Below, in pieces: positions 1-64,000 of a stretch of DNA of 64,000 nucleotides. The stretch's first letter is position 1. Each line of letters starts with the position of its first letter. Under the pieces are notes generated by a model that was given only the letters and a program-made list of their open reading frames with translations, did not search any database and was not told the DNA's origin. The translations under genes were made by a program, and so were the position numbers. The DNA is from Macrostomum lignano (taxonomy: Eukaryota): assembly GCA_002269645.1 (NCBI GenBank), contig NIVC01000291.1, positions 372,001 through 436,000 on the forward strand, given 5' to 3'.

Positions 1-9
1 CCCTACCAT

Positions 10-185
10 ATGGCGCGCGAGCCACAGGTGCCAAGCGCCGTCCGGGCCCCCCAAAATGGATGCCGCAGGCGCCCTCCCGAGCCGATGGTACACTCTCCTG
101 ATATAAGTGTACACTCTCCCAATATGAGTGTACACTCTCCCGATATGAGTGTACACTCTCCCGATATGTTTGTACACCCATATGT
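10..185 (+). repeat. Dispersed repeat copy with 21-bp minisatellite (GTACACTCTCCCGATATGAGT); inverted homolog of 3385-3740
   Basis: Motifs TGGCGCGCG, GCCAAGCGCC, TGCCGCAGGCGC-CCCTCCCGA and GTACAC.CTCCCGATATG occur in the same order on the opposite strand at 3385-3740. Confidence 0.6.
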
Positions 186-934
186 AGTCAACGATACGTA
201 TTAACACAAAATTAGGCTAGTGAAAACTACTTATAGTAGGTGAAATTGCGTATATTTACATAAAAAAGTAGGCAAAACACATATTAAACATATCAGTAGG
301 TGTAAATATCGGTGCATAATGCATATTACGAAACATATAGGTGTACGGACATATAGAATTAAGCATATGGGCAGCAAAAAACACACAATGTAGGTGCATT
401 TTATCGATATATTGGCAGAAAAGTAGGTGAAATAGACAAAATAGTAGGTATAATATACAGCGTCTACTTATTAGTAGTAGGCGCTTGTAGATGCTAGTAT
501 AATGCAGTGATGTAACCACGCTCTGGTCGCGGGATAGGGCATGGGAACTTTTTCGAAAGTGCCTCCTATCCCGTGCACCCTCTGCACAGAGCTGTCGAGA
601 CTCGGCCAGGTCTCCGACCGGGCCTGGAGACTCCCGCTCTGCTGCGCCCCTCCTGCTGCCTTGGTCCCGTCTCTCCTGCCGCCACACCTGCCTTTCCGGA
701 GCCCCCTACCCCTTTTTGTACCTCCCCCTCTACCCTATCTCTTCCGTTTCCGCCCCATTCTTCCTGTACTTTCTCTATCTCCTCTCTTTTTTTTGTCTCC
801 CTCTGCACTCTTTTCCTGCGCTGTCCCCTCCTTCTCTGTGTCTACTTACAGTATTTTGTGTGCTCACCGTCTCCCCATCCCCTCCCAAACTCCCAAACGG
901 TGACGCAAGTCGTGTGACCCCTTCTTCCCCCCGA

Positions 935-1449
935 TGACTCATCGATGACTCATCCCTCTCTCTTGCGCAACCTTTTCTCACGCCATTGTTCTCCTCCCCA
1001 AATTTCTCATGCGACACCCACCCCACCTCCGCTTCTATTGTTCTCGTTTTTGCTTCTTTTGTTCTCTCGACCCCCACCAATTATCACATTTTCTCCGATT
1101 TTCTCTTTCTTTTGTTCTCGTTTTCGCACCTAATTATCACCTTTTCTCCAATGTTTACTTTTCCATTGTTCTCAGTTTTCCCCAATTATCCCCGATTTCC
1201 AATTCCTTTGTTCTCGACCCCAGCCCTATTGTTCTCAATGTTTGCTTGCGCAACACTTTCGCGACCACCCGCTGCGCCAATTATCCCCCACCCCACCTCC
1301 GGATTGCGCAATTTCCCGATTTCTCATGTTGCTATGCCGGTCTCATGCTTCTCATCATGACTCATTCTGACGTCATTCTGCCGGCAGCCAATCAGAGAGA
1401 GGGAGCCATGGTAACGACCTTGAGGAGGCGGCTGTGAGGTCTATAAAAG
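935..1449 (+). promoter_or_regulatory. Pol II promoter-like cassette (AP-1, CRE, CCAAT, TATA), possibly TE/LTR-borne
   Basis: TGACTCA at 935, 946 and 1358; TGACGTCA at 1368; CCAAT at 1388; TATAAAAG at 1442; a GTAAGT donor-like site near 1770. No downstream CDS found. Confidence 0.5.
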
Positions 1450-3384
1450 GAAGCGATTTCGGCATGAGAATCCTCAACTCTTCCTCTCCTCGTCCTTCTT
1501 TGGACTTGCTGTCAGATTGAGTTCTGACCCATTCGTCTATAAGACGAATCCCTGCCGGTCCGCGGTCTGTTACCGCCAAGTTATCCTTAGCTCCCCAAGT
1601 GAGCTCGCCTATCGGCCAGCGGTCTGATACCGCCCAGCATCATCAGCATCGCCTGATCTACATCAGCGCCTCGTCGCTCCAGCGCATCGCCGCTTCACCG
1701 TCTGCCTGACTGCAGCCTACAGCCGCCCTCGGTCACTCCGCCTCTCTCTCTCTCTCTGTGCAGCTGCCGGTAAGTTCCTGTTACTAATTTGTGCTCTAAT
1801 TGCCTTTGCTTATCCGGGGTTTGCCTATTTTCCTTTGTCTGATTAGAGAGCTGAGCCAATTGTGATACCGTATCTTTTGCTGTATTTTACTCAATAGTGA
1901 AGCCGCCTGATTGCCTGATTATTCGCCTAAGGGCCTAATTATTAACTATTAACTAACTTCATCATTATTCAATCTTTCACCATCATTTCACTCATGGCTT
2001 GCTAAGCCTTTCTCCCGGGGTGGCAAAGCATAAGGAAGTTTGGGTAAGCTAATGGCCTCTCCCCGTGCAAAGCCCGCCTGTGAGTGCGTGCTGCGGGGCC
2101 GCGTGTGCGTGCAGTAGAGGGATTAGCGAGTCTTGGCACAGAATGGCAGTAGGAAGGTTGCAACCCCATGCTGACGCGTCCCTTCGCCCTGAGCAATCTA
2201 AACTGTAGACAGTACATGTTCGCCTCATACTACTCTTAGTAATCAAAGTCGCAAGTCAGCCTCGCTCACAGCCACAAAGGATCCCCTGCTGAGAAATCCT
2301 CCAGGATTGAGCCCAGAGTTCCCGATCATGCCCCAAGCAGAGTCCCTGTACTCGGCTGCATGCGTCTCCCCTGTTAGCCTAAATCCCCTGGTAACCAATC
2401 CAGGCGGGGCTCTAGCCTCGAGAGGTCTGGTAGAAAGATCCAGGTGCGCCAGGTCACATAGAGTGGTGGCAGCCACTCGGTCATACTATGACCGAGTGAC
2501 CAACTATTGCACCTTGGCTACAGGTGGGGTCCATGTGGGTCCTTGGCCCTCTGGTCACGAAGCGCTACCAAAGCTACTAATCATGTGGGCGGGACAGTCT
2601 GGTGCTGGAGGTCCGTCAGGTCATTGCCCGGTCATAGGCAGCCTACGGTCATTGCCCCCTCTAGTCATGCGTTCGTCTCTCTACGGAGCGGACAGGCGAC
2701 AAGGGCGGTTACATCAGCAGGTAAATTAAACATAGGTTGAAATACACATACGCACAGTAGATACAAGTATAATGCAGGTGCATATGCACACACTGTAGAT
2801 TCGAATTATGTAGATGCATAGGCTAAAATACACACATCGTAGAGGCAGAAGCAGGCATAATGCAGGAAAATTATGATACATATTAGTGCGTAAAATTATC
2901 CTATTATGACACACTGTAGCACATATTGACATAATGCAGGGAAAAATATTGACAGAAATGATGCACAATTGTAGAGGTAACAACCCGCCAACTAGTAAGA
3001 GCATCCGGCACTTGTTCAGGTTTTTATTATTTCGAGACGAGTGTCATGCCCCCGCAAGAGATCTTACCAGACAATTGTTGAACTCCACTGCAACTCTCCC
3101 CAGAGCCTCCAAATGCGGGTTTTAACCTAGGGTCGAGTACAAAGGGCCCGCCCACTCTTAACCCCAAGGAGAGATCCCTAGCGGAGACCAAGTACAGTGT
3201 GGACGGAGAGGGGTAACAGAAAGCGCTGCACCAGACCGCGGGGCTGCATTCCTCCCCCGAGGTAGGCGCGTCAGCTCCCACTCCTCATTTAACCATCAAG
3301 TAAACTAAAGAAGTCAAGCAGAAAGCCTTACAATCACCCGCAACCAGTACAAGTAAGAGTACTTTCCACTAGAGTGGGTCGTAC

Positions 3385-3740
3385 ATGTCGGGAGGGTCGC
3401 CTGCGGCATACATGTCGGGAGGGTGCGCCTGCTGCATACATATCGAGAGGGTGTACATATCGGGAGGGTGTACATATCGGGAAGGTGTACATATCGGGAG
3501 GGTGTACATATCGGAAAGGTGTACATATCGGGAGGGTGTACATATCGGGAGGGTGCGCCTGCGGCATGGGCGCCTGCGGCATGGGCGCCTGCGGCATGGG
3601 CGCCTGCGGCATGGGCGCCTGCGGCATGGGCGCCTGCGGCATGGGCGCCTGCGGCATACATATCGGGAGGGTGCGCCTGTGGCATGGGTGCCTGAATGGC
3701 GCTTGGCGCCACGCGCCTGTAGCGCGCGCCAGCCAATGAG
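3385..3740 (-). repeat. Composite minisatellite (17-bp TGTACATATCGGGAGGG plus 15-bp GCGCCTGCGGCATGG units)
   Basis: Tandem units read directly; inverted homology to 10-185. Confidence 0.85.
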
Positions 3741-3802
3741 AGGCGAGGTGGGTTGACACCCACCCCACCTCCAAAACGCCCCGGATACGGAGTTGTATAG
3801 TA

Positions 3803-4567
3803 GTAGTGACAATTGGCATTCAAGTTGACAAGCTTCATTTCAATAGTGACAACTGGCAATTTGACAAGCTCCATTTCAATAGTGACAATTGGCATTCAAG
3901 TTGACAAGCTTCATTTCAATAGTGACAACTGGCAATTTGACAAGCTCCATTTCAATAGTGACAATTGGCATTCAAGTTGACAAGCTTCATTTCAATAGTG
4001 ACAACTGGCAATTTGACAAGCTTCATTTCAATAGTGACAATTGGCATTCCATTTCACAAGCTTCATTTCAATAGTGACAATTGGCATTCCATTTCACAAG
4101 CTTCATTTCAATAGTGACAATTGGCATTCCATTTCACAAGCTTCATTTCAATAGTGACAATTGGCATTCCATTTCACAAGCTTCATTTCAATAGTGACAA
4201 CTGGCAATTTGACAAGCTTCATTTCAATAGTGACAACTGGCATTCAAGTTGACAAGCTTCATTTCAATAGTGACAACTGGCAATTTGACAAGCTTCATTT
4301 CAATAGTGACAACTGGCATTCAAGTTGACAAGCTTCATTTCAATAGTGACAATTGGCATTCCATTTCACAAGCTTCATTTCAATAGTGACAATTGGCATT
4401 CAAGTTGACAAGCTCCATTTCAATAGTGACAGTTGGCAATTTGACAAGCTTCATTCCAATAGTGACAACTGGCAATTTGACAAGCTTCATTTCATTAGTG
4501 ACAACTGGCATTCAAGTTGACAAGCTTCATTTCATTAGTGACAACTGGCATTCAAGTTGACAAGCTC
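3803..4567. repeat. ~39-40-bp tandem repeat (CAATAGTGACAATTGGCATTCAAGTTGACAAGCTTCATTT variants)
   Basis: About 19 variant units read directly. Confidence 0.95.
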
Positions 4568-4926
4568 GCAAGCAAATTTGACAAGGACCGAATAAGTAAT
4601 CATTCTGAAATATTAATAATTGAATGGCGATTTGTCAATTTTGATTGCTCCAAGTTCAAAACTGAACACAAAAAGTTGTAGCGATAAAACAAATATTTTT
4701 ACCGGCGCCAGTTGGTTTCTAAGAAACTCGAGTGTAGCGTTCTTATAATTACTTAGAAATCAACAACAGAAAGCAAAAGTCTCGGAGGCAAAAATCGTCA
4801 TTGCAACAAAATTTCGATGACCACAAGCCCCTAAAAGCTCAGTTTATATGAAAGAATATTCTTCAAAGCATTGGATCGGCTCAGGGCATGGGATGGGAAC
4901 TCTCAGGCATTTATTTATGCTGCCAT

Positions 4927-7900
4927 CTATGCCCTCATGTGCCGTTCCCGAGAGCTCCTTTTCTGGGAATAGAATTTCACATTTTTGACCACCTCCCTGA
5001 TGTCGAAGTAGTTGAAGTAGTCGTGAAGGAACTTTCGCTTCAATTCTTTCCAACCGTTCCACCTGTAGCCGAGGTGCAGAAAGAGGTGGCGGCCCACGGT
5101 TTCCGGGCCCGTCAGGTCGTGCTTCCAGTTGCGCTCCGCGTACCGCCTGCACAGCTGCAGCCGCCTGTCGTGCAGCCGCTGAGCCGCTGCGTCTGGGGCT
5201 GGGTTGGAGGCAGCTGAAATGATTGAGTTCCATAGTAACTGCGTTGGTTTACCAGATTAAATAGGTATAAAACTGACATCGCGAGTGACGTATACATTTT
5301 ATAAAAATCAGACAGTTAGTGTGTCTGAGCACTGGGATATCAGTTAGTGTGTCTGAGCACTGGGATATCAGTTAGTGTGTCTGAGCACTGGGATATCAGT
5401 TAGTGTGTCTGAGCATTGGGATATCAGTTAGTGTGTCTGAGCACTGGGATATCAGTTAGTGTGTCTGAGCACTGGGATATCAGTTAGTGTGTCTGAGCAC
5501 TGGGATATCAGTTAGTGTGTCTGAGCACTGGGATATCAGTTAGTGTGTCTGAGCACTGGGATATCAGTTAGTGTGTCTGAGCACTGGGATATCAGTTAGT
5601 GTGTCTGAGCACTGGGATATCAGTTAGTGTGTCTGAGCACTGGGATATCAGTTAGTGTGTCTGAGCACTGGGATATCAGTTAGTGTGTCTGAGCACTGGG
5701 ATATCAGTTAGTGTGTCTGAGCACTGGGATATCAGTTAGTGTGTCTGAGCACTGGGATATCAGTTAGTGTGTCTGAGCACTGGGATATCAGTTAGTGTGT
5801 CTGAGCACTGGGATATCAGTTAGTGTGTCTGAGCACTGGGATATCAGTTAGTGTGTCTGAGCACTGGGATATCAGTTAGTGTGTCTGAGCACTGGGATAT
5901 CAGTTAGTGTGTCTGAGCACTGGGATATCAGTTAGTGTGTCTGAGCACTGGGCTATCAGTTAGTGTGTCTGAGCACTGGGATATCAGTTAGTGTGTCTGA
6001 GCACTGGGATATCAGTTAGTGTGTCTGAGCACTGGGATATCAGTTAGTGTGTCTGAGCACTGGGATATCAGTTAGTGTGTCTGAGCACTGGGATATCAGT
6101 TAGTGTGTCTGAGCACTGGGATATCAGTTAGTGTGTCTGAGCACTGGGATATCAGTTAGTGTGTCTGAGCACTGGGATATCAGTTAGTGTGTCTGAGCAC
6201 TGGGATATCAGTTAGTGTGTCTGAGCACTGGGATATCAGTTAGTGTGTCTGAGCACTGGGATATCAGTTAGTGTGTCTGAGCACTGGGATATCAGTTAGT
6301 GTGTCTGAGCACTGGGATATCAGTTAGTGTGTCTGAGCACTGGGATATCAGTTAGTGTGTCTGAGCACTGGGATATCAGTTAGTGTGTCTGAGCACTGGG
6401 ATATCACGACACCTGAACAGGCCGTTCAGAAGCGCCCTTACTTTCATGAACTTTTTTGCACAATTTTCTGTAGTCATGAAGCGCGTCGTCAATCAGCGGG
6501 CTGAACACGGGCGGGTCCAGCAGCGTCACCTCGTGCCTCCTGGTGGCGTTGTCTGTCCACCAGCTCTGCAGCTGGCTGGTGAGCAGGTCGGGACCCGTGG
6601 TCGGGCCGGCGCCTCCAGTCTTGTCGTCCACTTCCATCATGGCGAACACGAGACGCAGGAAGAACGGGTGTCCGGGCACGGATCCCATGGCGCTGTTCAT
6701 GGCGCTGAAGTCCTTGCCGTAGAGAATCACAGCGTGCTCCTTGGCCTCCTGGTCCACGAAGGCCGTGAGGTTTTCGAGGCTCGGGAAGAACGGCTTCACG
6801 CACTCGACGTCCATGTCGATGTAGATGCCTGGAAAGGACACTTCTGTACATTTGTGCGAAACGAACTCCTTCCAGATTCTTAGAACAGTGGCTCTAGCTC
6901 GTACCAACCCATACTGATCTCCCTTCCAGATTCTTAGAACAGTGGCTCTAGCTCGCACCAACCCATACTGATCTCCCTTCCAGATTCTTAGAACAGTGGC
7001 TCTAGCTCGTACCAACCCATACTGATCTCCCTTCCAGATTCTTAGAACAGTGGCTCTAGCTCGCACCAACCCATACTGATCTCCCTTCCAGATTCTTAGA
7101 ACAGTGGCTCTAGCTCGTACCAACCCATACTGATCTCCTTCCAGATTCTTAGAACAGTGGCTCTAGCTCGTACCAACCCATACTGATCTCCCTTCCAGAT
7201 TCTTAGAACAGTGGCTCTAGCTCGTACCAACCCATACTGATCTCCTTCCAGATTCTTAGAACAGTGGCTCTAGCTCGTACCAACCCATACTGATCTCCCT
7301 TCCAGATTCTTAGAACAGTGGCTCTAGCTCGTACCAACCCATACTGATCTCCCTTCCAGATTCTTAGAACAGTGGCTCTAGCTCGTACCAACCCATACTG
7401 ATCTCCCTTCCAGATTCTTAGAACAGTGGCTCTAGCTCGTACCAACCCATACTGATCTCCCTTCCAGATTCTTAGAACAGTGGCTCTATCTCGCACCAAC
7501 CCATACTGATCTCCCTTCCAGATTCTTAGAACAGTGGCTCTAGCTCGTACCAACCCATACTGATCTCCCTTCCAGATTCTTAGAACAGTGGCTCTAGCTC
7601 GTACCAACCCATACTGATCTCACTTCCAGATTCTTAGAACAGTGGCTCTAGCTCGCACCAACCCATACTGATCTCCCTTCCAGATTCTTAGAACAGTGAC
7701 TCTAGCTCGCACCAACCCATACTGATCTCCCTTCCAGATTCTTAGAACAGTGGGTCTAGCTCGTACCAACCCATACTGATCTCCCTTCCAGATTCTTAGA
7801 ACAGTGGCTCTAGCTCGCACCAACCCATACTGATCTCTCTTCCAGATTCTTAGAACAGTGGCTCTAGCTCGTACCAACCCATACTGATCTCCCTTCCAGA

Positions 7901-9607
7901 TTCTTAGAACAGTGGCTCTAGCTCGCACCAACCCATACTGATCTCCCTTCCAGATTCTTAGAACAGTGGCTCTAGCTCGTACCAACCCATACTGATCTCC
8001 CTTCCAGATTCTTAGAACAGTGGCTCTAGCTCGTACCAACCCATACTGATCTCCCTTCCAGATTCTTAGAACAGTGGCTCTAGCTCGTACCAACCCATAC
8101 TGATCTCCCTTCCAGATTCTTAGAACAGTGGCTCTAGCTCGCACCAACCCATACTGATCTCCCTTCCAGATTCTTAGAACAGTGGCTCTAGCTCGTACCA
8201 ACCCATACTGATCTCCCTTCCAGATTCTTAGAACAGTGGCTCTAGCTCGTACCAACCCATACTGATCTCCCTTCCAGATTCTTAGAACAGTGGCTCTAGC
8301 TCGCACCAACCCATACTGATCTCCCTTCCAGATTCTTAGAACAGTGGCTCTAGCTCGCACCAACCCATACTGATCTCCCTTCCAGATTCTTAGAACAGTG
8401 GCTCTAGCTCGCACCAACCCATACTGATCTCTCTTCCAGATTCTTAGAACAGTGGCTCTAGCTCGTACCAACCCATACTGATCTCCCTTCCAGATTCTTA
8501 GAACAGTGGCTCTAGCTCGCACCAACCCATTCTGATCTCAATTCCAGAAACAATGACCTTTATATGTATTCAATGTCATGTCGATTTACTAAATTGAACT
8601 TTTTCATAGTGATTGGAGGTTCGAGGCATTCTAAAGCAGGATGCTTCACCCACCTCCGAAGTGATGCAGAACCATGTAGCGGATGCTGTCTCCTCGCTGC
8701 ACATGCATCCGGAATGAGAGGTACTTCCGCATGAAGAACGGGTAATAGTCGCTGATGAAAGCCACAATGTCCTCATCCGTCCACAGGTAGTACTCCCAGT
8801 CGGGGTTCAGCTTGAGGCAGCGCTCAATGTACTTCCTGTACTCGTTGAACACCTTCCGAGTCTCGAAGGTCTGGTGAAGGATCTTCGGTATCGCTCCATA
8901 CCGAGGCTCCTGATCGACCTTCGCGCTGCCACTCTGAAGCCGTGGCTTGCTTGGCTGCCAGAGCAGCTCGGATGCAACCAGCAGCACGGCCTGACGTAGA
9001 ATAAGCGGCGTTTAAACCAACCCAGACTGGCTACTCGCAGTAGTTAGTATTCTTCCCCTGTGTTGGTTGAACATCACTGCACGCCACTAGTGCCATTTGC
9101 ATAATATTTCAGACCCTACTAACCTACTGGTAAACAGTAGTTTGCTACAGTGCTCAGAATGTAGGGAGTTTATTGAAATTCTTTACAGGAACCCGCTACT
9201 CATTACTGAGCCCAGCTCAATGAGTACAGTCAGCATTCAATAAGTTTTCTGTGACTAAGTAAAATACTTAGCCTTCAGGCGGAGGAAGAGCCCCGGCTCC
9301 TTACCACTGAATCTCCAACAATTGACTGCCGCAAATCGACCGCCTAACCCTAACTTTAACCCTAACCCTAACCCAACCCTAGCCTAAATCTAAACCCTAA
9401 CCTTACTAACCCTAAACCTAAACCCTAACCCTAGCCTAAATCTAAACCCTAACCTTACTAACTCTAAACCTAAACCCTAACCCTAAGCCGAACTTAAATA
9501 GTCAGCAGTCGATTGTCGCTGACAATTTTTGCTCCTCTTACCGTCAGCGCTGTGATGCCAAAGACAAATCTGAAGCGATAGACGCAATGTAGCAAATTGC
9601 GACTCAT
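4927..9607 (-). CDS. Glycosyltransferase family 32 (OCH1/SUR1-like DxD sugar-binding), type II membrane protein, 358 aa, 4 exons
   Basis: Exons 9607-9542, 8990-8654, 6828-6442 and 5213-4927 join with phase-compatible GT-AG junctions (1077 nt). N-terminal hydrophobic anchor FVFGITALTAVLLVA; motifs IPKILHQT, NPDWEYYLWTDED, DSIRYMVLHHFGGIYIDMDVEC (DxD), NSAMGSVPGHPF, TTGP. Confidence 0.88.
5313..6405. repeat. 28-bp minisatellite (CAGTTAGTGTGTCTGAGCACTGGGATAT), ~39 copies, GT32 intron 3
   Basis: Near-perfect tandem units. Confidence 0.97.
6869..8545. repeat. 54-bp minisatellite, ~31 copies, GT32 intron 2
   Basis: Unit CCAGATTCTTAGAACAGTGGCTCTAGCTCGTACCAACCCATACTGATCTCCCTT; source of the VRARATVLRIWKGDQYGL ORFs. 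Confidence 0.97.
9320..9526. repeat. Degenerate (CCCTAA)n tract flanked by imperfect inverted repeats; MITE-like
   Basis: Left AATTGACTGCCGCAAATCGACCGC versus reverse complement of right AATTGTCAGCGACAATCGACTGC; telomere-like core ~9345-9490. Confidence 0.5.
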
Positions 9608-9832
9608 GTCGGAGCTGCTCAAAGGAAAGCTGATGTCGGAGCTGCTCAGGTAAGCTGATGTCGGAGCTGCTCAGGTAAGCTGATGTCGGAGCTGCTCAGG
9701 TAAGCTGATGTCGGAGCTGCTCAGGTAAGCTGATGTCGGAGCTGCTCAGGTAAGCTGATGTCGGAGCTGCTCAAAGGTAAGCTGATGTCGGAGCTGCTCA
9801 AAGGTAAGCTGATGTCGGAGGTGCTAAAGGTA
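9607..9832. repeat. 25-bp minisatellite (GCTGATGTCGGAGCTGCTCAGGTAA), ~9 copies, abutting the GT32 start codon
   Basis: Tandem units; the terminal unit overlaps the CAT (ATG on -) at 9605-9607. Confidence 0.9.
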
Positions 9833-10129
9833 AGTTTGGCCTCAGCTGCCGTGCTGCTCGGCAGTTTCAGTTGCTACTGAGTAACGCATGTATAGATTCG
9901 CTGTTCATTCGCAAAACTTTGTAACATTCTATTGCAGCCCAACCCACTACAAAATCCACTCTGCCCAGCCATTGTGCGCGCTTCATTGTCAGGCTCGCAT
10001 TGTCCTGGCTGTGCGGGTGAGTGTACACTCAGCAACCCCCCCCCCCAACACCCTGCAGCACCCCTTATCTCAGAGACCCTCTTTAATATTGCAGTCTAGA
10101 TGCAGTCTAGATTTCTAGATTTCATACTT

Positions 10130-10730
10130 GGAGCGGAAGATAGAGCGGTAGATAGAGCGGTAGATAGAGCGGTAGATAGTGCGGTAGATAGAGCAGTAGA
10201 TAGAGTGGCAGATAGAACAGTACTGTAGATGGAGCGGTAGATAGAGCGGCAGATAGAGCGGTAGATAGAGCGGCAGATAGAGCGGCAGATAGAGCGGCAG
10301 ATAGAGCGGCAGATAGAGCGGCAGATAGAGCGGCAGATATAGCAGTACTGTAGATAGAGCGGCAGATATAGCGGCTGATAGAGCGGTAAATAGAGCGGCG
10401 GATAGAGCGGTAGATAGAGCGGTAGATAGAGCGGCAGATAGAGCGGTAGATAGAGCGGCAGATAGAGCGGCAGATAGAGCGGCAGATAGAGCGGTAGATA
10501 GAGTGGCAGATAGAGCAGTACTGTAGATAGAGCGGCAGATAGAGCGGTAGATAGAGCGGTAGATAGAGCGGCAGATAGAGCGGCAGATAGAGCGGCAGAT
10601 ATAGCAGTACTGTAAATAGAGCGGCAGATAGAGCGGTAGATAGAGCGGCAGATAGAGCGGTAGATAGAGCGGCAGATAGAGCGGTAGATAGAGCGGCAGA
10701 TAGAGCAGTACTGTAGATGGAGCGGTAGAT
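10130..10730. repeat. 12-bp minisatellite (GATAGAGCGGCA/TA)
   Basis: Tandem units read directly. Confidence 0.95.
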
Positions 10731-11267
10731 GCATGCGCAAATTTAAAATTTGCTCAATTCAACAAGAGGAAATCCAGAGAACTCGGAAAAGTGCGCATTG
10801 AACTTTAAGCATTCAACATGCTGACAATGTTATTATTTAACACTTCAGGCGTATTAAGCAAGCCGGAACTGAGGCCTTGTCAAGGTGTGCGGGGACCCAG
10901 GATTGTTACGCCCAGCAGCAGCGCAGCCAAGCCATTCTGATAACATTTATGTGCGGTCAAAATGCAGGTGTAGACACTGGAGAGGAATCATATTCGAGTA
11001 GGTTTGGGCAATCCGACTCATCAAGTGTGGCTGCTATGGTTACCGACGACATTCGCTGACAGCAATAAAAATAATGCAATTTATGCAGTTTACATTCACA
11101 CACAGAGGTGCCTCATAATTATGATTTATAAAAATCTATACAGGTACAATAGTATCTATAAGTAATATAATATCCTATATTTGTGACAAGTTTTCATAGA
11201 AAATAACTGAAGTGCAAGGAACTGCAAGAACTTCAACCCAGTAGCGGTCATTTTTTCTCGAGACCTG

Positions 11268-12240
11268 CACTGCTTTATACACTGCTTTAAACACTGCCTT
11301 AAACACTGCCTTAAACACTGCCTTAAACACTGCCTTAAACACTGCCTTAAACACTGCCTTATACACTGCCTTAAACACTGATTTATACACTGCCTTAAAC
11401 ACTGATTTATACACTGCCTGAAACACAGATTTATACACTGCCTTAAACACTGATTTATACACTGCTTTAAACACTGATTTATACACTGCCTTAAACACAG
11501 ATTTATACACTGCCTTAAACACTGATTTATACACTGCCTTAAACACTGATTTATACACTGCCTAAAACACTGATTTATACACTGCCTTAAACACTGATTT
11601 ATACACTGCCTTAAACACTGATTTATACACTGTCTTAAACACTGCCTTAAACACTGATTTATACACTGTCTTAAACACTGCCTTAAACACTGATTTATAC
11701 ACTGTCTTAAACACTGCCTTAAACACTGATTTATACACTGTCTTAAACACTGCCTTAAACACTGATTTATACACTGTCTTAAACACTGCCTTATACACTG
11801 TCTTAAACACTGCCTTATACACTGTCTTAAACACTGCCTTAAACACTGATTTATACACTGTCTTAAACACTGCCTTATACACTGTCTTAAACACTGCCTT
11901 AAACACTGATTTATACACTGTCTTAAACACTGCCTTAAACACTGATTTATACACTGTCTTAAACACTGCCTTATACACTGCCTTAAACACTGATTTATAC
12001 ACTGCCTTAAACACTGATTTATACACTGCCTTAAACACTGATTTATACACTGCCTAAAACACTGATTTATACACTGCCTTAAACACTGATTTATACACTG
12101 CCTTAAACACTGATTTATACACTGCCTAAAACACTGATTTATACACTGCCTAAAACACTGATTTATAGACTGCCTTAAACACTGTCTTGAACACTGCCTT
12201 GAACACTGCCCTAAACACTGCTTTATAGACTGCTTTAAAC
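11268..12240. repeat. 12-bp minisatellite (ACACTGCCTTAA / ACACTGATTTAT variants)
   Basis: Tandem units; source of the YKSVFKAV ORFs. Confidence 0.95.
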
Positions 12241-12319
12241 ACCCAATGCCGCGAGCCCCCTCATCCAGTGTAGCATGTCAGACATCCACAATGAGCTCGG
12301 GGGCTCACAGCGCCCGGTG

Positions 12320-24965
<12,646 letters not shown>

Positions 24966-26303
24966 GACTTGAAAGTGAAATGTTTGACTCTTCTCGAGCT
25001 GATAAATAATCTTAAATAGATTTTCAAAAGTGGTTTCAGGAGTTAACAAAAACGTCTTAATTTCTTGTTCTGTTTTTCTTTTTTGATACTCTGCGTGTTT
25101 CTAGCTAATAAATAGTAAATATACCTGAGTAGAGTTTTTATAGAATACAATTGCTCTGGTATGTACGTATATCGTTTCATAAAATTCGAAAAAAACAATC
25201 AGCTAATTAAACGGCTATATTTTCTAGGCAGCACGAGTCAAGTTTAAGATTTCGTACAAACTTCGAGCTTTTAAATTCGCGCGAAAACATATTTTCGAGA
25301 AAGATCGTTTTTAACGAAAATAAGTGGAAAACTCTGCCCCGATAAACTCACGAAAACAAGTATTGTGCTTCTTTTTTTAGACGCTAGCTAATTTTTAAGA
25401 ATTAATAGCCACTAAATAAAATAACTAAATAAAAAATAACTTACATCCTTTTACATCCTTCATTTTTCTGCTTTGTTTATTTTTATGCAGAGTTATTCAA
25501 AGACGTTTTTGAGCATTATTTACCTAAATTACCTAATTTCATATCTGTAGCAATAAAACGCAAGGCAAAATAGCTAAAAATAAAATTGTCATGAAAATGA
25601 AGCTGGTGATTTATAAAGTAGCTATCTTTAAAAATATTATGAATCCTAAAACTTGACTAAATTAAATTATTTTAATATGTACATGTATTAATTGTACCAT
25701 TGGAAGCCGTTGTTTTCCTGATAAAATATTTCGAATTCTGGTGAATATAAGAAAATTCGTAGAGGATAAAGAGTTAGATTTTTCAATAAAATTATGAATA
25801 GTGGATTAACCTATATAAAATACTTCTTAGTTATAAATAATTGTGTTAGTAAAATTGACACTCGTACGTCTATGAAATAGATTGAATGCTGCCTTTGAAT
25901 TCTGAAGCAATCACATTTCGACAAAGCAGGTAAAACAATAAGACCAAAGACAATTTTTGGCTTGTAAATTCTCTGTTTAATAATTTAAACGAAAAGTTCC
26001 TACTGAATTATTAGATGCTCAAGGTAATATATATATATACACTATGAATGAGAACATTCGTGCTAAACTAAAAGATCTGTTCATTAAAGTTCATTTTAGC
26101 TGTGCGAAAAAGCATTCTTTGACTTATCATCAAATGCACCTGGGAGATAAATGTAAATTACGCTGAAAATCGCACCAGAGATAAAATACGTAGAAAGCCA
26201 CATCAGGTAGCCGCCACATCAGGTTGTCACCTCATGCAAAGATGTAATTAAAGCAGAATTTCCAACCTGAAGATGCGGAATTTTAGGACGGGTCGAATCG
26301 CGG

Positions 26304-27671
26304 CTATTCATCTTTGTCCTTTTCGAGCTCGTCGACTTCTTCCTCCTCACCCTCGACGCTGTCAACGCCAACTTCTTCGTAGTCCTTTTGCATGGACCCC
26401 AGGTCCTCCCGGGCCTCGGCAAACTCGCCCTCTTCCATGCCCTCGCCAACGTACCAATGGACGAAGGCGCGCTTCGAATAAAGCAGATCGAACTTGTACG
26501 CCAGTCGGTCCCAGGCCTCTGCAATGGCGGTGGTGTTGCTCAGCATACATACAGCGCGCGGCACCTTTGCCAGGTCCCCGCCTGGCACCGTGGTCGGCGG
26601 CTGATAGTTGATGCCCACCTTGAAGCCGGTGGGACACCAGTCAACAAATTGGATCTCACGCTTGCTCTTGATCTTCTGAATGGCTTCGTTCACGTCTTTC
26701 GATGAAACGTCACCGCGGTAAAGCAGACAGCAGGCCATGTACTTTCCGTGCCGCGGATCGCACTTTACCATCTGGTTGGAAGCCTCGAAGCAGGCGTTGG
26801 TAATCTCCTTCACCTTCAGTTGCTCATGGTGAGCCTTCTCGGTTGAGATGATTGGGGCGTACGTTGCTAGAGGGAAATGAATTTTCGGGTAAGGCACGAG
26901 GTTGGTTTGGAACTCGGTGATGTCAACATTGAGAGAGCCATCGAAGCGAAGCGACACGGTGATAGAGGAGACAATTTGACTGATAATGCGGTTCAAGTTT
27001 GTGTAGGTTGGCCGTTCAACGTCAAGGTTGCGCCGGCAGATGTCGTAAATGGCCTCGTTGTCAACCATGAAAGCGCAGTCCGAGTGTCGCAGGGTGCCGT
27101 GTGTGCATAGAATTGCGTTAAACGGTTCCACCACGGCTGTGGACACTTGGGGCGCCGGATAGACGGCAAACTGCAGCTTCGCTCGCTTTCCGTACTCAGA
27201 AGAGAGCTTGTCCATGAGCAGCGAGGTGAAGCCGGCTCCAGTGCCACCGCCGAACGAGTGAAACACCAGAAAGCCCTGCAGGCCGGCGCAGTTCTCCGCT
27301 ACTCGGTTGATGACCTCGCGAACGCTGCCCACGACTTCTTTGCCGATGGTGTAGTGGCCGCGTGCGTAGTTGTTCGCTGCATCCTCCTTGCCAGTGATGA
27401 GCTGCTCCGGGTGAAACAGCTGCCGGTAGGTGCCGGAGCGCACCTCGTCAATGACGGTCGGCTCCAGGTCAACAAAGACAGTCCGAGGCACGTAGTGACC
27501 GGAGCTGGTCTCCGAGAAAAATGCGTTGTACGAGTCGTCGCACTTCTCTCTACCAGCAGAAGCCATCAGGCCGTCTGGTTGGATACCATGCTCTAAGCAA
27601 TAAAGCTCCCAGCACGCGTTGCCAATCTGCACACCCGCTTGGCCAACGTGTATGGAGATGCACTCGCGCAT
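26304..27671 (-). CDS. TUBA: Alpha-tubulin, intronless and divergent (455 aa)
   Basis: [30 protein letters not shown] start; [43 protein letters not shown]; single uninterrupted ORF. Confidence 0.97.
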
Positions 27672-28027
27672 TTTGCTTTTGATTCGATAAACTAAAATTA
27701 GCAATATAGCCTATATCAGTAAATTCTTGAGCCGGTCTTGGGCACAAGTGCATGTTTAATGCTATTCCATTATCAAATAATACAGGTTGATAAAATCCCC
27801 AGGTGTCTATGGCTGCAGCTGGCTTCTCTCTTCCGGGGGCACGCGGATCCAGTTTATTTTCGGCATCCTGACTCTGTACTCAGCCGTCTATGGCTCTTAA
27901 CAGACCACATTCCATGCAAATTCTCATCCGATAGAAATTATGGGTAAACAACTACTGAAGCTGCATAGCAGTTCTGTGTTGATGTGCTAATTCTATCAAC
28001 AAAATACGTTCGAAAATCTCCAGCGCT

Positions 28028-31000
28028 ATGGACGATTTCAACAATGACTCCTGGAGGTGGCTTCTCTCCCGTAGCGAGCGTGACAATGAGTCGATCTATG
28101 ACTGGGTAAGCGAAAAGTCCTGAAAACTTGGGACTTACAGTGAAAGAACTGTCAATGCTAATTACTCTATGCTATTAGCTTGCTAACTCTATGCTAATTA
28201 CACTTAAAGCTATTCGTTTCCATTGCAACAAGGCAATCTCTTATTTCTTATAGTCACGACCAGAAATTTTTCAATACGAAGCGAAGCGTGCGGGTACAAG
28301 CAGGAACAACAGCAACACGGTCTCTGGAGGCGGCATCCGGGATGTGCAGGTTCACAAGTCCAAGTCGGGCAAGGAGACTCGCGTCGAGACTGAACTGCAG
28401 AGCAGCGGAATGGCCACTGACCTCAACATCAACATTATCATGGACAGCGACTCGAATATGTCCAATGTGTGAGTTCCAACTTTTTAACTTTGATACTTTA
28501 CAGAAACACTGAAAGAACACAAGACTAAGAGGGGCGCTTCTGGAATTCGAGTAAAATTTGTCCATCAGATGTGGCAAATTTAAAACTTTCGATCACTGTT
28601 GCTGTTGCATGTATATCAATAATATAAATACAAGTAAATGATTCTTCACTTACGCAACATTTTTTAAAGAAAATAAAAAACTCGTGATAGGACTGTTGCA
28701 ACAAAGACCACACTTACATAACAAAAACAGCTATGCAGTTCTTATCTTTCGTTTTTATTGCACTTGTCCTCTCAAGGGTTGGCAACTCGCTGGAGTACGA
28801 ATCGCTGGACCAGCAGCGGCCCTCGGACGAGACTCCAACGCCCGTGAGTGAGGAAGGCGGCGGTGCCGACGGAGGCGGTAGTGCAGGCGGTGCGAAACCC
28901 GGCGGCGAAGGGGGAGGAGCTGAGGACGGCGGCGGCCTGACCAGCGAGTGGGCCGCGGTTCCGAACCTCGGCGGCGAGCAGCTCAGCGAGTCCAGCAGCG
29001 AGCATGGCGAAGTCATTGAAGCGGCTGGCGCCGAACCCTCCGGCCAGCCCACGGACAGCGATGACGATGTTGATGACGGCGGCGATGAGGAGGAGGGCGA
29101 GGGCGATATGGACGACGCCATGAGGCACTTCCAGCGGTACCTGGACGGCGAGAAGATTGACGCTCTGCGCGGGCCTAGCAAGGATGACGACGCCAAGGAC
29201 ACACTGAAGAAGCTGCCCACAGGGCACCTGGAGAAGGAGGGCGTGGTAATCGGATGCATGAGCGTGTTTGCCGACGTGCACATCAAGGAGTTCATAGTCA
29301 TGCTGTCCGACGATATGATCCAGGCGTTTCTGGTCGACCCGGAACGATTTCGTTCTGTGGCAAATCGAACCAAATGCGAAATTGAGGTAAGAGACTACAC
29401 TTGGATAGCTGTTGCACTAAAACTTAAATGAGCTAATATTTTTCTTTCGAAACTGAATATTAAACTACTTATTTTTCATTGAGTTTCCAGTAGTAGCGAA
29501 AACTACCAGATTTTGTCGGTGCCAATTTAGCCCTCTGGAAAGGCTCGCTAAATCAGTCGCTTTGATTCAGGATTTAAAATGTATGAAATACGGTGTTTTC
29601 TGATCTTCGCAATAGAACAGTAAAAAAAGGTTATATTGAGCACTGCTTACAACCAGATGCCACTTAACTTTTCCTCATTACTGCGCACTGGTTCTCTCAA
29701 TCAGGTGACTCGGCGCATCTTGAACCGGCGCATGGGCAAATACCGCTGGCTGAAGTACCTGGTGGTGATCATCCGCGGTCCGAGCTACTCCTCCATCGAC
29801 CAGTGCGACAAGATGATGAGCCTTCTGTTCCCGCCCTACAAATGGCGGAAGCCCTACGGAGCCCCGGCCGCGGTGTCCATGTTCCTGAAGGAGAACACGC
29901 CCGACAACACGGATCTGTACTTCAACTACCAGCGCACCGGCCCCTGCCAGCGAATGTTCGGCGAGATCTCCCTGCGGGCTCCATTCCGCAAGACCAAGTC
30001 CAGGCCGGTGGAGCAGACGCCTTGGAAGATGGTGCAGAAGCGCCAGCAGTGGGGAGTCTTGGAGCCAAAGAACGACAGAATGGAGGTCAGTTTGTTGGTT
30101 TTTTCAGCGTGTTCCTTAATTCTACGAGCTAGTTCATCTTCTGAGTATTTAAGGCATTCCCTACTGATTGGTTGGTTTTGAAAGGCTTATAAGCCACGTT
30201 TTACGTTGAGCTTTTAGCGTACTAACAAGATTAGCAATCTAGTGCCCCCTTCGGGGCGCGCAATAAGCAAGGAGCAAACATTATTTATGGAAAACAATTA
30301 AAAAAGCACATTTTCTTAAGAACCAAATCCTTCTTAAGTTTTAGAAATCACCTTATTCAACTAAAATTGTCACGGACAAATTTGTTTGCTGTGATTCTTC
30401 CGATTTACTAAAAATGGTTTGTTTGTTTGTACGAAATCGGTTATCTCCCAAAAGGCTTGACCGATTTTCTTCGAATAAAACTTTCACTGTAATGACTCAG
30501 ACTAGCTATTTAGTTTGGCGAGAGAAACGATGCACTTAAATGAGCCGACTGCTCAATTCAATATATTTATAGGCCCGAGAGCATTGCGTAATAAGAGTAT
30601 TGCTACGAGTTAGTTCATCGACCAAGCCAAGTACATTATTACCGCGCAGAGCGTACACTACATCTCTCCTCATTTTGGATTAAAAGTTTTACTGCAAAAG
30701 GTTTTTAAAAAATGAAAATTACCACAAATACGAGTAAAATCTTGCAAAGAAGAAACATTAATAGAGAAAATGTTACTGATTGTACATGTAATGCCTTAGC
30801 TGGAGAATGAACAATTTTCTATCCGCAATCTCAAGACGCAAAAGCAAAATCAAACAAGATATTAGCGTCAGTCTGCCAAGCGCGAGTTATAGTTAAACCC
30901 TATAGTTCACTTTCACCTTGGCCTCTCGGGGTGTGGTCGCAGCGCAATTGGAGGGGTCGCGGGTTCGCTCCCCGCAGCTTGCAGGATCGGCGGTGCGGTC

Positions 31001-34000
31001 TCCCCGACAGGAAAATCGGGCTCTGCATCTGGCGCTACCCGCTTCAGGTCAGTGCAGTGCCGCCTGCAAACTCTGGCGCCCTGCCGAATGGTCATCGAGT
31101 CGCCCTTGACACTCTCGACCAGCCAGGGTGTCCACTCGAACGGAGTCTCGCCCTTGAGCGGATTTAGTCGGCGCCGGAGCACCGTGTCGCCGACTTTGAG
31201 CCCATGCGGTCTCGCCTGCCGTCGCTTGTCCGTGTAGCGCTTGCCCTTTGCCTTGCTGCTGGCGTCCTGCTGTCGGAGCCTCCTGTCTGCGATGGCCACC
31301 GGTCTCGACGGCCTGATTGACGGGATGGCGTCGTTTGGGACGCGACCCAAGAGCAGCTCGGCTGGTGCCCGGTTGGTGGTTCGCTGCGGCGTGCAACGGT
31401 AGGCCAGCAGCCACTCGTCAAGGGCCGCCCTCCAGTCGCGCTTCTGGGCAATGGCAGCTCGTACAACCTTATTGATGGAGCGGTTCAGGCGCTCAGTGAT
31501 GCCGTTGGCCTGCGGATGCAGCGGTGTGATGAGACGCTGCCGGATTCCGTAGCTGTCCAGAAAGCCTTTGAACTGGGCCGAGGAGAATGGCGGGCCGTTA
31601 TCGGTGACCAGTACCTGTGGGATGCCGAATCTGGCGAACGAATTCCTCAGCTTGGGAATCAGCGCTTCGGCCGTTGTGGTCTGGACGATCTCGACTTCAG
31701 GGAAGCGCGAGTAGTGGTCAACGCAGACGAGCAGCATGCTGCCTTGAATGGGGCCTAGCAGGTCTGCCCCTAGTGTTAGCCATGCAGCTTTCGGGATCGG
31801 CGTCGGCTTCAGCGGCGCGGTGGTCACGTCGGCCGCGTGCGACGTAGCTGCACAGGCTCGGCAGGCACGCACGAAGAGCTCTGCTTCTGTCTGCATCCTC
31901 GGCCACCAGACTTTGGTGCTCAAACGGTCAACCGTCTTGCGCAGGCACTGATGACCGCGGTGTGCCAGGTCCAAAACCAGGCGCCGAAGCGCCATTGGAA
32001 CTACGATTCTCTGGCCCCGCAGGAGCACGCCGTCTGCTGCCGATAGCTCATTCCGTAGGGCGTGGAGCGATCGCGTCTCCGCCAACTCGAGGCTCCATCG
32101 TCCTGTCTCCAGCGATCGAATAGCGGCTTGAATTGTTGCATCTCGCAGCGAACTCTCTTGCACTGAGGACAGCGACAGCGCGTTCGGTATGGCCGCCTGG
32201 ACGATTGCAGCGATGCAGAGGGTGTCGAGCTCTTCGCCGACATTTCTTCCTCGTGTTGGCAGCGGCTGCCGGCTCAGCACGTCCGCTGGGTTTAGTGGGC
32301 CAGGCTGGTATTCGACTGTAAATTTCATGTGCTGAATGCGCAGCGCCATTCTTTCGATCCTCGGGGAGGCCTTGAGCCACTGCTGAACAATGCGATGAGC
32401 GGCTTGTGGTCTGTCACCACCGTAAATGTCGGAGCGCCGTGCAGATAGTACTGAAATTTCAAGCAGCCGTATTTGACGGCCAGCGCCTCCTTCTCAGTCT
32501 GGGTGTAGCGCTGCTCAACATCGGACAGCGTCCGGCTGGCGTACGCGACAGGCCGGTTGGTGCCGTCCGCTTGCGTCTGCGTTAGGATCGCGCCCAGGCC
32601 CGCTGGGCCGGCGTCGACGATGAGTTGCGTCGCTAGGCGGTGGTTGAAGAAGGCGAGGGTGCCGCTGGTCGCAATCCGGGTCTTCACGTCGTCAAAAGCT
32701 CGTTTCTCGAGGTCGGTCCATGCCCAGGGCTCGCCTTTCCTAGTCAGATTGCGCAGTGGCCTCGCTACATCCGCCAGCCCGGGGGTGAATGAGGCCAGAT
32801 AGTTGACCAGGCCTAGGAACGAGCGCACCTCTGTGGCAGTCTTTGGCTCGGCAAATGCATGGATGGCTTCCAACTTGGACTGGGTTGGTCTGACACCTTC
32901 ACTGGACAGCTGCATCCCCATGAACGTGACCTCGGTACGGGCGAGCTTGCATTTTAACGGATTCAGCGTCAGCCCGTGCTGCGCCAGTCGTCGCAGACAT
33001 GCCTGCAGGTTGCTGTGGTGCTCCGCCACGCTATGCCCATACACGTGAATCTCGTCGTGAATCCATTTTACTTTCGGGAGTCCAGCTAGCACGGATGACA
33101 TGACCGCCTGGAGAATTTCCTGGGCCGTAGACAGTCCCATACAGAGCCGTGTCAGCCGCCGCAGGCCTCGTGGTGTCGAAAAAGTCAGAAGATGGCGGCA
33201 TTCGTCGGCGACTGGGATTTGATAAAATGCCTTCGCGATGTCGAGCTCTGAGAATAGCTGCGCTCCTGCCATGTCTCCCGTCACCTCCTCGAATGTCGGG
33301 ATGGGATGCCGCTCTCTGATGACCGACTTGTTCAGGTCTCTCAAGTCCTGCGTAATCCTGATCTCGCCTGGAGTCTGCTTGGGCACGACGACGATGCGGG
33401 CTACCCACGGACAGGGGCCTTCCACCGGCTCGATGATGCCTTGGTCCTCGAGGCACTGCAGCTCGGCGTCGACTGCCTGTGCGAGATGTATTGGAACCCT
33501 TGATGGGGATGACAGATCGGCCTGGCTCCCTCCTCCAGGAAGATGCGGGCGGCATAGTTTTTGAGCCTGCCGATTCCGCTGAAGACTTGTGGGTTCTCCG
33601 TTAGGAGTTCGTGCAGGGCCGGTGCCCCCGGCGCATGTAGGACGTCCTTTGGGATCCCTGTTAGCATGCTGTCTAGCGAGACCTCGGGAGACGGACGCAG
33701 CTGGCATGCCACCTTGTTCTCCGGGCCGACTCGCAGAATCTGAAGTCTTTCAGCGCTTCTCCGGCCAATGATGCAAGCGCCCTCACCGTCGAGCACCAAG
33801 AACGGTAGTGTCTCGTGGATCTCGAACACGCTGACTTGCAGGTCTGCCTTGCCCAGCAATCTCAGCGGCTCTTGGCTTCCGTATGGGTAGACCTTGTCGC
33901 TGGCGGGCTGCAGCGCGGCTTTTTGCGGCATCCTGTCGTAGGCCGCCCTGTCGATGATGTTGCATGCCGCGCCGCTGTCGATGAGCACCTTTGTCTTGAG

Positions 34001-36191
34001 CCCGTTAATTGTCGCAAGCGTCCAAGTAGAGCCGTAGTTCCTCAGGGTGAATAGCTCGTGCTCGATGGGGTCGTCTTGCAGATATTCGACTCGACCCGGC
34101 GGAGCCTCCTCCTGCGGTTCGTCAACGGTCCTCAGAGGGACTTTAGCTGCTCCTCGACACGCCCGAGCGAAATGACCCATCTTGCCGCAGCGTCGACACG
34201 CCTTGTTACGGGCTGCCTCGCACGTCTGATGCCCTGGTCGCCCGCAGCGATCGCAGTTGATGCCGCTGTCTCTTGCCGCGGCAGCCGGCCTGGTTGTATG
34301 GGATGGTCGGTTATGAGGTGGACGCAGCGCCGCCACATTCGAAGCGGAAGGATGGCCCGTGTCGGCTGCGGCGCCGATCTCCATGGCCTGGGCCTGCTGC
34401 TCCGCTGCCTCACTCGCTCGGATTCGCTTCAAAACGTCGTCTAAGGAGACATCGTTGAGCTGCAGGAGTTCCCTCCTGATCCTCTCGGACCGGTAATGAG
34501 CCACGATCTTGTCCCTGATGAGCGAGTCTCGGAGTTCGCCGAACGTACATTGGTCCGCAGCCTTGCGTAGCCGATGATACCAGGCCTCAATTGACTCTCC
34601 TTCCTCCTGCCGGCATATTTCAAACTGGTACCTGAGGAAGACAACGCTGTTCTTTTGGTCGAAGATACCCTGCAACTTTTTGATGAGCTCCTCCGCGGAC
34701 TCTCCTTTCTTGACGCCGTTATCGTCCATGAAGTCTTCCAGCTTCTCGCCCGCAGTGTAAACTAAGAGCTCCAGCTGCTGTGTCGCATCTGTGATGCCAG
34801 CTGCGCGTATGTAGCTGTTGAACCTTCGCGTCCAGGTTTTCCATCGCTGAGCTCTTGTCAGAGGATCGCCTTCGAGGTCAAAAGCGTCTGGTGCCGCGAG
34901 TTGCAGGGCCTGTGCCATATTTGCTGAATCACCGGTCGTTATCAGTGCGCGGGGGGTTGGCCTCACTGAGAGTTTGCTTGCGACACTACAGCGTACACTA
35001 GAGCGTAGAGCGTACACTACATTCACAAAGATAACAGACATTCCCCTTAGCAAGTATCGATAGCAAGTATCGATCCTCCAGGTAGCAAACACCCTCCCCC
35101 TCCAAGAGTAAGCTAGCAAGCATATCAAGTACCCACCCAGATAGCAAGCACCCCCCCCCCCAGACAGCAAGCATCCCCCAGATAGCAAGCATCCCCCAGA
35201 TAGCAAGCATCCCCCAGATAGCAAGCATCCCCCAGATAGCAAGCATCCCCCAGATAGCAAGCATCCCCCAGATAGCAAGCATCCCCCCCAGATAGCAAGC
35301 ATCCCCCAGATAGCAAGCATCCCCTAGATAGCAAGCATCCCCCCCAGATAGCAAGCATCCCCCCAGATAGCAAGCATCCACCCAGATAGCAAGCATCCAC
35401 CCAGATAGCAAGCATCCCCCAGATAGCAAGCATCCCCCCCCCCAGATAGCAAGCATCCAACAGATAGCAAGCATCCTGCAGATAGCAAGCATCCCCCCCC
35501 CCAGATAGCAAGCATCACCCCCAGATAGCAAGCATCCCCCAGATAGCAAGCATCCCCCAGATAGCAAGCATCCCCCAGATAGCAAGCATCCTGCAGACAG
35601 CAAGCATCCACCCAGATAGCAAGCATCCCCCAGATAGCAAGCATCCTGCAGACAGCAAGCATCCCCCAGATAGCAAGCATCCCCCAGATAGCAAGCATCC
35701 TGCAGACAGCAAGCATCCTGCAGACAGCAAGCATCCACCCAGATAGCAAGCATCCACCCAGATAGCAAGCATCCTGCAGACAGCAAGCATCCCCCAGATA
35801 GCAAGCATCCTGCAGACAGCAAGCATCCACCCAGATAGCAAGCATCCTGCAGACAGCAAGCTGCAAAATAGATCAAAATAGATCACACATACCGACAGAC
35901 AGAAATACCGACAAACTACTTTTAGTTTAGCGTACGTACAATATTATTTAGTTGTAAATAGTAAAGCTGTACTTGGAGTAAATGTAATGAATATTGCAGC
36001 GCCTGCTCAACCACGTGTATCCGGAGCGCGGCGGCTCCACATCGCAAGCCATGGACCAGAACATCAAATGGGCGGACGCGGCCGTACAGGCGGTGGAGAT
36101 GAGCAAGGCACGGGACCTGGCCCGCTCCCAGATGCTGCAGTCGAGGCGCCTGGAGAGCGAGCCGCTCTACGCCAGGGCGGTGGGCGAATAG
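28028..36191 (+). CDS. Uncharacterised protein (~491 aa) with acidic/Gly low-complexity region and unknown C-terminal domain
   Basis: Phase-compatible exons 28028-28105, 28254-28468, 28777-29386, 29705-30085 and 36000-36191, with a possible upstream exon 27786-27943. The last three exons are well supported by GC3-rich codons and GT-AG sites; the 5' exons are less certain. An alternative start is the ATG at 28733. Confidence 0.6.
30913..34918 (-). mobile_element. Ty3/Gypsy LTR-retrotransposon gag-pol (PR-RT-RH-IN), frameshifted, no LTRs found, inside a host intron
   Basis: Gag MAQALQLAAPDAF...; zinc knuckle CRRCGKMGHFARAC; protease LIDSGAACNII; RT LDIAKAFYQI and WIHDEIHVYG; RNase H VDAGPAGLGA, EKEALA, TDHKPL; integrase HRGH...CRAC, ADLLGP, TDNGPPF, GITERLNR. 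Frame changes at ~33505 and ~32363. Confidence 0.93.
35130..35860. repeat. ~17-19-bp minisatellite (CAGATAGCAAGCATCCCC variants)
   Basis: Tandem units adjoining the 5' end of the Gypsy element. Confidence 0.93.
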
Positions 36192-37282
36192 TCTCGGCAC
36201 TGGGGCAGAGATTTGGGATTTGGGAGAAGGAACGTGATACAATTATTATATTGAAGCCGTTCCACTGGAAAAGTATGACGTGGCAACTCAATCCAGAGAT
36301 AGCGGTCTGCCGCTGGCTTCACTGGATTAATTGCTTTCGCGCGAGCTGACTCTAAAATAGATAAGTAGATTCCCCCCAAGCGTCAGTATTCTACCCCAGC
36401 TCATCTTAGCAGCATTAGTTTATGGTGCGTACGCTTTGGTTAAATACGCAACTTTACTGCACTCCTCAACACTGCAGACCACGCATTCTCCATTTTCGTC
36501 CTACTTATTTTGCACTAATTATTGCCAAATACATGTTCGCACTGTTTTAGTACATTTTGCTCTTATTTTTTTCAACTATTACAGCAGTCTGTGCTAAAAA
36601 TAAACACTTTAGCCGACTCGAAAACGGCAGTCGCGAGCGTCTCAGTAATAGCTCGAGCAGCCACGGTAGGGCTTACTATAGTTTAAAACTGGTTCCGACC
36701 GTTTGATTCTGTCTGTCCTGTTGCTGCGACTGGACGGTGGTGTGGCGAAACCTGGACGTAGGCTGTACTGAGCCGGGTGTTAACCCAGAAGTTGATACTT
36801 TCAGCATAGAAAAGGATTGAATCAGAAGTAAAAATGTGAACTTCGTTGTCTTTACTGTCGGATGCTTCTCAACGAGAGTCCTGACGTCGGTACACACGTC
36901 TGTGTTTTGCATTCGGTATACATTTTAACGCCATCGCAAAGAAACAGGAAGCGAGACAGATCCGGACCTGAACCGTATTGAAAGTTACGAATCGGGAATA
37001 TATCCTACATGCTACTTCGAGTAGCCACTACTGATAAAGCGATCATGCCAACTGCTGTTCCTGGGCCCTGATCAAATCTTACCGCAAATCAGCCAGTCAC
37101 GCGCCACTAGAAAAACATTTCCACCGAATCTCTCCGTGCCTTCTTCTGCAGTTTGTGCAACCAATAGGAAATCAGCTCGGGATGGAGGCTCAGAACAGCC
37201 TTGGATGCTTAAAAATATCTTGTTTTTAGCTCGTACACTGTGGTCGTTGTAAGTCTGTGAATAATGTCCTCATCCCAGCGTC

Positions 37283-38124
37283 ATGGGCCTTCTGCGACTC
37301 TGTCTGGAGACGTTTATCGAGCGCACCTCCATGCGAGGCTTCCGGGGCTTCTACCGCGCACCCGTGACCGGCCTCCGGGTGCTCTGGCTGGTCTACCTCA
37401 TCTCCATGGCAACGCTGCTGCTCAGCAGCGTCTACTACTTGGTGTTTGAATACCTGGACTATCACGTGACCGTGCAAGAGAGTGATCGAGTACAGCACGT
37501 AACGCCGTTGCCCGCCATCTGCGAGTGCAGCCTGCAGGGTCCCATCGGGTTCGCCGCGGCGGGACTCTGGCAGTCCGGCCGAGTGAACTCGCCGGGTCAG
37601 CTCAACCAGGTGACGCAAGCTATGGGTCAGGAGGGAAACAACAGCTGCGCGAGAAACCCTTGGTGTCATTTTTTAGCAATCATAAGCATCGAACTCTCGC
37701 TTAGAAGCAGCCAAAAGACATAAAATTGAGACTTTTCGTTCGACATGTATCCAAAAAGATGCAAGTTTAGAGTTGCTGTTCACCATGTGCAATAAAACCA
37801 GTCGATGTTTATGGGACTGGGTCATAAAACAAGAACCCTACACCAGTGAATCCAGATTCCTCACTACAACGGCGAAAAATTTCCGATGCCGATAAAACTT
37901 GAAGCTCTGGTCCGAGTTTTTTTCAAGTGAAATACTATGACACTATGCTTACACTCAGGGAAAATTTATGGTTTACAACAAACATACTTCGCTGCTGCTC
38001 ATTTCAATAGGAGTTGCGCGCCAGCATGCTGAACGCTTACCGGGCCGGCAACCTGCCCGCCGCCAAGGAGCTGTTCTTCACGGACAAGCTGTCCGTGAGG
38101 AACTCATCGAGCTGGTCTGCCTGA
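37283..38124 (+). pseudogene. DEG/ENaC-family N-terminal fragment (truncated gene or pseudogene)
   Basis: Exon 37283-37609 encodes FIERTSMRGF (pre-TM1 TSxHG-like motif), TM1 RVLWLVYLISMATLLLSSVYYLV, then YLDYHVTV and LPAIC. In-phase exon from 38011 (ELRASMLNAY...) ends at a stop near 38124. No finger/thumb Cys-rich or TM2 exons found downstream. Confidence 0.5.
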
Positions 38125-39224
38125 CGGCGATGCGGTCGCGAGAGACGAGAGGTCAGAAGCAGATGAACCTGCGGTGAAGGTCTGGTCCGCTACCCAGCGA
38201 CCCACTGGCGGCCGCGCAAGTAGAAGCGCTTGTGTGACTGCTGATACGCTTTATATGTCGCTGGCATACCATATAATACGACCAGATTACTGTTTCTGGG
38301 TTTGAAAACCCTTCGGCTGCGATCCTGGGAGTCACAAACAAACCAAATCATGTTTATCAGAGCGAGCAGTCCTTGTGACTTGTATATTTTTCACTCCTTC
38401 AGCTTGATTTTGCTTGAAATTAAATCAGAACTCTTATCAAATTGAATCACTATGGCGCATTTTTACTCTGCACTCTTGTTTTGGTGTCTTGCAGCAGCCC
38501 GAGATCTGAGCTGAATCAAATTCGCATATAGTCTTAGACTGCGCAGCTATCTATAGATTCTTTAACTTCGGTCAACTCATGCATTTATAATGTGAAATGT
38601 AGGACCAAAACTTATCCAGCACTCAATCTAGTTACCACGGCGTTCTATTCAAGCCTATCGAAGATCTAGAAAAGCCCGAAACTTACGAACGTAAATGTGT
38701 AAGTATCAGCTTAGGGGAAGCAAGGACTTACTAGACTAGAACGAAGTGTTCCTAGTGGTCCTTCAGGGGAAGGCAAAACTTAATTTACAGCTGAAACTCC
38801 GGCTCCAAGATCTGCCAAAGCCTCTCCGTGAACCTTTTGCAGCTTCCTAACGCAGCTAATGCACTATCCAGTGAAATCCAGATTCTCGATCTCGAAAGTC
38901 CCCGACCAAAAAATAATGCTGTCGTGTCTGGAAGTTGAAGTCCAACAAAAATTCCAGGGGCATCGCAGATCCTCTACTGCAAAATGGCTTATTCTCGGGA
39001 GGCCAGAAATTCAAAAATAGGACGCCGCAGAGGACGTTTCCGTCATGCTCTCGAGGCACGCTGATTAGCGAGGGTTCCCGATGTACTTTTAGCCTATCTG
39101 GATTGCCGGTGTCATCCAGTATCCAATTACTGAAAATTCTGATAACTTAGGAAACAAAAAAGAAGTAAGGAATGACTCCAGTGCTTTCCTCAGATCAATC
39201 TGTCTGTCTGTCCGTCTAATAATC

Positions 39225-39762
<538 letters not shown>

Positions 39763-40007
39763 AGGGCCTACCTTGAATCGTTTTCTTTAACTCTTACCGT
39801 TAGCGATGTTAATTAATGTTTTTCAGAGTGGCAAAGACTCCGCACTACATTTCATAGCGCAATGCGTTTGACTTCAATTTATTTTCCTGTTATGCGTTAT
39901 GCGGTTTAGCAAAAAAACAAGATAAGTTGCTTTTGTTTGGCTGCTTTGCTATACGTTAGTGAAAAAAAATTAGCAAGAATTTATTTCAAGAAAGAATTTC
40001 GCGCAGG

Positions 40008-42606
40008 TCACAGCGGCATCAGGCGGATGCATCTGGGCGTCCAGTTGGTCCTGTCTGCCTCGTGCAGGCCCAGAGTTCGAATCTCGCTGCGCCGCGCATC
40101 GTCCACGAAGCTGCAGGCGCAGAACAGGATGCCGTTGACGGGCAGCCAGGCCAGCGGGCCGGGCAGCAACGCCGGGTCGCGGAAGTTGCCGACTTTTTCC
40201 AGCACGTCCCGGCGCAGCTGGTAGATCTGGATGCAGCGCTCGGCCAGCAGGGACAGGAACAGCAGGCCCAGCTTGTTGCAGGCCGCCACGTGCTTCGGTC
40301 CCCGACGGTAGGTCATTTGCAGGTTCTGGCGCAGCCGGCCGGAGTCGATCTCGATCACCTGGACGGCCTCGTCTGTCTGGGCAATCACTGCCAGGTTGCT
40401 CAGGGTGCACATCTCCGTTGGCGAGGATAGCGGATGGTAGCCGCTGAACGGGTGCCGACTCCACGGTGTAAGGCGGGGCAGCTCGTACACCTGGATGAAG
40501 TAGTTGCCCTTCTGGTCGTTGCCCGGCTTGCAGGTAGCGATGTAGGCGATCCGCTCGTACACTGCCATGGCCAGGATGGGGAAGCGGCGCTCGCTCATGG
40601 ACAAGCGAACTCCGTCCGGCCGAATCACCTAGCGGAGGATTTTATGCGGCCAGTTTAGCCAAACAAACTATTGAGCTAGTTAACTTTAGATCAGCAAATG
40701 CTCCGTGTCCTGTACTCTCTGTTCTCCGTGTCCTGTACTCTCTGTTCTCCGTGTCCTGTACTCTCTGTTCTCCGTGTCCTGTACTCTCTGTTCTCCGTGT
40801 CCTGTACTCTCTGTTCTCCGTGTCCTGTACTCTCTGTTCTCCGTGTCCTGTACTCTCTGTTCTCCGTGTCCTGTACTCTCTTTTCTCCGTGACCTGTACT
40901 CTCTGTTCTCCGTGTCCTGTACTCTCTGTTCTCCGTGTCCTGTACTCTCTGTTCTCCGTGTCCTGTACTCTGTGCTCTCTGTGTCATGTACTCAATGCTC
41001 CGTGTCCTGTACTCTCGGTTCTCCGTGTCCATTACTCAATGCTCCGTGTCCTGTACTCTCGGTTCTCCGTGTCCATTACTCAATGCTACGTGTCCTGTAC
41101 TCAATACAAACCTGCAAATTGCACGTGGTCGCTACCAGCAGATGTCCGGAGGGCAGCACGCAGGCGGAACGGGCCCAGATGCGCCAGTCGAGGCGCCTGC
41201 TAGCCGCCAAGTCGTCCCCGGAGAAGGTGACGGAGCGGAAGCAGATGCCTCTGCTCGGCTCCGCGCAGATGAGCCGCCGGCCTACGGGGTCAAAGGAGAG
41301 AGAGATCACCGGCTCGGGGAGGCGGCAGGCCATCAGCTGCGTCAGCGCCAAAATTGACTTTGGACCTGGCGGAGGCGGGTTCGGCAGCAGCGGCAACGGC
41401 CGAGCCGCTTTGGGAGGCGGAAGCTGCTGGTGGTGCTGCATCGTGAGCTGATGCTCCTGCTGCTTCAGGCGAGCTCTCTGCTGTTTTGCCTTCGCCGAAT
41501 CGTCCAGCGGATCCGGCAGGTGCAGGGCCAGTTGCGGCAGGCGCCTCGTGGACTCCAAGTTGCTGCCTGCGGACAGCGGCTCGTCGGACGGGCGAATTTC
41601 CAAGGTTGATAGCTCTTGCTGCTCACCAGCCTGCTGCTCACCAGTTTGCTGCTCACCAGCTTGCTGCTCACCAGCTTGCTGCTCACCAGTTGGCTGCTCA
41701 CCAGCTTGCTGCTCACCAGTTTGCTGCTCACCAGCTTGCTGCTCACCAGCCTGCTGCTCACCAGTTTTCTGCTCACCAGCTTGCTGCTCACCAGCCTGCT
41801 GCTCACCAGCTTGCTGCTCCTGCTCGTCAGATTTCTGCTCCCGCTTATCGATCGGAAGGTGCAGTCGCAATGCCACCGCATCGAGACTAGCTTCGTCGTG
41901 ACCAGGATCCCTTTAGTTCCATCAACACAGTTATCGAACGCTTGATTATTTGAAACTCGCACTGATGCTCCCTCATCAGTACTATATGCTGCAAATTAGG
42001 TTCTAAATTGGTGCAAACACAAAAAGCAGCTCACCGCATCGCTGACTGGCGCTGAGAATCCCTGGCGGCTGCCAGGCTGCTGGAGTTCCGCAGGCTGCAG
42101 TCCAGCAGCGTCACAGACGAGGAGTTGTCACTATCGTCGGCGCCCTCCGTCTCCTCCAGGATCTCCCAGCCTTCTTCGCCTTCGTCAGCTTCGCGACTGG
42201 CCAGCAGCTGCCGGAGACGACGCTGGGCCGCCTCCAGCCGCTGGAGCTGCTGCCGGGCGCCGCGACCCAGGCCGAGAAGACGCCTTCGCCGGCGAAGTCT
42301 ATGAAGCAGCCGCATGTACTCGGAGATGTCCAGCTGCTCCAAGCTGCTCTGCCCCTGGCTGCGGTCCGCGCCAACTGGAGCCGCCGTTGCAGTCTTTGTG
42401 CTGGTCATCAGACTCCTTGTAGCCCTAGTCATAGTTTTGGTCCTCATCTGCCCGTTGGCTGGTCTCGGTGGCGACAAATCCAGCATCATCTCGAGCTGAA
42501 GCCAGTCATCGCGGGACACCGATGACGCGCTGGAGCCGGACTCAGATTCGTTGAAGTTATCCCTGCTTTTGTGGACGTCGACTTGAGTGACCACTTCGCA
42601 GTCCAT
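40008..42606 (-). CDS. Uncharacterised protein (~655 aa): coiled coil, QQAGE repeats, Pro-rich linker, putative beta-propeller (NHL/WD40-like) C-terminus
   Basis: Exons 42606-42035, 41886-41112 and 40628-40008 join in phase with GT-AG sites. The C-terminal half has repeated short beta-strand-like segments (ISLSFDP.GRRLICA, GHLLVAT, YFIQVYEL, VQVIEIDSG, IQIYQL). The fold call is by eye. Confidence 0.7.
40698..41100. repeat. 23-bp minisatellite (TGTTCTCCGTGTCCTGTACTCTC), intronic
   Basis: Tandem units filling intron 2 of the 40008-42606 gene. Confidence 0.95.
41620..41820 (-). repeat. 15-bp coding minisatellite encoding (E)QQAG/QQTG pentapeptides
   Basis: In-frame within exon 2; about 13 units. 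Confidence 0.85.
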
Positions 42607-42934
42607 TCTGTCGTGAGCGGCCGCGGTTCCTCCCGCTGAACTATTTTGGTGCGAAAATCAGGGCCTGCGGCTGGCAGCCTCATCAGCTTCTCTATGGGCC
42701 AGGGTCTTCTGCAGAAGCGAACCAGTGCCACAGAGATTAACTCAAACTGCTATTTTCGAAGCATAAATATGCAAATGGTTTAATTATAAAACTCGTGGCA
42801 ACTTGGCCGGCAGGGTGCGGGGGTGGAGTTGCATTTCTGTGTCGTTTCTCACTCTCTCTTTCTCGCTGATTGTACTTTGCTATCGCGGGGTGGAGGCGCT
42901 AGGGTGAGTCAGGGGCGATTGACAGTACATGATT

Positions 42935-43790
42935 CTCACTGGCTAGTGTGACTCACTGACTAGTGTGACTCTCACCACTAGTGTGACTCTAACTGACTAG
43001 TGTGATTCTCACCGACTAGTGTGATTCTCACTGACTAGTGTGATTCTCACCGACTAGTGTGATTCTCACCGACTAGTGTGACTCTCACTGACTAGTTTGA
43101 CTCTCACCGACTAGTGTGATTCTCACCGACTAGTGTGACTCTCACTGGCTAGTGTGATTCTCACCGACTAGTGTGACTCTCACTGACTAGTGTGACTCTC
43201 ACCGACTAGTGTGACTCTCACTGGCTAGTGTGATTCTCACCGACTAGTGTGACTCTAACTGACTAGTGTGATTCTCACCGACTAGTGTGATTCTCACTGA
43301 CTAGTGTGACTCTCACTGACTAGTTTGACTCTCACCGACTAGTGTGACTCTCACTGGCTAGTGTGATTCTCACCGACTAGTGTGACTCTAACTGACTAGT
43401 GTGATTCTCACCGACTAGTGTGATTCTCACTGACTAGTGTGACTCTCACTGACTAGTTTGACTCTCACCGACTAGTGTGACTCTCACTGGCTAGTGTGAT
43501 TCTCACCGACTAGTGTGATTCTCACTGACTAGTGTGATTCTCACTGACTAGTGTGACTCTAACTGACTAGTGTGATTCTCACCGACTAGTGTGATTCTCA
43601 CTGACTAGTGTGATTCTCACCGACTAGTGTGATTCTCACCGACTAGTGTGACTCCCACTGACTAGTTTGACTCTCACTGGCTAGTGTGATTCTCACCGAC
43701 TAGTGTGACTCTCACTGACTAATGTGATTCTCACTGGCTAGTGTGACTCTCACTGACTAGTGTGCTTCTCACTGTCTAGTGTGACTCTCA
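42935..43790. repeat. 19-bp minisatellite (GACTAGTGTGATTCTCACC variants)
   Basis: About 45 tandem units, each containing ACTAGT. Confidence 0.95.
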
Positions 43791-45029
43791 CAGACTGGGC
43801 CACCTCCATCTTTTCAGATCCTAAATTTCAGGGCCATCGCCACCTTCAGATCCTCTGCACGGGCCCATACTCCACAGAGTCCTCAGTTGGACTTTCCAAT
43901 AGTATGCTTCAGCTCTCAGCTTCATTTGAAAAACACAGTCCAGTTTTTCTGAAACGTTGTTTATCGCAGAGCTTATCTCAGTAAAAAACCTTATTACCCA
44001 TACTGTATATTATTATTGATGCATAATGCATAACTAACTAGTATTTCGTGTACAGTACATAGCACCAAGCTTTGTATTTGCTTCAGGTCATTATCATTTC
44101 GCACTCATTGATGAGAGCCATCAGCTCCAACTCCAGCATCAACTTCTACATCATCTAGCTTTTTGGCGGCGTGAAAGAGAGCCTTTACGCTTTTGCACTG
44201 TTTGCGCTGTGCCGGTCAAACTTCAAATTAACCAATACGAAACTGCCGCTCAACAGTTGAATGCCGGTTGCCGATGCCCGGTTTATTTACTGAACGGAAA
44301 GAGCTACATCTAGGTCGATAATCTAGTAGTAGTAGTAGTAGTAGATCTAAGCAATATGATAAACTTGATCAGAAGAACTCTAACTGCTAGATTCTAAATA
44401 ACAACAACTATTAGTAGTTAAAAAGCTAATATTGTAATAATAACCATAAAGAGATACAACCATTGCGAAATATTGTTGTTCAAAGCTGGAGCGAATGCGG
44501 AATCATAAAAGCTGGGAGTAAATCATTCGTTATGATTTGTGAACAACCAGAATGAGGGCAAGGACTTCTAGGCTAGAAGGACGCTGCACTCGGCATGCCA
44601 GCGGGAGAAGTTGGTATTATTTAATTTATTAATTTTTCTCGTAAACGCGAGTTTCTTTCCGAACAAACGCCTATAATTCAGCAAATTCTCAAACATCTGC
44701 GAGTGCAGCGCCCTGGGTGCAGTGCAGTCAGCGACATCCTTAGTGGCTCTTGAATTGACTGTGAATAACTATTTGTTGCACTTCACTGCTTGTAAAATGT
44801 TAATAATTATAAATAGGGTTAAAGCATGTTACCAACACTGATTGCGTGAATGAGACTAGCTAAACGTCTAGCTGAACTTTCTAAAAAGTGCAAAAATTAT
44901 AGCGAAAATCTGCCAGCTCTAGGTGGCGAAGTACAGGATGAAAGATGACAAAACTAAAATGAATCCGTGTCTGAATCCGTTCTGCAATCTGATTGCAGAA
45001 TTTTATCATTGATTATCCCTGACTCCCAA

Positions 45030-45145
45030 AGTGGCTCCCCTGACACACAGAGTGGCTCCCCTGACACCCAGGGTGGCTCCCCCTGACACCCAGAGTGGCT
45101 CCCTGACACACAGAGTGGCTCCCTGACACACAGAGTGGCTCCCCC
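45030..45145. repeat. ~22-bp short tandem repeat (GTGGCTCCCCTGACACACAGA)
   Basis: About 5 units. Confidence 0.85.
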
Positions 45146-45245
45146 TGCACCTGATGCTTCCTCAATCTATTAAATACGCCTTCGAATTCCATCGAGGTAC
45201 TTTCAGTCCCCATATCGCCTGCAAACAGTAAAAAAGTGCAGCAGC

Positions 45246-48200
45246 TCAAATCGGTGCCTCCCGAGACTCCACCAGGATCTCGTTGACGCCCACGTGCGGC
45301 GGCTGCTGCACAGCGTACAGAATCGCCCTGGCGACGTCCTCCGGCTCAAGCATGGTGTACTTGCCCTGCCCGCTGAACTCCTTGTGCGCTTCCGAATCCG
45401 CGTCGTCCCGGCAGGCCTGCAGTTGAGCAAAGGAGATGCGGGTCATCGGGGTCGGAGCGGAGAATTGAGATAAGTGGATGGAGTTGAATTTTAGCATTAA
45501 AGCCATTCTTTTCTCTGTGGCGAAAATACAGCAGCGAAATTATCAACACAACCGGCGAGAGGCATTGCTGCCCATTCCGCCGACTCCCCCGAGCAGGCAC
45601 ACAAGCGCGCGGATACGTACGCAGTCATACGCGCAGACACACCCTCACACAGGAGTGTACAGCGGCCCTGAGTTTCTAATCTTCAGGCATGTACACTTCA
45701 CTGTGCCCTGGGGGTTGGCCCTCAAGGGTGTTAATTCCACGAGTAGAGCCAAGCCGATATTCCAGTTTAGCCCCAAATTAATGTGACCACACTTGGAATC
45801 GAGCCCGGGCCGCTGGCACATCAGAGTGACTGGGGAATTGCGACCGATGAACGCTAATCAAAATACGCTTGTTCAGCACTTCCTAGCTCCCATTGTCCCT
45901 TTCGGAAGATAGAAGCTTCACAAAATAGGAAATTTCATATCAACGAACAATCTACCGAAGAACTCTCTATAGCTTAACAGTAACGTTTATTTGCCATTTC
46001 GTGCTTTTGAAGTCTCGAGCAAATGAAAGGGCCGGAAAGTCTTTTTCGAGCTTGTGAAACGCTCTCTACCGTCCCTCTACAGTCATCACAGTAGGCACTC
46101 TGACTCAGCTTGCGAGGGAAAACCTGCCAGCCAGAATGAGAAGCATTAGAAATCCAGTGCCTCTTGTTCTCAAAACCTGCTCACCTGCAGCGGAGTTCTC
46201 ACGTCCCCGGGCTGCACGCAGGTGACGCGAAGGCCTCGACTCGCCACCTCGAGGCGCAGGGCCCTGGAGTAGCCTTCCACGAAGAATTTGGAGCCCGTGT
46301 ACACGGCCAAGCCCGGAAACGGAGCCCGACCAGCGTCGCTGCTCAAGTTGACGATGTGGCCGCCACCCCTGTCCAGCATGATGGGCAGCACGGCCTCCAC
46401 CGTGTGCACCAGGCCTCGGCAGTTGACGTCGATGGTGCGGTCGGTGAGGTGCGTCAGGCCGCTGAACGCCCTGGTATAGTACATCACCCCGGCGCTGTTC
46501 ACCAGGATGTCCGGCTGGCCGAGCAGCGACCGGCAGCGCGCCACGGCGGCCTCGACCTCGGCGCGGGAGGTCACGTCGGCTGGGCAGGCGACCGCCACGC
46601 CCTGCGCAGCCAGAATGCCTTGGCGCACCTGCTCCAGCTGGTCAGCGCGCCTGGCAACCAGCGCCACCTGGCAGCCGTCTCTAGCCAGGGCCTGCGCTAC
46701 CGCCTGTGGTTGTTGGGAAACAGGGACTTTTGTGCATGACTTCGGACAGCAAGCTCACTAGATGCAGGATGTTGTCTTCTTAATGCAACAATTGAAACCT
46801 CGGGATTCACATGGCGGACGGAAATTGTTGAACAATTATTGAGCTTTTCCCATTTAATTCTGAATGCGCTTTGGGACCAGGTGGAAGCTTTTTTACGGAA
46901 GAGAAATTATGGATAGATTTTAATTCGCTAATGGCGGACATCCAAAATACATTCTACTATACTTCGACGCTTTTAATTGTACAATTCTCTATTGACCTCT
47001 CATTCACTTGCAATACAGTGAGGTTCTGTTCGCACCTGTCCGATTCCGCTGCTGGCCCCGGTAACCATGGCAACCTTGCCTAGCAACGCTCCGCCGGAGG
47101 TGTTTCTCCTGGCCCGCGGCAGGAGGCCCCGCTCGGCCAGGCGGGCCACGTACACGGCCAGCAGGCTGGACTCGATGGCCGGATATCCGCTCTCCAAGCC
47201 CAGGCTGGGCAGAGCAGCACGCAGCTGCCTCGAGTCAAAGGTGCTGAGCTGCCCAAAGTACTGGGATCCGCCAGACGGGGCCAGCTCCTCCAACAGGCGC
47301 AGCAGCGATGCGATTGGCTGGCAGGCCTCAGCTAGTTGCCGCAGCTCCACCAGCCAATCAGCGTAGTCCACGCGGCGCAAGGTATAGCCGCTAACCGACA
47401 ACCAATCGCAGAGCAGGTCAAAGCTGATTGGCTGCGGATTAACCAGGTGAAAAATCTTGCCAGCGTGCAGGCTGAGCTGGGCCATGGCGCGCACGATGAC
47501 CTCGCTGGTAAAGTCTACCGGAGTGAACTCCAAGCGCCAGTTGAGACGGGGCGCCTGCCCACTGCGTAGCACACCCTGAAAGTCGGTGAGTAGCAAAAAG
47601 TGCTTAGTAAGTGTTCTTTCAGGAACTGCACCAGTACGCACAGCCACTCGGCAAGATAACTATGTCCATTGATACCCCCGTGGGTCCACAGCAGCAACCA
47701 ACCTGCAGCATGAGCAGCGTCAGGTCCTGCGGGTTCCAGGCGGCGTTGGCCCGGTCCCCGGCTTGGTTGCCCAGCCGGTACACGATCACCGGCATGCCTC
47801 GGGCCCGAGCCTTCATGAGCAGCTGCTCGGCCACCCATTTGGTCTGGCTGTATCCGTCGGCGAGTTCTTGAGCGTGGACGCTGGTGTCGGCGTCCTCGCG
47901 GCAGTCGGCCAGACCGTTCGGAAACACAGCGTCGGTGCTGACATAGTGCACTGGCTTGACGCGGACCGCTGACGCAAACAGGATCACGTTCTGCGTGCCC
48001 AGCACGTTCGGTCCGTACAGAGCCTGTGAATGGTCGGAATTCAGTGCACTTTTTCTGGTTTTGTCGGTCTGTGAGTGACTGCAGAGGGCTAGCAGAGCAA
48101 CTAGCATGCGCTAAAACAGCAAATAAGGAGAGTCCCTCACCGTGTACGGGTAAATAAGGTTTACGTAGGCACCAGCGTGAATCACTACGTCGATCTCGCT

Positions 48201-51200
48201 GCTCAGGAAGGCGTAGTCATCCTCTGAGAGGCCGAACTTCACCAGGCTGAGGTCTCCTGCGAATGGCGTCAGTTTTTAACAATGAGAATTGCAGTTTTCT
48301 TAGAAAACAGGTCTTGACTTCGCCAGCTTCGCCCTGATTTGCCGACACCAGGATAGGAGAAACTCTGAGGCTTCTTATATGTCTGAAATTCCCTACAGGT
48401 AGGTCGGGTTGCCCAAAACTCCAATGCGAACTTTGCAACCAGCAGCGCACTCACCCCTAATAACGGTCACCCGGGCTTCAAAAGCAGCCGCAAGGTCCTT
48501 TGTTTGATCATCCTCCTGTCCTTTGGGCCGCAAGATGAGGAACTGCTCTAGGGTAGATCTCAGCCTCCGCTGCAGGCCCCCAGGGTCGCCGCTTCCGGTC
48601 TCGCGAACCAAACAGAAGACTTGCGTTTCGGTGAGGCGCAGCAGGTCGCGCAACAGGAAGGCGCCAAGGAAGCCAGTAGCGCCGGTTAGAAGGACGCGGC
48701 CGCGGGACCAGCGCGACTTGTTGAAGTGCGGGTTGCGCCAGAATGCGCGCAGCTGGATATCCAGGCTGCCGAATGATTTGGCATGTGAGATTGGGTTAGG
48801 CACAATACTGACATTGTCGCGACTTTCCTATTCATTTCTTAGTTCACCTTCACTTGTCTCTGTTTACTCTGTTTTCTCTCTCTCTCTGTCTAGCTCAATC
48901 TTGTTATTCTTATCTCTCTTTCCCTTACTGCCTTCTGATTGGCTCTCCATTCTCGCCTCTCTCTTCAGTCGCGCACTCCACTCCCTCTCCTTATTATTCT
49001 GGGCTCAACCCCCCAAAGTTAAATGTTCAATAAATATATCGGTTTGGGCCCTGCGCCCACTTACTGGCTCCTTTAGTATTCAATTTAACATCTAATTTAG
49101 TTCTAGTGTTTTTAGTCTTATTTTCTCTACAGGCATAAAACAGGCAGGTAGGCAGATTCCAACGGCTCACTCTGAAGCCTGCGGCTGGTCATGATTGGCC
49201 ACCTCGGTTTTCAAATCGAAGGTTCTCGCCTCGGCCTCCGGCGTTTCGTCGGCGGTCCCAGTGCCCCGCGCCGCCGCAGCGTCGATCAGGCGGGCCATCT
49301 CCTGCACCGTGGGGTATTGGAACAGCTCCTTCACGGACAGCTGGCAGCCCAGCTGCTCGTTCACCTTTGAGAGCAGCTTTGTCGCTAGCAGGGAGTGGCT
49401 GGAAAACGGCGATGGTTTGGCTGCTGTGGACTGGGATTTGCCTGCGAACTTGGGTCTTTCTGCTTTGGAAAATTAAAGCAAACTGAGATCATTTTGCCCT
49501 GATCTGTTCAAAATACAAATCTTCGAAAAAATGACCTACAGTTGCTATACGAAGTCAGCCTATCTTACCCGCCGTAGTCGAAGAAGCTCTCCTGTATGTC
49601 GATCTCCTTGATGTCCAGTGTAGCCATCCAGATGGCCGCCAGGCTTTTCTCTGTGGCGGTCTGCGGCAGAAACGAGCAGTCCAGGCTCTCTTGGGCCTTG
49701 TCGAAGGGAGGCAGCGAGGCCTTGTCCAGCTTGCCGATCGCGCTTACGGGCAGGCTACGATGGGTGGGTAGTAAAATTTAATGACATAGGTACTGCGCTG
49801 CAACTCTGTGGCTGCTCATGGTTAGCACGCTCATGTGAGCAGGCTTCCTAAGTATTCTACACAGAATCGCACTCAGACAGGGGCTCACTCGGCCAGGAAG
49901 ACGAAGTAGCTTGGGATCATGTAGAACGGCAGCTTTCGTTTCAGAGCGGATCGCAGCTGCCTTTTTGTGAGGTCGCCGTTCGATGGAACAACGTACGCCA
50001 CAAGGAACTTGTCCTCGCCTTCGCCGCCCTTCACCAGCACCACACAGGCGTTGACGAGCCCGCTGTCCAGCAGGGCCACCTCGATCGCCTGAACCTCCAC
50101 GGAGTAGCCCCGGATTTTGACCATACTGTCGCAGCGACCGCAGATCTCCAGGCTGCTGTCCGAGAGCAGGTAGCCCCAGTCGCCTGTGCGGTACAGCCGC
50201 TCACCCGCCTGGCTGCCGAGGGCTTTCGGCGCCTGAATGAACTTGCTGCGATTCAGGTCTGGGCGCTTCACGTAGCCCTTGGCCAGGGTTGGCCCGGCCA
50301 CGTAGATCTGCGATCGAGCGGAAATGGGTTTGACAGATATACGAATGCAAGTAGTCAGTCTCGGCTCAGGGTTTTTGTAATTTTTGGTCGAAACTCTATA
50401 GTAATGTTGAATTACCTCTACCGGTCCCCAACGTTTGAACGGAACTCTTACCTCTCCAGCCGCCCCCACCGGCTGCGGATTGAGCGCTTCGTCTAAGATG
50501 ACCACCTGGACTCCTGGTAGCAGCCAGCCCACGGGGCAGAACTTGCGTCGTTCCTCCGGTCTGCGCTGAATCCGCTTCAGGTAATCCGTAAGATCTCTGG
50601 CGGCCACGTCGTGACACTCGGAGATACTGTACAGGTTGATGACGCGGGTGCTGGGCAGCAGTGATTGACAGCGCTCCAAGAGGCTTGTGGTAACCACCTC
50701 GCCGCAGAGCCAGATTTGCCTGTAAATGTTTTGGTGGTGTTTCAAAGTCGCTGTCATACAATCTGGGATCATGGAACGGTGTAACGTCTATTTATTACGG
50801 AGGTGTAGAAACATAGAAAATTTAAGACAGAAATTTTTAGTACGAACTTGAGGCTCGCGCAAGCCTTTTGAACTCTTTCCGCCTCCGAATCAAGCACCGT
50901 CTCCAGCAGTGACGGCGTGAACAGCATCCGGGTGATGCAGTTTTTCCGCATATACTCCAGCAGCTTTGGTGGATCGTAGATGACATCGTCGGGCACAACA
51001 TAAAGACATTGACCCTTCATCAGCGGACGCAGCATCTCCCATACAAAGAAAACGTTACAGGCTTCGCGCTCCGGTCCGTTGGACTCGTCATAAGGGTAAG
51101 TCACGTGACGCCAGTGGTAAGAAAAGACAGCACCGCGGTGCGGCATGCCGATGCCTTTCGGCTTGCCGGTGGTGCCGCTGGAGTATACGATGAAGGCGAG

Positions 51201-52047
51201 GGCGTCCAGATCGATGGAGACGGGGACGCAGCTGGTGTCGCATCGCAGCTCATTGAGTTCCTGTTGCCAGTTGTCAGAGAAGACCCACGCAAGGCTGCGC
51301 GCTGATTCAGGCAAGCGCTGTAGCAGGTCGGGTTTTGTCAGCACAGCACGAGGCTCAGCATCGGACAGGACGCTCTCGATTAGCGAGTCGGGGTAGGACA
51401 AGTCCATGGGGAGGTAGGCTCCACCTGCGAATGCGATATGGGCATTTAACAATAGTAACTTCTTTCAGATACTCGTAGCAAAATTTCAAAACAGACCGTT
51501 CGTTGTGTCTGATTTTACACGTACGTCTTCTACACCTACAGGGTAACACGTACGCCATATTCCTGCTCACGACGACACAGCAGGCTTTGTAAGCTTGAGC
51601 TGCTTGACCCCAGTTACTTCATGTAGTCTGTCAGTTACACTGAAAAGGACGCTTTCCAAATTTGGGCCTGCCTAGACCATCCCACCCTGGTCTTAAATCT
51701 TTCGTCAGCTTCAACTGATAATGCGCAGTCATCAAATCCGTATGGAGAATGAAAGACGATATTTAGTCGAGTAACTGACCGGCTTTGAGTATGGCAATGT
51801 AAGCCACCACATACTCGATGCATCTCTCCATGTAAATGATGCCGCAGAGCTCCACATCCAGACCCTTCAGCCGGAGCTCGGCGGCCAGTTTGCTGGACAG
51901 TTGATCCAGCTCCGCGTAGGTGAGTTGCCGTCCAGCTCCGTCCGAAACGGCGACTCGGTCTGGAGTCAGTTGAGCTTGCCTGTAGAACTGCTCGTGCAGG
52001 CTCCCCGCAGTTTGGTAGGACTCGGCTGCTGCTACTGGCGACGGCAT
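45246..52047 (-). CDS. NRPS-like A-T-R-SDR multidomain reductase (fungal ATRR/glycine betaine reductase architecture), 1307 aa, 12 exons
   Basis: Exons 52047-51780, 51424-50848, 50719-50452, 50307-49889, 49754-49569, 49398-49171, 48765-48455, 48256-48141, 48023-47703, 47575-47036, 46703-46185 and 45416-45246 total 3924 nt, all in phase. A domain: YSSGTTGKPKG, YRTGDWG, GRCDSMVKIRGYSVE, GKLDK. T domain: FFDYGGHSLL. R1: LTGATGFLG, STDAVF, GYSQTKWVAE. R2 (SDR): VTGASSGIG, LVNSAG, SSDAG, YTGSK. Confidence 0.93.
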
Positions 52048-53531
52048 GGTTCTTGGGACACGAGATAGTTTTGGTGTCTCCGGGAAAAGAAAGCTTTGAG
52101 CTGACCTGATACTTGGAAAAGTGGATAAAGTGGATAGAGATTCTGATTTTATGCTTTGCCTCTAGGGGGCCTTGGAGTTGGGGCTGTTGGAAAGCTGTTG
52201 GACACGAGGGAAGCGAGGAGAGAAATCCAGTGAGGGCGTACTTTCGTCTCAAGCTGTACTCAAGTTGCGCACAGTTGAGGGAGTAAAGCGAGAAGAGAGC
52301 TAGAAGGAAGGGAACTCACTCGCGCTCACTGCACTCGACTGTCCCGAAAGGAGAAACTGTGAAGGTCCGACCTCAAGAGCCCTATTCCGTTCTGCCCCTT
52401 CTGACTAGCTATACTCTTGTATACTCGATGAGAGCGAGCAAAGTGCTGATTATAGACCAGGCGCTTATCTCAGACAGCGTTTGCGTTTGTTCCTTCAATG
52501 AGCTTAAAGATGCCGCCCTCATAGCAGTAGAGCTTCAGTCAAGACGAATTCCCTGATAGCTGTTGATTGCGACATGCACTCACAACAGCGCTACCTCGGA
52601 AATAGTTAGACTAAGACCTCACTGTAATCGCATATTGCTTATATGCCAAGTCATGCTTTCTTGAGGTCCAAAGCTCAAATGCAAGCTTGTCTGAATTCTT
52701 ACAAGGGTTCAAATCAATTCATTAAATGCAGCAGTTGAAACGGTAGCTCTACAGTCTACGATTACCTAGCACTGTTTGCTACGAGCTAGAAACTCTGCAG
52801 AAGTTTGCTTGCTTCTTTGCTATTATTCTTTTTGTATAAAATTTTCAGCAGGTGCAAAAACCATTCTATTGAAATGGGTACTATGAATTATGGGACTCAG
52901 GTATGCTTGAATTCCAATACACATACATACACTGTGAGCGAGAAAGTGTTTATAGTGTGCTATGCAGTGCATTCTTACATGTATTTTATTAATCTAGCGT
53001 GATCTATCTCCATTTCTTGCACACTTCATGATCATAACGAAGCATTTCTGCACGATCAAAAGGAAGATCACTGTAGGAGTGATTTTCTTGTACATTTACA
53101 GTCTGCGGTCAGTCTGCACTAGAACTTCCAATCTACATATAGCTCAACCCAGACTTAGCTGAGATAATATTGGTGAGTTACTTCGATATGACGGCAACGC
53201 ACCCCTGAAACCTTCGTTAGAAGCTTTCTCACTGCCGCTATAATAATTTTTTATATGCTTCTCTCTACCGTTCTAATATAACTTGTCTATGTCTTCCTCG
53301 GAACGATTTGTGTCCTTTGAGCAAGTGTTGTACTGTTGGTCTTCTTCTTTGGGGTCAGCGTTGTCCCGGGGAGGCCTGGTAAGTATTCAAATCCCACAGC
53401 TGCCACCAATGTTGTGCCCGTGCTTCTCAGGCTGCGCTAGCAGTGTTCTGGGCTCTCCGTCTGCTTTAAGTGGAAGCCTTCTTGGTTGCGTAGGTAGTGC
53501 TGCCACCAGTCCCTTCGGCCCGGGTCTCAGC

Positions 53532-54186
53532 TAGGGATTGCAAATCCCGGCTGTTCTACGATCCTGGGATCCCGGACGAAGCAATGACTCAATCCCGGGA
53601 TCCCGGACCCAATCCCGGGATTGGCATTTTAAATATTTTGGCCGATAGAATGCCAGAAAACCCGCTTTTTTAAACGTTTTTTTAAAAGTAATAACTTTTC
53701 TATTTGATTTTACTAAAAAACGAGAACACGAGTGTGTAATGCAGTAATAGTGTGTAATATATTTTATATTTCTCGACTTGACAGCATTACCGAGTATCTA
53801 TTATCTAATATATAATGGTTTCTTTTCTTGTTTTGTTATTTTCTACACTTGTAACTTACGAGCTCGTAATCGTAATACATGCATGCAAAACTATCTCCCA
53901 GTCATTTTTCAATGCTTTTATGTACATAACACAAAGTTACACAACCTCACAAGTTACACAAGTAACACAAGTAGTCAAATACACAAACACAACACAAGTT
54001 TGAGACTCGCATGTATTGTATGTATTGTGTATAATTTGTATTGTATCACGATTCGAGAATCAAGAGTCACGTCACGATCACGACTCATGATTTCCTGGAT
54101 ATCACCCACTTTATCAAAAAAGTTTCCCGGGATTCCGTCAGGCCAAAAAGTGTCCGGGATCCCGGGATTCGGGATTGCAATCCCTA
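53532..54186. mobile_element. Non-autonomous hAT-type MITE (655 bp), recent insertion
   Basis: TIRs TAGGGATTGCAA(A)TCCCG at both ends; perfect 8-bp target-site duplication GTCTCAGC at 53524-53531 and 54187-54194; subterminal ATCCCGGGA motifs. Confidence 0.9.
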
Positions 54187-56304
54187 GTCTCAGCCTTCGG
54201 TGAGGTGAGGATCCCGACGGAACGAAATAACAAAGGGATGAGCGAACACAGCACTTCAAGCAGATTTGCGATTTTAGACTAATAATCAGCAGATCCTATC
54301 GGGCTCAGTGGGTCGGCTAGGAGAACGGTGTTGTCGCTCAGAGCAGACCCAGCAGAGGTCTGGGTTTAAGTTGAGCACTGAGAGTCAGGATCGACAATGG
54401 GAGAAATTGGGCGACGCAGAACTGGAGAAACTGTGTTTACTGAAGAATGAACAGAGCTATTAAAGAAATCCTTGACGGAAACAATGCTTGAGATGGTTCG
54501 TATTTATAGGCAGGAAACTATATTGCATCATTATATGTACATGTACATGTACGCGGAGACCCGATTTCGTCAGATTGCATATGACGCTGTTGCTAAAATT
54601 AGCAATTTCTGACGCTTGGGTTTGCCTCAGAGCAGGCAAGGGTCTTGGCGCACGTGATTTCCGCGATAAACACGACTTGCACAGTGAGTTATTCACTGCA
54701 CTTCGGACTTCGAGTAAACAGCTCGTCATGTGCTCATATGACAAGGGGAAAGCGGCCCATCAGTGAACCCACTATAGTGACCGCTACACAGAGAGCTAAC
54801 CAAGAGCAGGCTAGGTCAAGCTGCCCAGCCGCTGCAAACAATGCAAGAGCGCAGAGAGACAGGGGGAACAGAGAGCGGCAACAGCTGCGCCCAGCGGAAG
54901 ACGGCAGCTCAGAGCGATTATTTACCTGTGACAACTAGGCCACAGTTAAAATTATTATAAAGCTACTCTTTTTAAGAATTTCTAGATATGTTTGAAAGGT
55001 ATCGTGCAGTACAAAGGTACCCAAATGAACTTGGTTTAGTAGCAGAAAATTTGTTATATGCTATAACCAGATGGCTCACAAGTTTAAATAACAATCGACG
55101 TGCTAATTATTTAAGTAATGTAACTCTTCTGATACTCCTGAAGGATGACCCAATAATCTCTTCCTCGACGTCGGACCAATACTTACTTTCTTCCCACTAT
55201 TGTAGTGGTTATTTTATTTCATTCTTTTTAGTCTAAGCGTTTAGTTTTATTGAGCCTGAGATTTCATTTTACTTAGTTTAGGCATTAGGAGCCCTATATA
55301 ATAAATTACATAAATAAATGTTGATCAAACAGTTTAAAAAATTTAGTTGCTAATTTCAGTAACAAATATTGAATTAATTGCCTAGATAGCATAAAGCATT
55401 AAATATTGCCCAAAAATATTAGTGAAAAAATCAAATTAGTAGTAGGCCCCTAGTAAAAAGATAAAGAAGCAAACCTAAAGGGTATACTATAAAAATCTTT
55501 GTCTTTGATTGATTTGACAAATAGATAACAAAATAAAAAATGGAAAGTGGTTTGATTTTGAATGTGTGATATAGAGTATATAAATTTAGAATATTTTTAA
55601 CTAAGCCTTAGTCTAAGGTCAATTATTGATTCTATATTTAGGTCTATTTATAACAAAAAATGAAAACATTGATATTGATATTAATAAGTGTTACTAGGCC
55701 TATATACCATTTTACCTCCGATTTTGAACAAAGTCTTGTTCAAAATAAACAAGCAGAACTTAAATTTAAAACACCTAAAGAAAACCTAGCACTTTTAGAA
55801 ATTCAATTTAGACTGTCTAGGCCTAGCCAAAATTGCTCTTGAGTACTGCATGTACATGCAGTTTGGAAATTCATAAAAAACAAATTTATTTTTTCTTCTA
55901 GGATTTTCACAAATAAATTTATTTTTATAAGTTAATATATTCTTTTGTTTTCACTGTACTGCATAATTATATAATTGTTGTACACTAAAATTGACATGTA
56001 TGAATGTTGAAAACATCAGGTTAAAGAAGATAATGAATTGCTAGAAGTAGAAAAGAATAGAATTGATAAAGTTGTAGCAAATATAAACTATTTTATCAAA
56101 GCTGCTAATTGTAGAGATAACTTTATAGAATTGGTATACCAACTTGGAGTCAAGGGATCAATAGTGTACACATTTTTTAGGTTAGGGATAGCAAAAAAAT
56201 ATAGAGCATTTGGCAATACATCCTGTATAGTATGGTAAATAATAGAGTTATTGGCTGCATCTTTGCAGACAAGAGCACCAAGTGGTTCAACTATGCTTTT
56301 ACAT

Positions 56305-56979
56305 CAAGGGTTAGCAAACTTTTTTCAGTGTAGGCTAAATTGGAAGACTAGGCTAAAGCAATAGGCCAGAAAAAATGTACAACAAATGTTGGCTATAAAT
56401 GACAATTTTAGACCAAATATAACCAACAACCGTATAGTTAAAACTGATAAAGTAATTATAGGATAAAAGCTAACTTTCTTGTAAGTTCCACATTCTCAAA
56501 TCTATTCTAGGGTTTGCTGAAAAAACTGGTCCCTTACACCATAAATTTAAGTTTATACTAGAAAAAAATTACTCACGATATATATATATATATATATATC
56601 AGATATTATAAAAAATTCATTGTAACAATAAAGGACCTTTTTGTATTGCAACAATATAGGACTATAGAACCCTTTCTTTCATTACAACATTTTGATCTTT
56701 CATATGCCAATAGCTATGTCATATGCTGGCTCTGTGGCACAATTTTCTAGCAGATTGTTCTATACACTGGATACTTTACCCTAACCATTTTTATATTTGT
56801 ATATTAAAAATTTCTAGCATATATATAAGATTTAGGAGCAGGGGTAAAATTGAATGTTTCAACATGAAATTGATTTTATAAACTACTTTTACATTGTTAG
56901 ATAGTAAGAATGTTGCAGGCCAGACTTGAAGGTGTTGCAGGCCAGATTTGGCCTGTGGGCTAAAGTTTGAAGACTGCTG
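56305..56979. mobile_element. Old hAT-Charlie-like MITE with CpG-decayed ends
   Basis: Left end CAAGGGTTAGCAAACTTT; right end (reverse complement) CAGCAGTCTTCAAACTTTAGCCCACAGGCCAAATCTGGCCTGC; degenerate 8-bp TSD TTTTACAT / GTTTATAT. Confidence 0.6.
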
Positions 56980-58323
56980 GTTTATATACATCCTTTGCTG
57001 CCTTGGTTGACAAGCAATTGAGGGTTAGGTAGGTGGATCAAGGCCTCAAGTTGACCAACTGTTCCTGCCATGCACTTGTACGTTGTTTTTTTATAAATCT
57101 CTTATAACATGATATTGATATGTTGTGTTTTATCTCTTTATCCAAATAGAATATAACCTTGTTTCTTTTGAATTTCAAAGCTGCATGTATGCATCACTTC
57201 AGCCAAGGACAATTTTGGCCAAAGGGTTTGAATTGAATTTTATCTGTTTCAATAGAAAGGGAGTTTGTTTGAATTGAAGTTTTGCTTGTTTATTTTGAAC
57301 AAGACATTGTTAAAATAGGAGATAAAATGGTGTACTTGTAAAGGCCCTACCTATTTTCATACCCCCAAACTGTAAATCTGATGCATTAGACTTTCTGGGC
57401 CTACTACGCTCATATCCCATCTTTGGGTCTCTCAAACCCCATGTCCAATATGCTTGTTTTTTCTTTCCTTTCCTTGGTAGGAGGTTTGGTAACTCATGTA
57501 ATAGAAGGAAGCTTTTTCTTCTTTCTAAATTCTATTGATCTCACCAAGTTCCAGGATAAAGTGATTTACTCTTATAATGATTTCACTGCTATCACCAAAG
57601 TTGTTATAGAATTCAATAGTAGAATTATATTCTAATTTCTAAGAATTATTTCTAGAATATAGTTTAACTTCCTAGTTTTTAGTTGTAATACATTTTAGTA
57701 GCATTATAAATGTATTCTGCCCTAAGTAGTTTTACTGGTACATGTACTATTTCCAGTCCTTGGCATGACCTAGTCCTAGATTAGAAGGTCACCACATTAC
57801 TCTTCATATTTCTTTGCATAGACTCCTAACTTCCTTTCTTAGTAAATCTCTTCTAACTATTCCTTGGATTTTCTTACTTTAATTCAAACTAGAAAGCAAG
57901 TTGAAGTGTTGAATTTATCATTAACATTGTTTGTACAAATATGAAGTACATCAAGCAAAATATAAAAACAAAATAAGGAATAGCAAAAGTATGGTAAAGC
58001 AATGCATTTAGTAACAATGATTAAGGTTAGAGCTGTAGGAAGCAAGCATGCACAAAATGTTTTGGAACCCAGATAGTGTATGTGCTATTGTCTTTCGTGG
58101 TCTTTCTACTGTTAATGGCTGGGATTCACGAGGCCAAAGAGCCTCCAGTGTATGGGCAAAAGGGTTTGGGACACGAGACAAATGCGTGAGCTGTAGGAGC
58201 AGGAAGATTATTTGTTTTTGCTCTTAGAATTCAAGACTTTTAGGTCTTAGTCTACTGCCTGACGTTGAGCTAATTTGTAATTTTCTCTCCGCTGTGCCAA
58301 ATGCAATTGCAGATCTGCTTGTC

Positions 58324-61300
58324 ATGGCTGGAGATGATGATGAGGAGCTCAACAGTGCCGCAGAGGTGTACTCCTGTTTCCGCCACATCGAGCTGTTGCC
58401 AGGCGCCAAGCCTCATCCTGGCAACGTGGTTGAGTCTGACTGCCTAGCAACCGTCGACCTGCCGCCCGCTGTGTTCCCCCTGGCCGACTCGCTGCCCAGT
58501 GAGGCCGTCACCGAGGGCCGGCTGAGCTCCCTGCAGCTGCAGGGCGTGCTGTACGCCTGCCAGCGCCACCGGACTCTGCTGCCTGGCGGCGAGCGGGCCG
58601 GCTTCTTCATCGGGGATGCCGCGGGAGTCGGCAAGGTAACTGTGGGAGAAATTGTCGAGCTGAGCTCAATGAGGCGTGCCTGAGTCGGAGTCTAGGATTT
58701 GTTTTGTTGATGATTTTTCGAGTTGGAATAATGGGATTTAGATTAAGGCAGTGGACTCCGGTTGGGGAGCTGACTCGTACGAGTGTGGCCCAAAGGCGTG
58801 CGTTCTGCCACCCCCTCCCCACTCTGTGGCCACTCTTGGCCGATGCGAGGTGTATTTTGTTGTTGTATTGCAGTTGGGATGACGAGACTAGTTTGCATGA
58901 CGGGACTCTAGTTTGCATGACGGGACTCTAGTTTGCATGACGGGACTCTAGTTTGCATGACGGGACTCTAGATGGGATGGCGGGACTAGTTGGGATGAAA
59001 GGATTTGAGTTCGTCGGAGGGGAAGCCAGTATTAGTTCTGAAGCCAATCAAAGCAGTCAGTCGGGCTGATCCGCCTCCGCAGGGCCGCCAGATTGCGGCG
59101 ATAATCCTGGACAGTCTGGCCCGGGGCCGGCCGCGCCACCTGTGGCTGAGTGTGTCGCCAGACCTCGCCCAGGACGCCAGGCGGGACCTGTTGGCCATCG
59201 GCTGCCATGCCCGCGTCATCGACGGCTGCCGGCAGCTGGACCGGTCGGCCACGGCGTTCGGCCTGGCCAAGGACTGCCGCGAGGGCGTCCTGTTCAACAC
59301 CTACGCCTGTCTGGTGTCGGGCGGCTCCGGCGCCAGCCGCAAGACCCGCCTTGAGCAGCTTATCGACTGGTGCTCCGGCGACTCGGCGCCAGCCAAATTC
59401 GACGGCTGTCTCGTGCTGGACGAGTGCCACCGCGCCAAGCACTTCCTGCCGGACGCCAAGGAGGCCGCCAACTCCAAGGTAGCTGCGGCTGTCATTGAAC
59501 TGCAGCAGCGGCTGCCGCTGGCACGAGTGGTTAGTGAGCTTCTGGAATCCCTGAACTGGCACTGAGAATCTCCCTGAACTGGCATTGAAAATCTCCCTGA
59601 ACTGGCACTGAGAATATACCTGAACTGGCACTGAGAAAATACCTGAACTGGCACTGAGAATATACCTGAACTGGCACTGAGAATCTCCCTGAACTGGCAC
59701 TGAGAATATACCTGAACTGGCACTGAAAATCTCCCTAAACTGGCACTGAGAATCTCCCTGAACTGGCACTGAGAATCTCCCTGAACTGGCACTGAGAATC
59801 TCCCTGAACTGGCACTGAGAATATACCTGAACTGGCACTGAGAATCTCCCTGAACTGGCACTGAGAATATACCTGAACTGGCACTGAGAATATACCTGAA
59901 CTGGCACTGAGAATATACCTGAACTGGCACTGAGAATATACCTGAACTGGCACTGAGAATATACCTGAACTGGCACTGAGAATATACCTGAACTGGCACT
60001 GAGAATATACCTGAACTGGCACTGAGAATCTCCCTGAACTGGCACTGAGAATATACCTGAACTGGCACTGAAAATCTGCCTGAACTGGCACTGAAAATCT
60101 CCCTAAACTGGCACTGAAAATCTCCCTAAACTGGCACTGAAAATCTCCCTAAACTAGCACTGAAAATCTCCCTGAACTGGCACTGAAAATCTCCCTAAAC
60201 TGGCACTGAAAATCTCCCTAAACTAGCACTGAAAATCTCCCTGAACTGGCACTGAAAATCTCCCTAAACTGGCACTGAAAATCTCCCTAAACTGGCACTG
60301 GAATCCCACAAACTTCGCCGACACCCCAGGTGTACTGCAGCGCCACAGGTGTATCGGAGCTGAAAAACCTGGCCTACATGACCCGGCTTGGCCTGTGGGG
60401 CCCCAGCCGCCCCTTCGCCAGCTTCCAGGATTTCCGCGGCCTGTTGGAGCGCCGCGGCCTGGCTGCAGCGGAGATGCTGGCCGCCGAGCTGAAGGCCACT
60501 GGCGTGTACGTGGCCCGCGGCCTGTCCTTCCGGGACGCCGAGTTCGCCATTGTGGACGCGCCGCTCACGACCGGCGACATTGCGCTGTATGACTCCGCGG
60601 CTGCTCTGTGGCGACGAGTGAGCACTGGGGTGGGACGGGGCCCGACTCAGTGTCATGTCATGTCTTATATCATTTCATTGATGTCTAATGTCATTTCACT
60701 AATTTCTAATGTCATTCCACTGATGCCTAATGTCATTTTACTGATGCCTAATGTCATTCCACTGGTGCCTAATGTCATTCCACTTCCACTGATGCCTGAT
60801 GTCATTCCACTGGTGCCTAATGTCATTCCACTTCCACTGGTGCCTGATGTCATTCCATTGATGCCTGATGTCATTCCACTGATGCCTGATGTCATTCCAC
60901 TGATGCCTGATGTCATTCCATTGATGCCTGATGTCATTCCACTGATGCCTGATGTCATTCCATTGATGCCTGATGTCATTCCACTGATGCCTGATGTCAT
61001 TCCACTGATGCCTGATGTCATTCCATTGATGCCTGATGTCATTCCACTGGTGCCTAATGTCATTCCACTTCCACTGGTGCCTGATGTCATTCCATTGATG
61101 CCTGATGTCATTCCACTGGTGCCTAATGTCACTCTGTCGAAGAAAATTTTCGCGCCGTTAATTCCCAGCGTCACTTCGCTGATGCCCAATGCCATTTAAT
61201 CTTTACAAAATATCGCTTCAATTGAGTCAAATGTTATTCCACTTGCGCCTAATGTCACTCCAATCTCCCCGCCCCCGCAGATTCACTCCAGCCTGCTCCG

Positions 61301-63290
61301 CGCCTGCTCCCTGTGCCGAGTTCGCTCTCCAGGCCAGCACCTGCGCAGCTACTGGTCCGCCCACCAGCGCTTTTTCCTGCAGCTCTGCCTGTCGCTGCGG
61401 GTGCCCGCCGTGCTGGCTGAGGCCAAGCGGGCCCTGGACATCGGCCTCTGCCCTGTGCTGGGCCTGCAGAGCACCGGAGAAGCCGGCCTGCACGCCTCCG
61501 CCGATCTGCAGTCGCCCTCCGGCTTCGTGTCGGTTTGTCGACACGTGTGCCGGCAGTTCCTGCTGTCGCACTTCCCCGCCGTGTCCACCCTGACTGGCCA
61601 GCCCGAGACCTGGAGCAGCGGCGAGAGACAGCGCCTGCTGGACGAGCTGGAGGCCTGCGAGCTGCCGGCCGGGGGACTCGACCTGCTCATTGACGGCCTT
61701 GGGGGGCCTGACGATGTGGCAGAAATGACAGGTAGTAGAAACTTGGGGTTTTCATATGTAATTAGTCCTGTGCGATTCTGTGGGAGAATCAGGATCTCAT
61801 CTGGTGTCTGATTGGCCCTGTGGGAGAATCGGGATCCCATCTGGTGTCTGATTGGCCCTGTGGGAGAATCGGGATCTCACCTGGTGTCTGATTGGCCCTG
61901 TGCAGGCCGGCGCAGCCGCATCATCCGCTGCAAGGGCCGCGGCGGCTTTCGCCTGGAGAGCCGGTACGCGGAGAGCGGCGATGCGCAGAGCGTGAACGCC
62001 AGCGAGCGGCAGCGCTTCATGGCGGGCCAGAAGCTGGCGGCCGTCATCTCGGATGCGGCCTCCACCGGCATCAGTCTGCACGCCGACCCTGGCTGTGCCA
62101 ACACCCGCCGGCGGGTGCACGTGACCGCCGAGCTGCCCTGGTCTGCCGAGAAAGCGGTGAGGCCCGATGCACTGTAGTCTGAATGCCGATCCTAATTAGA
62201 AAGCATGCAGGATTTTGTGAATATCCCATTGGGTAGCTTTGTGAATATCCCATTGGGTAGCTTTGTGAATATCCCATTGGGTAGCTTTGTGAATATCCCA
62301 TTGGGTAGCTTTGTGAATATCCCATTGGGTAGCTTTGTGAATATCCCATTGGGTAGCTTTGTGAATATCCCATTGGGTAGCTTTGTGAATATCCCATTGG
62401 GTAGCTTTGTGAATATCCCATTGGGTAGCTTTGTGAATATCCCATTGGGTAGCTTTGTGAATATCCCATTGGGTAGCTTTGTGAATATCCCATTGGGTAG
62501 CTTTGTGAATATCCCATTGGGTAGCTTTGTGAATATCCCATTGGGTAGCTTTGTGAATATCCCATTGGGTAGCTTTGTGAATATCCCATTGGGTAGCTTT
62601 GTGAATATCCCATTGGGTAGCTTTGTGAATATCCCATTGGGTAGCTTTGTGAATATCCCATTGGGTAGCTTTGTGAATATCCCATTGGGTAGCTTTGTGA
62701 ATATCCCATTGGGTAGCTTTGTGAATATCCCATTGGGTAGCTTTGTGTATATCCCATTGGGTAGCTTTGTGTATATCCCATTGGGTAGCTTTGTGAATAT
62801 CCCATTGGGTAGCTTTGTGAACATCCCATTAGGTAAATTTGTAAATATCCCATTTGGATGGTAATCTATTGTCGTTCCTTTTGGTATTTCTCAGTCACAT
62901 TTGGGATAATAAATATGGGATTTGTATCTGCAACAGCTCGGTCATTCCTGAGCATCCCAAATCCCAACTCAGGTGCAGCAGCTGGGCCGCACGCACCGCT
63001 CAGGCCAGTCCAGCGGCCCCGTCTACCGCCTGGTCTGCCTGGACCTGGCCGGCGAGCGCCGCTTCTGCTCCGGTGTTGCCAAGCGGCTGCAGACTCTGGG
63101 CGCCCTGACCAAGGCCGACCGGCGGGCCGCCCTGGTTGGCGACCTCGGCCACCTCAACTGTGACACCGGCCGCGGCAGGGCGGCCCTGCGCCGGCTGTAT
63201 CAGTACACTGCGGCCGGCCGCCTGCTGCGGGGCGTAAGCCTGCCGGAGGTCTTCGACGGCGAGGTCTCGACTGAGCAGGAGGGCGTGCGG
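58324..63290 (+). CDS. SBNO-like: Strawberry notch-like SF2 helicase-related protein (3' end beyond window)
   Basis: Exons 58324-58635, 59083-59529, 60330-60617, 61281-61731, 61906-62156 and 62973-63290 (alternative donor 63233). Motifs LSSLQLQGVLYACQRH, GFFIGDAAGVGKGRQIA, LDECHRAK, VYCSATG, YMTRLGLWG, YWSAHQRFF, GLQSTGEA, AEMTGR, ISDAASTGISLHAD, ELPWSAEKAVQQLGRTHRS, VAKRLQTLGALT. An upstream exon is possible. Confidence 0.92.
58880..58990. repeat. 20-bp short tandem repeat (GACGGGACTCTAGTTTGCAT)
   Basis: About 5 units in SBNO-like intron 1. Confidence 0.85.
59550..60300. repeat. 23-bp minisatellite (CCCTGAACTGGCACTGAGAATCT variants), ~33 copies
   Basis: Fills SBNO-like intron 2. Confidence 0.96.
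60680..61135. repeat. 21-bp minisatellite (TGATGCCTGATGTCATTCCAC)
   Basis: In SBNO-like intron 3; source of the MPDVIPL ORF. Confidence 0.95.
61790..61905 (+). repeat. ~40-bp unit x3 whose last copy supplies the 3' splice site
   Basis: GGATCTCATCTGGTGTCTGATTGGCCCTGTGGGAGAATC repeated; the final copy ends CCCTGTGCAG| at 61905. Confidence 0.85.
62215..62845. repeat. 24-bp minisatellite (GTGAATATCCCATTGGGTAGCTTT), ~26 copies
   Basis: Near-perfect array in SBNO-like intron 5. Confidence 0.97.
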
Positions 63291-63339
63291 GTGAGCATAC
63301 AGGAGGAGTCATGTTTGAGAGGCATGAAGTTGGGAGTTG

Positions 63340-64000
63340 GGAGAGTCATGGCTAATGTGAGAGTCATGGCTCAAGTGAGAGTCATGGCTCAGGTGTTGAA
63401 GGCATAGCTCAGGTGAGAGTCATGGCTAAGGTGAGAGTTATGGCTCAGGTGTTGAAGGCATAGCTCAGGTGAGAGTCATGGCTAAGGTGAGAGTTATGGC
63501 TCAGGTGAGAGTCATGGCTCAGGTGTTGAAGGCATAGCTCAGGTGAGAGTCATGGCTCAGGTAGGAGAGTCATGGCTAAGGTGAGAGTCATGGCTCAGGT
63601 GAGAATCATGGCTCAGGTGTTGAAGGCATAGCTCAGGTGAGAGTCATGGCTAAGGTGAGAGTGAGTCATTGCTCAGGTGAGAGTCATGGCTAAGGTGAGA
63701 GTCATGGCTAAGGTGTGAAAGGCATAGCTCAGGTGAGAGTCATTGCTCAGGTAGGAGAGTCATGGCTAAGGTGAGAGTCATGGCTCAGGTGAGAATCATG
63801 GCTCAGGTGTTGAAGGCATAGCTCAGGTGAGAGTCATGGCTAAGGTGAGAGTGAGTCATTGCTCAGGTGAGAGTCATGGCTAAGGTGAGAGTCATGGCTA
63901 AGGTGTGAAAGGCATAGCTCAGGTGAGAGTCATTGCTCAGGTAGGAGAGTCATGGCTCAGGTGAGAGTCATGGCTCAGGTGAGAGTCATGGCTCAGAGTC
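63340..64000. repeat. 18-bp minisatellite (AGGTGAGAGTCATGGCTC variants)
   Basis: Tandem units running to the window end. Confidence 0.95.

What the first reader, a model, noticed from the sequence alone, without database searches (positions are those of the whole stretch)
45246..52047. Intact, spliced ATRR-type NRPS-like reductase (A-T-R-SDR) in an animal genome: candidate betaine-to-choline pathway
Seen: 12 GT-AG exons join in phase into a 1307-aa protein ordered adenylation, carrier (GGHS serine), thioester reductase (GxxGxxG, YxxxK) and a second SDR reductase (TGASSGIG, YTGSK). There is no condensation domain, and all catalytic motifs are intact. Established: this A-T-R-R order is that of the Aspergillus nidulans ATRR enzyme, which reduces glycine betaine via the aldehyde to choline using ATP and two NADPH. 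Textbook animal metabolism runs only choline to betaine. Characterised animal NRPS-like enzymes (Ebony, AASDH, schistosome BATT synthetase, nematode nemamide PKS-NRPS) have other architectures. Inference: this animal may recover choline from its betaine osmolyte pool, or reduce another small acid to an alcohol. The 11 introns show long residence in a eukaryotic genome.
Basis: partly seen in the sequence, partly recalled or inferred. Interest (0 to 1): 0.9.

Follow-up and report, generated by a model that had tools for sequence, protein, structure and literature searches.

The report
Flatworm ATRR-type betaine reductase gene

Summary
On the minus strand, 12 GT-AG exons (52047..45246) join into a 3924-nt ORF encoding 1307 aa. 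The domains are adenylation, carrier, thioester reductase and SDR reductase, with no condensation domain.

The protein is 100% identical to a Macrostomum lignano UniProt entry that is auto-named 'Fatty acid synthase'. Full-length orthologues of about 50% identity occur in placozoans, cnidarians, acoels, annelids, molluscs, nemerteans, echinoderms, hemichordates, tunicates, hemimetabolous insects and nematodes. NCBI already names two of them 'glycine betaine reductase ATRR(-like)'.

Eight of the 11 introns sit at the same codon and phase as introns in Trichoplax and/or Capitella, so this is an old, vertically inherited animal gene.

The substrate pocket keeps the features that define the characterised Aspergillus enzyme. 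D235 is lost (V214). The aromatic cage is F215/W218/W285 and the acidic residue is D319, with spacing matching F201/W204/W270/E304. All R1 and R2 catalytic residues are present.

Betaine-to-choline reduction is therefore the best-supported function, but it is not proven. The novelty was overstated. Hai et al. (2019) noted invertebrate ATRRs, Zhang et al. (2024) studied a nematode ATRR functionally, and a 2025 paper mentions the mollusc homologue. Interest is modest.

The parts
45246..52047 (-). Whole ATRR-like gene from start codon to stop codon: 12 exons, 11 GT-AG introns, 1307 aa
   Evidence: The protein is 100% identical to M. lignano UniRef A0A1I8I4I0.
51780..52047 (-). Exon 1 (aa 1-89 plus 1 nt). 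It holds the ATG at 52047-52045 and ends inside the A2 motif KAG|GAYLP. The phase-1 intron after it is shared with Capitella.
50848..51424 (-). Exon 2. It encodes the A3 motif YSSGTTGKPKG and the A4 region CNVFFVWEM, which carries pocket residues V214 (PheA 235), F215 (236; codon 51050-51048) and W218 (239; codon 51041-51039). The phase-2 intron after it is shared with Capitella.
50452..50719 (-). Exon 3. It encodes pocket residues W285 (PheA 299; codon 50712-50710), C287, L311, D319 (PheA 330; codon 50610-50608) and V320. The phase-0 intron after it is shared with Trichoplax and Capitella.
49889..50307 (-). Exon 4. It encodes A-domain motifs A6-A9 (IYVAGPTLAKGY, YRTGD, GRCDSMVKIRGYSVE). The phase-2 intron after it is shared with Trichoplax and Capitella.
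49569..49754 (-). Exon 5. It encodes the A10 motif with K519 (PheA K517; codon 49732-49730) and the start of the carrier domain up to FFDYGG. The phase-2 intron, which lies inside the GG|HS motif, is shared with Trichoplax and Capitella.
49171..49398 (-). Exon 6. It encodes the phosphopantetheine-attachment Ser575 (codon 49394-49392), the rest of the carrier domain and the linker. The phase-2 intron is shared with Trichoplax.
48455..48765 (-). Exon 7. It encodes the N-terminus of R1 with the NADPH-binding motif LLTGATGFLG (aa 674-683). The phase-1 intron is shared with Trichoplax.
48141..48256 (-). Exon 8, part of R1 (GDLSLVKFGLSEDDY...). The phase-0 intron is shared with Trichoplax and Capitella.
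47703..48023 (-). Exon 9. It encodes the R1 catalytic Y849/K853 (codons 47852-47850 and 47840-47838) in DGYSQTKW. The intron after it is not shared with either of the two species compared.
47036..47575 (-). Exon 10. It encodes the R1 C-terminal subdomain, the R1-R2 linker and the start of R2 with TGASSGIG (G1071; codon 47059-47057). The intron after it is not shared.
46185..46703 (-). Exon 11. It encodes the R2 SDR core, with S1200 and Y1213/K1217 (YTGSK; codons 46301-46299 and 46289-46287). The intron after it is not shared.
45246..45416 (-). Exon 12. It encodes the R2 C-terminus, ending ...ESREAPI followed by the stop codon (45248-45246). The A. nidulans ATRR C-terminus is ...PRDEPI*.

Best explanation
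The locus is the Macrostomum lignano orthologue of ATRR, a single-polypeptide, NRPS-like carboxylic-acid reductase. The proposed mechanism has four steps. The A domain (aa 21-519) adenylates glycine betaine with ATP, holding its trimethylammonium head in an aromatic cage (F215, W218, W285) next to an acidic residue (D319). The betainoyl group is then moved to the phosphopantetheine arm on Ser575 of the carrier domain. R1 (aa ~672-1051; Y849/K853) uses NADPH to release glycine betaine aldehyde. R2, a classical SDR (aa 1065-1301; G1071, S1200, Y1213, K1217), uses a second NADPH to reduce the aldehyde to choline. The following are shown here: the gene structure, the domain order, the intact catalytic residues, the pocket residues, the orthology to other animal ATRRs and the ancient shared introns. 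The following are inferred: the substrate (glycine betaine), the product (choline) and the physiological role, which would be regenerating choline from a betaine pool or limiting betaine excess.
For: Architecture: A-T-R1-R2 with no C domain. Nearest solved relatives fit the proposed chemistry. For the A-T part they are NRPS A-T modules such as LgrA and TycA. For R1 it is the thioester reductase MxaA (1e-70). For R2 it is the NADPH aldehyde reductase clavaldehyde dehydrogenase (9e-42). Pocket: I confirmed PheA numbering on PDB 1amu. Reading the code from the alignment, with the A4 stretch re-registered by hand, gives V-F-W-L-W-C-L-D-V-K. D235 is therefore lost, as in AnATRR. F215/W218/W285/D319 have spacings of 3/67/34, against 3/66/34 for F201/W204/W270/E304 in AnATRR. 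Peptides of AnATRR recovered from the published primers match locally: LLDGYGQTKW against ADGYSQTKW, VVTGASSGI against MVTGASSGI, GLGVYSASKF against GLAVYTGSKF, and C-terminus PRDEPI* against SREAPI*. The G-to-Y spacing in R2 is 142 in both proteins. Across the 120 closest homologues F236, D330, K517 and the carrier Ser are invariant in every sequence covering the column, W239 is W in 114 of 115 (one Y), and this exact 10-residue code is the commonest one. The orthologues include the plant-parasitic nematode clade (Heterodera, Globodera, Bursaphelenchus, 44-45% identity). The Meloidogyne member of that clade relieves betaine toxicity in yeast and gives betaine/choline-dependent RNAi phenotypes. 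NCBI names the Haliotis and Nematostella orthologues glycine betaine reductase ATRR. The coral orthologue is present as an uninterrupted transcript contig.
Against: No enzymatic data exist for this protein, and the papers I read report no in-vitro assay for any animal ATRR. The nematode evidence is indirect, resting on yeast growth and RNAi. I could not retrieve a fungal ATRR sequence, so the pocket equivalences rest on PheA numbering plus matching spacings and not on a direct alignment. The acidic residue is Asp rather than Glu. According to Zhang et al., only 5 of 10 pocket residues are identical between plant-parasitic nematode ATRRs and AnATRR. Position 299 varies among animal and protist homologues (W 68, I 21, V 12, L 9, H 5 and others), which leaves room for different or broader substrates in the family. 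I did not check expression of this particular M. lignano gene.
Confidence: 0.65

Rival explanations
1. The enzyme has the same machinery and the same acid-to-aldehyde-to-alcohol chemistry, but a different physiological substrate. Candidates are another small cationic acid, for example dimethylglycine, a sulfonium analogue or another betaine common in invertebrates.
For: About half of the 10 pocket residues differ between the nematode and fungal enzymes. Position 299 varies across animal and protist ATRRs. The acidic residue is Asp here rather than Glu. AnATRR itself has weak activity on sulfobetaine and dimethylglycine.
Against: Macrostomum keeps all three cage aromatics, including W at position 299 as in the fungal enzyme, and an acidic residue at the same spacing. 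AnATRR is strictly size-selective and rejects beta-alanine betaine, DMSP and carnitine. The nematode phenotypes respond specifically to glycine betaine and choline.
Confidence: 0.22
2. The locus is a generic NRPS-like carboxylic acid or amino-acid reductase of the Lys2, CAR or fatty-acyl reductase type. This is what the database auto-names suggest ('Fatty acid synthase', 'L-2-aminoadipate reductase', 'linear gramicidin synthase subunit D').
For: Those names are attached to this protein and its homologues. A-T-R is the core of Lys2 and of CARs.
Against: The names are automatic transfers from shared domains. The protein has a fused second SDR reductase that Lys2 and CARs lack. It lacks D235, which binds the alpha-amino group. 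It has no KS, AT or C domains. Its best solved A-domain relatives are NRPS amino-acid-type A domains, and no CAR or fatty-acyl ligase appears among the top 60.
Confidence: 0.05
3. The locus is not a functional animal gene. It would then be a contaminant, a recent horizontal transfer that is not expressed, or a decaying duplicate in the duplicated M. lignano genome.
For: M. lignano carries a second, 99%-identical gene model (P0002) that is truncated and carries junk N-terminal sequence. I did not check expression of this copy, and the look-up of encoding contigs has no record of it.
Against: The 1307-codon frame is intact across 12 exons and every catalytic residue is present. Eight of 11 intron positions and phases are shared with Trichoplax and/or Capitella. 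In a neighbour-joining tree the protein sits inside Metazoa. The flanking sequence is typical repeat-rich animal DNA with a tubulin gene and a Ty3/gypsy-type element. GC3 of 78% against intron GC of 45% fits a selected coding sequence.
Confidence: 0.05

Closest known systems
Aspergillus nidulans ATRR (AN5318.2; glycine betaine reductase; Hai, Huang & Tang 2019, bioRxiv 10.1101/559534 / PNAS 116:10348)
   Same: The domain order A-T-R1-R2 is the same. D235 is lost in both. The cage F/W/W plus an acidic residue has the same spacing. The catalytic Tyr of R1 and the Gly and Tyr of R2 sit in near-identical local sequence, and the C-termini are similar.
   Different: This gene is animal and has 11 introns. 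The acidic pocket residue is Asp where the fungal enzyme has Glu. Overall identity is probably about one third, since 32.6% is reported for the nematode enzyme against the fungal one. The other pocket positions could not be compared directly, and there is no biochemistry for this protein.
MiATRR of Meloidogyne incognita and other plant-parasitic nematode ATRRs (Zhang et al. 2024, PMC11050029)
   Same: It is an animal-encoded A-T-R1-R2 protein of almost the same length (1306 aa against 1307 aa). The cyst-nematode and Bursaphelenchus orthologues are 44-45% identical to this protein over the full length, and 9 of the 10 pocket positions are identical.
   Different: The plant-parasitic nematodes have His or Ile at pocket position 299, whereas Macrostomum has Trp like the fungal enzyme. 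The proposed role in nematodes is exploiting host-plant betaine during parasitism, whereas Macrostomum is a free-living marine flatworm.
Uncharacterised 'glycine betaine reductase ATRR(-like)' genes of molluscs, cnidarians, echinoderms, hemichordates, tunicates, placozoans and hemimetabolous insects (RefSeq names; mentioned in PMC11869996)
   Same: They are 49-53% identical over the full length and have the same domains. The commonest pocket code among them, VFWLWCLDVK, is the code found here. Intron positions are shared with Trichoplax and Capitella.
   Different: This gene has fewer introns (11, against 22 in Capitella and 27 in Trichoplax), and three of its introns are not shared with those two species. 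It is the only platyhelminth sequence among the top 120 hits.
Terminal thioester reductases of NRPS/PKS (MxaA, PDB 4u7w) and mollusc FmtATR
   Same: The R1 domain is homologous to MxaA (1e-70). These enzymes also carry out NADPH-dependent reductive release from a carrier thioester.
   Different: Those reductases carry out both two-electron steps in one R domain. Here, as in ATRR, a separate fused SDR domain is present for the aldehyde step.

Membership tests
ATRR (NRPS-like glycine betaine reductase) | Single polypeptide with domain order A - T - R1 (thioester reductase) - R2 (classical SDR), and no condensation domain | tested here: met
   Pfam: AMP-binding 21-383 and 446-519, PP-binding 549-611, NAD_binding_4 675-925, adh_short 1065-1253. 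No PF00668 (condensation domain) hit.
ATRR (NRPS-like glycine betaine reductase) | Loss of the alpha-amino-binding Asp (PheA D235) in the A domain | tested here: met
   The residue at position 235 is V214. PheA numbering was verified on 1amu, the A4 stretch was registered as CNVFFVWEM against SFDASVWEM, and position 235 is V or I in all homologues.
ATRR (NRPS-like glycine betaine reductase) | Aromatic cage equivalent to AnATRR F201, W204 and W270 | tested here: met
   F215, W218 and W285 lie at PheA positions 236, 239 and 299, with spacings of 3 and 67 against 3 and 66 in AnATRR. Caveat: the equivalence comes from numbering and spacing, not from a direct alignment with AnATRR.
ATRR (NRPS-like glycine betaine reductase) | Acidic residue next to the cage (AnATRR E304) | tested here: met
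   D319 (PheA position 330) lies 34 residues after the cage Trp, exactly as E304 lies 34 residues after W270. It is Asp where AnATRR has Glu. Asp is present in all 119 homologues that cover the column.
ATRR (NRPS-like glycine betaine reductase) | Phosphopantetheinylated Ser in the T domain | tested here: met
   The GGHSL motif contains Ser575, and the Ser is conserved in 120 of 120 homologues. The modification itself cannot be tested here.
ATRR (NRPS-like glycine betaine reductase) | R1 catalytic Tyr (AnATRR Y811) and NADPH-binding motif | tested here: met
   Y849/K853 lie in DGYSQTKW, against LLDGYGQTKW in the AnATRR primer-derived peptide. The NADPH-binding motif TGATGFLG starts at residue 676.
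ATRR (NRPS-like glycine betaine reductase) | R2 NADPH-binding Gly (G1036) and catalytic Tyr (Y1178) | tested here: met
   G1071 lies in VTGASSGIG and Y1213 in VYTGSKF. The Gly-to-Tyr spacing is 142 in both proteins, and the local sequences match the AnATRR primer-derived peptides.
ATRR (NRPS-like glycine betaine reductase) | Sequence-level orthology to the characterised fungal enzyme (direct alignment or phylogeny with outgroups Lys2, CAR, Ebony and AASDH) | tested here: inconclusive
   Two attempts to retrieve a fungal ATRR failed. The support is indirect only: RefSeq names on the orthologues and the 32.6% identity reported between nematode and fungal ATRR.
ATRR (NRPS-like glycine betaine reductase) | [quoted passage not shown] | not testable with these tools
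   This requires an enzyme assay or isotope tracing.
Canonical NRPS module | A condensation domain that forms a peptide bond | tested here: not met
   There is no condensation-domain hit in Pfam.
Lys2-type alpha-aminoadipate reductase / bacterial CAR | A-T-R architecture ending at the thioester reductase, with the aldehyde as product | tested here: not met
   An additional complete SDR domain (1065-1301) is fused C-terminally. The Asp that would bind the alpha-amino group is absent.
Ebony / Sm-NRPS type animal NRPS-like enzymes | A-T followed by an amine-selecting condensing domain, with no reductases | tested here: not met
   The region C-terminal to the T domain consists of two reductase domains.

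The most novel reading that the evidence does not exclude
ATRR may be an ancestral metazoan enzyme. It is shared by placozoans, cnidarians, acoels, spiralians, ambulacrarians, tunicates, some insects and some nematodes, and its intron positions are conserved. If so, it would give most invertebrates a reversible choline-betaine cycle, letting them draw choline from their betaine pool. Its apparent absence from vertebrates, holometabolous insects and clade V nematodes among the close homologues seen here could then be part of why choline is a dietary requirement in those lineages. Macrostomum lignano, which is amenable to RNAi and transgenesis, would be a convenient animal in which to prove this.
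Probability: 0.4. Interest if true: 0.55.

Novelty: new member of a known kind. Interest (0 to 1): 0.3.

Why it matters
If the enzyme works as predicted, the flatworm can run the textbook one-way choline-to-betaine route in reverse, at the cost of one ATP and two NADPH. That would link osmolyte storage to phospholipid and acetylcholine supply. The idea itself is already published for fungi (2019) and proposed for nematodes (2024). This locus adds three things: a clean, complete platyhelminth member whose pocket is closer to the fungal enzyme than the nematode pocket is; evidence from shared introns that the gene is ancient and vertically inherited in animals; and a correction of a misleading database name ('Fatty acid synthase'). 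No in-vitro assay of an animal ATRR was found in the papers consulted, so the first one could reasonably be done with this protein.

Tried and rejected
(1) I ran the search of protein representatives with aa 1-1150 to reach fungal ATRR. The accepted job returned only multimodular NRPSs of 4.5-7.9 kaa, whose several A domains add up to higher scores, so it was of no use.

(2) I recovered A. nidulans ATRR peptides from the primer table of Hai et al. and used the concatenated peptides as a word-seed query. The peptides were still useful for local comparison.

(3) The PNAS version (PMC6535007) is not held, and the 10-AA-code figures in both ATRR papers are images. The full fungal code could therefore not be read.

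(4) The look-up of encoding contigs has no record for the Macrostomum protein or for the Acropora millepora orthologue. I used Trichoplax, Capitella and an Acropora palmata transcript contig instead.

(5) MAFFT misplaced the short PheA A4 stretch against an upstream PYD/E motif. I rejected that placement in favour of the ungapped register anchored on VWEM, which also reproduces the F-x-x-W spacing reported for AnATRR.

(6) A literature search for Macrostomum plus choline or betaine returned only nutrition papers.

(7) I considered reading intron 3 as coding sequence, because it is in frame with no stop. I rejected this because orthologues have no insertion there and share an intron at that site.

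(8) I checked for further copies in the window. tblastn finds only this one locus.

(9) Several long 'ORFs' elsewhere in the window turned out to be translated minisatellites and not genes.
Full report

Yes, and exactly as described. I listed stop-free stretches on the minus strand between 45000 and 52300 and joined them at GT/AG sites. This gives 12 exons: 52047-51780, 51424-50848, 50719-50452, 50307-49889, 49754-49569, 49398-49171, 48765-48455, 48256-48141, 48023-47703, 47575-47036, 46703-46185 and 45416-45246. The 11 introns are 117-768 nt long and all are GT..AG. The CDS is 3924 nt and encodes 1307 aa with a single terminal stop.

Exon GC is 62.4% against 45.3% in introns, and GC3 is 78%. 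Ten introns contain an in-frame stop or shift the frame. Intron 3 (144 nt) could be read through. However, it interrupts the A6 core motif (GE|IYVAGPTLAKGY), no orthologue has an insertion there, and Trichoplax and Capitella both have a phase-0 intron at that column. tblastn of the protein against the window finds only this locus.

**2. What is it?**

Pfam gives the following hits:
- AMP-binding at 21-383 (2e-68)
- AMP-binding_C at 446-519
- PP-binding at 549-611
- NAD_binding_4 at 675-925 (2e-54)
- adh_short at 1065-1253 (4e-52)

There is no condensation domain. Against solved structures, the A-T part resembles NRPS modules such as LgrA and TycA. R1 resembles the terminal thioester reductase MxaA (1e-70). 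R2 resembles the NADPH-dependent clavaldehyde (clavulanic acid) dehydrogenase (9e-42).

The catalytic residues are all present: Ser575 in GGHSL, TGATGFLG and Y849/K853 in R1, and G1071, S1200 and Y1213/K1217 in R2.

**3. Whose gene is it?**

The protein is 100% identical over its full length to UniRef A0A1I8I4I0 of Macrostomum lignano, a free-living marine flatworm, where it is auto-named 'Fatty acid synthase'. A second M. lignano model, P0002, is 99% identical. It is truncated, lacks six residues at the exon 3/4 junction and carries junk N-terminal sequence. It is most simply a poorly predicted duplicate or allele.

The rest of the window looks like repeat-rich animal DNA. It contains an intronless tubulin ORF, the ORFs of a Ty3/gypsy-type element and many minisatellites. 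No metabolically related neighbour is evident. Hai et al. also found no conserved gene neighbourhood for atrr in fungi.

**4. Relatives and history**

Full-length homologues of 45-53% identity with the same domains occur in many groups:
- Placozoa, Cnidaria and Acoela
- Annelida, Mollusca, Nemertea and Brachiopoda
- Echinodermata, Hemichordata and Tunicata
- hemimetabolous insects and nematodes
- stramenopile protists

Two orthologues, from Haliotis and Nematostella, are already named 'glycine betaine reductase ATRR(-like)' by NCBI. An Acropora palmata orthologue is present as an uninterrupted transcript contig.

I mapped the introns of the Trichoplax sp. H2 gene (27 introns) and the Capitella teleta gene (22 introns) at nucleotide resolution and projected them on a protein alignment. 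Eight of the 11 Macrostomum introns fall on the same column and in the same phase as an intron in one or both species. Only the introns after aa 898, 1078 and 1251 are not shared. Trichoplax and Capitella share 15 positions with each other.

A neighbour-joining tree without support values places Macrostomum inside Metazoa. Molluscs, ambulacrarians, cnidarians and nematodes each group together, and the protists fall outside. The gene is therefore an old, vertically inherited animal gene and not a recent acquisition.

**5. Does the substrate pocket fit betaine?**

Hai, Huang and Tang explained the specificity of A. nidulans ATRR by two features. The first is loss of the alpha-amino-binding Asp (PheA D235). 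The second is an aromatic cage, F201/W204/W270, next to E304.

I verified PheA numbering against PDB 1amu and read the code in the flatworm protein. MAFFT misplaced the short PheA A4 stretch, so I set that part of the register by hand.

| PheA position | 235 | 236 | 239 | 278 | 299 | 301 | 322 | 330 | 331 | 517 |
|---|---|---|---|---|---|---|---|---|---|---|
| Flatworm residue | V214 | F215 | W218 | L257 | W285 | C287 | L311 | D319 | V320 | K519 |

The spacings F-to-W, W-to-W and W-to-acid are 3, 67 and 34. In AnATRR they are 3, 66 and 34. So all four named determinants are present, with Asp in place of Glu.

Among the 120 closest homologues, F236, D330, K517 and the carrier Ser are invariant in every sequence that covers the column, and W239 is W in 114 of 115 (one Y). 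VFWLWCLDVK is the commonest code, found in 32 sequences, with a further 18 carrying Ile at position 235. Position 299 varies: W 68, I 21, V 12, L 9 and H 5, where the H sequences include the plant-parasitic nematodes examined.

The primer table of Hai et al. yields true AnATRR peptides. Around Y811, G1036 and Y1178 and at the C-terminus they match the flatworm sequence closely. The Gly-to-Tyr spacing in R2 is 142 in both proteins.

**6. Mechanism**

By homology with the dissected fungal enzyme, the steps are as follows:
1. The A domain adenylates glycine betaine.
2. The acyl group is carried as a thioester on the phosphopantetheine of Ser575.
3. R1 performs one two-electron reduction to betaine aldehyde.
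4. R2 reduces the aldehyde to choline.

The parts list is shown here. The substrate and product are inferred. The main rival is the same chemistry on a related small cationic acid. Readings as Lys2, CAR, fatty acid synthase or canonical NRPS fail on architecture and pocket. A pseudogene or contaminant reading fails on the intact frame, the shared introns and the genomic context.

**7. What is known already**

Zhang et al. 2024 (PMC11050029) described A-T-R1-R2 genes across clade III and IV nematodes and cloned the 1306-aa MiATRR. They showed that it relieves betaine toxicity in yeast, and that its RNAi phenotypes are worsened by betaine and eased by choline.

The 2025 bursatellin paper refers to the molluscan glycine-betaine reductase homologue as a known, uncharacterised class.

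The 2023 survey 'Nonribosomal Peptide Synthetases in Animals' does not discuss this class in the passages I searched.

The finding is a new, well-supported member of a known kind.

**8. Limits**

I could not obtain a fungal ATRR sequence. There is therefore no direct alignment with the characterised enzyme and no phylogeny with outgroups. I did not check expression of this copy. There is no biochemistry for this protein, and the papers I read report no in-vitro assay of any animal ATRR.

**9. Verdict**

Interest is about 0.3. The value of the locus lies in the clean gene model, the evidence for ancient vertical inheritance, a pocket closer to the fungal enzyme than the nematode pocket is, and a tractable animal in which to test the pathway.

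Noticed in passing
window 30913-35320 (- strand): Three consecutive long ORFs carry a gag-like zinc knuckle (33401-35320), reverse transcriptase plus RNase H (32325-33707) and integrase (30913-32349). This is a Ty3/gypsy-type LTR retroelement about 10 kb from the ATRR gene. I did not look for LTRs or assess intactness.
   Followed up: partly
window 26304-27704 (- strand): A single uninterrupted ORF has complete Tubulin and Tubulin_C domains (2e-58 and 1e-51). It is an apparently intronless tubulin gene. I did not determine the isotype.
   Followed up: partly
window 6868-8548, 15616-16783, 13541-14308, 5313-6406, 11268-12242, 23452-24397, 42930-43796, 40701-41102: The window is packed with long, very regular minisatellite arrays, for example a 54-mer x31, a 24-mer x49, a 10-mer x77, a 28-mer x39 and a 19-mer x46. 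Several translate into long stop-free repeat 'proteins' on both strands, and these gave spurious Pfam hits (KMPT-N, HTH_7, Cornifin).
   Followed up: partly
window 21887-21997 and 9346-9485: There are short interstitial arrays of telomere-like repeats, (GTTAGG)n x19 and a degenerate AACCCTAA-type array, far from any sequence end.
   Followed up: no
window 45017-45144: A 20/42-nt tandem repeat (CCCTGACACACAGAGTGGCTC, about 6 copies) lies about 100 nt downstream of the ATRR stop codon, probably in or next to the 3' UTR.
   Followed up: no
window 13361-14476 (- strand): An ORF has a weak partial protein-kinase domain match (7e-06, below the Pfam cut-off) and overlaps the 10-mer array. It is possibly an exon fragment or an artefact.
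   Followed up: no
P0002 (second M. lignano gene model, not in this window): This is a 1652-aa UniProt model that is 99% identical over the A-T-R1 region. It lacks VGAAGE at the exon 3/4 junction, stops inside R1 and starts with about 700 aa of low-complexity sequence. It looks like a mis-predicted duplicate or allele. The UniProt name 'Fatty acid synthase' on both models is misleading.
   Followed up: partly
Alignment of the 120 closest homologues, pocket position 299 (aa 285 here): This is the only pocket position that varies widely among the homologues. Trp is commonest, His occurs in the plant-parasitic nematodes examined, and Ile, Val, Leu, Met and Thr occur in cephalopod, annelid, acoel, placozoan and protist sequences. 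This may mark differences in substrate tuning within the family.
   Followed up: partly
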